DNA of 64,000 nt from Lepidodermella squamata (taxonomy: Eukaryota > Animalia > Gastrotricha), in the NCBI GenBank assembly GCA_047495785.1, contig JBLDXI010000033.1, positions 1,612,001 to 1,676,000 of the forward strand, in the 5' to 3' direction. Shown here piece after piece: positions 1 to 64,000 of the stretch. The first letter of the stretch is position 1. The number at the start of each line of letters is the position of its first letter. Both the position numbers and the translations under genes were made by a program. A model generated the notes under the pieces. It was not told the DNA's origin. It saw only the letters and a list, made by a program, of their open reading frames with translations, and did not search any database.

Positions 1-3000
1 CACAGGCGTATTTAGCGCCAGGTAACATCTCTTCTGGCCTACAGCCTAATTAACAAAAAATATATTAAATTAAGGTGGCTTTTCTAATTCTTACACATTG
101 GTGGGTGACTCCATTGCCCGTTCTGCTGGCAGGTAGTCACCGATTTTCCGATGAGAAGTGCACCCTCCAGGCAGAAATAGCGGGTTGTAAAGCCGACTTT
201 GTTTGACCGAGTGTCGTAGACAGCGTTCGGAAGCTGGAGAATATCGCCACAGTCCACGGCAACGCTGCAAGTAGCCATTTCATTACTGCCCCATGTCCCA
301 TCTTCAGTACATTCAATGCTGAATTCGCGGGTGTAAGATGGGGTTACGAAACTTGGCAAACACTTGACATCGATTCGAGAGGCTGGAACGCCTCGCATGC
401 CATTTTGAACCGTATTTGCCAAATTTAAAGGCGGGCAAGTAATTCCTGGAAATAATTAAAAATAATTAAATTAATTTCCAATATTTCAGCCAACTTACTT
501 TGACCGCAATGCACTACGTCAACGTGCATGCATGGGTGACCGTGAAAATCGATGACGTAGATTCGAATGTAACGCGATATGAATGACCACCCTCCCAGGT
601 CCCACCACACCACTTGGCTAGCATCTGTGTTGGCATCAAAATGCTTGATCCCACCGGTAGCCGGGTCGAAAATTGTCCGCCAGATGCGGCCGTCATGGCT
701 CTTTTGAATCGCGAACAGAGTGACGAATTTTTCGATTTGACGATGGCCCTGGATGATCAGGCCTTTGACCAGGTAATGCCCGCCTAGGTCGACCTCGACG
801 AACGGCATGTCACCGTCACACTCGGCTGCACACCAAATGCGCCCAGCCCCAGCACCAAGTCGGGCCTTATCAGGGGTGTAACGTTCGAGTAGAGAAGTTT
901 GAGAGTGGCAGTAGTCGCCGTCCACTGTTGGTGAGTCGTAGAGATAATGCGAGGAAGGGGATGGCTTGCGGCATGAGGGTGCGTCGAATCGATGGGCGCT
1001 AAGGTGGCTAGAGGCCGCATATGAATGCGAACTCGACTCGGTCGTCTCAGAACAAGTCAGCTCAGCGGGCACTGAAAATATTTTTTAATTTTAATTTTAA
1101 TTTTAATTTTAATTTTAATTTTAATTTTAATTTTAATTTTAATTTTAATTTTAATTTTAATTTTAATTTTAATTTTAATTTTAATTTTAATTTTAATTTT
1201 AATTTTAATTTTAATTTTAATTTTAATTTTAATTTTAATTTTCAATACTCACTCATGCAAGCCCAAAACACGTGTAGGTACAGCACTTCATGAGGACAAC
1301 GGCTGTATCGATTCGAGCACAACGAGGCAAGCAGCTGTTTTGAGGCCGTAACATTGCAGTAAGGCTTAGCATCGCACATTTGACTGAGTGTCGCTAAAAC
1401 ACTTTCGTAAGGGCATCGCATTTCGACGCCGTATTCATCAATCGGGTTCGAACAGTTGCACGCGAATTCGCCGACCATGCCGACGCGGCCGTAATGAGCC
1501 GATACGACCTTGATTTGCTGGCCGTAATGACAGTTCAGCATGTCAAATTGGCCTGAACATATTTTAGCTTCGTAAATGTGCTTTTTCACAGGCGTCATTG
1601 GCGCAGTTCCACAGCAGTCTTCGTCAACTTGACCATCGCCATCGTCATCTACTCCATCGCTAAAAAAATTCGAAAAAAATTCGGAAAATTGATTGAAAAA
1701 TTAAAAAGAAAATACCATAACTCTTCCTCAGCTCTACTATCGCAATCGTTGTCGATAGTATCTAATAAAATTGAGGTAATTCACTCTTCAACAAAATTAA
1801 GAGAGAATACCACACGATCTGAGCTGGGGACAGGCTGAACAGAATGTTGGCTCACTCTTTTGAAAAATGAAATATTTAATACAATTTATTCGATTTAATT
1901 TTTCCTACCGGGTTCAGATCCATACCAGCGGGGTAAGCGTAAGATTCGCGATCAGCGTAGCCGTAAACTATCGCCATGAAAGGAACTTTAGTCGAATGAA
2001 TAATGCGATGGCGCCCGGGTTGGATGTGAATGTAACCGCAACTGTATCCGTCATTGCCTTGGACCTGGGACCATCCATCCCCAGGTATCAACAGACCATC
2101 GACTACAAAATCGTTGCCAACCCCAAGAGAGTCGGTTGGTAGCGCCATCATCACTGAATGAACGTAGTTTTCATTCGGGGTAAGGCCGGCATAGGATGTT
2201 GTTGAAAAAATGTACTGATGCTTAAATTGCTGAAAATTTTCCAAAGATTTTAATAAAATTTTGAAAAATCTGATTTTTTTTTACATTAACTGCAGGAACA
2301 ATGGTCATGCATGGGTCGCCTTTGCCCTCTCGATCAGTTAGTCGTTGCTGGCTTAGAGAAAATTGAGCAACCAGGATCGGCTTGTCAGCGGTTATGTAAC
2401 CGCATCTAGGAAATTTTGCTTAATTATCAAACATTTTCAGAAAATTTCGAGTCTCACGTTGTCGAGGGTATTCGAAGTAGAATCCATTGTCCGGCCTGAG
2501 AAATATTGTATGTTTCCGGGTCAAGGCCACGAACTTTAATGTGAGTTTTGTCTTCCGACGCGACAATTTTGAAATAGTCGCCACTTGTCCTGCCCGGGAA
2601 AGGAACGGTGATGAATTCCGTCCCCCACGACTGAACCGGCGGCATTTCATCGACGACATGATCTCGCGAAACAAGGCCCGGCTCGATATTAGTCCGAATA
2701 TTGCCCGCATAAACTGCGAGTTTGTGATTTCCCGTGATCAGCGTCCCGCTTAGGTCATGCTTCGCCGGGCTCTGGATTTGCATGGCTTCGTATTGGAGCA
2801 GGTGAACGGTGAATGACTGGCCGTTGGTGTAGGTCTGGAAGTCCCATGTGATCATCAGTGGCAGCTCATCGGGCATTCGTTCTGGTAACTGGAATGTAAC
2901 ATCGGTATCTGCCTCGGCGGCTACAACAGCCAATTGATTGTAATTTACGCCTCCGCCCCATACTACAACACGATATTCTCGGCCGAGGCTCGAAGTCGGA

Positions 3001-3930
3001 AAAGCCAAAAATCTAATAAACAGAAATAGTGAACAAATGAAATTCGTTTTTATTTAATTATTTTCAATTAAAAGTTTCGAACAATATGAAAAATTGAAAA
3101 ATCAGGAGAAAATTAAAAAAATTTTAAACATTATTTTACGTATTTTATAATATAAATATTTTTCATATTTTTTATAAAATTTTACTCTGTTTGAACTTAC
3201 GCATCGTTAGTATATGTTTCTTTGTTGTAGCCGAAAACGCTGACTGGTTTATCAGCTCGAACAACGACCGATTTCATCTCCTTTCCAGTGCCAGTGATTC
3301 GAAAATCGGGAGGTAAGGTGAATAGGCGCACTTCGCCCGGGGCGAGGCGGAAGACTCGCGGCTCGTATTTACTGAAACGAGGCGTGGATAGCACCACTGT
3401 GGTCGTATCCACCTCATGAGTCGCCGCAACGTAGACTTCAAGCGGCAAAAATTGGGGCTTATCCGAGAAATTCTCCTGGAAAATCACGACGAATTCGACG
3501 CCTTCAGTCTGAGATGGAGCTAGATTTAAAACAATTCTTTTACAAGAAATATGTGTGATATTTTTACTAAATTACCGCAATGAGACATATTATTAATTGA
3601 AGCCTCTGATATTTTTTTGAAAAAATTAACAAACGGATTAGTTAAGCTGGGCGTTGTGCAGTCGGTTTGTTTCAAATAACAGCCATTTGTTGCGAAATTG
3701 TAGGTGAAACCAAGACACGCCGAGTTGAATCGGCAGCCATCAGCGCAGGAATAAATGTCAGTTTGTGATGAATTCAAGTAATTTCCCGGGCAATTGCCCT
3801 CGATTTTTACGAAATCCGTGAGTGTTACAGTGGCTTTTGCCGCCATTGGTGGAAGTTGGTTGACGCGAATTTGAGCATTGCATTCAATGGCGAAAATTAG
3901 TAAAATTATTATTTTTAACATTGTGTCCAT
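1..3930 (-). CDS. Secreted multidomain protein, multi-exon, 3' end runs off the left edge: signal peptide, PAN/apple, IgGFc-binding (FCGBP N-terminal) domain, SUEL/Gal-lectin, F5/8 type C discoidin, sushi/CCP repeats
   Basis: Co-linear minus-strand ORFs: 3526-3930 (MDTMLKIIILLIFAIECNA signal; C..C...C.GFTY...CYLK PAN), 3197-3487/2454-3008/1876-2244 (FPTSSLGREY, DHVVDEMPPVQSWGTEF, YGYADRESYAYPAG = FCGBP_N), 1242-1598 (LNC..GQQIKVVSAHYGR...CDAKPYC = SUEL), 425-1072 (VDLG...VKGLIIQG...SRYIRIY = discoidin), 84-422 (sushi C..G.W). Short GT-AG introns between them. Confidence 0.85.
1081..1242. repeat. Perfect hexanucleotide microsatellite (TTTTAA)n, about 27 copies, filling most of an intron (1073-1252)
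   Basis: Seen directly. Flanked on the minus strand by donor A|GTGAGT near 1252 and acceptor TTTTCAG at 1073. Confidence 0.97.
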
Positions 3931-5425
3931 GAGCTAAAAATAGGCGGCTAAATTTTCAAGTTTGAGAGGAATGTACGATATAAAATATGGATGAAACAGG
4001 GTCTGCGGTCATCGTTTTCGATTAAATCGTGGCCAGGTACGTGTATTGTTTGTTTATTGTTATTCTTACTCGTCTCCTTGTGCTGTGTGTGACCCTTGTT
4101 CAACTGCGGCCTGGCCTTCCGCTGCTGGTAAAAATCGATTGTCAACGCGCGCGTGGCTTTGTTTTCGCAGCGACAACTCGCCGACGCCTCGAGGACCGCG
4201 CACCGCCTCACGAGCCACGTGACTCACACCCCGTGTTGCACATGCGCGCGGTGTGCGCGATTTGTTGCGCTTTTCATAATATCTCATTTGAGATGTGTGC
4301 CGAGGCACGCCTTATGTTAGCAGCTATGATGTTATTTCTGTATCAAAGTGAAATGGAAAAAATGTGTCACGGAGGCGAAGGATCGCGACGGGTGACGCCC
4401 ATCATCCGGCGAGAAGTTGAAAGTTTACACCGTGGCGTGATATTAGGCCGCCACGATGCATTTCGAGCATTGCCCATAGACAGCCTTCTTGGCACGGAAG
4501 CGAGAGTGAGATTATTTTATCAGACGATTGGATCAAATTTCGGTTTTTATAACAAAATTGTCCCTGTGCGGCAATACGTAGCTGCGATCAAAAATACCAG
4601 GGCTGATCATTTCAGACGACTTAATTTTCATCTAGTCGAAGTGAAATATTAGGGCTTATGTGCCTGAAACCAATCAGTGAATCTATAATCGCTGATAATA
4701 GATAATAGGTTGTGTCGTATCAAGCAAAAACCATCGGGATCGGGTGCTAATCGCCTTCAGATATTTTGCAATTTTCTAACTGATTGCAGCGATACACTGA
4801 TCAGTTGATCTAATGATGTCTGTGAGCTAACTTCACAGTCGGCATTCACATGGCCACGGGCATTTTTACCTCCCCATCCGGTACTCTGAAATAGCAAGTG
4901 TCATAGCAAGCCATGACACACTCGAATGGAACCGTGTACAGTGGCTTGATGTAAGTGCGATGAATCCGATTCGCTGAGTGGAGAAATCTAAGGAGTAGGA
5001 AGTGCAAGTTTTATTTTAAAATATTCCTCTAAACGAGTTGATAATGCTTTCGCGCAAAAAACTTGCATTTTAACCTTGTTGTTCACGCCGGATTTCACAT
5101 TTTCCCTTGGAAAAATGAAGCACTGTGAGTTCAGGTGGGTAAAAAATTCTCGGAGCTTTCCCTTTATTTATTATTGAACTAGAGGACAACAGTGCGTCAT
5201 CGCACTCTTTTCAGTGAATTTAACATCCGCTTCACCTAAACCACACCAGAAATGTTCACGCCTCTTGTAATCTCCTCGTGATGCTCCTTCCGCATTTGGG
5301 CGGTTGAAATAGTTATAATAAATAATTTTCCTTTCGCTGTTTCGCTACGATAAGACTGTTACGATGACTATCCGCTTAACATTTGTAAATCATGTAGCAT
5401 ATAGTTAAAATACCGTTATTTTAAG

Positions 5426-7810
5426 ATGCATATTCTTCAAATGACAGCGCTGTCCATCCTCATTGGCTTATTCTGCATGGTATCACTGTCTGAAAGTAGA
5501 AAGCCGGAAACCATGTCCATTCTAGTGCTTATCCCAATAACCGGAAATGAGCCTCAGAATGGCGATGGGTGTCGTTACGGAGCCCAAGTCGCATTTGACA
5601 GCATTAATTCTAACCCTGGAATTCTGCCGAACTATCATCTGGAACCCGTGTACACCGACGAAGGGCCGGGCGCGTTTTTCTCACCTCGACAGACTGTGCA
5701 GTTTCAACGAAGATTCGAAGCAAATACGAGTAGCCATCAATCTCCGCTACTTATCGGACCACTTTTCTCCACCGGAGGCGTTTCTTTGGCTGGGATGGTT
5801 CATCAGCTGAACATGGTCCAACTAGCGATTGGAGTTAACACACCACAGATCACAGGGAATCGCAGACTTTACCCCAACATCTACCGTTCTCGAATCACGG
5901 GAGAATTAGTTGCTTATGCCCAAATGCGCTTCATAAGAGACACTGCAAAGTGGAGTAGATTCGGCATTCTGACATCTGTCGTCAACACAGCTTTCGATAC
6001 TGCAGTCGCAGTTTTCCTATACAAAGCAGCAAATGCTAACAATTTCGACGTAGCCTACTTTGAGGCTGTAATCGACATCACTGACGAGACAATGCAGGCG
6101 ATAAAAGCTTCAGACGTCAGAATATTACTGCTTGAAACAGGAACATCACCCCTGATCACCAAGCTGCTTTGCTTAGCTTACAAGTACGGTCTAACCGGGC
6201 CCAGATACATTTTCGTGCTGCTCGCTGCTGCTTATTTCGAACCGATTAGCTTACCTAATATCATACCAGTTACACCTGGCTGCACGAAAAGCATCGTAAT
6301 TCAGCAACTCGGTCAATCAATATGGTTTGGATGGTCTTTTGGCCCGGCGCCAGTTTTCAATTACCCGATCGTTAGTACTTCGAATGGTCTCGACGTTAGC
6401 GCCTTCGAAAATTTGTATGCGAATGCTACGAAGGGGATCCCGCCAAGTGACTACAGTCGTAGATATTTATGCCACGATACAGGACTTCATGCTGCTCTAG
6501 TTCTTGATGCCACGGAGAAGAAACTCGCGGAGAGGAACATGTCTCTTCGGGATTACGCGTATTCTCCTCGCGAGGTAATGTTGGTTTTGAATGAGACCAT
6601 CCTCGCCGTGTCTTACGTTGGATTTCGAATCGGCAAGTTTCAGTACTCTGCAAGGGGTGAAATGGACTCAGAACCACAGGTAGCGTTTCAATGGCAACAG
6701 CCCAATGATATCAGAGTTTTAAACGAAGTCTCGCTGAAAATTGGATCATCACTCTACAACTTCTCGAGTTACCAGTCGCGAGTAATTCTTTCTCCGAGTT
6801 GGATAACGAAAGATGGAATACCTCCTCAGGATGAACCTAAGCTTATACTAGAATCAAAAATAATCCCCAAAGAGTTCTCCTGGTCTGTCGTTGCCGTTTC
6901 AAGTTTCCTTGCAGTCGTGCAGGGCTGGTCACTGGTCAAAAGATTCAAAAATGACGAATTATTCGAGAGCATTCTAAAGGGAGTCTTGCTGTTAGGCTGC
7001 TGCTTCGTAAATGCTTCATCCTGCTTGTTTGCATTCTCTTACCCTCGAGGCTCCATTCTCCCATGCATCTTTCAGCGTTTAGCCCCGGTTTGTGGAATAG
7101 CATGCATTGTAACCTACCTGTTTATTAGAATCAAAACGAAGCGTAGAGAAATGAAGCGAGAGAGGGCTAGCATGACTGCAACCGCACTCACTGTAGGAAG
7201 CGCCATCTCCCCGCGCCGTCTTTCTCGAGTATCAATGGGCAATAGCAGGGGGTCGATTTCTCAACGTGATAGCAGTTCACTTATGGTTCCAAGCTCAACG
7301 ACTAAAACACTGTCGAACAATACAGGGGACATTTCAGCCAATGTTTCGGTTGATAACCTGAGCATTGAACCGATTTCACATGCCAACTCCGCAAAGATTG
7401 CTGGTTCGATCCTCTGCGGAACTGTCATTTTGTTAGCTCTGTGGAACTCAAACGACATTCCTGCATTTGAGAGCGCGGTGGTTTCTGACCAGTACGATGA
7501 ACTAATCGATACGAGAGTTATCACGGAAGAAGGAAGATGCGTCTCTTACCACGAAATTGCTTGGATTATGGGTATTTTGATGGCTTATGTCGTAATTCTG
7601 ACTTGGAGTGTTTTCTCAGCAATCGCTGTTAGAAGACGTATGGAACCTCTAGAGTCCGGATTTCTCTTCAATACGCTGGTAATGTTGATCGCGGCTGTCA
7701 TGATTTGCTCTATTCTTAACTCACCGGTGGGGAAATCTATCACTTTAACTTGCGTTTCGATGGTTATTTCTATCGGGGCTACGGTTGCAATAGTTAAGCG
7801 ACCTAACTAA
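5426..7810 (+). CDS. Intronless class C GPCR-like receptor (GABA-B-like: Venus-flytrap/ANF-receptor ectodomain + 7TM, no Cys-rich domain, almost no C-tail)
   Basis: 794-aa ORF with signal peptide, IN..PGILPNYHL motif, YPNIYRS, AYKYGLTGPRYIF, seven hydrophobic segments and an ECL2 Cys (EEGRCVS). Confidence 0.85.
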   Translation: MHILQMTALSILIGLFCMVSLSESRKPETMSILVLIPITGNEPQNGDGCRYGAQVAFDSINSNPGILPNYHLEPVYTDEGPGAFFSPRQTVQFQRRFEANTSSHQSPLLIGPLFSTGGVSLAGMVHQLNMVQLAIGVNTPQITGNRRLYPNIYRSRITGELVAYAQMRFIRDTAKWSRFGILTSVVNTAFDTAVAVFLYKAANANNFDVAYFEAVIDITDETMQAIKASDVRILLLETGTSPLITKLLCLAYKYGLTGPRYIFVLLAAAYFEPISLPNIIPVTPGCTKSIVIQQLGQSIWFGWSFGPAPVFNYPIVSTSNGLDVSAFENLYANATKGIPPSDYSRRYLCHDTGLHAALVLDATEKKLAERNMSLRDYAYSPREVMLVLNETILAVSYVGFRIGKFQYSARGEMDSEPQVAFQWQQPNDIRVLNEVSLKIGSSLYNFSSYQSRVILSPSWITKDGIPPQDEPKLILESKIIPKEFSWSVVAVSSFLAVVQGWSLVKRFKNDELFESILKGVLLLGCCFVNASSCLFAFSYPRGSILPCIFQRLAPVCGIACIVTYLFIRIKTKRREMKRERASMTATALTVGSAISPRRLSRVSMGNSRGSISQRDSSSLMVPSSTTKTLSNNTGDISANVSVDNLSIEPISHANSAKIAGSILCGTVILLALWNSNDIPAFESAVVSDQYDELIDTRVITEEGRCVSYHEIAWIMGILMAYVVILTWSVFSAIAVRRRMEPLESGFLFNTLVMLIAAVMICSILNSPVGKSITLTCVSMVISIGATVAIVKRPN

Positions 7811-8292
7811 GAAGACTTTGTACCTCGCACATGATCACTCTTTGTTCCCAAGGTCAATTTCTTGCAATAATTTTGCCACGTATCTTGTTTTTCCGCGATT
7901 TCGCTTATGCGGCGACACGTCAGCTGCCAAGAGTAGCTCTTTTTCGATCACTATCACTTCAGTTGTTTAACCTCTTTGTGCGTAAATAGTTTCTCTTGTT
8001 TTCAATAAACGATCTTGTATGTAAACTCATCAAATTTTGAGACGAGCAGAAGATCATGGCTCTTGTAATTAGTCTCTTCAATTAATTCCCAGGGTTAAAA
8101 GCCACAAGTTATGCGATCTTGGCGATTCTCGCGTGGTTCAATTACGAAAACCATGGACCTGATTCAGACAGAGCAACCTGCCGTCGAACGTGACTAAAAT
8201 TAGCCATTCTTTCCCAGCCGTTTCGAATAATTTTCCCGGCGAAGATGGGCAGAGATAGACGGATTTGAATTTTCGCATCAAAAAGATCAATC

Positions 8293-8609
8293 ATGAAAAA
8301 GCAAATTTACAGTTCACTAGCGGCTCTCTTACTGCTGAATTTCTACCAGGGTTAGACGAGGGACTTTTTTCTACCAGATCGCTTTTTACTTTATTATCAT
8401 TTTCAGGGGCCCTTTCGTGTCCGAAAGCACCCGCATCACCAAACGTTAAAGTAATCGTTCACAAATCGACCCACCACCACACCCGGCTGGAAACTTCGGC
8501 CGAAAGAGAGGCTGCTGATCCTGAGACCGGCTCGTCATCAAGTGCCAACAATCCACCTGCAGCCGAGGGAGCTCCGAAGGGCAGATATCTGCGAGACTAC
8601 TATGGATAG
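8293..8609 (+). CDS. Small secreted Cys-start peptide P1 (2 exons: 8293-8350, 8407-8609)
   Basis: MKKQIYSSLAALLLLNFYQG|ALS-CPKAPASPNVKVIVH...NNPPAAEGAPKGRYLRDYYG*; 56-nt phase-1 GT-AG intron. Confidence 0.75.
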
Positions 8610-8779
8610 AAATGATAAAGTTTCCGTTTTCAAGTAAAATTGAGCAAGTTATGTGAGTATATGGGTGTAGTTGCACAAAGTTACATGAGATTCGTCCAAC
8701 TTCACGTTCGGGTCGTGAATATTTTCCCAAATATTGCGTAATTAACACTCAATTAGCATCCTTTTATTTGATTTAGACC

Positions 8780-9257
8780 ATGAAAATCGGCATGCTCTTA
8801 TTCTATCTTATCAACTTGTTTGTCATCGTCTACTTCATGAAAGGTATATTGATTCGATTCCACACAACCTCAGACACAACTGATTGTTTTAGGCCACGCG
8901 AATGCTTGCACAGGTTCGCCGCCTCAAGATGTATTACTTCAGATAAACACGGTCGGATTTGTAAGTAATTTTACATGATTTTACATTTGTTTCGCTTGGT
9001 AGGAGAAAGAGACTGCTGAAATTAAGTCGAGACGTTTCTCCGGCAGTGATTCGGCCGCCCGTCCGTCAAATCCTGATGCTTTCAGAGCGTCGCATAGTGG
9101 TAAGGATGATATTATCTAAACTCTAAACTTTCGATCTGCTCAACATACTTGCGCGAATCTTCTTCCAGGTTACCAACTTGCAGCAGCTGACCCTTGGTAC
9201 AGGAAGCCGCGAAGTTTCAAAATATTTGATCCAAGACAGTACGCATCTGATGACTAA
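8780..9257 (+). CDS. Small secreted Cys-start peptide P2 (4 exons)
   Basis: MKIGMLLFYLINLFVIVYFMKG|HANA-CTGSPPQDVLLQINTVGF|EKETAEIKSRRFSG...SHSG|YQLAAADPWYRKPRSFKIFDPRQYASDD*; introns 8844-8892, 8961-9002, 9100-9168, all GT-AG and frame-compatible. Confidence 0.7.
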
Positions 9258-9572
9258 TGACTAAAGTTACTGGGAATCTTACAATCAAAATAAAATGAAT
9301 GATCCGAAGTGCTATATTTTGTCTAAACATACCCATAGGTGTTAAATTTGTTGGCAATAAAGTGGAAGAATTGCTTGAAAAACTCTGAAACCTTAATATG
9401 CTTCCGGAAACATCAAATAAGACGTGAAAATACAATCTTGAAACAGTTTTGGGCTTCGATTTAAAGAGTTTTATTCTATCCTGAAGGCATATTAGGAAAT
9501 TCGAAGGTATCTCATTAAGTGAATTAATGATTTCCCTCGGATAGCAGAAAGTTGTTCGAACGATCATCGGCA

Positions 9573-9876
9573 TCAATGCGTTTGCTGTTGACTCGCCGAG
9601 TTGGGGCTAATATTCGAATAGTCGATGCTTCCGTTGCCAAGTAAATCCGTCGGAACAGCTGATTTCGGGGGGTCAGTAACCGGCGCTTGATTCTTGTAAC
9701 CGGCGGTCGTCATCATCGGCGGTATTGGACGCGGTCGTGATCCAGGTGGACATGTATAGGATTCTGTTCAAATTATCGTTTACTATAGTTTAAGGCGACT
9801 AAGTTTTCATTTTTTTACCTTTAAGGGCTACGAATACGAGGAAGCAAATAATGGACGCAGTAATCGTAGGTTTCAT
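9573..9876 (-). CDS. Small secreted Cys-start peptide P3 (2 exons)
   Basis: MKPTITASIICFLVFVALK|ESYT-CPPGSRPRPIPPMMTTAG...GSIDYSNISPNSASQQQTH*; phase-1 intron G|GTAAAA...AACAG. Not in the ORF track. Confidence 0.75.
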
Positions 9877-10442
9877 CTTTCTGCAGATATTAGATTATAG
9901 CAGACTTTTATCAAAGGCGTTTGAAAATACTGATTTATTCCCAGCGAGACCTGGCTATAATTAACGATTCAAGACACAAACCAACTTGCGGCCTTTTCCA
10001 AATATGTGTTGTGAACTATATACAACTCAACTCCGGGCTCATATTAGTTCCGTGTTGGTATAAGTGTATAAGTGGACAAAATTTGACAAAATATGCAAAT
10101 AAATGTTTGGTGTTACTGAAGGTCTTATGAACTCAATCCTGAAGAATTTTACTAGCTTAATGGGTATTGATGCCAATATTATCTATTTCGTTTTTAAAAT
10201 CCTGTCAATTGCTGTGATTCAAATGTCACAGCACTCGTATTTTCAAGCCGACTTGATGAAATTATTTTGTTGTTAAAATAGTATCCTGGATATTTGCTCG
10301 CTACATTTTATTTGTGCACCTGATTTTACAAGCTGGAAAAATTGACTACTTCATTATCAAGATTACAGCGAAAAATCATTAAATAATGGACCAGGCACCT
10401 AGAATTTCTCAGATCTCTGCGTTATCGCAGTGGCAGAAGGTC

Positions 10443-10724
10443 TTAATATTGGTTCGAATAGTCTGAGCGACCGCGGCCTCGTCTCACCGGCGGTTCGTCA
10501 TCGTATACAGGATCGTAAGGTGAAAGTCGCCTGCCTTTGGCTCCTCCTGATGCTCCTGCGGCCGGGTTGTTGATCGCGTTGATGAAGGGAGAAGGTGGCG
10601 GGCAAGCTTCGGCATCTGTGAAAAAAATAAACTATTTCATTGGATTCATCATGTTAAGACAGATACCTTTGCTGAGGGAGAGCAAAGCAAAAAGAGCGAC
10701 CAAGCACAAGCTGATAATTTTCAT
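10443..10724 (-). CDS. Small secreted Cys-start peptide P4 (2 exons: 10724-10667, 10615-10443)
   Basis: MKIISLCLVALFALLSLSK|DAEA-CPPPSPFINAINNPAAGASGGAKGRRLSPYDPVYDDEPPVRRGRGRSDYSNQY*; phase-1 intron. Confidence 0.8.
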
Positions 10725-11640
10725 TTTTGCTAGCTACCAAAGAAAGTGATTATTACAGGATGAATGATATTTTCGTGGATAAAAATGAGTATGAGCGCGG
10801 AGGGAATACATGATCAGACTATTCTTTCCACTTCTATTCGAAGTTCAGGGGATAACAGTCTAGACTGCTGGAGAAACCCGAGATTCATTGGGATGCAGTA
10901 AATAGGACTTTGTGGTGGCCTGGAAGTGGGAGAAAAATTATCACAAATAAATAAAAAATTGATGAAACAAGCTCAATCTTTTAACCGTTTAACCAAAAAT
11001 TGTTACATTCGGCGAACCTACTTTGAGTAGCCGCGATGATGGAAACTGTCTAGCGGTCTATCATTATGCTCTTTCTGAAGACGCTTGTCTAGAACTTCCA
11101 AGCCCCGCATACATTATAACACTTCTGGCTCCAGTGTAAAAGAAAAGAGGGGGACACTTATTATACCCCGCAAGCTTTTTATTTAGCTTGCGCACCTTTT
11201 AGTTGAAAGGGATTAGCAACAAGCCTTTCGCTGATTGGCGAATGATGACAAGAGTTCTTGAATATGATAGCAATTTCCGGTTGAATTTAACAGCTTTCAG
11301 CACTCAGTTGCCTTCGTATGCGTCGGCACTGCCATGGTATCAGATCTCCTGCTTAGGAGCTGATTTGGATCTACAGGATCCACATAAAGGTGCCCCGATA
11401 TTTCTGAATGGAGATAAGACGGGAGTGGCACCGCCGTGCGCATGAGAACAAATTCAGGAAACATCCTGTTGGTCAGAATCAGCTTGGACGGACCTCTCAA
11501 CTCTCAAAAGCGCTCATCCTGCGTTTGCATAAAGAACAAAGATAAACAGACCATGAAAACAGTTTTAACGCATTATGAGATTTTATTAGCGTTGATTGTA
11601 TGCGGCTATATCGTGACATCGGTTATCAATTGATAGACTG

Positions 11641-11907
11641 TCAGTAGTTATTGCTGAATCCAGCGTAGCCACCGTTGTCGTCGTCCTGACGATAACCGCC
11701 GAATGCGCGACCTGCTTTCTTCGGCGGAGCCACTCCCGGACCCTTTCCGGAATTCCTAACGAGGTTCACGCCAGGAGGTGGACAAGCCAATGTTCCTGAA
11801 ATGGAAATAATCGATGCATTTTATCAACAAACTTTTATTGTTTCTCTACCTTGAATAATAACAAGTAGGGCAAAAATGGCCGAGAAAATTGCTGCAGCTA
11901 GATTCAT
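11641..11907 (-). CDS. Small secreted Cys-start peptide P5 (2 exons)
   Basis: MNLAAAIFSAIFALLVIIQG|TLA-CPPPGVNLVRNSGKGPGVAPPKKAGRAFGGYRQDDDNGGYAGFSNNY*; phase-1 intron. Confidence 0.82.
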
Positions 11908-12629
11908 CGTGAAATGTTTGAATATCGGACCGTGAATTGTAAAATATCCAAAAAAATACGAATAATTTGACCTTTTACGTAGAGGTAATAGGATTCTTTT
12001 CACGCAGCACCACATATTAGTCTAGCCTATTGCGATATTTCAATTAGTACATTATGCAGAAGACGTTTTGCAATATATACCCTATCTAGCAATCTCTTAG
12101 AGTCTATTTCCGAAGTAGCGGAGATGAAATGATACAAGCTAGGGTAATGGCGAAGTTAACTGTCTTGGTGTGATCTTATAACCTAAATTATGAATCATCA
12201 CTTGGCAAAAAATGCAGTGATGATTCATAATTATTTGCAACAGCAGCAGCGTAGCTGCTACAGTAGCGCTACAGTAGTACGGCATTACCTCTGGTTCACA
12301 CAAAGTGATATCCGGCACGGCTCTGTGCCGGAACCAATGCTAATTGATAACGCTTCGAATTTTATGTCAAATCAAAGACATCCGTTCCATGTAGTCCATA
12401 TCCTCAATATCCAATCCTAATAGATTTTAGGTGATTCCGTGTCGATAAACTTCAGACTTCGGGTTCCGCAATCCTACTGCTGAGCAAATATTCTTTCTAA
12501 ATGCTACTTCAAGTTATTCTGCATTCAGCTTCGAAGAGAGAGCTTCTCGAATGAAGCCCGCCCTCAAATTATTCGAGAGAAACTGGCATTACTCTTAGCT
12601 TTATTGCTCCACTGTTTTTAACCGCAATT

Positions 12630-12867
12630 TTAGTACATTGGCGGCTCAGCATCGTAGCCAGGGCGCTGCTGGTCGTATGGGTAAGCCTGCTTTGCGTTGT
12701 AGGCTCTACCTCCATTATTGATCATGTTCAGATTGGGATCGGGCGGGCAAGCAATAGCTAAACAATATAACAAAATACTGAAAGCATTCATGATTGGGAT
12801 GAACGGTCTTCTCACCATAGCATAGTACCAGCAGAGTAAACAACACGACCAAGTAAAATTGCTGCAT
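12630..12867 (-). CDS. Small secreted Cys-start peptide P6 (2 exons)
   Basis: MQQFYLVVLFTLLVLCY|AIA-CPPDPNLNMINNGGRAYNAKQAYPYDQQRPGYDAEPPMY*; phase-1 G|GTGAGA...TTTAG intron. Confidence 0.82.
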
Positions 12868-13452
12868 GATCAAATTCCTTAGCGATAATAATTAAATTGA
12901 ATGCTGCGGCGATAAAATGTGAAGAATTGAATCTCTGAACACTTTATTTTCAAATATGGGCCAATTATCAATTCCGATCATGACCAGACTTCATGCCGCG
13001 TCAATTTACGGCTGCCGACTTACAAAAAATCCCCGCGCGTTTCGAACAGAACGATGATTCATCCGAAATTCGTTAAGCTATTTCATTGCATTATGCAACC
13101 GCAAATTGATGCGTGACGAATATTTTGACGTTTGTCGAACAGAATTCCAGACAAATTTATAGCGAAATGGATGAACAGTTCGGACCAAATTCACTAGGTG
13201 TTGACTACAATACCACGAACGCAAAATTTCAGAGATATCGCAGGCACCTCGGTTTTCTAACCTTTTGTAATTTAAAACTGAAAATAAATTTCCCACTTTG
13301 TCAGCTCATTTATTTATTGTTATAGCGTAAAGTTGCTTAGTTTATAAGTCAATTGATGATTTCCCTGAATGCTCTACATGATTAGCTTGCGATATTTATG
13401 GTTAAATGGAAATGAAGCTGACTAGTGTTGCGTCCTTCGATTCATAGTGATT

Positions 13453-13688
13453 TTAATAGTTCGGTTGGCCGAAGTCATTGTCATAGTCGTTCCTGTAGAC
13501 CTGGCGACTACCAAAACTGCGACCATTGCTAATTCCCGGATTCCTCACAATGTTAACGCCAGGCGGAGGGCAGGCGGTGATCACTAGATAAAAACAATGA
13601 AGCAGTGAAGCTCTAATGAAATTAGCTTACCAGTAATGATCAACATCAGCACGAACATCGATAGGAACAAGGCGCCAAGCTTCTGCAT
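13453..13688 (-). CDS. Small secreted Cys-start peptide P7 (2 exons)
   Basis: MQKLGALFLSMFVLMLIIT|VITA-CPPPGVNIVRNPGISNGRSFGSRQVYRNDYDNDFGQPNY*; phase-1 G|GTAAGC...TCTAG intron; close paralog of P5. Confidence 0.82.
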
Positions 13689-14198
13689 CTTCGATAGGTT
13701 AAATTCTCTTATCTTATCCGAAGAAAAAAGACTCAATGACGATTTGAGAAACACTCAATGGCTTCATTTAGCATTGGAACTACAATCTCTATTCAGGTCA
13801 TGTTTTCTAATCCTTGTCTAAATCCATCTAAAAATTCCATGTCTAGCCAGAATACTCAGTGACGAGATCGGTTTACAAACCGAGACTCGATTAACATTAA
13901 ACATTTTGGGCTACGTTCGCCTAATACTGATTCAGCAAGTTGTTGTATGGAGTTCTGATGGGATCAGACCTGAAGAAGGCAATGAAACACGAAGGTTCTG
14001 GAATGTTCCGATAACTGTGCCTTATGAATGTAAAATGCTTGGTTAGTCGTTACTCGTCACTGTTCACGGTGCGATGAATTGAAATCCCCAGTTGAAAACT
14101 TGGATAGATCGAATAATAATGCGACTTGCGAACCATTTTCAAGTTTTATTAACAACTCCGATTTTAAGATAAAACACCTTCTTTGGGGGAACACTGAA

Positions 14199-14477
14199 TC
14201 ATGGGTATTGCATAGAAGGATCGTCGTAATCTGCCGTATTGGCAACTCTATTGTCAGTTCTGCGAAAAGCAGGCTGTCTCGTGTTTATCGTGTGTCCCAG
14301 CTTCCTGGAGACTTGAACCACAACATTTGACGGTGGAGGGGCTGAACATCCAGAGACTCCTAAAAATTATCACACATAATCAAGTTAACTACTTGATATT
14401 CTCTGAAATCACTCACCCGTGTCCGAAGTCAGCAAACCGAAGAGACAGATGAAAGAAACGGTGACGTGTGTAATCAT
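14199..14477 (-). CDS. Small secreted Cys-start peptide P8 (2 exons)
   Basis: MITHVTVSFICLFGLLTSDTG|VSG-CSAPPPSNVVVQVSRKLGHTINTRQPAFRRTDNRVANTADYDDPSMQYP*; phase-1 G|GTGAGT...TTTTTAG intron. Confidence 0.72.
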
Positions 14478-14636
14478 GCTTCGGATCCGCAATTTAACGA
14501 AATGTGGCGGTTCCTATCTGCTATTAGCAAATGATCCATTATGTATTCCAATCAGGTAATCCGATTGAGGTCTTTCCTCTATTCAGATATCGTAACAAAT
14601 TCCCCTATTTGTTCCTGTTTGACAGCTTCTTAAAAC

Positions 14637-15071
14637 ATGGAAATCAAGTCGGTTACGTTGAGCGTAATTGTCGCGGTATCGTTTGCCTTCATTGACTGTA
14701 AGATAATGCTATGTTTTAAATTCGGTCTGAATTTGAGGGTTTAAGATGCGTCGGCCTGTAAGACAAAATCAATGATTCACGGAGGAGGAGGAGAAGGACG
14801 TGGTCCTCGAAATATGCCAGTGTTTGACGACTCGCTGATTGCGGACAATGGGGGCTACGGCAGCCAGCCAACGGCCTTCGATCAAAGCCCCTATGGCCAG
14901 CAGCCTCCAAGCGTCTACGGTCAAAGGCCAAATTGGTTCTATCAACAGCCTTTTAATGGATATGGGCAACAACCTGCTGGTTTCGATAAACCTCCAAGCA
15001 ATTTTTACGGCGGCAATATCAGGCGCCCGCCCCCTCCGAGGAGAGCCATCAGCCGCTTCAACAACTACTAA
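14637..15071 (+). CDS. Small secreted Cys-start peptide P9 (2 coding exons), G/Y/Q/P-rich tail
   Basis: MEIKSVTLSVIVAVSFAFID|YASA-CKTKSMIHGGGGEGRGPRNM...YGQQP repeats...RFNNY*; phase-1 T|GTAAGA...TTAAG intron. Confidence 0.8.
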
Positions 15072-15406
15072 TTCAAATCATATATTACTATCCTTTTGGT
15101 GAGCAATAGATTGCTCCTTGCAGCTCGAGGTATCTTGAAAAGATCTTTCAAACAATAAAGCTCGATCTGAAGTGCTAGATTAATGCAATAATTTCCAAGC
15201 GATTTATTGAGCGCTGAAACGGCAGAAAACATTTTATATCGCAACGAACTGAGGATGCGAAGTTGAGTCATCGCGAATTGATTGAACGGAAATTAATTGC
15301 GCAAAATTTTATCTTTTTGTATTTTATTCTGCTGGTTAAATTCGTTATATCGGTGTAGAGATGGTACACTTTGAGCATGCGAATATGAATGCTTCGCAGT
15401 CAAGGT

Positions 15407-15679
15407 TCAATAAGCGTTTTCAAAAGCAAAATCTCTGACATTTCTCCGATTATCCTTGAGACCGCCGTCGTACCCCTCATCGCCAGAGAATGGCGCCCCA
15501 AAACTTCTTGCTTTCGGAGATTCGTTAGTTCCCGGATGGATCATGGTTTTAGATTTACACGCCTTGCTTACTAAATAGATAGGTAAGTTGTTGATCAAAT
15601 CGAACTCTGATAAGTAAAACTTGTTACCTTCGAAAACGGCTATCATAGCCAAGATCATACATAAAATTGGCCGCTTCAT
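15407..15679 (-). CDS. Small secreted Cys-start peptide P10 (2 exons)
   Basis: MKRPILCMILAMIAVFE|VSKA-CKSKTMIHPGTNESPKARSFGAPFSGDEGYDGG...FENAY*; phase-1 G|GTAACA...TTTAG intron. Confidence 0.8.
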   Translation of the reverse strand: MKRPILCMILAMIAVFEGNKFYLSEFDLINNLPIYLVSKACKSKTMIHPGTNESPKARSFGAPFSGDEGYDGGLKDNRRNVRDFAFENAY

Positions 15680-15874
15680 TAATCCTGAGAAGTTCTGCAA
15701 AAAGTATGATATGTTTAGTGCTGGGTGTGGAAACCAGATCGTACTGTCTGGGCAATTCGTGCCTGATTTGAATTCACAATTCAGGAGCGTGAGTCTGCAT
15801 TCTTCGCCAGTCATATTTTCAGCAGCATCGTCGGTTAAATCCTTATTTTCCTTGTATATTTAGCCCAGGTTGAA

Positions 15875-16151
15875 ATGATTCGTGCCATCCTATCGCTACT
15901 TTTCTTTATGGTCGCATCTACGTTGGTATTCCAAGGTAAAAAGATATTAGTTGTTCTTGGAAGTTTCATCCTTTCTACCTACCTTTCTAGGTGCCGACGC
16001 TTGTGCAACCAGAACAATGATTCACGCAGGCACGAGGAGTCTGTCTTCGGCGGGTTACCAAGACCAGTACTCAGCCGCATATCCCAAGCCAATAGCCGAA
16101 AACGGCCCCAGTGATCCACGGTTAATGAGAGATAACTACAACAGCTATTAA
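15875..16151 (+). CDS. Small secreted Cys-start peptide P11 (2 exons)
   Basis: MIRAILSLLFFMVASTLVFQG|ADA-CATRTMIHAGTRSLSSAGYQDQY...RDNYNSY*; phase-1 intron. Confidence 0.8.
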
Positions 16152-16546
16152 TCCTTATGCATGGTGTGAGAACAATCATCTTTTGATTTTCAGATTTGTC
16201 GGGGATTTTAATCATCTGAAATAAATCCTGATTGTCATTGAATGGAAGCGTTCTGCAATCGGTATTTGTTGGGAAGATTAGCTTCCTCGGCAACATTGAC
16301 TTCACAAGCCCCTATGGACAATTTCATAGCAAAAATTCAACTGAGTGCATTATTCAAAGTTTATTGCTAGAAGGTGAAATCAATTCACGGAAATATTAAG
16401 CTGGATTATAGAGTTTTTGCATATAGCACGGACATATCTGCCCATACCTGTGGGTCAGCAAGTTTTGAAAGCAGGATGAAGCTAAATCAGATAGACTACA
16501 AAAGCTATAATTGGTAATGTCCTAAAAGAAAATCATCCGAGACATT

Positions 16547-16987
16547 CTACTGGGCATTCGGACAGGCGCAGTAGCATCCTGGGCGGACGGTGTAGTCGGA
16601 TGAGCTGAACTCGATCGTTGTTTCGTTGGGCTTGAAGAAACCGGCGCCGTCGTGCTCTGGGCGGCCTTGAGGTCCGTTTCCTTGACCCTGCTGCTCACGC
16701 TGGTTGTTGCTACCGGCTTGCTGTTGGCGAGCACCCTGCTGCTGGTTATTGGCATTATTGGTCTCGTTGAACTTGGGCATATCGGCGCAATAGCACACGC
16801 ATTCTTCGTATCTCAGCCACTTTGGAGCCGGCATTTCGGGTCTAGGGGAAGAGGATGAGGCGTCGACCCCAGCTCGACCGCTAAAACCAGCAGACAGGCG
16901 GCCAGCTTGCACATTGCCCTGACCTCGGTTGTCAGCGAAAACGCAGGCAACAGCCAAAACAGCAGAAATGATCAAAAGGCGAGACAT
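16547..16987 (-). CDS. Single-exon secreted orphan protein with two C-x-C-x-C motifs separated by an N/Q-rich linker
   Basis: 146-aa ORF, signal MSRLLIISAVLAVACVFA, motifs ECVCYCA and GCYCACP. Confidence 0.75.
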   Translation of the reverse strand: MSRLLIISAVLAVACVFADNRGQGNVQAGRLSAGFSGRAGVDASSSSPRPEMPAPKWLRYEECVCYCADMPKFNETNNANNQQQGARQQQAGSNNQREQQGQGNGPQGRPEHDGAGFFKPNETTIEFSSSDYTVRPGCYCACPNAQ

Positions 16988-17766
16988 GCTTGAGGGTTTT
17001 AGATAGCTTTAATAGTTTAACGTAGAATTTTAATTGTTGCTTTGGTTCGATGATGTGGATGGGCTGAAATCTGCCGGTTATATAGGGAAATTTGTCTCGA
17101 TTAACCTGGCGCCTTCGCCAAGCATTTGTAATAAACACGCCCTCTTACCCACGTTTCTCTGCATTTTTTCTAAAGGCAAGTCGCAAGCATGACGTGTACA
17201 ACCTTTTTTCATGTAAAACGTTAGCAACAGTTATAGTTTCATCAATGAAGATTACCTGAAAAGCCGTATTAGTGTTCATCACGAAGGAGTTTATAATATA
17301 ATAAAATAACGTTTCCGGTATCTTTCGAGGTGTATAACCTCTAGGAAGAGTATAATTTCAAATAATTTGTGTTTCTTTTTCAGAGGAATGTATCTTTATT
17401 TGTCGAAAAAGTGCTATTTCATCCAACGCTGCCTCCAATCAAGTTTAGCCGATCGCCAATTTCGATGCAAATACGAAAAATCTGACGAATCCGATGATCT
17501 GTGCAAATCTTGCGATCAGGGCAGCCGACACCCTGATATTTGACAATGTCTGCTGTCAGAATATCGGACGCCAAGTGGATGAGCGAGAGCCAAGCAGACC
17601 TATCCTTTTGAAGCCATTTGATTTTAAATTCATGTATCAGGCATGAAGTTTAGTGGCGAGACTTGCGACCTGACATGAATGTTGATGATCCGTTTTCTGG
17701 GTCTTTAAAATCTCAAAAGTTATGTACTTATCGCATCAGTCATTTCATAAACTGTAAGCGCTCATA

Positions 17767-18046
17767 ATGATGGCTATGATAAAACTGTCCATTTGCCTGC
17801 TTGTCGCGGTGCTCGTTTTTGAAGGTAACAAACGATGAATAGTTCACAGTCGATAAGATGTCTCTTTTTGCAGGTTCATACGCATGTCCGCCGGCCGATC
17901 AAATGGTTCAAGGGGGTGCTAGATCCCTCGGATATAACCCGCCGGCTTACGAGCAGCAAGATTTTGTATTCAGGGGTCAAAGGCAAGAGGGTTACAGACC
18001 CCCGCCATACCGAAGACCATCCAGCAGTTTCAACGACTACGAATAA
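17767..18046 (+). CDS. Small secreted Cys-start peptide P12 (2 exons)
   Basis: MMAMIKLSICLLVAVLVFEG|SYA-CPPADQMVQGGARSLGYNPPAYEQQ...SFNDYE*; phase-1 G|GTAACA...TTTGCAG intron. Confidence 0.82.
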
Positions 18047-18427
18047 ACACGCTTATTCTATAACTAGTCCGTTAATTATGAATTCTGATTATAATGATGT
18101 CAAATTTGACGGATTTCTCAAATTGTGAATTGATTAATAGGAAAATACAATAATAGGAAAAGATGAATGCAATGCTTCCTGTTAGCAGATCGGGACCATG
18201 TTCACTTGAAAATTCTGACTTCAGGTCATAATCGATGCTGAATAGGCTGATCAAAAAAGCAAGTCCGCGTAAGTCCAGAGTATACATTTGCATGTTGAGG
18301 TTTCAAGATTTGAATGTTGGCGAGACATCCGAAAGAGTGAACATGCTTTGAATAACCTAGTTGGGTAACCCAGCTCTTGAAGCAAGAGAGTTGTTTTGAA
18401 TTTGTTTATTTCGATTTAAATTTCAAT

Positions 18428-18727
18428 ATGATTTGGATCGCAAGACTTCTTGTATTTTTGACCGCCTTCTTCTACATCCTCAGAGGTATCGCACAGAAAG
18501 GGGGTTATACATATCCTAACATGTCCTATTAATAAGGTTCAACAGCTTGCTTAATAAATAACTGGACGAGGCCCAATGAGCAGATGATACAAGGAGGCGC
18601 GAGGTCGATGGCGGGAAATGACGGACTGCCATCTAATGGACAGGAAGAGCTGAACGTTCCTTCAAGGTCGGGGATCAAACGCCAACGAGTCCGGGAATTT
18701 CCTGATAATTACAGATATTATGAATAA
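18428..18727 (+). CDS. Small secreted Cys-start peptide P13 (2 exons)
   Basis: MIWIARLLVFLTAFFYILRG|STA-CLINNWTRPNEQMIQGGARSMAG...FPDNYRYYE*; phase-1 intron; shares QM(I/V)QGGARS with P12. Not in the ORF track. Confidence 0.78.
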
Positions 18728-18828
18728 TAACCGTGGCTGTTAGTGAATTGTTCAGCTTATAACTGCTAGAGCTCACGAATAAAATCAAACAACAACGAGT
18801 TGACATTTTATTCTTCTGAAAACAATGG

Positions 18829-19985
18829 TTATAGAGAAAAAAATTTAAAACAAAGGTTTGATTCGAGGTCTGATAATTCTGGAACATTCTCTCCAACCGC
18901 TTGATTTCGCTTCTCCTCCAGCCTTTGCTGAAAGTATTGCTGAGCGACTTTTAACAGAAATGCCCCAAATATGAGCAGAGCGCCGGTCATACTAAACACC
19001 CCCGGTAGTTCTTGGACCATGAATACTTGCATTGTTATTTGAACAGCCAATTCCAAGCCGAATCGTAACCATGCATGCGATGTTTTCAGGCTCCGGGAGG
19101 CTAATTGCAATGCTTTGGTGTGAGTTAAAGTTATCAGGCCAACAACAAGAGTTTTCAGTCTAGTCGATATCGAACAAGGAGGCAATGGTGTCGCAGAAAC
19201 TGAACAATATATGATGGAGATCAGCGATGAGGTGAGTCCGACGTTGAAATTTATGCTTTCAATCGGCAACGGAGTCAGAGCTTTGGATGACACGAATACC
19301 GCGCACTAAAGACAGATAAATTGCATTTATTCAAAGTTTTATCGTTATTCATACCAGTCCTGCTATCGAAGCAATCGCATAAAATAAACCGGTTGAATCT
19401 GGCGGAGAGTACCCATCAGCTCGTTCAAATAAGAATGAAGGCTGAATGATGAAAAATAGTCCTAAAGGCAGCTTTTGAAAAATCATAGATAATGAATCAT
19501 TATTGCTCACCTAGTACCACTGGAATGCAGATCAAGTAATCTATAACTTTGGGGCGTTCCTTTCTCACGGAAGTTTTTATAAAGAAGGTGAGAAATGGGG
19601 TGACACATATAATAGTTGCTAAATCAGGAAGACGGAGCATTGTTACTGCCTGAAACATAGCGGCCGTACCCACCAAAGTAGCAAAGGACTGTAATATCAG
19701 AAAAGACCATTGGTGTCGCGAAAACCACAATTTAGGAGCATTTGTGGCTGTTGTCAGAGGGAGAGAGCAAAGCATGACGACGAGTTGATTTACTGTTACC
19801 AGGATAGATACAGACGGAGCCTCGGTATCATCATCATCCCCAGCTACCAGAGATTTAATGATGACTCGATTGCAGCATGTGAGAATCGACGAAATAGTCA
19901 ACGCCAGGAGTCCGAATCCCCAATACGTCGAGCCTTTTGATAAACACAGAATTACGACTGCGAAAAAATTATACTTCTCAGCCAT
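18829..19985 (-). CDS. EamA/DMT-family (SLC35G-like) multi-pass transporter, about 3 exons
   Basis: Hydrophobic ORFs 19500-19985 (A..ML.L.D..TI....PF...F......KER) and 18829-19293 (KALQLA...ELP...S.TGA.LI), joined by short introns. Confidence 0.7.
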
Positions 19986-20260
19986 TTTCCGAAGTTTCCT
20001 GAATTATCGCCGAATGCGGGTGAAATACAATAAAAGCGCACCGACGGCTTTCTCGTGCGTCACGACGGTTCATGTAAGAGGTTTACATTTCCGAGGAATC
20101 ATGTTTCAAGATACGTAAAATGGCATGAAATCAAGTGAAATAAAACCCCCGACTCGCTAATGAACGGAAAAACTGCCTCTTCACAGAAGACAGGAGCTCA
20201 AATCGAAGGGTGGAGATATTTTGGTAATTATATTGGGTGTTTTACTACTTTTGAACTGAT

Positions 20261-20881
20261 TCACACTCGTGACTTCTGCCTGGCATTGAGCCCTTCAAGG
20301 ATGTTTTTCAATAGCTTCATGGCATCATCCACTGTAGCGTTCAACTTCGCTGATTCGTCTTTCCTTTCAGGTTTGCCAGGAAATTTGAGCACTGATGGCC
20401 AATTATTGACGGGCCTTGCTGTAGTTTCGGAGGCTGTGCGAGGTTCATCCTTGTTGGGTGTGTGGATCCGCGAGGACTCGGATCCTGAAAAATTGTTATC
20501 TAAAATTAAGCTATACAGTTGTTTGACCATAGTTGTTCCTACCCTGCAGAAAACCCAGAGATTTCAGCAAATTTTGCAAAAGGCCCTTCAGCTCTTCAAA
20601 GGCTTTGTTTGCTTTAACTGGATCACTTCCCTCTTTCAACGAGCCGGGTATCGCCAAAATTGAGTTCCATGTTCCGTTCTTTTTCAGGTTGGGCATCGCC
20701 AAGGGTATCTTTTTAGATCCAGCATTTGCTAGCAAATCCGTCAGTTGAAACCCGCACTCTTGCGAATCTTAAAAATGAACGAAAAAAAACGTGCACAAAT
20801 TGTTCTGTCGGCAGCATTGTTAACCAAACCTCTCACAATCGCTACCACAATCAGAAGGAATACCAGGATTGTTTTGTTCAT
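20261..20881 (-). CDS. Secreted orphan protein (3 exons) with two internal repeats, each ending in an amphipathic helix
   Basis: MNKTILVFLLIVVAIVR|DSQECGFQ...WNSILAIPG...KAFEELKGLLQNLLKSLGFLQ|...WPSVLKFPG...DDAMKLLKNILEGLNARQKSRV*; phase-1 introns. Confidence 0.68.
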
Positions 20882-21674
20882 GACAGTATCAGTTCAAAAC
20901 TCAAAAGAACACATATTTCATCTCGAAGCCAGATCGACTTTTTTCGTGTTGAAAATTCATATTCAAATCACGAACAGGCTGCTTACAAGCCGGCATTAAG
21001 GATGCAATCGTCATCAGACAGTTGCATATCCAATACATCTCAGACAACTATTGTAATAGGCTGAAAGCTCGAGGCAAGCATGAACGAGGTCAAATCACCG
21101 CTCTTGACGCGTCTCAACTGGAAAGCTTTGAATAAGTAATTAGTATTCCAGAGTTATTTGGTTCCTAGCTCAATCCAACTAGCCACCGCATTAACCCATC
21201 GTAACCATCTGCTGGGAATTAGTCAGAAGAGTTAACACCATTAATTTCCCGAGATTAATATCAGAGGACATAGGAATGCTGTTGATTGAACTGAGGCAAT
21301 CCTATAGCAAAATTATATATCCTATTATTCTATGGAGGAGAAATCTTCAAACTTTCACATTTCAATTTGCGCAACTTGATGTAACGTGACTATCAATGCT
21401 GTCTTGGCGTCCGTTTCAGAGCGTGGTTAATATTATACTTAATCACGTTACCTTGAAAACTAAATCTTTTTGTTTCAAAAAGGACCACGCGTCTTGTGAA
21501 TGATTAGCCGTCCGCCATCCATGCACTGCACTTGCAGCGGAGTTGTTCGAATCCTCCGATTCATGAGGTGACACCTTACCAGGCTAATTTAAACGTCAAA
21601 ATTCGGATAGCAGCAGCTGTGCCCACTAGACAATTTTCTGATTCATAAACACTCTTAACTTCATTCGACAGAAT

Positions 21675-23945
21675 ATGACTCTGATGTGGAAGACATTTAT
21701 TATCGTTCAAGCATTCGGACTGGCTTTCGGTTCGGTTCCTGAAAAGCCATTTAAGCTGAAAGTGTTGACAATTCTGCCATTCACTGGAAATCCGGGCTAT
21801 GAAATGGACAGATGCAAGCTCGCGATAGAAATTGTCCGCGAGCTAGTCAATAACCGAAACGATATTCTTGCGAACTACCAGGTGGAAAATCAATTTTTCG
21901 ATGAATCAACTGTCGGCTCCTTAGGCGTTCAAACTGCAGTGCGGCATCTTCGTGAGAACTCTGAAAGCAGCCGGAATGGATCAGTAATTGCTCCGATCGT
22001 TATGAGCAGCTTCTTCACCCCTGGTTGCAAGGCATGGGGTAATGTTGCCGGATACATGAATACCGTCACGGTCGTCGGTTCGTGTACAGCGCCAAGCCAG
22101 ACTGCTAGGCGAGACTCATATCCGAATATGTATCGAGTCAGAGCTCCCGGGGATATGTCGTTGATGTCCCGTATCGCATTCATAAAACAGATGACCTCGA
22201 TTCGTAAATTAGCGATCGTGACTCATCTGAATTTGAACAGCTACAGTCTGGAGTCTTCGAACTACTTCTACGACGCTGCTAATAGAGCCGGGCTTGAAGT
22301 CACAACTTTCGATGCTAGCTCTGATTTGAATGACGATTGGATATTGGCACTCAAGCGGTCCGACATACGAATTTTCAATTTTGAAGTAGCTGAACCTGCA
22401 TCAGTCGTGTTGTTTCTTTGCCAGGCGTATTCAAACGGCATTTACGGGTCAAGATATTTATTTTTCTTCCAATTGCTCGCATATCCTAATCCAGCAATTA
22501 TCGCTGAATCGATCATTCCCAAGGGATGCTCGCGAGAAATTTTGATGAAACAACTGCAGATGGCTTTATTCGTTGGTTCTTCTTTTCCAGCTCTGGTACC
22601 GCCACAGGGTCGAAACTCCCTGGGTATGACATTCAGTGATTTTGAGAAAGAATGGCGGGAAAGGACAAATGGCATTCCTTCACCAGGCGATGTCTTACGG
22701 CATGTGTGCTTCGACTTGGCAATGGAGATCGTTCTTGCTCTCGACAAAATCGAAGAAAGACTTCAAGCTAAAAACATGAGCTTGCTTGATTACCCAGCAT
22801 TCCCTAGAGAAGTGATGATCGTCACAAATGAAACTGTGCGTGGAATCAACTTTACTAGCTTAAGATTTGGCAGCTTCCAGTATTCGCCCCGTGCAGAATG
22901 GGATTCCGAGCCGCAACTTGTGACTATGTGGAACCCGGCTAAAGGGCAGATATTGAGTTACAAGGTCACTTTCGCCCCCAATGCAACTGATGTCTACGAC
23001 TTGGAGTCGTATTCCGTCGAAGGGATAAACTCGATACCGGCAGGCTTTATCCCGAAAGATTCTGCCCCAGAGGAAATGTCTCTCGACGGAGTTCCCAACT
23101 CAGTTTTCATTGTTATTACTGTTCTTTCGGCGGCGGTTTTCGTTGGCAGTGTTTTGTTACTTTTTAGAAAGAACATGTTCGAATTGAGCACATCATCATA
23201 TCTACTGCTAACCATCTGCTCATCCTTTATCAGTGCTGCATCCGTTTTCATCATCTTGCCACCTTATCTTCAAAGTGATGTAACCTGCGCGTTTGGTTTG
23301 ATCCTCATTTCTAGCGGGATCCCACTGATGTATGGATTCTTGTTAGCCCGTATGTGGGAATTTTCGAGATTTCTGAGTCGTCAAAGCTTCGCGAAGATTG
23401 ATAGGCGCAAAACACTTCCAAAGATAGTCAAGTTCGAACCAAAAATGAAACGGAATATTTTAGCAGCCTGCAGCTTCAGTGCTCTGAATTTGGTCATCGT
23501 TGTTGCTTGGCTAGTTTCGGATGCTGTGGTAGTTAACATGGCCCGCGAAGGCCGACGTCTATATCTCGATGCAGAAGATGTCTATTTGCTGATTAAATCG
23601 GTTTCGTGCAGTTCGAGCTTTTTCAGTAGATGGGCCTGGACGCTGGCGATCCTCAACTTGGCCGCAATTTTGGCGGCTGGATTTTTGATACTCAAAGTTC
23701 GCTCGCATCCTCAACTGCCGTTCCACAACATGAAGAGGTGGTTCCTCGCGGTAATTGTGTCAAACAGTTTATTCCTCGCAACCTGCGTCCTGGTTTTCAT
23801 CATCAACTCTAGTAGTTCAGTCTGGTGGGTTAATGTTACAATATCTATCGGACTTCTACTTCAATCGGCTTCTGTCTCTGGAATCATCGGTTTTGAGAGG
23901 CGAACATCGCAAGTCATGGTTACGATAGAGCCTGTTTGGAATTAA
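21675..23945 (+). CDS. Intronless class C GPCR-like receptor, paralog of 5426-7810
   Basis: 756-aa ORF; signal peptide, VNNRNDILANY, YPNMYR, AYSNGIYGSRY; shares NMSL.DY...PREVM and FQYS.R.E.DSEPQ with the first receptor; 7TM. Confidence 0.85.
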   Translation: MTLMWKTFIIVQAFGLAFGSVPEKPFKLKVLTILPFTGNPGYEMDRCKLAIEIVRELVNNRNDILANYQVENQFFDESTVGSLGVQTAVRHLRENSESSRNGSVIAPIVMSSFFTPGCKAWGNVAGYMNTVTVVGSCTAPSQTARRDSYPNMYRVRAPGDMSLMSRIAFIKQMTSIRKLAIVTHLNLNSYSLESSNYFYDAANRAGLEVTTFDASSDLNDDWILALKRSDIRIFNFEVAEPASVVLFLCQAYSNGIYGSRYLFFFQLLAYPNPAIIAESIIPKGCSREILMKQLQMALFVGSSFPALVPPQGRNSLGMTFSDFEKEWRERTNGIPSPGDVLRHVCFDLAMEIVLALDKIEERLQAKNMSLLDYPAFPREVMIVTNETVRGINFTSLRFGSFQYSPRAEWDSEPQLVTMWNPAKGQILSYKVTFAPNATDVYDLESYSVEGINSIPAGFIPKDSAPEEMSLDGVPNSVFIVITVLSAAVFVGSVLLLFRKNMFELSTSSYLLLTICSSFISAASVFIILPPYLQSDVTCAFGLILISSGIPLMYGFLLARMWEFSRFLSRQSFAKIDRRKTLPKIVKFEPKMKRNILAACSFSALNLVIVVAWLVSDAVVVNMAREGRRLYLDAEDVYLLIKSVSCSSSFFSRWAWTLAILNLAAILAAGFLILKVRSHPQLPFHNMKRWFLAVIVSNSLFLATCVLVFIINSSSSVWWVNVTISIGLLLQSASVSGIIGFERRTSQVMVTIEPVWN

Positions 23946-24226
23946 TTCTCAAAATGTCCAAAATAAGATTGACCTCTTAGTATGTTGTAACAGACATTTT
24001 TCCGATACTGTACGTCTGCAGATGTCTGTATAACGAACGTGATGCCATCCCAAAATTCGAACTCATGATTGCTGCATGTACTCACAGACGTTCAGAGTAG
24101 AAAGTACGTTTGCTATGTCTGTTCATCTTTATTTTTGAGCAAACAAATGCAGTGTGTGTGGCTTTGCAATAAAGAATTTGAAAAATAATTTTGGACGAAT
24201 TAAATTTATAAAAATATAAAAATAAT

Positions 24227-26398
24227 TCATTTCAATTGGCCAGATGGCCCAGTCGAACCCAGAAGGTGCATTTTTTCGTAAAATTCATCAGAATGAATCG
24301 GTTTGTCGAACAAAGAGGCCCGCGCGATGCTCAACTGTACGTTCCGAAGCGTCGATCGATAGTAATCTTCCGAGTCGTCGATAACTCGCCAACTAGTTTC
24401 GTGGGGGAAAGACCTGGCCGGGGTTCCGATCCAAATCGCCTTCACAGTAACTTCATCGCGATTCTGCGGTCGAACAAACGCAGATTGCAGGTCTAAAATA
24501 GGTTCCAACTGCGAGCCATTCACGTATAAAACAGCTTGATGCTTAGAAACAGACAGCTGGAGCTTGTACCATTGATTGCTGAATAGAGCCGTGACTTGCA
24601 TTTGCCACATGACGTATTCGTCTTTTTGAACTGTCAACCGAAGCGAGCCATCGTAAGGCCGTTCGATGTTCATGACAAAAAACGAGCATTGGTTATCATC
24701 AGGCGCAACTTCGACACAGTCAGAGAATTCAACAGCTGCTACGATCGCGTTTGATTCTTTGGTATTGCGACGGGGTTGAAGATTCAACTCGAGTTCGAGT
24801 GTGAAAGAACTGCCTAGAACGGTTATTGCACCAGCGATCGGGATGTAAATGTGATCCCCATCTTCTAGTTGAGTATAGGGCAGGGATTTATCTAGATGAA
24901 CTTGGTTAGGATTAAGCGGTTGAAAGCCATTGATAGGGCTCAATAACGCATCGAGGCGAGGGAAGCCGGATAGATCGGTAAAAACTGGCGGAAATCGATT
25001 GTTATTTGCTGCTCCGAATCGCCATTTTCCAACTAAAAATAAAACAATTTTTTTCCAATTTTTTTAACCAGAAAATCAGTACCTCGAATGGGAAGGGCCG
25101 CTTGCAACTTGAGCAGATCGCCCAAACCAACGAGGTTCGAGAAGTTTGAATTTGAATAATCAACTCGAATTTTATTCTGCCGATTGTTGCAATCGAAACA
25201 GCAATTTAAGTCAGTTTTAGATTGAACAGTTTGAAATTTGTTGCCCCTTGTTGATTTTGCGTCATTTGTATAAGACAACAGGCTTCGCAAGGCGCAGAAC
25301 AAGTTAGAATTCACTGATTGAATTATGCTCGGATTCAAGCCTGATAACAAATACTTGGACCGATTTTCATGGAGCTTCACCGCAAATTGTTTGGTATCGG
25401 ATAGCAAATCGTTCCCAGAGGCCAATATTAATTTTTGTATTCCTATTAAAAATTCAGGAATTATTCTGAATGAAATTGTCGTAATTTTTCATACCATTTT
25501 GTTTCAACGGCGGCCAATAGATGGCACGATGAGATAAAATAGGGCTGGTTAGTTCAGGATAACTATCGGCTAGAATTCGCGTAGCCATCGCTGGGACCAT
25601 GGGCCTCGAGCCAATTATTGGCAACTCGCCAGTACCGTCGCCCGAATCGATTCCTCGGTACCATTCAAACCATTTATTGACAAAATCGGCCCGCGGGGTA
25701 GCAGCAATAAACGATAGCGGTATGTCGTAATTATTATCAGCCCCTTCTCTCGCAACCTGAAACACTTCATTTCTTTTCGTTAATATATTTCGATCACTCA
25801 ATATCGAATCAATCGGCTTGAGAATTATGACGTCCATATCAAGATAAATCCCGCCGAAATTTCGCATGATGTCCAAGCTAGCGAGTGCGAACCGAAAAGG
25901 ATGGCGAACTTTTTTGTTTTTCACATTTGGCGGCCCGGTTTTCGATGTATCTTGAGGCCGTTCATCGAAACAGTAGAGCAACTTCGATTCCGACCATGTT
26001 TCACTGCTATCACAGCACATGCAGTTGAGATTTGTGATAAAATCGTTCGAGGCGCGTTTGAACCAATCATCCGCCTTAAAATGCTGCATTTTCGCCGATA
26101 AATAATGAAAATAAATTCGAGTTGGCTTCAAGTTTTGATAAGCCGCCTTAATCGCCAGATAGTGATAAAACTGGAAATTGTACCGCGACGAATTTTCCGG
26201 GGGAGTAAATAAGAAATGAACATAGCGAGGAATAGTCCAATTTAAGCTTCGAGGATGATGGCTGGCCGCTTCGCTTGGAATTCTGGTGGTGCCGGTAATT
26301 TCGACTGGGAGGAATAACAGCTCGATCGAATAAAAGTAGGGTGACAGCAAAAAAATGATAGCAAAGGCGAAAAGTCCGCCCGCAATTGAATATCGCAT
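24227..26398 (-). CDS. Type II membrane glycosyltransferase family 32 (DXD) with C-terminal LamG/concanavalin-like domain, 3 exons
   Basis: N-terminal TM (YSIAGGLFAFAIIFLL), IPRYVHF, GGIYLDMDV. Spliced in frame to 25033-25425 and then to GKWRF..DLSG / 24227-24943 (FTLEL...NQWYKLQL...LYVNG). Confidence 0.75.
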
Positions 26399-28806
26399 TG
26401 TCGATGACCTGAAACGCCTTGTTCGATAGTAGAAATTGAATGGGAACATGATAATGTTTAGCCAGCAGTTGTTCGCATTTCGGATCGCCGCGTCAACATA
26501 TTCACCAGCAGTCAAGAGTTGAATGGCCCATAATTAAAATTGAAACCTTTCGGGTGTAAAAACACATCACAAGTGTAAGGATGACGCGCGGCTCTTTTGT
26601 CGACACGCTATTGAGTGAATTGCGCGGTTTTAAGGTGGACATAACGCTCGATTAGTGCGCTGTGTCATCATATCACCTTCTGCCCGCCACGTGTTTATAC
26701 GGTATAAATAAACATCTTCATACATAGAAACAGTCGCAATTCGCATTAATTAGCTTATTCGTGTCGAAATGACTTGCGGAAGAAACTAAACAGCCGCCCT
26801 GGTTTTATTTACTGCAGCTGTGGTATGTATAAGCGATGAGCCGTATAAAGGTATCATATACCATAGCCTCTCGTGTTTTTGTACGGTGACAATAGGCACG
26901 AGTTTTGTTTAGTTGTAGCAGTATAATAATAATATGACAAGCAGGTGGGGGTGCACACACACGAGCCGACAGAAGTACTATGCAGGAGGGGATGCACTTG
27001 AAACAGGTACCAACGCACTGACACGTGTTTTACGACCGACGCAATGGGATATGCGGACTATTATAATCGCCTTCATAAGTCACGCACAAATATAAAAGAA
27101 AATTGTTGAAAAATTAAGAAATAGCGTAAGTAGCGACTTCTAGTTGAAAATCGTTGTGACCCGGATTAAATTAGATGACCAGCGCAATTTTGGTGATCTC
27201 TAACGGCCTGATTTTCGGCAATGAAAATGACGCGATTTTAGCTTTTATTAATGTAAACGCTAGAGAAGCATCATGCTTTTGTTGTACCTAGTCTACATTG
27301 TGAGGGCAATAAATTAGCTCAACACAAATGGCTATATATGCGATATTATCATTCATCACTTATCAAACTGGCTGTCGACAGCCATTAGGAAAAATAAATA
27401 TCCATTACCAAATAATAATTTTTGGAGTACATGATGTAAACCACTGGATAATAGAGCTGATATACAACGTGGAAAATACAACAGCTGCTGTACTATTATG
27501 AGAGAAAATGCTGTTGCTGGCAGCGAGGAAAATTGTGAGGAAATTAAAAAAAATTGTCTCGCAAAATTCACCTGCTTTAGCAGCGAGACGCTTCGCAAAA
27601 TGTTCACTAAGACTTGACATAAACAAAGTGAAGCGCATTATTGCATTTATTGGCCCGTCCGGCGGCTATTGTGTTGTTAATGCTGGCTGCTGATGAGCGC
27701 AATATTTTTTATTTACCAGTAGTATTAGCGATGATGATGGTCAGCGGTCGAGTTTGTTCATACTCATCGGCAGTGTTTAAATGCGATCCAGATGCCGTGT
27801 GCAAACAGAAGATCGGCTAAACTAATTTCTGCTTTCAATATATTCCGCAAATTTTCGCCCTCGCTGTTAACGCTGTACCCCAGAAAAAACAATACAAAAA
27901 AATTGAATCCGTCGAAATTTATTACATTACTAATTTCGATGCGTTTTATTTACATTATTTTTACCCGTACATGCGAATCAGTTACAATTTTCGGTTTGCT
28001 TGAGATGTTAACTTTAATGAGAGTAATTCAATAATAAATAAGGACGTGCAATGCAAGAGACGAACAATTCGCCCGATAAATATAAATACAACGATGTCAA
28101 GTGCTGCGTCGCGATCACCGAACAATCGTCCAATTCCCGCAACCGGCCAATAAAATCTCTCTCTGTCTCCACCCCGGCCAAAAACCAGTCATCCGAATCT
28201 TCCAATGGCAAGCACTTGAATCGCAATATATGAGATTTCAATAGGAAAGAACAATAATGGTTTTAGTTGTTCGATCTATTCAAGACTCAACAACAAGAGT
28301 GAATAAATATTATTAAATTATCGTTGCGATTTAGCACAATCGACGCCTTTCGATTTTGGTGATACAAAAAAACGAACCAATATCATGATTACAACGTGAT
28401 ATTCAGACCACCATAACACCCCTGATTTAGTGTGCATAAACGCAAGATGGGTTGAGAAATAAAGCTCATTGAAGTCACATTTCAGCAAACAAAAAATGAG
28501 TAAGATTCACCGTCCATTTTCACATCTCCCAGCTCGTTTTCATGGGGCAGTCGCAACAAAGATAGATAACTAGTACGATTCATTCACTAATTCGAGTAAT
28601 ATGTAATATGTATGGTATTTTTTGTTTTTTGAAGCGCATGATAGCGGCAGTTTTCATTAGCATTCGAAATGATTTCGACAAAATTTCGAGTAGGAGGTTC
28701 ATATTGGGTTTCAATATACCCTTATAAGTTAAAGCAGAAACAAGACAAAAACTCGATTATCAAACAAATTATAGTCAATGAATTGTTTTTTGTAGTGTTG
28801 ATGGAT

Positions 28807-29857
28807 TTATTTCTTAGCCATTTCCTGCTCCATCTCGATCAGACGCTTAACACCTTCGTACATGTCCTGGGCGCATTGAACTTCGGAGAGGCCGAGACGA
28901 CGCTTGTTCGAGATGTCGTAGACACCACCCTCAGATTCCGAGTGCTCACCGTGGATTCCGCGGCAGTCGATGTGGTACTGTTCCAAGAGCTTCTTGAAGT
29001 CAGGATGGTTGATAGCATGAGGGATAGCAATGTGCACCGAGGCGCGCATGCCAGTTCCCAGATTGGTCGGGCAAGCCGACAAGTAGCCGAAGTTCTCATT
29101 GAACTGGAATCCCAGCTTCGAGCTAAGTTCGTTGACAGCACGAGCGAGACGGGTGAAGACAGCCAGGATATCACCGCCGGGTTGCATGGAGATGATTCGC
29201 AGCTGGTCTTCCTCGTTGACCCAGACCAAGAAGGTCTTGCTGTCGTTGTGGTAGATACCACGACCCTCTGGCCATTCGCGGTTGATACCAGCGGCCTCGA
29301 GGAAACGATCACCCTTCTTGAACAGGAAGTGGTCATCAACAAGTTGTTGACGGGTCTTCTCATCCATGCCGGAAAGAGGGTAGTAGTGGCCCTTAAGGTC
29401 GCCGTCCAGAGTGGTGAGGACACCAACAACGTTCTTCTCGATATCGATACGCTCTTGCTTGGTCAGGGTTGGCGTCAGACCGAATCCCTTCAAGTTGCGG
29501 GCGACGCGAATACGGGTCGAAACGATGTACTTGTTGTCCGGGTCAGGGTTGGTGACCTTCAGGTGGCTGGGATCGAAGTCAGCCGGGTGCTTATCAGTAG
29601 CTTTGTACGGCTTGTGGTAGTCCTCAATGACTGCGTTGAGGAGAGGTGCGAAGACATGGTAGCACTCCTCATCGCCAGCGTACAGGCCGACACCCGAATC
29701 CTGGTTGACAACACCCGAGTTGATGACCTCCTTCAATCCAACGCCGCGGGACGACTTCTTGTCCTTCAGCTGGTCGAAAATCTCTTTCGTGAGATACTTG
29801 CGAAGGAGGGACTTGTTGTTGTCAGTCCAGGTTGGGTATTCAAAATTGGCAGCAGCC
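28807..29857 (-). CDS. Arginine kinase domain 8 (terminal exon, true stop)
   Basis: SGVVNQDSGVGLYAGD, STRIRVARN, GDRFL, WVNEEDQLRIISMQ, CPTNLGT, RGIHGEH, YDISNKRRLG; acceptor TTTACAG. Confidence 0.95.
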
Positions 29858-32800
29858 CTGTAAACATAAAACATTTGTTTAAAACAGTAACTATGATGAT
29901 ACCTATTCAACTCTACGATTAAAGCCGCATTTTCAAACTATTTTGTTTTCAGTTCGAGGTAAAATTGTTTAAATGCATATTTCATTTTAATTAATCATGT
30001 CTTACTCACGGCTCATGTTCATTTTCAAAATCATTCTTTTATAACAGCGAGCAGGTAAAATGATAACACGAAATTGAGTGATCTACAGCAGGCAATTGCT
30101 TTCCGTCCACCTTAAATCGATCTCACTCGTTTTAGCTAATAAATGATGCTACTATGAGTTATTTTCGGGCAGTAAATTCGACCTATGAAATAACAGCTCC
30201 TTATTACAAGCATCGCGCGAATATTTCGTATAATAAAAGTTCATTTTTTCGCCTTTTAATTTCACGATTTGTAGTCCAAAAGTTAAACGGCTGAAAATTC
30301 GCGCAATTTTCGAAAATTTTCGAATTTTCGAATTTCAATTTTTCAATGCTAGGCTAAAATGACTAGATTTTTTAAATAAAATAAATCACTACAAAAGTAT
30401 TACTTTCCTTAGCTTGTATAATGGGAATGGTGAACTCAAGTTTAATAATGGTTTTTGGCACCGTCAAAATCGCTACTGGATTCCTATTACCCGAAAGGCA
30501 TGATAAAATGAAGCGTCCTATTACCGATGATCTCTTTCGCGTGACTTGTGAGCATCTCTATTCGAGGGGAATAAAAAATTCCGCTGACTTAGTGATCAGC
30601 ATTATAGTGATATTCTAAGTGCCTCTAAATATTTTCTAAAAGCTTTGAATCTGCACAGAACCTCTGCTTCACTTTCGATGTGATGAAGGTCGATTTTTTG
30701 AAAACACTTGTAAGCCTGAAATGCAAAGGCAGAAGTTGCTACATGGATGCACATGTAAGAGAAAGACGGCCACTAAATTCATTCTTCAAATTACGATTGC
30801 TTTTATGATGTGAGAATAAACAATAACAGTAATTCACTCACTTGGCCATTTCCTGCTCCATTTCAATCAAACGCTTGACGCCCTCGTACATGTCCTGGGC
30901 ACATTGGACCTCGGACAGACCAAGGCGACGCTTGTTCGAAATGTCGTAAACGCCACCCTCGGATTCCGAGTGCTCACCGTGGATTCCGCGGCAGTCGATG
31001 TGGTACTGTTCCAACAATTGTTTGAATTCAGGATGGTTGATGGCGTGCGGGATGGCGATATGCACCGAAGCACGCATGCCAGTACCCAAGTTGGTGGGGC
31101 AGGCCGAGAGATAACCGAAGTTCTCGTTAAACTGGAATCCCAGCTTCGAGCTAAGTTCGTTGACAGCACGAGCGAGACGGGTGAAGACAGCCAGAATATC
31201 ACCGCCAGGTTGCATGGAGATGATGCGGAGCTGATCCTCTTCGTTAACCCAGACAAGGAAGGTCTTGCTGTCGTTGTGGTAGATACCACGGCCTTCGGGC
31301 CATTCACGGTTGATGCCGGCAGCTTCCAAGAATCGATCACCCTTCTTGAAAAGGAAATGGTCATCAACCAGCTGTTTGCGGGTCTTTTCGTCCATGCCAG
31401 ACAGCGGGTAGTAGTGACCCTTCAGATCACCGCCGAGGGTGGTGAGGACACCAACGACCTTCTTCTCGATGTCGATGCGCTCCTGCTTGGTAAGGGTCGG
31501 GGTCAGACCGAATCCCTTCAGGTTGCGGGCGACGCGAATACGGGTCGAAACGATGTACTTGTTGTCCGGGTCAGGGTTGGTGACCTTCAAATGGCTCGGG
31601 TCGAAGTCAGCCGGGTGCTTATCAGTGGCTTTGTACGGCTTGTGGTAGTCCTCAATAACAGCGTTAAGAAGAGGAGCGAACACATTGTAGCACTCTTCAT
31701 CACCAGCATACAAACCAACTCCGGAATCCTGGTTGCAAACACCAGAGTTGATTACGTCTTTCAGGGTGACACCGCGGGACGACTTCTTGTCCTTCAGTTG
31801 ATCGAAAACTTCCTTGGTCAAGTACTTGCGAAGGAGCGACTTGTTGGTCTCAGTCCACTTCGGGTATTCGAGTTCAACGGGGATCCTGGAATCAACAGTA
31901 TCATCGTTATTCACATCAGCCATGGTTGAATTTTGAATTTTCTATAAGTAATGTGACTTGAGTTTTGCTTTAACAAGCGCTGTGTTTTTTGCGTCTACAA
32001 TAAACTAATCAAGCTAATTTCGATATCGCAGACTCGCTGATTAGGCACGAAACCTTTTTCTGCTGGCGACGACTGACTTTTGCATTACTTTGATGAGCCT
32101 GATCGAACAAATTATAGGTGCTGTAAAAAACTAATCATCCCTTAAGGATCATAAATGATACGGTTCCGGAAAATTCGTCACGAAATGCCGACGGAAAAAC
32201 GCACAGCTCTTAATTTTTCTTCATGGCGTGACTAAAAAAACTGCCATCATCCGCATTTTCCCTACAATCCAATCGATAGACAAATAGCTTTAATTCAAAG
32301 CTAGAAATCCAGGTTTACTGATGCGAATTTTATCCTGGAAAATATCGACAGGCACCGCAAGCGCCTTGAATTAGGTTTCAGTACTTGAAATTAGGAATTA
32401 TTTCTCTTTTCTAATAATCTTTCGGAAAATGTAGAGGAGTCAAAATATCAGAGAATGAATTAATTAAGGAGTTTTCCATCATCCTAACTGAAAAAATCAG
32501 TGTTAAAAAAGATACACTGAATCTTCAACCTGGAAACAAGTAACTTGCAAAATTAGAGCAATCCTAGATTTTGTGCTCAGTCTTTTTGGCTCTGTCTTAT
32601 GTAAAACGTTAGATAGCGAAACCACCGTAATGCCCGAAAAATATTCGCCAAAATGAAAATCTACTTGAAAAAATAATTCTTGAAATTGCCAAGACTCGCC
32701 CGTTTGAAAGTTGACCAGGCCATCAAATTATTACTGCTCTAAATCAAGTGACAAGGAAGAGTTCGCATGAAGATAAATTAAATCAATGAGACCGTCCAGG

Positions 32801-35800
32801 AGAAAAGCGGTCATACATTTTTGTGAACTAGAGGTAAAAAGCGCGAACATCCTCAGATTTCGATTCTGACTGATCGCAGCATTGTGAAAGTTATCAGCCC
32901 TATTCTTGCAGACACCCTAAATCCGCATATTAGGGCAGTACGGTATATATCATTACTCGGCTCCAGTCAAACTACATCTTAAAAATATAGAGGGATGAAT
33001 TATCACTAGCGATCACAGAATGGCCAAGCTAGGATCGCGAAACTCTCCATAGAAATTCTGAATTTCATGGTATTCAGGAGTCAGGTGAAAAATACAAATA
33101 GACTTAAATATTCAAAATGGTAAGCGTAACATATTTATAAACAGATTATCAACTTACTTGGCCATTTCCTGCTCCATCTCGATCAAACGCTTGACGCCCT
33201 CGTACATGTCCTGGGCACATTGGACCTCAGACAGGCCAAGGCGGCGCTTGTTCGAAATGTCGTAGACACCACCCTCGGATTCCGAGTGCTCTCCGTGAAT
33301 GCCTCGGCAGTCAATGTGGTACTGCTCAAGGACCTTCTTGAAGTCCGGATGACGAATGGCGTTGGGGATGGCGATATGAACCGAAGCACGCATGCCAGTG
33401 CCCAAGTTGGTAGGGCAGGCCGACAAGTAGCCAAAGTTCTCGTTGAACTGGAAGCCAAGCTTCGAGCTCAGCTCATTGACAGCGCGAGCCAAGCGAGTGA
33501 AGACAGCCAAAATGTCACCACCAGGTTGCATAGAGATGATGCGCAACTGGTCCTCCTCGTTGACCCAGACCAAAAAGGTCTTGCTGTCGTTGTGGTAGAT
33601 GCCACGACCCTCAGGCCATTCGCGGTTGATTCCGGCAGCTTCCAAGAAGCGATCTCCCTTCTTGAACAGGAAATGGTCATCGACGAGTTGTTGACGGGTC
33701 TTCTCATCCATTCCGGAGAGAGGGTAGTAGTGACCCTTCAGATCACCATCGAGAGTGGTCAAGACACCTACAACGTTCTTTTCGATGTCGATGCGCTCTT
33801 GCTTGGTAAGAGTCGGGGTAAGACCGAATCCCTTCAAGTTACGCGCGACACGAATACGGGTCGAAACGATGTACTTGTTCTCTGGGTCAGGATTGGTGAC
33901 CTTCAGGTGGCTGGGATCGAAGTCAGCCGGGTGCTTATCAGTGGCCTTGTATGGCTTGTGGTAGTCCTCGATAACGGCGTTCAGGAGAGGAGCGAAGACG
34001 TGGTAGCACTCTTCGTCACCAGCGTAGAGACCGACCCCGGAATCCTGGTTGCAAACGCCAGAGTTGATGACATCCTTCAGGGTAACACCACGCGCCGACT
34101 TCTTGTCCTTCAGCTGCTCGAAGACTTCCTTGGTCAAGTACTTGCGAAGCAGGGACTTGTTGTTGTCAGTCCATTTCGGGTATTCAAGACCAGCTGGAGT
34201 CCTAGAAAGGAAAAAAAAGCACCGTTTAATTTCCATATAATTGTCACGTCTAGTGTACTAGAAGTGCAAGGTCTATTGGCGTGCTCAATCGTTTAGGTAC
34301 TCAAGGACAGTTGTTTGTGACAGAAAACAAAAATAAAACTGATAGTCCCAGCTTAAAATTAAAATCAGCACTCAGTTTCGCGCAAACCATGACCAGAAAC
34401 AATGGTTAATCATTTCACAGGATATTCAAGTTAAAATCATCACGAAGATGTTCACTGAATGCTAGCTAATGCTATTAATGCATTGTAAATGTGATAGCCA
34501 CCGCCTATTAAGACTTTTAACCTATTTAGGTCCTATCAAGTGAGGTGAAATGTGATTAAAATACTTAGCTATGATAACAAAAACGGCAAAGTTGAGTTTG
34601 ATTTCCTGGCAGCTTTAAAATTAACTATAAAATGCCAAGTAAAATACCATAGAATCGAAAGTTTGATTGTACCCCAAAATATGAACTAATGATTTATCGA
34701 AAGCAATCCCCAAAAGAGGATATGAACATTTCCTAGAATTTGGCGCAAGATTATGAAGTAGTTTGGAAAAGCCCAGATGACTTTTAAAAGAGATCGAGTG
34801 AGATGGGAAATGGAAAGGTCTCCATCGAATTCATCTACAAGTTTATCAATTTTAGTAACGGCAAGACGGCTCAAAAAACATAAGTAAACAAAAAATTGAC
34901 GGTTAAAACTATGAACAAATATCAATATCACGAAAACAATCTATAGGATATTCCATCGAACAAATCTTGATTTCACCTCTTTTTGCTAATCATCGACGAT
35001 TTGTTAAACACCGTGAACACCCTATTACATGAAGATTACGCTATATGAGGGGAACGCTGAGCTAATTTACACGATGAATACGACATGGATGCATGCCGAC
35101 ATGATGGAAGGGGACTAGAACGATTAATTTCAACTCACTTGGCCATCTCCTGTTCCATCTCGATCAGGCGCTTGACACCCTCGTACATGTCCTGGGCACA
35201 TTGGACCTCAGACAGACCAAGGCGACGCTTGTTCGAAATGTCGTAGACACCGCCCTCGGATTCAGAGTGCTCACCATGGATGCCACGGCAGTCAATGTGG
35301 TACTGCTCAAGAACCTGTTTGAACTCAGGGTGGCGAATAGCGTTAGGAATCGCAATGTGAACCGAAGCACGCATGCCGGTTCCCAAGTTGGTCGGGCAGG
35401 CCGACAAGTAGCCAAAGTTCTCGCTGAACTGGAAGCCAAGCTTCGCGCTCAGTTCATTGACGGCGCGAGCGAGACGGGTGAAGACAGCCAAGATATCACC
35501 ACCAGGTTGCATGGAGATGATGCGGAGCTGATCCTCTTCGTTGACCCAGACCAAGAAGGTCTTGCTGTCGTTGTGGTAGATACCACGGCCTTCGGGCCAT
35601 TCACGGTTAATACCGGCAGCTTCCAGGAAGCGATCACCCTTCTTGAACAGGAAGTGGTCGTCGACCAACTGTTGACGGGTCTTTTCGTCCATTCCAGACA
35701 AGGGGTAGTAGTGGCCCTTCAGGTCACCATCCAGAGTGGTGAGGACACCGACGACGTTCTTCTCAATATCGATACGCTCTTGCTTGGTAAGAGTTGGCGT

Positions 35801-38800
35801 CAGGCCGAATCCCTTCAAGTTACGAGCGACACGAATGCGAGTTGAAACGATGTACTTGTTGTCGGGGTCAGGGTTGGTGACCTTCAGGTGGCTGGGATCG
35901 AAGTCAGCCGGGTGCTTGTCGGTGGCCTTGTAGGGCTTGTGGTAGTCCTCGATGACAGCGTTGAGGAGAGGAGCGAAGACGTGGTAGCACTCTTCGTCGC
36001 CAGCGTACAGACCCACTCCGGAATCCTGGTTGCAAACACCAGAGTTGATGACATCCTTCAGGGTGACACCGCGGGCCGATTTCTTGTCCTTCAGCTGTTC
36101 GAAGACCTCCTTGGTCAAGTACTTGCGAAGCAGGGACTTGTTGTTGTCAGTCCACTTCGGGTATTCCAGTGGAACTGGGACCCTGAAAAATTAGAACACC
36201 GGATTATTAAACGCCTCCCATTTTTAGATCGGAATTACGTTTCATCAGTAGCATCGGTCATGATGTTTTTGAATATTGCTCAGTTTAACTTAACCGCTCT
36301 ATAAATACGCGGAATTTTTAAGGTTCCCTGAATCATAAATTTGACGACATTCATAACTTTCTCTGACGAGAAATGAATAGCCTAACTATACATTCAGGAC
36401 AACGAATACGGTTCGTTACATAGCTATCTATGTCATTCGCGAAAACAAATATAAGCCTAGCCTCATTCCAGATGAAAGAAAAAGCTGGATTGACAACGCA
36501 AGCGGAAACCGCCTGGGACAGTGCAAGACAAATAACCCGAAGCTTAGACTAGACGATCATAGAGCAACTCCTTAGTGCAATCTGATGCTTAACATGTTTT
36601 CAACTTTCACAAGACAACTGGGGCTACATTGATGCAACAAGCAATTTAAACCTCTCTTATTGAATTCAGAGCTGATAAAAGAAGCGGAAACGGAAAAATA
36701 ATTCGGAAAGCTTACTTGGCCATTTCCTGTTCCATTTCAATCAAGCGCTTGACACCTTCGTACATATCTTGGGCGCACTGCACCTCAGAAAGACCAAGGC
36801 GACGCTTGTTCGAAATATCGTAAACGCCACCCTCGGACTCGGAGTGCTCACCATGAATGCCGCGGCAATCAATGTGGTACTGTTCCAAGAGCTTCTTGAA
36901 CTCAGGGTGGCGAATAGCATTGGGGATGGCGATGTGAACTGAAGCACGCATGCCGGTACCCAAGTTGGTCGGGCAGGCCGAGAGATAGCCGAAGTTTTCA
37001 TTGAACTGGAAGCCCAATTTGTTGCTCAGCTCATTGACAGCACGAGCCAAGCGAGTGAAGACGGCCAGGATATCACCACCAGGTTGCATGGAGATGATGC
37101 GGAGCTGATCTTCCTCGTTGACCCACACAAGGAAGGTCTTGTCGTCATTGTGGTAGATGCCACGACCCTCAGGCCATTCGCGGTTGATACCGGCGGCCTC
37201 GAGGAAACGATCGCCCTTCTTGAAGAGGAAATGATCATCGACCAACTGTTGGCGGGTCTTTTCGTCCATGCCAGACAAGGGGTAGTAGTGACCCTTCAGG
37301 TCACCGCCGAGAGTAGTCAAAACTCCGACGACCTTCTTCTCGATATCAATGCGCTCTTGTTTCGTCAGGGTCGGGGTCAGACCGAATCCCTTCAAGTTGC
37401 GGGCAACACGAATACGAGTGGAGACAATGAATTTGTTGTCTGGATCCGGGTTAGTGACCTTCAGGTGGCTGGGGTCGAAGTCAGCTGGGTGCTTGTCAGT
37501 AGCTTTGTACGGCTTGTGGTAGTCCTCGATAACGGCATTCAGCAGAGGAGCAAACACCTTGTAGCACTCCTCATCGCCAGCGTACAAGCCGACACCTGAA
37601 TCCTGGTTGCAAACACCAGAGTTGATGATCTCTTTCAGACCAACGCCACGAGACGACTTCTTGTCCTTCAGCTGGTCGAAAATCTCTTTCGTGAGATACT
37701 TGCGGAGAAGAGATTTGTTGTTATCAGTCCATTTCGGGTATTCGAAAGGCGCTTTCCTGTCGTATAAATAACAAAAATTAGTTAGAATAGATGGGTAATT
37801 CTTTTCTATTTCCCTCTCGATTATCTAGAGGCTTTAGAGGTTGCTTTATTGCAAGTTATTGAACATCCGCGTCTAAGAAAATGATGCTATTTGGTTTAGC
37901 GATGCTCAGCAATTTTTTGAAACGATTAACCGAGTCAAGTATTCGAATTAATTGCGATTATAAGCTCCCGAAATCGACTCGATTAATCGAATTGAATCCT
38001 CCCTGATTAGGAAACCAAAACTGAGACTCGATTAGAAAATCACGAATTTTGATAAGAACGAACGATTTTAAATGTCAAAGTTTCGGAAGATTACACATCC
38101 CCAGATCATTAGAAATTAAAAAGAAGGGGTGTGTGACATTTTCAGAGTACAACCGTCAGCGAGACAATAGGTGAAAAATAATGCCAGGGAACCGGCGTAA
38201 AAAAAAGAATATAAGTTGGAAACTAACGCGGCCATCTCCTTTTCCATCTCGATCAAACGCTTGACACCCTCGTACATGTCCTGGGCGCATTGAACTTCGG
38301 AGAGGCCGAGGCGACGTTTGTTCGAAATGTCGTAGACACCTCCCTCGGACTCGGAGTGCTCACCATGAATGCCACGGCAGTCGATGTGGTACTGCTCCAA
38401 CAGCTTCTTGAACTCAGGGTGATTGATGGCATGGGGGATAGCAATGTGCACCGAGGCGCGCATGCCAGTGCCCAAGTTGGTGGGGCAAGCCGACATGTAA
38501 CCGAAGTTCTCGTTGAACTGGAAGCCAAGCTTCGAGCTCAGTTCGTTCACGGCACGAGCCAAGCGAGTGAATACGGCCAGGATATCGCCACCTGGTTGCA
38601 TGGAGATGATGCGGAGCTGGTCCTCTTCGTTGACCCAGACCAAGAAGGTCTTGTCGTCGTTGTGGAAGATACCACGACCCTCAGGCCATTCGCGATTGAT
38701 ACCAGCGGCCTCGAGGAAGCGATCACCCTTCTTGAAGAGGAAATGGTCATCGACCAGCTGTTTGCGGGTCTTCTCATCCATTCCGGAGAGAGGGTAGTAG

Positions 38801-41800
38801 TGGCCCTTTAGATCACCGCCGAGGGTGGTGAGGACACCAACGACCTTCTTCTCGATGTCGATGCGCTCCTGCTTCGTCAAGGTTGGCGTCAGACCATAGC
38901 CCTTCAAATTACGCGCGACACGAATGCGGGTGGAAACGATGAATTTATTGTCTGGATCCGGGTTGGTCACCTTCAAATGGCTCGGGTCGAAGTCAGCCGG
39001 GTGCTTATCAGTGGCTTTGTACGGCTTGTGGTAGTCTTCGATAACGGCGTTGAGGAGAGGCGCGAAAACCTTGTAGCATTCCTCATCACCAGCGTAGAGA
39101 CCAACTCCGGAATCCTGGTTGCAAACACCCGAGTTGATGACCTCCTTCAAACCAACTCCACGAGACGATTTCTTGTCCTTCAGCTGGTCGAAAATTTCCT
39201 TGGTCAAGTATTTGCGAAGGAGAGACTTGTTGTTGTCGGTCCACTTCGGGTATTCAAAAGGCGCTTTCCTGTCATAAAAAATAAAATAATAACAAACAGT
39301 CATTATGAAATTCTTTTATCGTCGTCCCAGTCATCACTCTCGTTTTCTATTATCATCTTTTTCGTTGTCTTAATTCAGCTGCTTTGAGCTGACAGATTCG
39401 CTCAAATGCGATGGAACAGTACAAATACGAGACCACGATCGAAAACCATCAAGACTTAACACTTAATCCCCGGGAAAATGAGGATACTTGAGATAGAATA
39501 TGTCTTCAAATTTCAATGGTTTGCACAAAGTCCTACTTTTACGCCAAAGTTCACAAAATATCGTATAACAGAAAAAACGTTCATCTTACCCGTGAATTTC
39601 TTCTCGTAAAACTAAAGTTGAGACTAAGACTGAGAAATAGGTGGGAAATAGCATCTTATCTTTGATTGCGTCCCCTAGCGAAAAATACAGGAAAAATGTA
39701 AGAGACTCACGCGGCCATTTCCTGTTCCATCTCGATCAGGCGCTTCACGCCCTCGTACATGTCCTGGGCACACTGGACCTCGGACAGACCAAGGCGACGC
39801 TTGTTGGAGATGTCGTAGACACCACCTTCGGACTCGGAGTGCTCACCATGGATTCCGCGGCAGTCGATGTGGTACTGCTCCAAGAGCTTCTTGAACTCAG
39901 GGTGATTGATGGCGTGGGGGATAGCGATATGGACCGATGCGCGCATACCAGTACCCAGGTTAGTCGGGCAGGCTGACAAGTAGCCGAAGTTCTCGTTGAA
40001 CTGGAAGCCGAGCTTCGAGCTCAGTTCATTGACGGCGCGAGCGAGACGGGTGAAGACAGCCAAGATATCACCACCAGGTTGCATGGAGATAATGCGAAGT
40101 TGATCCTCTTCGTTGACCCAGACCAAGAAGGTCTTGTCGTTATTGTGGTAGATACCACGACCCTCGGGCCATTCACGGTTAATGCCGGCAGCCTCGAGGA
40201 AGCGATCGCCCTTCTTGAACAGGAAGTGATCATCGACCAGCTGTTGACGGGTCTTTTCATCCATGCCCGACAACGGGTAGTAGTGACCCTTCAGATCACC
40301 GCCGAGTGTAGTCAAAACTCCGACGACCTTCTTCTCGATATCAATACGCTCCTGTTTCGTCAAGGTTGGCGTCAATCCGTAACCCTTCAAGTTGCGGGCG
40401 ACACGAATACGGGTCGAAACGATGAATTTGTTGTCGGGGTCAGGGTTAGTGACCTTGAGATGGCTAGGATCGAAGTCAGCCGGGTGCTTATCAGTGGCCT
40501 TATACGGCTTGTGGTAATCTTCGATAACGGCGTTGAGAAGAGGCGCGAACACCTTGTAGCACTCCTCATCACCAGCGTAGAGACCAACGCCGGAATCCTG
40601 GTTGCAAACACCCGAGTTGATGACCTCCTTCAATCCAACTCCACGAGACGATTTCTTGTCCTTCAGCTGATCGAAGACTTCCTTGGTCAGGTACTTGCGA
40701 AGAAGGGACTTGTTGTTATCAGTCCATTTCGGGTATTCGAAGGGCGCTTTCCTGAAGAAACAAAAGGATGTTAATTGAAACCTAGTGTCACGTCATCTTT
40801 CAACTATTTTCGACACGTTTGGAAGGCACGCAAAGAAACGGTATCATAATGACCCGTTGTATGTTGCGCACAGCCCCATTCTCGATTAACAAGAATTGAA
40901 GTTTTTATGGTTTGATCAGTATTGATCACTAGCATCTTTCATCTTATCCTTATTTCAAATTATATTTTCAGGTTATTATAATATCCATGCTTGGTATTTC
41001 GGTTCAAATAAAGCGCGTTACCGAGCTAATTTATAAAAATGCATTAGTTTTTGACACTTGGAATTTGACTGCAGAACAACATTCTCGAATCAATTTTAAA
41101 ATTTTAAAATGCCAAGCCGCTCAGTTAAAAGAAGGTGATGATCCTCGAATCAAATCATGATTAAAAGTGCTGATCAAATAGGAATCTATTGCAAGTCATT
41201 TTATACAAACAATTGTTTTAAACAAAATTGAAATTTCGAAGGCATGAATATAGCTGATTTTAAAATAATTTAAAACATTCAAAAGGGCAATTTTTGTCAA
41301 TTTTTGGTAATTATTGCCTTGTGATCAAAAGGGTTCTTTGATTACTTTGATCAAAAACATTAACTCGAGACATGGAAAAAGAAAAGCGGACTTACGCGGC
41401 CATTTCCTGTTCCATCGCAATCAGGCGCTTCACGCCCTCGTACATGTCCTGGGCACATTGGACCTCAGAAAGGCCGAGGCGACGCTTGTTTGAAATATCG
41501 TAAACGCCACCTTCGGATTCCGAGTGTTCGCCGTGGATGCCGCGGCAATCAATGTGATACTGTTCCAAGACCTTCTTGAAGTCAGGATGGTTGATGGCAT
41601 GAGGGATAGCAATGTGCACCGAGGCGCGCATGCCGGTACCCAAGTTGGTGGGGCAAGCCGAGAGATAACCGAAATTGGGGTTGAATTGGAAACCCAGCTT
41701 CGAGCTCAGTTCGTTAACAGCGCGAGCGAGACGGGTGAAAACAGCCAAGATATCACCACCTGGTTGCATGGAGATGATGCGCAGTTGATCTTCCTCATTG

Positions 41801-42576
41801 ACCCAGACAAGGAAGGTCTTGTCATTGTTGTGGAAAATACCACGACCCTCAGGCCATTCGCGGTTGATTCCGGCAGCTTCCAAGAAGCGATCGCCCTTCT
41901 TGAAAAGGAAATGATCATCAACGAGTTGTTGACGGGTCTTTTCGTCCATTCCAGATAGAGGGTAGTAGTGACCTTTGAGGTCGCCACCAAGCGAGGTGAG
42001 AACGCCAACGACTTTCTGTTCAATTTCGATGCGCTCCTGCTTAGTCAGGGTTGGGGTCAGACCATAGCCCTTCAAGTTGCGAGCGACACGAATGCGGGTC
42101 GAAACGATGTACTTGTTATCAGGGTCGGGGTTAGTGACCTTCAGGTGGCTGGGGTCGAAATCAGCCGGGTGCTTATCAGTGGCTTTGTACGGCTTATGGT
42201 AGTCTTCGATCACAGGGTTGACAAGGGATGCGAACAGGGTGTAGCACTCCTCATCGCCGACGTAGAGACCAACTCCGGAATCTTGGTTGACTACGCCAGA
42301 GTTGATAACGTCCTTCAGGCTGACACCGCGGGCCGACTTCTTGTCCTTCAGCTGTTCGAAGACTTCCTTGGTGAGGTGCTTGCGAAGCAGCGATTTGTTT
42401 TCAGGCGTCCATTCAGGGTACGACATTTTTGTAGTTAGATTTGCAGCAGCAGATCCGACACGGTCAAGTGCAGCGTCGAGTTGAGCTTTCAGTTGCCTGA
42501 AATAAATTTAAAATAATAAATTTTGAATAAAATCGTCGAGCAATTACAGCAGTTAACCGATTATTTACCTGTACAT
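28807..42576 (-). CDS. Predicted eight-domain arginine (phosphagen) kinase gene: micro-exon 42569-42576 plus kinase exons 41396-42496, 39711-40751, 38228-39268, 36716-37756, 35139-36182, 33158-34201, 30842-31885, 28807-29857 (~2,804 aa)
   Basis: All internal exons are multiples of 3 (1101, 1041 x3, 1044 x3 nt), start after AG, and end at phase-2 donors (GTAAGT, GTGAGT, GTTAGT, GTAAGC). Only the last unit has a non-donor stop (MAKK*). Confidence 0.75.
30842..31885 (-). CDS. Arginine kinase domain 7 (also has its own in-frame ATG at 31923)
   Basis: Same phosphagen-kinase motifs; donor AA|GTGAGT; acceptor GATTCCAG is weak. Confidence 0.93.
33158..34201 (-). CDS. Arginine kinase domain 6
   Basis: Same motifs; acceptor TTTCCTTTCTAG, donor AA|GTAAGT. 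Confidence 0.95.
35139..36182 (-). CDS. Arginine kinase domain 5 (candidate private first exon 36239-36261, MTDATDET)
   Basis: Same motifs; acceptor TTTTTCAG, donor AA|GTGAGT. Confidence 0.95.
36716..37756 (-). CDS. Arginine kinase domain 4
   Basis: Same motifs; no ATG near the start; acceptor ACGACAG, donor AA|GTAAGC. Confidence 0.95.
38228..39268 (-). CDS. Arginine kinase domain 3
   Basis: Same motifs; acceptor TTTTATGACAG, donor GC|GTTAGT (no in-frame stop at the domain end). Confidence 0.95.
39711..40751 (-). CDS. Arginine kinase domain 2
   Basis: Same motifs; acceptor TTTCTTCAG, donor GC|GTGAGT. Confidence 0.95.
41396..42496 (-). CDS. Arginine kinase domain 1 with N-terminal helical leader (QLKAQLDAALDRVGSAAANLTTK)
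   Basis: Same motifs; acceptor TATTTCAG, donor GC|GTAAGT. Confidence 0.95.
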
Positions 42577-43288
42577 GATTAGGCTGAATTTAGTTAAATA
42601 ACCTCAGATAATTTGGTGATATTGCAATTTTGATATAGCAGAAAAACCACAACAAGGTAATAGTTCGTCTAAATAATGTAAACAGCGTCAGAGATACGGT
42701 TGAGAAAAATTGGTCTTTCAATCTCGAAAAAATTGTTGAAAATGAAATGAAGAAAAAAACAGTGACGGGCGAAAAAATGAGCAGCGTGACGCTATGAAAA
42801 AATTTTCATTATGCGAGCGCCAAAAAATACGATTTATCGCGCGTGCGTCAAAAGCGCTATTTTTTGCGCACAAAAAAGCGTGGCCATTTGCATCGGCCTT
42901 TGATCGGCTCACATGGCGACCTTTTCAGTAGATTTTTTCTAAGAAATCACGATGCTTTTGAATTAAATTTTACAGTAACACAAAGTTTTTAAATAAAGCG
43001 GGTATACACACAAATTATCTTGAATTTAAAAACGCTGTCAACGGATGCTAAGCCAAGGCTTAACGATGAACTTATTGTGATGAATGGCATAAAATTTGAA
43101 TACGGCGCAGATTCGGGGCGCGTAAGGGTCAGCGCGTCGGTGACGCAAAATCATTCCCTCAATCAATGGGATTTAGAATAGACAATAAAGATGGAAACAT
43201 TTTCACAGGAAAATCTAAGTGAAGAGGAGGAAAATAATGCGAGGAAAGCGGCGTGCTAATTTCTACCACCCTCGAGAATGCAACGTAC

Positions 43289-43428
43289 CTGTCTTTTGAT
43301 TTTTCGTGGCGATGATGATGGTGATGGTGATGGTGGCGATTTTCACCCGGCGATGGTGACGATTCTTTACCGGTTGCCGGCAAGACGCGCTTAGCCGCGC
43401 TACCTATAGCTACGGTTGCCGTTAACAT
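43289..43428 (-). CDS. Candidate alternative first exon of the kinase gene, poly-His
   Basis: MLTATVAIGSAAKRVLPATGKESSPSPGENRHHHHHHHHRHEKSKD ends at a phase-2 donor AG|GTACGT, compatible with the 42496 acceptor. Confidence 0.55.
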
Positions 43429-46400
43429 GGTGTGAGATCTTTACAGTTATACACGAGGTCTATTTCAAAATCGGAGTTAATGATAGATAGACCACAAAAA
43501 TTACGCTATTCAAGATGTAACAATCAAAAATACATTAAAGGAGTTATCAGGTTTCTTTAGGCCGGTGTAGGAGGGGAAAAATAATGCGGTAAAGAATATG
43601 GGAATCCGGTTACAAAAAGTATAGGTACAATGGGGTGATTACAATCTAAATATTAGCGACCGATAGTGATATCGAGCTGTAATATACGATTCTCATTTTT
43701 GCAATAGAGTGGCTGCCTGCGCTATTCAGCTCAGAACTAGCAGACTGCTTGCCGTGTTAGCGAGCGTGTAATAATAATGATTGTGCATAGGGCGGATGGC
43801 CACAGGGCGCTCCTTGCTTTATTACTATGCGCATAGCCAGGTATTATGGGTAGGTAAGTATAATATAAATACCGCACCGTTTGGTAGCAGCAGCTAAAAG
43901 AGGCTGCGTTTTTCGTGTGTATCATTAATGCGCCACATACAGCAGAAACCGCGTGAGAAAAAATTGGTTATGGAGGGGAGTTGCGGTTTTTTTCACCTCT
44001 CCAACCGTCGAAACGACGCGAACAGGTTAGCCCGTTTGATGAGGTCAAAACGGGCGCTGCTATTCAGAAGCCGCCTTTGATCTTTTAAATATATGACGCG
44101 CTGCAAATAAGGCGTCACTCGTCACGTTTTGAATGGATGCGAAACGAGAAGAAGCGATTATTTCGTCAGTCTGATGAGGAGTCTTGTGTAATTTATTACG
44201 CCGATAAAGAAATAATGCGAGAGAGGGAGAGGACGCGAGAAAAAAAGAAAATCACCCGCGACAAGCGCATTGACCAACTATATCGTGTGGCAAATTTTTT
44301 TCCCTTCTAGAAATTTTTTGTATAAAAAATATGCGCCCGACGCGCTATTCACAATGAGAGGCGAAGCGAGGGCGCGGCGGATAGAAAAAAAACGAGTGCA
44401 AAAATCGATAATATAGCCGCCGCATCACATTATCCGAAAAATGCCCGATAATTTTTATTGAACGAAAATTCAATGAAAATACAAAGGGCAGCATCACTGG
44501 TAAAATAATACAAAAAAGTCCTTGTAGTAGTTATTCGGCGATAGATAGTTTTTCTTCTGAGGAAAAACTGGGTTGTTAAACAAGTATCGGTCAGCCGTTT
44601 GACTCCGAGCGACGAAAATTGAGACTAATTATGCGCTCTCTAGCACCCTATTTAACACGCTTTAAGCTTGTGCTCAACTTTTGCGCTAAATTTTCGATCG
44701 ATATCGCCCGTAAGGCAGTTTTTCTTGCAGAAAAATAACAATGCGAAGAAAAAACATTCTAAGAGTATGAACTCATAAAATTTTCAGCACCATCGCAACT
44801 AAAAAAATTGGATGCACCGGCCATAGGCGAATGAAATAAACCTTGCAAAAGTACCTAATAATTCAAAGAGTGCACTAGAATCGGAAATCATGGACGATTC
44901 TTAAGTTGCCTCTGTTTTTTGTGTGATATTTTAAGCGACACTCAAGGGCAACAATTTCCTCTGAAATAGCCCATAAAATGAAATACAATAATAATTTGAC
45001 TCACCTATTCGATTTGTTGACTTCTGGCCAAATTAAAACTCGCTTTTTTTCCTCGGTTAAAAAATGAGAAAATTCGCTTTCTATTTAATTTGTCTAAAAT
45101 AATGAATAGGAATTATTAGTCGGACCAATTCTTAACTGATACGAATCATCGGCGAACGAGAAACGTTCGGACTTCGACCCATCATGCTTCGCATAAAAAT
45201 ATGAGAATAAGAGAGAAGGGAGCGGTGATCGAAAATAAATTTCACTATGACCTAGCATTATTACGTAATACTATGAAAAATTGTACGTCTAAGGTTCATA
45301 ACGAGCACTGCTACCGACAACATTTCACGGCCATAGCTTTGCACAGTAGTAAAAAAGTTTCGATGGCCCTATGATCCTGTGATCGAAGCTCTAGGAATTC
45401 TTAGCATGAAAGTTGCGACCTAGGAACAGGATTTGGCTTGCCTTCGAAATCATTCTCAATTTCCGAAGTATCATACTCGGGTAGAGATAAAAGTAAATGA
45501 GCCTCAGATCTGAGACCTGCGCAGAAATCGACGCCAATATGCCTAGCTTTTATAGAGTGCATCAGGCCAGGGTGCATAAAACAAGGTTCATATGTCACTA
45601 AAACGATGGTTATTCGCATAGATGGTGCCTTTTTTGCTTCACGCATGATCAAAGGCTTTGCATATTCCAGCTCTGTGGGTCTACCTTTCGTGAAAAAATA
45701 TGGGTTCTAGCCAAGAGACGTCTAACAGAATGCTCAGCAAAAAATGAACATCCCAACGATGTTGTAGTGCACAAATTGAAGGATGGCTAAAACCGAAAAA
45801 GTGCGCGTATCCACCTTAATAAATAATGCGTGTTATTTTTTCTTCGCATCTGTGTGGTTTGATATAAATAGCATGTTTTGCGACATGAGCGAGCCAACGA
45901 GAGGCGCAGCAGCTGAACGCTGCTATATCATCGACGTGAGCCATACCGTTTGTGCGGTTCCCTGAACGCTGAACAGGATGGCTGGAAACGGCTGAGAGAG
46001 CATATTCTTTACAGAAAAATACAGCCGCGCTATCTATTTTCCCGGTTTCATGCATACTTGCACATGTGAGGGGAACGCCATCAAGAAAAGGCAAGGGCTC
46101 TCGTCTCTGACGTATAACAGTTTAGGCATGTTATCATTGTTATGTGGTATACAAAAGAATATGCCCAAAAATGGCCCACCGCATCTCGGCGGCGGTGTGC
46201 GCTAGGCGGTGTGTGCCTCAGCTGCGGTGGGTTTATTATTGCTATAGCGGTTCCTGCATCGGAACTGAGTAGTATATACGCTAACGCGTAATGGGCTTGA
46301 TGTTTCGTGTAAAGGCGCACACCCATGTAATATTATAGCGCAAAAAACGCGCGAGAAAAAACTATCTTGATCCCGCAATAACCCCCTACCACCGTTGGAA

Positions 46401-48104
46401 GTACGTAGGCGATGCAAGTAATTGCGTTTATGTTGGAATATTGGCTACAGAATCTGAGCATTGAGTATATAAAAGTAAAGTTTCCCAAGCTGAGCGGGTA
46501 AAATCGATGGAAAAATCGACTCAAGCGCAGATTATTGAAGATGATTGGATCTCAAGAATCGAAGTTGATCGGAGTCTTCTAGATTTCGCATTGCTGATGT
46601 TTTTTTTGAAATTGTCCCTAAGCTATCAGGTTAATGAAAATTAGACACAAACAATCTCGGTGCAATTTTTTTGCGTAGATGACACCTGATCATCGAATTT
46701 AAGAGAGCCTTGAGCTATACGACACAATCGATAAGCGCGTGTGTTGATGAAGATGGCGAGAACTCGGAATACAAGAAAACTGTTGATAATAATGCTAATG
46801 AAGGGAGAGTAATAATCACTACAGTAAAATCCTTCCTCTGTGCTCGTGCTGTGTTTTTTTCACTTTTTCTGCAGTATATTATCACTGCGATGAAGTGATC
46901 CGACGCAGCAGCTGCGCCTCCATCTCTCCCTCATCGCGGATTTTTTTTCGCTGAGATCTACCTGCGTGTATGTCTCATTCGCAATCGCGCTTGCATTACG
47001 TTTTTTTCTCGGCTACTTCCGCGGAGTTTTTATGCACTCTGCGCATTTTTAACGATAATAGGGCGGAACATATGTAGTAATATTGCGAATAGAGTTATAT
47101 AAGATGCTTATTATTTCTGCATTAATGTAAATTAAACACGCCGTTGCCTGCCGAAAAATTTACTCATTTGTCTGGCCATTGGGGTATAGCGCAGAAATTA
47201 CGTGCCAATAACAGAATCGATGTAGCCGGCTTCGTGAGATCGCAAAAAAACTTGGCTACCAAATATTCGCGAGCTGGCAGTAGAATAATAAAAAAATAAT
47301 TAGGTAAAGGACCGTTTTCGATTCAGGTTAATGCGAATGAGTAGGAAATATGCCGTCGAGAATTTATTTTATTTCTCTCATGCTTGATTGAAAGTGTAAA
47401 TTGCTATTTCTTTGATTAAAAGGACGAAATAAAAACAGCTAAACAATCACAAGTTCCCACATCAAGTGCAACCGTATGCGAGAAGGTCATATATTTCTAT
47501 CGGATTTTCCGGGCTGGGCGAGGTCTGATTCCAAGCCACACCGCTTTATCGAACAGGCCGTAATTTCTTCACAGACCCAGAAAAATCATTATGAGCTATT
47601 TTAGATTCGTGTTGGCTGTCAAATAGAGCAATATGACCTAATACACTTTTTATTTTTTTTCTCATCTATCAAATGCAGGCTGACCAATCGGGACATTGTT
47701 GGAAAAAACCGGCGATGGCATTTTTCAATCCGACATTGAACTAAAAGTGGCACGATCCCTCAATAATAAATGGTGGCTTTTTTCGACTGAATATCGCCTG
47801 AAATATTCAGACGATATAAATTGTTCTCCATCTGCTGCTATTTCAATTAACAGTTACTTCAACTTCATCGCAGCAGTGCATGGACGCTAAAGACCTCGGA
47901 AAAGTTATTAAAAAGCCGCAGGGTCACTACCCTTTTAATCAAGTGTACCATTCGAGCAATTATTCGATAGCCTTGTATATATGCCTATCAGCTGTTCCAA
48001 TGTCTGCTCGACAGTAAAAGGCAATTTGTAGCAAAAACTATATTGATAAACACTTCCTAGCTTGGAAACCTTCTTCTATTTTTTCAATTTAAGCAGGCTT
48101 GATT

Positions 48105-49181
48105 ATGGCTACGTGCTGGGTCGCAGGTAAGAAATCGACGATTCCTATTACTTACCCTCTTTTCGCAGATAACAACCAATCATTGATGCGAAAATATTTG
48201 ACCAAAGAAATGTTCGAAACGCTCAAGGATAAAATAACATCGAAGGGCACGACACTTCGCGACATTTGTATCACCGGGGTCATGAATCAGCATTCATTGA
48301 TTGGGATCTACCTGGGCGATGAAGAGTGCTACAACACTTTCGAGCCTCTATACGACCTTGTCATTGAAGATTACCACGCGCCATACAAAGTTACCGAAAC
48401 TCACAAAACTGACTTCGACCCGAGCCACCTTGAAGTAGCTAATCCTGACCCTGACGGGAAATTTATCAAGTCGACCCGAATTAGGGTCGCACGAAACCTC
48501 AAAGGCTTTGGTCTAGCTTTAACTCTTACGACCGAGGAACGCCTCGCTATTGAAAGCAAAGTTGTCGAAATTCTGGAATCTCTCGGCGGTGAATTCAAGG
48601 GCAAATACTGCCCATTGAAAGGAATGGATGAAGAAACTCGGAAGCAGTTGGTCGCAGATCATTTCCTGTTCAAGAAAGAGGACAACTTCAAGGCATCGGC
48701 CGGTATTCTAGACGACTGGCCTGAGGGTCGAGGCATTTTTTTCAACGATAATAAGACCTTCTTGGTCTGGATCAATGAGGGCGATCATGTCAGGATCATC
48801 TCAATGCAACCTGGCGGTGACATTGAGGCGGTTTTCACCCGCCTGGCGACAGCGGTTAACGAGCTTAGTTCAAAGCTAGGTTTCCAGACCAATCAGCATC
48901 TTGGAAACCTGACTTCATGCCCGAGCAATCTAGGAACAGGAATGCGAGCTTCAGTTCACGTCAAGATCCCGCATGCCAGTCAACACCCTGATTTTCAGTC
49001 TGTTCTAGACAAGTACCATATTCAAGCTCGAGGCATTGATGGCGAACATTCGGAATCGAAAGACGGAATCTACGACATTTCCAACCTACGCCGCCTTGGC
49101 CAATCAGAGGTTCAATGCGTTCAAGATATGTACGACGGCGTGACTAAGCTGCTCGAAATGGAAAAATCATTGGCCAAATAA
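48105..49181 (+). CDS. Divergent single-domain phosphagen kinase paralog (NEGD variant)
   Basis: STRIRVARN, WINEGDHVRIISMQ, CPSNLGT, RGIDGEH, YDISNLRRLG; opposite orientation to the array. Confidence 0.9.
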   Translation: MATCWVAGKKSTIPITYPLFADNNQSLMRKYLTKEMFETLKDKITSKGTTLRDICITGVMNQHSLIGIYLGDEECYNTFEPLYDLVIEDYHAPYKVTETHKTDFDPSHLEVANPDPDGKFIKSTRIRVARNLKGFGLALTLTTEERLAIESKVVEILESLGGEFKGKYCPLKGMDEETRKQLVADHFLFKKEDNFKASAGILDDWPEGRGIFFNDNKTFLVWINEGDHVRIISMQPGGDIEAVFTRLATAVNELSSKLGFQTNQHLGNLTSCPSNLGTGMRASVHVKIPHASQHPDFQSVLDKYHIQARGIDGEHSESKDGIYDISNLRRLGQSEVQCVQDMYDGVTKLLEMEKSLAK

Positions 49182-49329
49182 TCTGAAGGATCTCAACTAA
49201 CTTTGAAATGACTTCTATTTAAGTGTCTTACAAAACATTTTCTCGACGGTGATTTTCAACATATTTTTCAGCCCTTTTACCTTGTGCTAATTTTTGTCTC
49301 ATTGAGCCAGCCTAATATTTCATTTTTTT

Positions 49330-50314
49330 TTATAAATTAATAAAATTTGCCATTATTATTAAGTTGAAAGCAGCGAAGCAAACAAGTGTGAATGTCGAGC
49401 TAATCGTGAATTTTAGGCTGGCACCCGAAGTTGTTGTCGGCAAAGAGGAAGTAGTCGTAGTTGCCGCTGTTGAAGTACTAGCATAGGGATCTTTACAAGC
49501 CTCGGGTAGTTGTTTAATCTGCTCTGCTGTTAAAACGGTCCGATAAACCATAACACATGCCAAAGCATCCGTTGTTTTCATGGTCACGTTTCTCCTCTGC
49601 CGGAAACTGTCAACAAACTCAACGTAGCCGAAAAAGAGCCCTCTGAAAGGGTACGGCAAGCGATCTTTTCCATCACCATTTTCCTGGAGAGGAAAACTTG
49701 ATATCGAAATCGGCTGCAATAAAGATCCTTTGTTGTCGTAAACAAAATGGCGTCCCGCCCGTGAATCATAAGTTATTGCAGCAAAATTCCAGGTTTTAGG
49801 TCTAAGCATCGAATAACGGGCTAAGCTGATCAGATTGCCGTTACCATTCCATAACTCGAGAATGTTGGGTTCGAAATAGGTGATTGCTATATCTTTCGTC
49901 ACCATAAGAATGCCACCTTGACCCTTCAACTCGGACAGATGGAAAAAGGACACGGTGTAATCTGGAGGCAGGCTCATTTCACTTCGAGCGCCTATATAGC
50001 AATCATCGCAGTCGAATTTTACAGAATAAGCCGCCTTTTGTCGGCCAAATGGGCCATCTGCCTCGGTCAGCAACCTCAGATCAACGAGAACGTTCATGTA
50101 ATTGTTGTAGCCGGACAACTCATAAATCGTTGACTTAGCATCAAATGGCCAGAAGCTGATGAGAAAGTTCGGCAAAGGCCAACCATAGGGTGTCCCAAAA
50201 TTTACAAGGCAACTGAAAATTTAGTGAATTTATTACCGATAAATAATGCGCAGTTGAAACCTACCAGAAAAATATTGCCGATCTAAGCAAAAATACTCTG
50301 AACCTTATTTTCAT
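49330..50314 (-). CDS. LamG/concanavalin-like domain protein with signal peptide, Thr/Ser stalk and C-terminal hydrophobic (GPI/TM) tail, 2 exons
   Basis: SFWPFD...ELSG, WNFAAITYD, ACVMVYRTVLTAEQIKQL, TTTTSS stalk; signal exon begins at 50314. Confidence 0.72.
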
Positions 50315-50780
50315 CTTTCAACCATGGCTGGTTCATTTTTAGCCATCCCCAAATTATTCCCCTTTAAAGATAAGGGAAAAGCTGCGAAATAAAGATAACG
50401 CAGTTTTATCGCAATGTCTTGAGGGGCGCATCCAATGTAAAATATGAGACGTTGATTTCACATTCGTTAAAAATAATAAATTTCAATGCATAAAAAATAG
50501 GCGCCGGTACAAATTTTAAGTAAGCACCGCTTCGTGATTTTCGGCGGAAAATTTTGGCAACCCGTGTAGCTAAATTTGATCATTTTCTCACATAGAACAA
50601 ACACGCAGTGCTGCATTCCTACAACACACAGCATGTTTGCTATCGCAATTTTTCCAATCTGCTATTCTCATTATTAAGGCAGTCGTGATGATGAGACTCG
50701 CAGTGCGCTGTTTACTTGCACGCACCCAACTAGAGTCCAACATTTTTTGCCAACCCGCGCGCACAATTTATCCGTGAAAA

Positions 50781-53108
50781 ATGTTAAGCCAACTGACGTT
50801 TCTCGTCTCATTATGTTGCTCTGAAGTTTTAATGTGTTTATCGGCAACAACATACAAGCCATGGTCATCGAATTTCACCTACGTACCCCCGTTGACAATA
50901 GCCGCGAGTGCTGGCGACACTTATCGAATGAGAAACCTAATTCTACGCGGCGATGACGTTAACAATCTCGACTGGTTAGGGCAAACCGCCCTACATATGG
51001 CTAGCAAATTTCAGCAAGTTGAGGCGGCTCGAATTCTGCTGGAATACCGAGCTAATTGCTGCGTTCCGAACGAAGAATACGAAGAAACACCGCTGCATCT
51101 AGCGGCTAAAACTGGGTCGTTAGAAATCATCAAATTGCTACTTCGAAATGGCGCGAAGGTCAACCAAAAAATATCAGATGGTGTCATCCCTGGCGGAACC
51201 CCGCTTTCCTACGCAGCTTTGTACCTACCCGGAAATGCTTTAACCCCAAGGTTACTTCTGGAAAATGGGGCTGATCCTAACGCGGTGAATTCTCAGGGCG
51301 AGAGCGTTTTAAGGCTGTACGCCCAACACGGAAATTTAAGGGCTGTTTCCTTATTAATCGAAAATTATCGAGCGAATGTTGAACTCGGAGGTAGCGGTGG
51401 ATGCTCGCCAGTCTATTTCATGGCAGCTACTCACCACGACTCGGAACGTTGGCCTGTTCTCGGCTACTTGCTTGCTAAAGGAGCCAATCCTAACGCAGCT
51501 TGTGGGCAGCATGGGAAATCAGCGCTCCATAACGCCATTTCAACCGGTAACAAAGTTTACGTCGAGCTGCTGACGAAATATGGCGCGGATGTGAATAAAC
51601 AGGACAAGTGAGATTTAAATCGAATTTATTTTTTAATTTATTTCAATTTTTTCTTTAGGTACAAACGAACATCGCTTTACTACGCTATTATCATCCCGGA
51701 TCAGCCTGATAAGGATATGGTGAGGATCCTGTTAGAGCATGGTGCTAATCCCAACCCGGATGATTTCGGACTTTTTGGCGGTTGTGCTGGAATTTTGTCG
51801 GCTTATTTAGCCTCCCTCCGGTCGAAAACTGGAATTTTATCCGCTGATACAGCGCTTCTTGAACTGCTTCTGAAGCATAACGCGACAGTTGATGCGTCAT
51901 GTAAGGAAGATGCTTTAGCGGTCGAACGGCTTCGAAATATTTCGAGAAGTCTCAATTATGAGCCTCGAAGTTCGAAACACTCAATTACTACAACAGGTAC
52001 AATTTCGTTCCAACTTCGAACCTATTTAGCAGCATAATATTATTTTCCAGAAGCTCCTGACCCTAGAAAGATAAGTAAAACACCGGAAATGATCTTGGCT
52101 TCGGTTTTCGGGGAAAAAGATTTTTTGGATGATCTGATTCGCGAGGGTCGGAATCTGAGCAAGCACTTGCGGGAAATTGATTTCAGTGGAAAAACTGCCC
52201 TTCATTGGGCCGTGGCCGGTGAGTTCTCAACTTTGGTGAAGAATCTCATCGAAGCCGGTGCGGATTTGAACGTGGAGGAGCATATTCATGGCATGCAGCC
52301 TCTTCACATTGCCGCGGCAACTGGCAATGTAAAAATGATGCAATTCTTGTTATGGAAAGGCGCGAAAGTTAATGCGGAATGCACTTGGGGTACTCCGTTA
52401 AAAATCGCGATTGAACAAGCGAATTCTCCTGAGGCTGTTGAGCTTCTGCTCAGCAATGGAGCCAAGTTGAACCCGGAGACTGGAACCTACGACCCATCTC
52501 TACTGCATCTCGCTGCGATAAATCAAAATATTCGGATAATTCAGTTATTAGTCGAGGCCGGGGCGAATGTCAACGGGAAATCTCGAGCTGAAAATGGGCG
52601 CACTGCCTTGAGTTCGTTGGTTCAATCCGACTGCTGCTACCCTCAAATACCTGTCCTAAGTGTTTTCATCAATACATTTGGCGCCACCTTGGAATCTCGC
52701 GACGAGAACGGCAAAACTGCGCTCATGTTAGCAATCGATGCTAGGAAGAGGAAAGAAGTAATCATCTACTTGATTGCTAAAGGAGCCAGTGTCAATGTCC
52801 TGGATCCTCAGGTTGGAAAAAAGCTCTATATAATTTAAAGTCGAAATTTATAACATTTATAATAGGGCTGCAATGCTCCTATCTACAATGTGATAAAGCG
52901 AGCGGCAACTACTGCTGATCGGTACTATCGCCACTCAATGACAGGCGGGGATCAGAATGAATCTGACGATGTTGCCGACATTGTCGAGCACATGATTGCG
53001 GCTGGCGCTCGGCGGAATGCGGTTGACAAGTGCGAACGTAAGACTCCGTTGCAGTTGGCTCGAGAGAAACAGCTACGGAAAGTTGTACTGCTGCTGAAGA
53101 AGCCGTAA
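50781..53108 (+). CDS. Ankyrin-repeat protein (4 exons) with a hydrophobic, signal-like N-terminus
   Basis: Many G.T(A/P)LH.A...LL..GA..N repeats across ORFs 50781-51611, 51717-52037, 52089-52838 and 52890-53108, separated by ~50-nt GT-AG introns. Confidence 0.88.
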
Positions 53109-53413
53109 AAAACCGGTTAATTCCTCATTTTGGGCACGAATTTCTGAACATTCTATTTTTTATTTTTCAAATAATTTTCATCTCAACTCGCTGAAAAATA
53201 AATTTCCTCATCGTCACTGAAAATAAAAACAAATAATTATTCGATTTTTCTAGAAGAACTTGAAAAAAAGATGACGACCATGCCAGCTCTTGGCCGCACC
53301 ACGCGCCGCTTGAACGCGTGTTCTTTTCTTGCTGCGCAGTGGTCACAATGATGGCCAAAGTTCGATCCATTGTTCCATTGTTGACAGGTTGGCGATGGGC
53401 GCGTGCCTGCAGC

Positions 53414-53421
53414 GTATATAA
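53414..53421 (+). promoter_or_regulatory. TATA box of the small HSP gene
   Basis: GCGTATATAACC in a GC-richer context, ~115 nt upstream of ATG 53536; AATAAA at ~55247 closes the transcript. Confidence 0.55.
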
Positions 53422-53535
53422 CCCGGCGGCTTCACCGTTGCAAATCATCAATCGCTCTTTCGCTTAATTCAAAGCAAATCTTCTTCTCGCTTTCGTTTAT
53501 CCACGGTTTTCGGTTTCTTCACCCATCAATCTAAA

Positions 53536-55081
53536 ATGGCTTGCTCATACACCTCGATCCCCTCGACCTTCGGCGCTGCTGCCGCTGGCTTCAACACCGT
53601 CCCGGTCAACGTCCAGGGTCTGTTGAACTCTAAGGCTGGCCTCTTCTCGGGCTACCCCGCCGCCGTCGACGCTGGTCTCATCAACGCCGGTCTCACCACC
53701 CCGTCGTCGTCGTTCGCCAACTCGACCGCCTTCGACACCACCTTCAACAAGACCGCCGCTGTCGAGTACGGCTACAAGTGCGGCTACACCTACGGCCAGG
53801 AGTGCGGTGCCCAGCTCGGCTCGATCATCGCCGCCCGCCTCAACACCTTCCTCGGCGCTGAGGTCGCCGCCCGCATCGGCTCGCAGTGGTGCGCCGAGGT
53901 CTGCGCCAAGCTCGGCGCCGAACTCGCTGCCAAGCTGTGCAACGGCTGGTCGGTCGAGCAGTGCGCCCGCTGGTGCTACTCCTTCGGTGCCGAGTGCGGT
54001 GCTGAGCTCGGCGCCGTCCTCGCCCAGCGCCTCGGTGCCATCTACACCGCCCAGCACGCCGCCAGCGTCGCCTCGGTCGTCTTCGCCGAGCTGTGCGCCA
54101 AGCTGTGCTACGTCATCGCTGCCCGCGTCGCCACCTTCGCTGGCCTCAACACCTTCTCTGGCCTGAACAACTTCTCTGGCCTCAACAACTACGCTGGCCT
54201 GAACTCCTTCGGCGGCAACAACACCTGGTCGAACGTCTTCGGCGGCCTCAACACCTACGGCTACCCGACCTCTTCGTCCAGCCTGTTCGGCGGCCTGAAC
54301 AACAACACCTGGTCGTCTGGCATCTACGGCTACCCGACCTCGTCGACCTTCGGTGGCTTCGCCAACAACTGGACCGGTGCCTACGGCTACCCGACCTCGT
54401 CGTCCTTCGGCGCCTTCCCGGCCTCGAACTACGGCTCGTTCGCCAACTCCGGCCTCTTCGGCGGCAACAACTGGTTCAACACCCCGGCTGCCTTCCAGTC
54501 GGCCGCTGTTGCCGGCGACAAGCTGTACAACATCGCCTTCCGCCCGTCCTCCGAGCTCGAGCACTACACCCTGACCAACCCGATCCGCATGATCGACGTC
54601 GAGGGCAACCGCCAGCTGTACCTCGCCTTCGAGCTCAAGGGCTTCAAGCCTGAGGATGTCACCGTCACCCTGAACAAGGCCGAGCGCGCCGTCGTCGTCG
54701 AGGCTGCCCACGAGATCAAGGAGGGCAAGGAGCACCACATCGCCCGCAAGTACTCACGCAAGTTCGTCCTGCCCGAGGTGAGTAAAACCATAGAAATTTC
54801 AGTCAACTCTAACTGAATGCTTTCCATCTTTTTAGACCCTTGCCAAGATCGACCTGACCAAGGTTGAGCTCAAGTCGTGCCTGACCCAGGAGGGCTACCT
54901 CGTCGTCGAGTGCCAGCTGCCGAAGATGACCACCGAGGAGATCGCCAAGTCGCCGGTCATGTCCGAGCTGTACAACAAGCTGCCTTTCGCCGGCCACCAC
55001 GCCGTCCACAACTTCGGTGGCTTCCACTCGATCAGCCACTCCGTCAACAACGTCAAGCCCGTCACCGTCAAGACCGCCTAA
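53536..55081 (+). CDS. Small heat-shock/alpha-crystallin-domain protein with a very long repetitive N-terminal extension (exons 53536-54777, 54836-55081)
   Basis: C-terminal FELKGFKPEDVTV...RKYSRKFVLPE|TLAKID...KSCLTQEGYLVVE; intron GTGAGT..TTTTAG; extreme C/T-ending codon bias. Confidence 0.85.
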
Positions 55082-55599
55082 GCGAAACGATTCACCGAGA
55101 TTAAGATGAGCGAAACAACGTGATTACTATACCCACAATATCAATCTCTACTAAGAACTTTGAAGAACATTTCCTTCATCATGATCATTTCATGCTGATT
55201 AATTAATTTATGTCAAATGCTTTTGCTCATGTGTTGGAAACGAATCAATAAAGATCTGCGTAATTGCGTGTAGCAAACTTCCATTGTTTTACTGCGAAAA
55301 TTTTGTAGTCAAAAATTAAGTTTTTTACTCCAAAATCTAGATAGTATTCCACCCGACAAGGTACGACAATCAACCAAGTTAATAACAAAAACAATAGGAC
55401 GATGACTCATTCTCAGTTTACTGAGATGACTGGCTCCATAAAACGAGATAAGATATCATTTTAGTGTCTAAATGACCCAGAAACTACCGTTAGTGTTCTA
55501 ATGACCCTGCTTTGCACTCAGCGTGACCCGATGTTTTTTATGCGGATAAGGAAACAAAGATTCACTCGAGAATCGCCCAGTGCCGGTATTAGAGCTAAA

Positions 55600-57161
55600 A
55601 TGTCAGCTCAAAGACATTCTAGAGTTTCACAAATCGCAATCGTAGCGCTGTTTTGCTTTCTAAATGGCCTGAATTACGTGAATCGTTTCACCCTCGCGCC
55701 AGTGGTTAACCGGCTAAAAGTCGACTTCAAACTCAGCGATAAACAACTCGGCTTCATTCCGACATGCTTCGAGCTGATCTACGTCATCTCATCGCCTCTT
55801 TTCGGTTATTTAGGCGACCGCTACGATCGTCGGTGGATTTGTGCTGCAAGCATTATCATATCAAATTTAAGCGGTATCGCCGCCAGTTTCGCCCCGAATG
55901 ATTCATACGTGATATTACTAGCCGGCCGAGCTTTGCTGAGCTTGGGCGAAGCTGCGTTCACCAGCCTCGGGCCAGTTTTGATCTCAGACATGTTTGCAGG
56001 GCCAGCTAGGACTTTAGTCTTGACAATTTTCCAATTCGCAATTCCAGTTGGATGCGGCGTCGGTTACATCGCTTCGTCATCAATAGCCGACGCTTTCGAC
56101 GATTGGCGATGGGCCTTTCGATTCACGCCGATTCTAGTCGCTTTGAATCTTGCCCTCATTTTAATTTTCGTCCGAGAACCGGAGCGAGGCCAAGCTGAAA
56201 ATTCGAACTCGACCCCTGAGACAAAAGCGCGATTTTTCGACGATTTATCCAGTATTTTACACGTTCGATCCTTCACCCTAGCCACGGTTGCTTTTATCGG
56301 CGTTTCCTTCTACAACGGAGCCATGGGCTACTGGCTGCCGTCACTCATCAGCAGATATTTGAAAATCTCAGCTCCTGACGACGAGAAAATGTAAATCCTG
56401 ATTTAACATCTCTCAAATAAATCAAAATTTCCATTTTTTAGGATAACTCAAATAGGTTTGAAATTCGGTGTTATAATGATAGCCAGTGGCATGGTGGGTG
56501 TCGTTAGCGGTTCCATAGCTAGCAATAGATTGAAACCAAAGATGGGCCAATCTTCTGACGGATTCGTCAGCGGAATCGCCATGTTAATAGCTGCTTCCTT
56601 GACTTTCGTCTGCTTAAACATGATCGAGGTTCGCAATTTTATTTTAACTTTAATAATCGGGCCATATTTTCCTGAATAGATCAATATGGCTGCTACTTGG
56701 GTTCTGATATTTCTGGGTACCGCAGCGCAGTGTTCTTGTTGGGTGTTGGTCTCTGAAATCACAATGAACGTCATTGTTCCAGCGAGGCGAGCTACGGCTA
56801 CAACATTCATGGCAGCAGTCTCTCATCTACTCGGCGATGCTCTTAGTCCTTACCTAATCGGAATGGTAAGACCTTCAATTGCCAGCTTGATGAGATATTT
56901 ATTTAATTGTTTTCATAGATGTCAGATGCGATACGCTTCCCGAATGATTTACTCGATACACAGAGAACAATAGATTTATTCGCTGATTTTATATCGATGC
57001 GAAACAGTTTATTTCTCACAACTTTTGTTATGGCCTTGTCTGGTGGCATGTTCCTGTTCAGCAGCTTGTTCCTTAACAGAGAAGCTGCGAAAATGAAGAT
57101 GACGGAAAAAAGCTCCCAGTTACTCAGCGATGATGAAAGTTCAGCCTCAACGATTAGTTGA
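55600..57161 (+). CDS. spin: Spinster-family MFS transporter, 4 exons
   Basis: NGLNYVNRFT, PLFGYLGDRYDR, GEAAF...P..ISDMF, FAIPVGCGVGY, WRWAFRFTP, EPERG, HLLGDALSPYLIG. Confidence 0.88.
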
Positions 57162-57399
57162 TGAAATAAATATCATTTTTCTAAACATTTCTCCCGCCTT
57201 TCGTGACCAAAACTTTGGCCCTATTTATCCTAGTTTTTTCATCATCAAAAGTGTGACTTGATAGCAACATCTTGTAGTGGGCTTGTTGATAGAGAACCAG
57301 GTGGTTCCTAAGTTCAATGTCGCGTGCCAGGAATGAACAAATCTAGAGGGGCCAAGAAGCTGAATCAATTCGTTATTTTACACGTTCAATTAAACAGCA

Positions 57400-60300
57400 A
57401 TGAGGGTTTTTACATTGCTCTTCTATATTGCATACCTCGTTGGTTCTGCTGTCTTCGCCGAAGCCAAAGAACCCAGGTAACAGAAAAGATTTATCATCGA
57501 ATTGTGATGATTCATCTCGAACAGATATTTCCTCACATTCCCAACGTACTGGACCGACGGCGCCTCGCGCATTGATTTCGACTTGTCTGTGCTGGAAGAT
57601 GAAGATGTTGCGCTGCCTCTTCAGTTCTCAGCTGAGCTAGATTTCGGCTCCAACGACACTTTATCTGCGAAATTTTCTCAAGATTCATGTAAGTATAAAA
57701 GAAAATATACTTTTAGCTTAATCTACATAAATCCGATGAGTAATTTCTTTTTCAAAATCCAAAATAAAATAAAATAAATTTAAATTGTCACTTTTTGCGA
57801 ATTTGTTTAATATTTTCCCATGTTCTTTCTGCTAAATTTGCTGAATTATTCTTTCCGCTCGAATACCTAGATAAAAAATTATGAGAATGAACGTGGAAAT
57901 TCGAATGAAAAATGATCTAGAATTGCGTCCTGTCGATCAATTTGTTTTATCACAATTTGTTTTCTGACAGTTGGTTTGCAACGGCATACTTTCCAGGTAA
58001 CTTTTCGACTTTTCATTATTGGAAATATTATACCTAAAATTTAATTAATTATTCGTAAAGAATGAAGACTTCGCAAAGTTCAACGGTAAGACGCCGCGAT
58101 TGAAGATTTCGTTCTCGTCTTTGCCGACGACATTTTCGATGAAGAAAGCTGATAAGAACTTTGCCTTCATCCAACTGGACAAAGTCTCGTACAAACCAGG
58201 TCAAAATGTGAAGATTCGCGCCATCATCGTCGACCGTGACATGAAGCCACTCGACCGTGGTTGCTTCACCGTTTCCGCCCTGTCGCCGACAAGCCAACTC
58301 ATCAAACAATGGACCCATTCTCTATCGGAGAAGAACCTTGTTTTCGACGCCAACTTCACGCTGCCAAAAATGTCGGCGATGGGCGACTGGCAAGTTGCCG
58401 TTGAAGGGAAGTCATGCGATGAGGGTTACGATTTGAAAGTACCGAAAGAAACGAAGAAATTTGTGGTGAAGCAATACGTCCTGCCGAAATTCACTCTGGA
58501 CCTAAATTTCCCCAACGGATTTCTCCTGTTTTCCGAAAACGAAGCAGCCTATGAAGCTTACATTGCCGCAAAGTTTGCTTAATTTCTTTCCTAAATTTAA
58601 TGTAATATTTTTTCTACAGGTATTCATTCGGTAAAGGCGTAAATGGCGTGGCTAATGTGACCATTTACCAGAGTGAATTCTGCGCTGGGGTCAAAAACGA
58701 TCGCAAGCTCAATATCAGCATGAACCTAACTGGCGAAGCTAATACCCGTCTGAAGCTGTTCGGTTTGAACTCGCTGTTCAACTCGTTTCACTCGAAGATC
58801 GCTTCGGGCTGTCAATTGACCTTCCAGGCCGAAGTTCAAGACAACTTGTCAGGCGAGAAGAAACATGTTGAAAAGACTATCAAGGTTCACCGTTACGACT
58901 ACGAAATTCGCAAGCTCGACTCATCAATGTCCGCAATAAAACCCGGCCTGCCCTTCAATGCTTACTTCCAAGCAACCTTCATGAATGGTTCTTCATACTC
59001 GGCTGAAATCGATGTTTTGGTTGAAGTTCGCCATCGCATCGCTGAAGGATTAGATCGTGTTTCATACAAAACGGCGACTAACAGCAATGGCTTTCTGGCT
59101 GTGACCACCAACGTGCCGGAAGATGCTACTCGAACGGTTATCGAAGTTTTCTACGGCTCGAAGCGCTACGTCGAAGTCCTTGCTACACGGCCATCGAATT
59201 ACGACGAACTGAAAAGCGCGATCACTTTGAGTTTCGATAAGGAAGGTTCAGAAGACTCGCCGAAAGTAAATAGATTCATTTTCTTCCAACCTGATTTTTT
59301 ACTGGATTTTATTTCAGGCTGGCGATGAAATGTCTGTCCGAGTCAATGCTGTCAACCTGGAAAAAGACGTCTTCTTCTTGGTAATTAATTGATTTAATTT
59401 ATTAAATAATTTCCACCCCTCCTTCTGGATTTCCAGTTTGCCACAGCGAAAAAAGTTTGGCTGCATCAGAAGATGGAAAAGGTCAATTCATCCTATTTCA
59501 CCGGTCGATTCGTCATTCCCGAGGAGGCTCGAGGAGATTGCATCGCGGTTGCCTGGGCTGAGGACGCAAAGCCTGATAAATTGGCGATTGATGCGGTCAA
59601 ATTCTATGTGCCAAGTGAAACTTCTTCCACTGCTCTTTCGGCCGAATTCGACCGCCGTGAAACCGGGCCGGGCAGTTCGGTTCGGTTGCAGGTGAAAACT
59701 CGCCAGCCGAATACAGTCGTTGCGCTATTGGGTGTCGATAGAAGCGTTCGCGATCTTGATGGTACATCGAACGATGTCACATTCTCAGACGTGGTCTCGA
59801 AAACCGGAGGAAAATCGAGTGGCGAGGCGAATTACAATTTTGGAGGCTGGCTCCCGGAAAGATTGGCAGAAAATTGCCTCGAAGCTTATCTAGCCGTAAG
59901 ATTTATCTTCATAATTCCGCTTTGCTTTTAAAATCTGGTGTTTATAACCGTTAGGAGCTGGGTATCGAATGGGTTTCCAACATCAAAAGCTGCCCCGAGT
60001 TTCCCCCTCATACAGTGAGTTACTTCCAAGCCCATTTTAGTTGTGGCTTTAACAAATGGCTTCACATTTGTGCTCTAGCTTCAAGGTCCCTGGGAATACG
60101 AATATGAGGATAGATCTGCGGCTGGTTTCGAAGTTGATAATGATGATCGTAGTGCTCCGTGGCTTCCTATTAGTGGCTCAGCCATCGAGCGAATAGTAGG
60201 TGGCTCTGGACAAGGCTTTGGAGGCATGCGTGGGCCTCGCGTCGGAGCAGCACCACCTGCCAAACCGAAAATTTCTACTGTTAGGCAATTCTTCCCCGAA

Positions 60301-62642
60301 ACCTGGATCTGGCAGCTATTTGTTACCAAGTAATTTGACATTTACTGTTGCCAAGGGTTGAATTTTCACTACATTCTTTTCAGCGAAAACGGAATTTATT
60401 CCAGCGATCTCAAGGCCCCAGATACCATGACAACCTGGGTGGTGACCGGCTTATCGCTAAATAAAGCTGATGGTTTCCAGTCTTTGGCAGAACCCGTTGA
60501 AGTAATTACTTCAGATTCGATTTTCCACCTCTCCATTCTCTGATTTTACAATAGCTTGTGACGCTTCAAGAGTTTTTTGTCGACATCGATATCGCTCAGC
60601 CAGTCATGATCCGTGGCGAGAAGATGCAGATCAAGCTGAGCGTGTTCAACTACCTCGAAAGAGCTAACTCAATCAACATCGAACTGCCTCAGTCCACCGA
60701 TTTCGAATTCAGCACTAATGGTTCAGTATTCGGAACTGAAACCCTGGCCTGGACTTTGAGTGTCGAGCCTAATCAAGCCTCCGCTGTTTCGGTCTGGATC
60801 AAGCCGTTGTCAGTCGGCAAGCTCAATTTGACCCTTAAAGGCGCGTCTGAAATCGGCACTGATACGATGCGGAAAGAAATCAATGTCAAAGCTGAGGGCG
60901 AGACTCGTTATGCCAACAAGCCGCTCTTCTTCCGCCTCGACAAGTCCACGAAAACTGCCACCGCAAAAATCTCAGTCGATGAGCTGCTGTTAGGCGATGT
61001 CGTTACCGGTTCGAAACAGTTCCAACTCGCGGCGACTGGCGACATCATCGGCCCAACCCTGGCGAATCTAGACAGCCAAGTTCGCCTGCCAACTGGCTGC
61101 GGCGAACAGACTATGATCAAATTTGCTCCCAACGTCTACATCTACAAGTACCTGGCCGCGAATGGATTGCTGACTGAAGAACTTGAGACCAAGATCAAAA
61201 ATTTCATCGACGAAGGTTACAAGCACGAGCTAGAATACCAACACGAAGGCGGTGGTTTCAGCGTTTTTGGCAAGAGTGACGGGCAGGCTAGCACTTGGCT
61301 GACAGCTTTCGTATTACGCTGCTTCCACGCTGCTGAAAAATACTTGAAAACCAACATCGAGCCTCGAGTTCTGGAGCTATCCTGGTCGCATATCAAAAGC
61401 AAGGCCCAGGACGATGGGTTGTTCGAAGACAAGGGCCGTATGTACGACTTTGGGCTGAAAGGTGGTGCAACAAGCGACGCAACCCTCGCCGCCTACATCT
61501 ACACCACGTTCGCCGAGGCTGGTGGAAACGAGGAGAAATACGGCTGGAAATCACTGGTGAAAACCCGGGCTCTCATCTTTGCGGCAGCGGATTGCGACGA
61601 CGCCTACCGTCTAGCACTATCCGCCTACGCTTTGTCCATTCTTCCAGAAGACAAGGCCAATTCACTGGTCGTTTTAAGCAAGTTGATGTCTCTAGCAGTT
61701 GAGGATGGGGAGGGTCTCGTGCATTGGACTATTCTACCGAAATCTGACTCGAATCCGATTGAAATCGAAACAGCTGGCTATGCGATTTTGGCGCTGGTTA
61801 AACATGGGAGGATCGAGAAAGCAATTTCGGTCGCTCGTTGGTTGATGACGAAGCGCAACTCGAACGGCGGCTTCATATCGACTCAGGACACCATAGTCGC
61901 CCTTCACGCCCTCGCCGAGATCGCAACGCACCTCGTCAACGACGACTCGGCTTCACTGACAGTCGAATCCAAGTTCAAGTTCGAAGATGCATCTGATGTC
62001 GATCGTCAATTCCATATTGACGACGCGAATTCCCGTGAGTTCCAGATTTTCGAACCAGAAAACCAGCAATCGCTGCGAGAAGTCGAAATTTCGATCTCAG
62101 GAACCGGCAATTTGCTGGTTCAGCTTTCGTCTCGCTACCACGTTCACACGGCTAATTCGAAAATTCTGGACTCGGGCGACTTCGAAACCAAGACTTCTTC
62201 ACTTGACGTCGCGAATGATTTCTCATTAGCGCCCAAAGTTTGCATCAGGTATTTTTTAATTTTTTAATTACCTATTAATTAGTGATTTTACTCGAATTAC
62301 AGTGCCTTGACTGATCGAGCTGAGCAGGGTGGCATGGTTCTGCTCGAACTGGAATTACCGACCGGCTACATCTCCGATCAATCTGATACCAAGTCAGTTA
62401 ATCAGGCTGAATCCTTGCTGAAGCTGATCGAATTTCCAACCGAGCCTAAACAACGCAAGATTGTGTTCTACTTCAACAAATTGGAGAAAAATCGCGAGGT
62501 TTGCGTGATTGCTGTCATGCGATCGGTTGCTAAAACTGGCGACGTAAAGCCGGCAATTGCTCGAGTTTACGCCTACTACTCGCCCAATGTCATGTTCAAA
62601 ACGACGGATTACACCCCGATTTGGACCAGCGTCACCGCGTAG
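57400..62642 (+). CDS. Thioester-containing protein (TEP/CD109/alpha-2-macroglobulin-like), multi-exon, secreted
   Basis: Signal MRVFTLLFYIAYLVGSAVFA; FIQLDKVSYKPGQ, YVLPKF, VRQFFPETWIW, PDTMTTW, intact thioester GCGEQ, STWLTAFV, GGFISTQDT, LPTGY receptor-binding domain. Confidence 0.92.
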
Positions 62643-64000
62643 AACAATCTAATACATAGTGACTCTCTTTGAGTTCGACTCATCTTTTAATTTTCATGAA
62701 CTTGAATGATTGATATCTTGAACTTAATTTCACTTCAAAAATGTTATGAACAGATCGTTTCAAATAAAGAATTCAGCTTGAAGGCTGGCTCATCCGAAAA
62801 TGTAATGATTTTTAACGAGTTTCAACGATTTTGAGGCGCAGACATTCATCGGCTGGCCTGTGAAATGCTAAGGTTTCAAGCTGGACCTTGAGGTCGAAGT
62901 CGAGGTCGAGGTCGAAATGTTACTGATCAAAGGTCCTGGCAGGGCCTTTTTGGAAAAATTGAGAATTGAGAATAAAGAACTGTTTCGACCTCCGAATTTC
63001 TCGTTATTTGAAAAAAATACAAATGCTCAAAATACCGCTCATCTACTTCATCCACAGGTGAGCTTAGTAAATATTTGACGCTGTTTATTAAACTGATCGC
63101 TCATCGTGGTTTCGATGTTTACCAATCCATAAAAACTGTGAGATTAAATCGATCAGGCACTGCTCCGCCAATTGTCATACCTTCGCATCAGTTGTATTGA
63201 ATGAAAAGTGAACACGCCGCATTCATCCATGCAATTTTTTTGAAATTTATGAAAAATATTCCGACCTTGCAACAACCACGACGCTAAGTCCTAATAGCTT
63301 TAACAGTAAAATCGAACAGTGCCGTTATCGATTTTGCTCTGTTGACAATTAATTAGAGAATCATTGATTTAAGGCTAATAGTTGGAAGCAGGAATCGCAC
63401 CTTTCCCAACTTGTAACTTCAAGTAAATTTTGGTGCTGGTTCTGAGTCATCCTCATCGAAGTTTCTAATACATTTTCCCGACTATCTCGGACTAATCACG
63501 TGATTTTTCTAGATTCCTCAGAATGTCGTCACGAAAATATATGTAGCATTATTATTTAAATCAATTACTAATACTTATAGCCATGCTCATTATGCCCTTG
63601 TAATCTTGTAATGCATTTTTAATATTATTTTTCTACCTCATCGTCTCTCGTCATCGTATTCTTCAAGGAAATAACGCTATAATATGAAGAGAAAGGACTG
63701 TGTAGCAAAAAATTACGACTCCCAAGAGTCAGGCTCCTCGTCTATTCATCTATAAATATTTTATGCAGATTAGTTTTCTATACTCGAGCGAAAAAAAACG
63801 AAACAATAATTGAATGATTTTCCGCATCGCCGGCGCTGCTCGCCGTATACTTGCGACATAGCGGCGCCTTATTCGGCACTGCGCCGGCCGCATTATTCCG
63901 GAAAACCGCTGTGTGAGAGAATCGAATGTATCGGGCGCGAAATAAAGGCGTGACAACGAATCGATAGCGGCATTTCATTTGTTGAAAAAACAGCGCAGAT

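Follow-up and report, generated by a model that had tools for sequence, protein, structure and literature searches.

A stretch of about 10 kb within the window (the whole 64 kb of DNA analyzed, from an animal genome with small introns) contains 13 unannotated small secreted-peptide gene models, all of which were rebuilt from the sequence at the coordinates listed below. They are confirmed as genes and constitute a single-locus family of real small secreted-peptide genes for which no relative is known. In the explanation that we prefer, to which we assign a probability of roughly 0.55, these 13 tandemly duplicated secreted precursors give rise to extracellular signaling-type peptides rather than to antimicrobial or structural ones. 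Among signaling, defense, and matrix functions, the conservation pattern of the sequences leans toward signaling, as short motifs in the mature parts have been kept while the signal peptides and linkers drift. The peptides in the signaling explanation are predicted ones, and any receptor, dimer, or activity that goes with it is hypothetical. The 13 genes are as follows.

P1, 8293..8609 (+): exons 8293-8350 and 8407-8609, 56-nt phase 1 intron, 86-aa precursor; mature chain from CPKAP to RDYYG; the sole member with a C-terminal Gly.
P2, 8780..9257 (+): tentative exons 8780-8843, 8893-8960, 9003-9099, and 9169-9257, 105 aa; mature chain from CTGSPP through RKPRSF to ASDD; the least certain model, with exons 2-4 placed from GT..AG sites and reading frame only.
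P3, 9573..9876 (-): exons 9876-9819 and 9763-9573, 55-nt intron, 82 aa; mature part starts CPPGS, and its C-terminal DYSN matches that of P4 and is followed by a 10-residue extension.
P4, 10443..10724 (-): exons 10724-10667 and 10615-10443, 51-nt intron, 76 aa; mature chain from CPPPSP to RRGRGRSDYSNQY.
P5, 11641..11907 (-): exons 11907-11850 and 11795-11641, 54-nt intron, 70 aa; mature chain from CPPPGVNLVRN through GRAF to FSNNY.
P6, 12630..12867 (-): exons 12867-12816 and 12757-12630, 58-nt intron, 59 aa; mature chain from CPPDPNLNMINN through GGRAY to PPMY.
P7, 13453..13688 (-): exons 13688-13631 and 13583-13453, 47-nt intron, 62 aa; mature chain from CPPPGVNIVRN through GRSF to QPNY; 3′UTR to about 13289.
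P8, 14199..14477 (-): exons 14477-14417 and 14359-14199, 57-nt intron, 73 aa; mature chain from CSAPPP to ADYDDPSMQYP.
P9, 14637..15071 (+): exons 14637-14697 and 14746-15071, 48-nt intron, 128 aa; mature chain from CKTKSMIHG through a long middle rich in Gln, Pro, Tyr, and Gly to RRAISRFNNY.
P10, 15407..15679 (-): exons 15679-15628 and 15570-15407, 57-nt intron, 71 aa; mature chain from CKSKTMIHP through ARSF to RRNVRDFAFENAY.
P11, 15875..16151 (+): exons 15875-15935 and 15991-16151, 55-nt intron, 73 aa; mature chain from CATRTMIHA through TRSL to MRDNYNSY.
P12, 17767..18046 (+): exons 17767-17824 and 17874-18046, 49-nt intron, 76 aa; mature chain from CPPADQMVQGG through ARSL to RRPSSSFNDYE.
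P13, 18428..18727 (+): exons 18428-18485 and 18537-18727, 51-nt intron, 82 aa; mature chain from CLINN through QMIQGGARSM to KRQRVREFPDNYRYYE; the top match to the family profile.

Two exons make up 12 of the 13 genes, with P2 the exception in needing four. Exon 1 is in each case a hydrophobic signal exon of 52–64 nt (58 nt in seven genes, 61 nt in three, 52 nt in two, and 64 nt in P2), and the first intron is invariably GT..AG, in phase 1, and 47–58 nt long. The position of this intron is conserved and falls within the signal-peptide coding region; a published study describes phase-1 introns as commoner than expected around signal-peptide cleavage sites (PMC1626468). The lone Cys is codon 4 after the split codon in 11 genes, codon 3 in P6, and codon 5 in P2. 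Directly before it, all 13 precursors conform to the -3/-1 signal-peptidase rule, the predicted cleavage site being a call from that rule rather than from a trained predictor or a sequenced peptide. Exactly one Cys is present in every mature part, and the additional Cys found in six signal peptides would go with cleavage. Each gene has its own ATG and its own stop codon, most have a poly(A) signal, and the precursors of 59–128 aa correspond to predicted mature chains of 39–104 aa. When both strands of the 64 kb were scanned with a strict version of this signature, 10 of the 13 genes were recovered, with no match outside 9.5–18.7 kb, and 30 third-order Markov shuffles of the window yielded zero matches. 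The original prediction of a 13-gene cluster sharing a signal exon, a phase-1 intron, and a lone Cys was borne out by these 13 rebuilt models, and the N-terminal strings and Arg motifs that it listed were each found exactly.

Transcription was assessed with X1, a contig set taken as RNA-like by guess and compared with eight members (P6–P13). X1 contigs cover five of these eight (P7, P9, P10, P11, and P12), on exon 2 and the 3′UTR only, and X1 depth is zero between the cluster genes; P6, P8, and P13 have no X1 contig. The P7 contig (13289-13584, 0 mismatches) terminates a single shared base beyond the predicted acceptor; its last letter mismatches the intron. P9 has contigs on exon 2, single contigs span 15345-15493 at P10 and 17882-18145 at P12, and the coverage of P11 includes a loose, A-rich end at 16237, 13 nt downstream of AATAAA, which constitutes a poly(A)-like end. 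Exon 1 is uncovered by any X1 contig listed. The expression that had been foreseen for these genes is consistent with the contigs on five of eight members, whereas the predicted splicing was not directly observed at any junction. A gene at 16547-16987 within the cluster, encoding an unrelated secreted Cys-motif protein, has the highest RNA depth.

These data also bear on the notion that the models are non-functional, being chance ORFs or decayed copies. Such an origin would agree with the lack of a match among predicted proteins in large collections and with the three members without an X1 contig, but it is extremely improbable: the 13 frames are intact and agree in the phase and position of the intron, shuffles do not yield the signature, X1 coverage of five members fits the predicted transcription units, and the allelic differences of P12 are mostly synonymous (see below).

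Searches for relatives of the cluster peptides returned no family match in Pfam, no homologue among 5.8 billion proteins or 1.84 billion representatives, no match in the ESM Atlas, no homologue in metagenome contigs, and neither a homologue nor a second locus in the rest of the genome. The family had gone unrecognized in the original prediction, and this judgment was upheld across Pfam, the protein collections, the metagenome contigs, and the rest of the genome. Its description as lineage-specific holds insofar as no relative or second locus was found, but it is weaker than it sounds, because a neighboring 794-aa receptor likewise lacks a match in the 5.8-billion-protein collection, suggesting that close relatives are barely sampled. 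Orphan GABA-B-like class C receptors are hugely expanded in the genome, and two of them flank the cluster.

Sequence comparisons indicate that the 13 genes are old duplicates held under constraint, and not the rapidly diversifying family first proposed. Synonymous sites are saturated between paralogue pairs (pS 0.62–0.88), the mature part of the best pair, P5/P7, is under purifying selection (pN 0.23 vs. pS 0.71), and the P12 haplotypes differ in exon 2 by seven synonymous and two non-synonymous changes; together, these observations point to long-standing constraint. In P5/P7, the signal peptides drift (8/23 identical residues, 35%) while the mature parts are retained (24/35, 69%). The P10/P11 pair goes the other way, with 33% identity in the mature parts and 43% in the signal peptides. 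Two further allelic differences were found, namely a 4-nt block in exon 1 of P8 and a change of the last codon of P10 to TAA in the other haplotype and in the X1 transcript, by which the final Tyr is lost.

Within the mature chains, the family alignment has an invariant Cys and Arg and a nearly invariant terminal Tyr at a mean column identity of 21%, and the Gly ahead of the invariant Arg varies. An N-terminal module, C-x(2-12)-[NQST]-[MLIV]-[IV]-x-x-G..R-[SA]-[FLM], is joined by a variable linker to a C-terminal module, [DE]-[FY]..N-x-Y. The N-terminal module is present in nine of 13 members (0.3/13 in within-sequence shuffles), a terminal or penultimate Tyr in 11 (mean 1.7/13), and a dibasic or RxxR basic site ahead of the C-terminal module in eight (3.5 expected in shuffles), counts that are to be read with the motifs having been defined after the sequences were seen and with paralogues as non-independent samples. 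A tail ending in or next to Tyr, as initially claimed, is thus present, with Tyr as the last residue in 7/13 and the penultimate one in 4/13. The chains are rich in Pro, Gly, Ser, Asn, and Tyr (Pro 12%, Gly 10%, and Tyr 6%) and are predicted to be disordered, without a stable fold; AlphaFold2 applied to P5 gave no fold (pLDDT 53) and no secondary structure.

The charge distribution of the chains raises the alternative of host-defense precursors, in which a mildly cationic, Pro/Gly-rich linear antimicrobial peptide would be freed from the N-terminus of an acidic Tyr-rich pro-piece. Small divergent secreted peptides in a tandem multigene cluster would suit this role, as would the basic site in the tail of 8/13 members, an N-terminal net charge of +2 to +5 in six (P4, P5, P7, P9, P10, and P11), and a tail net charge of -1 or -2 in five (P5, P6, P7, P10, and P11). 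The layout recalls the myticalins and modiocalins of mussels, which are likewise multigene and combine a signal peptide, a cationic Pro-rich peptide, a dibasic site, an anionic extension, and a phase-1 intron whose position is conserved (PMC5577615). Defense is nevertheless unlikely. Over their full length the mature chains are close to neutral (-1 to +5), well removed from the myticalin pI above 11 (PMC5577615), and among the 11 members with a separable N-terminal part, four have a net charge of 0 or -1 there and another two no more than +1. In myticalins, as in other antimicrobial peptides, the described pattern is a conserved signal and a hypervariable mature part, strongly cationic in myticalins (PMC5577615), whereas the cluster peptides keep their mature motifs, let their signal peptides drift, and carry the intron within the signal-peptide coding region. 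Neither an amphipathic helix nor a Cys-stabilized fold is predicted, and the two groups have no sequence similarity.

The composition of the chains could instead suit structural, matrix, or adhesive linkers, cross-linked through the N-terminal Cys and Tyr (dityrosine/DOPA) in an egg coat, cuticle, or glue. The abundance of Pro, Gly, and Tyr, the long middle of P9, the reactive residues at both chain ends, and the unrelated Cys-motif gene of highest RNA depth within the cluster are in keeping with this alternative. It is doubtful, however, given that the chains are very short and, in all but P9, free of repeats, that the conserved motifs are specific sequences rather than a compositional bias, that one natural P10 allele does without the terminal Tyr, and that similarity to a matrix family was found in neither Pfam nor the ESM Atlas.

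Under the favored signaling explanation, signal peptidase would cut just before the lone Cys to release a Cys-first chain of 39–104 aa without a stable fold, whose N-terminal Cys would engage in an intermolecular disulfide, making the chain a tether or one partner of a homo- or heterodimer. A short Tyr-ended peptide may be freed by cleavage at the basic site. The secretory pathway usually retains or pairs unpaired thiols, and since the single Cys of a secreted protein is as a rule bonded, an intermolecular disulfide is its most likely role, with N-acylation a less likely alternative. Classical amidation is not a family feature, because only P1 ends in Gly.

Acylation could take the form of N-palmitoylation of the N-terminal Cys by HHAT-like acyltransferases of the genome, which would tether the peptides to the membrane of the producing cell. 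The Cys is predicted to be free at +1 in 13/13 members, residue 2 is Pro, Ser, or Ala in nine, which HHAT tolerates (PMC8061759), and the genome has two tandem pairs of HHAT-like MBOAT genes (C13:2423208-2426160 and C10:333524-337200) for which HHAT is the only significant PDB match (E 4e-15 and 3e-12) and in which the WHG histidine motif aligns. A Hedgehog signaling domain was not found in the genome by a search run without a positive control; the usual HHAT substrate thus appears to be missing, so that Hedgehog-type lipidation is conceivable. The acceptor rules of HHAT call for G, S, A, P, or Q, and never K, at residue 2 and for a basic residue within the first seven (PMC8061759), yet only P1, P3, and P11 combine both, Lys occupies position 2 in P9 and P10, and eight members have no basic residue in the first seven. 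According to the same published review, an N-terminal Cys is insufficient by itself, being present in 87 human secreted proteins that are not known substrates (PMC8061759). An HHAT-like enzyme without Hedgehog is also otherwise explicable, because the GUP1/HHAT clade remodels GPI anchors outside eumetazoans (bioRxiv 10.64898/2026.08.27.744591). Palmitoylation is improbable. The more specific proposal that the +1 Cys is the acceptor for the duplicated HHAT-like enzymes, making the peptides Hedgehog-independent, N-lipidated short-range ligands with partners among the orphan class C receptors, is a long shot; if true, it would define a membrane-tethered short-range ligand family independent of Hedgehog.

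Compared with known systems, Hedgehog and Drosophila Spitz, Keren, and Gurken, which are HHAT/Rasp substrates N-palmitoylated on a Cys exposed by signal-peptide cleavage, share with the cluster peptides the predicted Cys at residue 1, the usual Pro, Ser, or Ala at residue 2, and HHAT-like enzymes in the genome. They differ in that the cluster peptides are short and disordered, have no Hedgehog or EGF domain, and in only 3/13 cases agree with the acceptor rules (PMC8061759). Bacterial lipoproteins also have an invariant Cys directly after the signal peptide, whereas the cluster genes are eukaryotic and carry poly(A) signals and spliceosomal introns. The Lgt/Lsp pathway is known from bacteria, and a lipobox ([LVI][ASTVI][GAS]C) is present in only two of the 13 peptides (P7 and P8). 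Unlike prohormone and neuropeptide precursors, the cluster peptides carry each motif once per precursor and an amidation Gly in one of 13 members only, match no described peptide family, and have an invariant N-terminal Cys that is not a known neuropeptide feature. Nevertheless, they have in common with such precursors a small size with a signal peptide, short conserved motifs separated by a drifting linker, tandem paralogues, and, in eight of 13 members, a basic site ahead of a C-terminal motif.

P1–P13, numbered left to right, form a genuine, hidden family of secreted peptides, old and confined to one locus, whose members are predicted to begin with Cys and have no known relatives. All 13 gene models were rebuilt from sequence (source assembly, 121 Mb, eukaryotic), bearing out the original prediction of genes with a signal-peptide exon, a phase-1 intron and a lone mature Cys. 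The cluster and its neighbors in the window are as follows.

425–3008, minus strand: open reading frames (ORFs) with an F5/8 type C domain and an IgGFc-binding-protein domain
5426–7810, plus strand: left flanking receptor gene, intronless, with an ANF_receptor domain
8293–18727, both strands: peptide genes P1–P13
16547–16987, minus strand: single-exon gene for an unrelated secreted protein of 146 aa, inside the cluster
21675–23945, plus strand: right flanking receptor gene, intronless, with an ANF_receptor domain
28807–42576 and 48099–49181: array of arginine-kinase domains
58.1–62.3 kb: alpha-2-macroglobulin-like gene

The strand order across the cluster is + + - - - - - - + - +, followed by the unrelated gene (-) and then + +. 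Two exons are present in 12 of the 13 genes; P2 required four, and its model is the least certain. Separate start (ATG) and stop codons are present in every gene, and 11 have an AATAAA-like signal no more than 250 nt away. No promoter words common to the regions upstream of the 13 genes stood out. Exon 1, the hydrophobic signal exon, measures 58 nt in seven of the genes, 61 nt in another three, 52 nt in a further two, and 64 nt in P2; the first intron always has GT..AG ends, lies in phase 1, and spans 47–58 nt. In 11 genes the lone mature Cys occupies the fourth codon past the split codon, and cleavage directly before it is permitted by the -3/-1 rule in all 13. Phase-1 introns close to the signal cleavage site characterize secreted proteins in general (PMC1626468); in this family the intron indicates shared ancestry only through the conservation of its exact position. 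Short introns are normal for this genome, as in the alpha-2-macroglobulin-like gene, where MG2, MG4, bait, and TED follow in canonical order with ORF blocks 65–144 nt apart.

A strict signature—that is, a hydrophobic phase-1 first exon, a 40–69 nt intron, exactly one Cys 3–5 residues past the junction, and permissive -3/-1 positions—was scanned for on both strands of the 64 kb. Ten of the 13 genes were recovered, with no occurrence elsewhere in the 64 kb or in 30 third-order Markov shuffles. The predicted mature chains span 39–104 aa, carry net charges of -1 to +5, and are composed of Pro (12%), Gly (10%), Ser (9%), Arg (8%), Asn (8%), and Tyr (6%), among others. Mean column identity in the family alignment is only 21%; even so, the Cys and one Arg never vary, and a C-terminal Tyr rarely does. 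An N-terminal module, C-x(2-12)-[NQST]-[MLIV]-[IV]..G..R-[SA]-[FLM], and a C-terminal module, [DE]-[FY]..N-x-Y, recur, the latter preceded by a basic pair or RxxR in 8 of the 13; P3 keeps the DYSN motif of P4 and then continues for ten further residues. Every motif count exceeded within-sequence shuffles, a comparison limited by motifs that were defined post hoc from these sequences and by paralogues that are non-independent samples. AlphaFold2, run on the family alignment, returned a pLDDT of 53 and no secondary structure.

Two sequencing runs contain reads of this stretch. X2 contains 0.94 of its sampled words, carries two haplotypes, and is probably source DNA; X1, a 2015 run listed as ‘RNA?’, contains a share of 0.15–0.17. 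Read contigs were placed on 12728–18727, the interval of P6–P13. Within that interval, X1 contigs are confined to the predicted exon 2 and 3′UTR of P7, P9, P10, P11, and P12 and to the unrelated gene, besides further contigs at 17444–17727, upstream of the P12 ATG, which lack a convincing ORF and may represent a long 5′UTR or non-coding RNA. X1 behaves like RNA, because its depth is zero in intergenic bins; no X1 contig was found there for P6, P8, or P13. At the end of P11, an A-rich loose X1 end lies at 16237, 13 nt past AATAAA. The P7 contig (13289–13584, mismatch-free) ends one base beyond the predicted acceptor; that base is identical in the intron and exon 1, and the last contig letter mismatches the intron, as expected if spliced and unspliced forms branch at this point. 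Splicing of the predicted introns is therefore supported rather than shown, since no spliced joint was reported among the X1 contigs placed on 12728–18727 and exon 1 is covered by none of those listed. The unrelated gene has the top X1 depth in this interval; its product bears CVCYC and CYCAC motifs at opposite ends of a Gln/Asn/Gly-rich middle and has no match above the curated cut-off in Pfam or PDB.

The original prediction had described the family as rapidly diversifying, which is not supported by the paralogue pairs, saturated at synonymous sites (pS 0.62–0.88), and by the mature part of P5/P7 (pN 0.23 versus pS 0.71). Together with the listed differences between haplotypes in P12 exon 2 (seven synonymous and two non-synonymous), these values point to old duplicates under purifying selection, neither recent nor fast-evolving. 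The second haplotype and the X1 transcript both have TAA instead of TAT as the last codon of P10 (15410), a natural allele that lacks the conserved terminal Tyr.

The family profile returned eight matches in its own genome, all cluster members, and P9 and P1, each as a lone query, found no other copies there. Among larger collections, the family alignment gave 476 candidates in 5.8 billion proteins, none of which scored; neither 1.84 billion representatives, searched exhaustively with the profile, nor Pfam gave a match, and the ESM Atlas gave no usable one. The P5/P7 alignment yielded 104 pattern matches in metagenome contigs, with 0 confirmed, and a relative’s contigs, reached via an arginine-kinase match, held no gene with the signature. 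The proposed profile check found cluster members only in this genome and no characterized family in the collections searched. Absence of relatives is weak evidence, since the profile has only 50 positions and close relatives are barely sampled, as indicated by the left receptor (794 aa), which also has no match among the 5.8 billion proteins at E 1e-5. The label ‘lineage-specific’ therefore carries less weight than its wording suggests. Small two-exon peptide genes escape gene finders, and none of the 13 matched any predicted protein in large collections, so that a whole secreted-peptide family is added to a poorly sampled animal lineage.

The translated left receptor has seven hydrophobic segments, read by eye, and a ligand-binding domain nearest to GABA-B receptor subunit 1; it shares only 30% identity with the right receptor. 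From their sequences, both are read as orphan GABA-B-like class C receptors. Their adjacency to the cluster carries little weight because this family has 1433 first-look candidates genome-wide, and a predicted complex of the left ligand-binding domain with mature P7 (score 0.02) gives no verdict either way. Two receptor arrays of the source genome (G000:C58:304892-342757 and G000:C33:876007-911745), 47–49% identical to the left receptor, match in paralogue order and spacing, which suggests an old segmental or whole-genome duplication.

The ORFs at 425–3008 probably represent exons of a secreted protein resembling mucins or lectins. For one arginine-kinase domain, the two-domain structure 4rf6, taken to be the Anthopleura enzyme, gives a far higher score than arthropod enzymes do; this domain shares 83% identity with a metagenome protein and 66% with one from a sponge (Dysidea); a 42-nt ‘intron’ in these copies was rejected as a scan artefact, lying in frame within a continuous ORF. 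Cys-loop ligand-binding domains give over 150 matches in the genome (2530 first-look candidates), and no innexin or nematode cuticle collagen was found in searches lacking a positive control, an unusual mix. Nematodes and sponges are both excluded as the source of this animal genome. The Rfam SL1 model, run without a working control, gave no match.

In secreted proteins, single thiols are generally either paired or modified. The invariant first-position Cys is rare, chemically meaningful (as a disulfide or lipid acceptor), and a simple handle on the family. HHAT-type lipidation is favoured by two tandem pairs of HHAT-like MBOAT genes (G000:C13:2423208-2426160 and G000:C10:333524-337200), which match nothing but HHAT significantly in the PDB, and by a genome search for a Hedgehog signalling domain that, run without a positive control, came back empty. 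However, only 3 of the 13 peptides satisfy the published HHAT acceptor rules (PMC8061759), and members of the HHAT/GUP1 clade also act in GPI remodelling (bioRxiv 10.64898/2026.08.27.744591); a disulfide link is therefore ranked above lipidation. If acylated, these would be the first peptide family beyond Hedgehog and EGF ligands with such chemistry; if they signal, they would be ligand candidates in a genome that abounds in orphan receptors; failing both, they would be an ordinary orphan family restricted to one lineage. The specificity of the motifs and the shortness of the chains speak against a purely structural role. Signal and mature regions were compared, as the original prediction had called for: conservation is concentrated in short mature motifs, and the P5/P7 signal peptides are conserved less than the mature parts, with synonymous and non-synonymous rates given for the latter. 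Mussel myticalins and other antimicrobial precursors are described with the opposite pattern (PMC5577615), and this reversal, together with the near-neutral charge, favours signalling-type peptides rather than defence.

What the first reader, a model, noticed from the sequence alone, without database searches (positions are those of the whole stretch)
28807..42576. Eight 'tandem genes' look like one gene for a contiguous eight-domain arginine kinase (~2,804 aa)
Seen in sequence: the apparent stops of six copies (AAG TAA/TGA, GCG TAA/TGA) sit inside consensus phase-2 donors (AA|GTAAGT, AA|GTGAGT, GC|GTGAGT, GC|GTAAGT, AA|GTAAGC). A seventh copy (domain 3) has donor GC|GTTAGT at the same codon with no stop. 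Each downstream unit starts after an AG in the matching phase, and exon lengths are 1101/1041/1041/1041/1044/1044/1044 nt, all 3n. Several copies have no plausible start codon, and only the last ends in a real stop. The joined CDS is 8,415 nt with only ~5-aa linkers (EMAA-KAPFEY, EMAK-VPVPLEY). Established knowledge: contiguous two-domain arginine/taurocyamine kinases, three-domain flagellar creatine kinase and a four-domain ciliate AK are described; I know of no eight-domain form. Inference: a ~315-kDa covalent kinase chain built one exon per domain, possibly an ATP-buffering scaffold for cilia or muscle. The weakest link is the domain-7 acceptor.
Basis: partly seen in the sequence, partly recalled or inferred. 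Interest (0 to 1): 0.92.

Follow-up and report, generated by a model that had tools for sequence, protein, structure and literature searches.

The report
Eight-domain arginine kinase gene
Eight complete copies of the energy-buffering enzyme arginine kinase, one exon each, are spliced into one giant gene; RNA shows four of the seven joins, and the largest such chain I found in the literature I searched has three copies.

Summary
On the minus strand, 28807-42496, lie eight complete arginine kinase (AK) units, each carrying both Pfam halves and all catalytic motifs.

- **Splice signals:** units 1-7 end in a phase-2 GT donor. Units 2-8 start right after an AG in the matching phase.
- **Joined frame:** the exons give one open frame of 8,337 nt (2,778 aa, 314 kDa) from ATG 42426.
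- **The apparent stops:** they follow automatically from phase 2 plus GTRAGT, because the next codon reads TAA or TGA.
- **RNA evidence:** two runs cover exons but not introns. They carry exact GT..AG joints for 1→2 and 2→3 (55 nt each side), 4→5 (22 nt side) and, through loose ends, 5→6. The DNA run has none.
- **Untested joins:** 3→4 was not seen.
- **Weak point:** unit 7 has a weak acceptor and an upstream in-frame ATG in the context AACCATGG, so a 6+2 split or a two-domain isoform stays open.
- **Selection:** all domains are under strong purifying selection (dN/dS about 0.03, dS 0.6-1.5).

Polydomain AKs of two to three domains are described. Public predictions reach five domains. This is an extreme new variant of a known kind.

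The parts
43289..43428 (-). Candidate first coding exon (140 nt, phase 2, donor AG|GTACGT). It encodes MLTATVAIGSAAKRVLPATGKESSPSPGENRHHHHHHHHRHEKSKD(R). Inferred only.
   Evidence: Open from an ATG in the context ACCATGT. GC is 0.52, like the AK exons (0.52-0.55) and unlike the introns (0.32-0.38). Its phase fits the acceptor at 42497/42496. No RNA evidence was obtained.
41396..42496 (-). Exon with AK domain 1. Acceptor TTTATTTCAG|G. In-frame ATG at 42426 (MSYPEW). Donor GC|GTAAGT.
   Evidence: The D1→D2 joint 41396→40751 appears in run X3 with 55 nt on each side. In the frame upstream of the ATG, LDRV...TTK-MSYPEW resembles relative A's LDKLTGPSK-MNYPEW.
40752..41395 (-). Bridge intron 1 (644 nt, phase 2)
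   Evidence: Zero or near-zero depth in X1 and X3. Covered by DNA run X2. Skipped with GT..AG ends in X3.
39711..40751 (-). Exon with AK domain 2 (1041 nt, no ATG upstream in frame, donor GC|GTGAGT)
39269..39710 (-). Bridge intron 2 (442 nt, phase 2)
   Evidence: Skipped with GT..AG ends in X1 (side 22) and X3 (side 55)
38228..39268 (-). Exon with AK domain 3 (1041 nt, donor GC|GTTAGT, no stop at the donor)
37757..38227 (-). Bridge intron 3 (471 nt, phase 2). Splicing is inferred and was not seen.
   Evidence: X1 and X3 have zero depth in the intron bins, but no joint is listed. D4 has no start codon of its own, yet it is spliced to D5 and is under purifying selection.
36716..37756 (-). Exon with AK domain 4 (1041 nt, no ATG upstream in frame, donor AA|GTAAGC)
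36183..36715 (-). Bridge intron 4 (533 nt, phase 2)
   Evidence: Skipped with GT..AG ends in X1 (side 22). A second X1 contig carries the D5 linker letters between a D4 end and a domain start (tables 5 and 5c).
35139..36182 (-). Exon with AK domain 5 (1044 nt, no ATG upstream in frame, donor AA|GTGAGT)
34202..35138 (-). Bridge intron 5 (937 nt, phase 2)
   Evidence: Outside the laid stretch. X1 contigs that cross-map on D2 and D3 carry ...GCC|AAGACTCCAGCTGGTCTTGAATAC. That is a domain end ending GCCAA joined to the D6 linker K-TPAGLEY. DNA run X2 shows the unspliced CTAG|GACTCC instead (table 7).
33158..34201 (-). Exon with AK domain 6 (1044 nt, donor AA|GTAAGT)
31886..33157 (-). Bridge intron 6 (1272 nt, phase 2), the weakest link. 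It holds an in-frame ATG at 31921-31923 (AACCATGG) that could start a D7-D8 two-domain product.
   Evidence: The acceptor's pyrimidine tract is only 0.53, no higher than the intron interior. Sequence. The 130 nt upstream of the acceptor are held by DNA run X2 only, not by RNA-like X1 or X3. That rests on 9 sampled words, so it is weak.
30842..31885 (-). Exon with AK domain 7 (1044 nt, donor AA|GTGAGT)
29858..30841 (-). Bridge intron 7 (984 nt, phase 2). Splicing is inferred.
   Evidence: Consensus donor and acceptor TTTTATGTTTACAG|G in the matching phase.
28807..29857 (-). Exon with AK domain 8 and the true stop (AAG AAA TAA, no donor)

Best explanation
One transcription unit on the minus strand runs from about 28.6 kb to at least 42.5 kb, and probably to 43.4 kb. 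It encodes a contiguous polydomain arginine kinase.

**Architecture.** There are eight complete AK domains, one exon per domain. They are joined by seven phase-2 'bridge' introns and 5-6-residue linkers (EMAA-KAPFEYPKW, EMAK-VPVPLEYPKW and similar).

**What is shown.** All eight units carry both Pfam halves and the catalytic motifs. The RNA joints link D1-D2-D3 and D4-D5-D6.

**What is inferred.**
- The D3→D4, D6→D7 and D7→D8 joins, and hence the full 314-320-kDa chain.
- The upstream start exon.
- The biochemical reading: each domain catalyses MgATP + L-arginine = MgADP + phosphoarginine, so one polypeptide would carry eight active sites.
- The role: a high-capacity, slowly diffusing phosphoarginine/ATP buffer made from one promoter. 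Inter-domain cooperativity may occur, as reported for the sea-anemone two-domain AK.

**Odds.** At least six domains in one chain: about 0.85-0.9. All eight in one chain as a real product: about 0.6.
For: - **Anatomy:** eight units, each with PF02807 and PF00217. All carry DSGVGxY, RxRxAR, PEGRGI, NEEDxLR, CPTNLGTGMRAS and RGIHGEH.
- **Frame:** the joined exons give one 8,337-nt ORF of 2,778 aa and 314.5 kDa.
- **Start codons:** D2, D4 and D5 have no possible start codon.
- **RNA:** runs X1 and X3 cover exons but not introns. DNA run X2 covers everything and has no joints. Exact GT..AG joints were seen at 41396→40751 (X3, 55 nt each side), 39711→39268 (X1 and X3) and 36716→36182 (X1, 22-nt side). 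Loose ends join a GCCAA domain end to the D6 linker (checked).
- **Selection:** domains are 91-98% identical in protein but only 81-90% in DNA. dS is 0.6-1.5 and dN/dS averages 0.03. Every domain is therefore kept functional, including those that cannot be translated alone.
- **Splice signals:** they are conserved although the introns share no similarity.
- **Relative A:** at 82% identity it has the same phase-2 intron at the same codon between its domains 1 and 2.
- **Relative B:** another animal has a four-domain AK, also with one exon per domain.
- **Closest solved structure:** the Anthopleura two-domain AK, 4rf6.
Against: - No single read or contig spans more than one junction.
- No D3→D4 joint was listed, and its donor, GTTAGT, is weak.
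- D6→D7 and D7→D8 were never laid, because read laying allowed one call.
- D7's acceptor has no pyrimidine enrichment. An in-frame ATG in the context AACCATGG lies 38 nt upstream. It would give an N-terminus of normal AK length.
- X1 and X3 are RNA only by inference; their records do not say so.
- The X1 joints have only 22 nt on the short side.
- There is no protein-level evidence.
Confidence: 0.62

Rival explanations
1. There are two genes. The first is a six-domain AK (D1-D6) that ends at the TAA inside the D6 donor. The second is a separate two-domain AK (D7-D8) that starts at ATG 31923 (MADVNNDDTVDSRIPVELEYPKW...) from a promoter in the 1,272-nt spacer.
For: - D7's acceptor tract is not pyrimidine-enriched: 0.53 against 0.52 in the intron interior.
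- The ATG sits in the context AACCATGG, and the spacer is the longest of the seven.
- The resulting N-terminus has the length seen in the genome's single-domain AKs.
- Two-domain AKs are a described class.
Against: - D6 keeps a perfect AA|GTAAGT donor. D7 keeps CAG|G at exactly the same position as D5, D6 and D8, although the surrounding intron sequence is randomised.
- The 38 nt between the ATG and the AG have intron-like GC of 0.395.
- None of 9 sampled words from the 130 nt upstream of the acceptor is held by RNA-like runs X1 or X3. This is weak.
- A CTGAT branch-point-like motif lies about 30 nt upstream of the AG.
Confidence: 0.25
2. One gene produces a nested series of products. Alternative first exons (for example before D7) or intron retention would stop translation at the TAA or TGA inside each donor. 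The result would be proteins of one to eight domains besides the full chain.
For: - Six of seven donors are followed at once by an in-frame stop, so any retained intron ends the protein cleanly at ...EMAA or ...EMAK.
- In-frame ATGs exist upstream of D3, D6, D7 and D8.
Against: - The stops follow automatically from phase 2 plus GTRAGT.
- The ATGs before D3, D6 and D8 lie inside T-rich acceptor tracts and look like chance.
- Intron bins have zero or near-zero depth in X1 and X3.
- No loose ends with poly(A) were seen, although contigs are poor at showing ends.
Confidence: 0.2
3. The units are eight separate tandem AK genes, or an operon resolved by spliced-leader trans-splicing at the AG sites. 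Each unit would make a protein of about 40 kDa.
For: Each unit is a complete AK domain. Six are followed by a stop codon. ORF finders list them as separate ORFs.
Against: - D2, D4 and D5 have no start codon.
- Cis-spliced exon-exon joints are present in RNA-like runs.
- All seven junctions are phase-compatible.
- D3 has no stop at its end.
Confidence: 0.02

Closest known systems
[quoted passage not shown]
   Same: It is the best PDB match. Each window domain aligns end to end with both of its domains (538 and 521 bits). It shows the same principle: complete AK domains fused head to tail by a short linker after gene duplication and fusion (titles cited). From memory, not checked here: its gene also has a bridge intron between the domains.
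   Different: It has two domains, not eight. It carries a 3-residue insertion (STGEDAG) that the window domains lack (alignment). In the tree the window domains form their own clade, so the expansion happened within this lineage.
[quoted passage not shown] 2012 and Matsuo et al. 2017, as cited in PMC13679545), and 'polydomain phosphagen kinases' (PMC12467219)
   Same: The same class: contiguous AK domains in one polypeptide.
   Different: Three is the largest number I found described in the literature I could search. Here the count is six to eight.
Predicted 3-5-domain phosphagen kinases in public protein sets (Lineus longissimus XP_064653124, 3 domains; Mallomonas annulata, 4; an unnamed transcriptome protein, 5)
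   Same: Several ATP-gua_Ptrans units in one predicted chain.
   Different: They are 30-51% identical to the window domain. None has more than five matched stretches among the best 150 of 1.84 billion representatives. None has been characterised.
Sea-urchin sperm flagellar creatine kinase (three contiguous domains, N-myristoylated); established knowledge, title cited
   Same: A covalent chain of phosphagen-kinase domains, thought to serve energy transport.
   Different: It is a creatine kinase, not an arginine kinase, and has three domains. Its lipid anchor signal is absent from every N-terminus modelled here. A neighbouring single-domain AK does start MGCANSK.
Four-domain AK of an unnamed relative (ENA ERZ18545498 contig ptg000015l, locus L017)
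   Same: One exon per domain. The first unit has the ATG and only the last has a real C-terminus. The splice phases match.
   Different: It has four domains. Its bridge introns are phase 1, at a different position. Its domains group with the sponge Dysidea avara AK, not with the window's. This looks like an independent expansion.

Membership tests
Phosphagen (ATP:guanidino) kinase, arginine-kinase type | An N-terminal helical domain (PF02807) plus a C-terminal catalytic domain (PF00217) in every unit | tested here: met
   All eight units: PF02807 at E 1e-27 to 1e-30 and PF00217 at about 1e-76, with full profile coverage
Phosphagen (ATP:guanidino) kinase, arginine-kinase type | Catalytic residues: reactive Cys in CPTNLGT, the Glu pair in NEED, and the phosphate-binding arginines (Limulus numbering R126, R229, R280, R309, E314; established knowledge) | tested here: met
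   The motifs RxRxAR, NEEDQLR, CPTNLGTGMRAS and RGIHGEH are present in all eight domains
Phosphagen (ATP:guanidino) kinase, arginine-kinase type | AK-type guanidino-substrate loop (D62-S-G-V-G-x-Y68) and the R193 partner | tested here: met
   DSGVGLY and PEGRGI occur in all eight domains. The nearest characterised enzyme is an AK, 4rf6.
Phosphagen (ATP:guanidino) kinase, arginine-kinase type | Phosphoryl transfer between ATP and L-arginine | not testable with these tools
   Needs an enzyme assay of the recombinant protein or of single domains
Contiguous (polydomain) phosphagen kinase | Two or more complete kinase domains in one reading frame | tested here: met
   The joined exons give a single 2,778-codon ORF with one stop, at the end
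Contiguous (polydomain) phosphagen kinase | Domain exons joined in one mRNA | tested here: inconclusive
   Joints were seen for 1→2 and 2→3 (55 nt each side) and 4→5 (22-nt side). 5→6 is supported by loose ends. 3→4 was not listed. No molecule spans more than one junction.
Contiguous (polydomain) phosphagen kinase | One polypeptide of the predicted size (about 315 kDa) | not testable with these tools
   Needs a Western blot, or mass spectrometry of linker peptides
Flagellar-type lipid-anchored phosphagen kinase | An N-terminal MG... myristoylation signal | tested here: not met
   The modelled N-termini are MSYPEW, MYRQLK and MLTATVAIG. MGCANSK is found on a different, single-domain AK 5 kb beyond the window.

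The most novel reading that the evidence does not exclude
All eight domains sit in one chain of about 320 kDa. That would be the largest contiguous phosphagen kinase known: a covalent octamer, comparable in domain count to the non-covalent octamer of mitochondrial creatine kinase. It would be led by the upstream basic, His-rich exon (MLTATVAIGSAAKRVL...HHHHHHHH), which targets or anchors it, for example to mitochondria or to a ciliary or cortical structure. Such giant AK chains would also have arisen independently several times in early-branching animals: eight domains here, four in relative B and at least two in relative A.
Probability: 0.15. Interest if true: 0.8.

Novelty: new variant of a known kind. 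Interest (0 to 1): 0.6.

Why it matters
Phosphagen kinases are the textbook case of enzyme evolution by gene duplication and fusion, but the described fusions stop at two or three domains.

A chain of six to eight fully conserved active domains raises several questions:
- It extends that series far enough to ask what selects for covalent multimerisation: slow diffusion, anchoring, cooperativity, or simply dosage from one promoter.
- It offers a natural one-exon-per-domain system for studying domain accretion.
- It shows that automatic gene callers, prokaryote-style ORF callers in particular, will split such genes into about 40-kDa pieces. Phase-2 GTRAGT donors read as stop codons, so polydomain kinases are probably undercounted in public proteomes.

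Tried and rejected
- **Separate tandem genes or an SL operon:** rejected. Three units lack start codons and cis-spliced joints exist.
- **The stops as a special signal:** rejected. They follow automatically from phase 2 plus GTRAGT.
judged unlikely. GC there is 0.24-0.30. Not excluded.
- **Naming the organism failed.**
  - The 794-aa ANF-receptor ORF found nothing at E 1e-20.
  - An intronless HSP70 found only 73-83% hits spread over many animal phyla.
  - The ESM Atlas gave generic AK clusters.
  - Notes of this scan call it an unidentified small-intron animal genome.
  - The genome is 121 Mb in 151 contigs. AK relatives point to non-bilaterian animals (sea anemone, sponges), but this is not settled.
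- **The JGI metagenome scan** returned only bacterial-type AKs of 52-59% identity and no close relatives.
- **An exact look-up of P0024** found no contig. One look-up was wasted on wrong coordinates.
- **Literature searches** for AKs of four or more domains found none.
- **Not attempted:**
  - Structure or complex prediction of joined domains.
  - A search for long homologues with the joined protein, for the same reason.

Full report
**1. What is in the sequence**

The window is eukaryotic DNA from an animal, with 40-50% GC. Neighbouring genes encode ANF-receptor, ankyrin, sHSP, MFS and alpha-2-macroglobulin TED domains.

On the minus strand, eight copies of the arginine-kinase signature CPTNLGT occur between 29073 and 41655. 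Each lies in an open frame of 351-399 codons. Each unit matches both Pfam halves of a phosphagen kinase over their full length: PF02807 and PF00217. Each keeps the substrate-loop and catalytic motifs: DSGVGLY, RxRxAR, PEGRGI, NEEDQLR, CPTNLGTGMRAS and RGIHGEH. The residue roles come from established knowledge of Limulus AK.

**2. The splice architecture**

*Donors.* Units 1-7 all end, at the same codon after ...EMA, in a GT donor that leaves two bases in the exon. The donors are GC|GTAAGT, GC|GTGAGT, GC|GTTAGT, AA|GTAAGC, AA|GTGAGT, AA|GTAAGT and AA|GTGAGT.

*Acceptors.* Units 2-8 are each preceded by CAG|G or TAG|G, placed so that one base completes the split codon.

*Exon model (minus strand, first to last base).*

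| Exon | Coordinates |
|---|---|
| D1 | 42496 (acceptor) or 42426 (ATG) to 41396 |
| D2 | 40751-39711 |
| D3 | 39268-38228 |
| D4 | 37756-36716 |
| D5 | 36182-35139 |
| D6 | 34201-33158 |
| D7 | 31885-30842 |
| D8 | 29857-28807 |

- Joined from ATG 42426, these give one 8,337-nt ORF with a single stop at the end. The product is 2,778 aa, 314.5 kDa, pI 6.5.
- The linkers are EMAA-KAPFEYPKW (D2-D4) and EMAK-VPVPL/TPAGL/IPVEL/AAANF-EYP (D5-D8).
- D8 alone ends without a donor: AAG AAA TAA.
- D2, D4 and D5 have no in-frame ATG upstream.

A phase-2 intron that begins GTAAGT or GTGAGT always reads xxG TAA or xxG TGA. D3's GTTAGT reads TTA, hence no stop there.

*Why the signals are more than chance.*
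- The seven introns share no detectable similarity in an all-against-all BLAST. Their GC is 0.32-0.38, against 0.52-0.55 in the exons.
- Donor positions +1..+6 are 83% identical, against 34% for the next 30 nt.
- Acceptor positions -3..-1 are 90% identical, against 33% further upstream.

**3. RNA evidence**

Three public runs hold the stretch 36100-42099. I laid them on it; this was the only read-laying run allowed.
- X2 covers all 30 bins, introns included, and shows no joint. It behaves as DNA.
- X1 and X3 cover the exon bins but have zero or near-zero depth in the intron bins. They behave as RNA, although their records do not say so.

Exact GT..AG-bounded joints appear only in X1 and X3:

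| Junction | Evidence |
|---|---|
| D1→D2 (41396→40751) | X3, 55 nt on each side |
| D2→D3 (39711→39268) | X3, 55 nt on each side; X1, 22 nt |
| D4→D5 (36716→36182) | X1, 22 nt; plus a second contig that carries the D5 linker with one synonymous difference |
| D5→D6 | X1 loose ends only (see below) |

For D5→D6, X1 contigs that cross-map on the ends of D2 and D3 read ...GCC|AAG ACT CCA GCT GGT CTT GAA TAC. That is a domain end of the GCCAA type joined to the D6 linker K-TPAGLEY. The DNA run shows the unspliced CTAG|GACTCC at the same place. D5's 3' end is 93-97% identical to D2's, which explains the cross-mapping.

No D3→D4 joint was listed. D6→D7 and D7→D8 lie outside the laid stretch. The contigs are short, so no record spans two junctions.

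**4. Selection and history**

- The domains are 91-98% identical in protein but only 81-90% identical in DNA.
- By Nei-Gojobori, dS is 0.62-1.51 and the mean dN/dS is 0.03. Identity at four-fold sites is 53%.
- The duplications are therefore old and there is no recent gene conversion.
- Every domain is under strong purifying selection, including those that cannot be translated on their own. This is the strongest indirect argument that D4 is part of the chain. D4 has no ATG and is seen spliced to D5. Its only phase-compatible upstream partner is D3, whose frame otherwise runs 37 codons into the intron.
- In a maximum-likelihood tree the eight domains form one clade (99/99), with D1 the most divergent.

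**5. Relatives**

- **Relative A.** The nearest public protein is 82% identical. It comes from a 1.4-kb metagenome contig (L015). That contig holds a first domain (MNYPEW...), then AA|GTATGA...TTTAAAG|G, a 53-nt phase-2 intron at the same codon, and then a second domain with the linker K-VPATLEYPKW. Its two domains are sister to the window's eight.
- **Relative B.** Locus L017 comes from an 8.6-Mb contig of another, unnamed animal. It has four AK units, one exon each. The first has the ATG and the last the only true C-terminus. They are joined by phase-1 introns at a different position. Its domains group with the AK of the sponge Dysidea avara.
- Exon-per-domain AK chains have therefore arisen, or been homogenised, in more than one lineage.

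**6. The two ends and the weak link**

*5' end.*
- The D1 exon has a strong acceptor (TTTATTTCAG|G) 70 nt upstream of ATG 42426. The frame is open across those 70 nt (QLKAQLDAALDRVGSAAANLTTK-MS).
- Relative A's frame is also open there, and similar (LDKLTGPSK-MN). The protein therefore probably starts in an upstream exon that ends in phase 2.
- A 140-nt ORF from ATG 43428 to AG|GTACGT at 43289 also fits the phase and has exon-like GC of 0.52. It encodes a basic, then His-rich peptide. It would give about 2,848 aa. Neither candidate was tested with RNA.

*D6→D7.*
- Against an intron: the acceptor tract is not pyrimidine-enriched (0.53). An in-frame ATG in the context AACCATGG lies 38 nt upstream. 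It would give an N-terminus of the length seen in this genome's single-domain AKs.
- For an intron:
  - D6 keeps a perfect donor.
  - D7 keeps CAG|G at the same position as its paralogues.
  - The ATG segment has intron-like GC.
  - None of 9 sampled words from the 130 nt upstream is held by the RNA-like runs. This is weak, because the words are few and correlated.
- I put a 6+2 arrangement at about 0.25.

**7. Comparison with what is known**

- **Structure.** The best solved structure is the two-domain AK of Anthopleura japonicus (4rf6). Both of its domains align end to end with a window domain.
- **Literature.** The papers I could search describe two-domain AKs and taurocyamine kinases and the three-domain flagellar creatine kinase. 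[quoted passage not shown]
- **Protein survey.** An exhaustive HMMER search of 1.84 billion representative proteins with one domain found chains with at most five matched stretches. These are protist and unnamed transcriptome proteins at about 30% identity, and a three-domain nemertean protein at 51%. It found nothing resembling a six- or eight-domain AK. That library may simply lack this genome's annotation.
- **Placement.** The finding is thus a member of the contiguous-AK class by every feature I could test. The exception is proof of the full-length mRNA and protein. Its domain count is far outside the described range.
- **Not the flagellar type.** It lacks an MG... myristoylation start, which a different AK just beyond the window has (MGCANSK).

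**8. Mechanism**

*Shown:* eight intact AK catalytic units, cis-splicing of at least four junctions, and strong constraint on all units.

*Inferred:* one polypeptide with six to eight active sites acts as a high-capacity phosphoarginine/ATP buffer. Covalent chaining would lower diffusibility and place many sites behind one targeting or anchoring N-terminus. It could also allow neighbour cooperativity, as reported for the two-domain enzyme (title cited). Localisation to cilia, muscle or mitochondria is speculation.

**9. Verdict**

A polydomain gene is near certain, at least six domains is very likely, and all eight is more likely than not.
- It is a new variant of a known kind and of moderate-to-high interest.
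- The same stretch was noted once more in this scan (s1-422760, nested isoform idea). I tested that only partly.

Noticed in passing
window 48099-49181 (+); G000:C33:1676179-1677210 (+), locus L011: Two further single-exon AK genes lie on the opposite strand. They are 66-67% identical to the array domains and start with their own ATG (MATCWVAGKK..., MADGTCWAAGKK...). The locus is therefore an AK gene cluster, not only the eight-unit array.
   Followed up: partly
L009 (G000:C33:1679893-1683927), about 5 kb beyond the window's end; L012 on contig C21: A single-domain AK, 78% identical, begins MGCANSK. This is an N-myristoylation/palmitoylation-type signal like those of flagellar phosphagen kinases. 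Its orthologue in relative A begins MGCAGSK. Just upstream sits a divergent AK-like unit with CTTNLGS in place of CPTNLGT, split over two frames. An intact paralogue of that unit lies on C21.
   Followed up: partly
L017:6038-16490 (+) (ENA ERZ18545498, contig ptg000015l): Another, unnamed animal has a four-domain AK with one exon per domain and phase-1 bridge introns. Public gene calls split it into four separate proteins. Its domains group with the AK of the sponge Dysidea avara.
   Followed up: yes
L015:29-1398 (+): Relative A (82% identity) has a 53-nt phase-2 intron between its AK domains 1 and 2, at the same codon as in the window. Intron length thus differs about tenfold while position and phase are kept.
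   Followed up: yes
window 38116-38227 (-): If intron 3 were retained, the D3 frame would run on for 37 codons into a hydrophobic tail (LVSNLYSFFYAGSLALFFTYCLADGC...). This is probably a chance product of T-rich intron sequence.
   Followed up: no
window 28669-29922, 30904-31929, 33220-34296 (+) and others: Long ORFs of up to 417 aa lie antisense to the AK exons. They are shadow ORFs of the strongly biased coding strand, not genes.
   Followed up: partly
protein P0101 (Logan contig, 77% identical to the window domain): An AK from an unnamed organism ends in a CaaX-type box (…KSKLCTVL). That would be a prenylation signal, another lipid-anchoring route for an AK.
   Followed up: no
window 5426-7810 (+) and 21675-23945 (+): Two long single-exon ORFs (794 and 756 aa) have a weak ANF-receptor ligand-binding domain. 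The first has no homologue at E 1e-20 in the 5.8-billion-protein search, so these are fast-evolving, lineage-specific receptors.
   Followed up: partly
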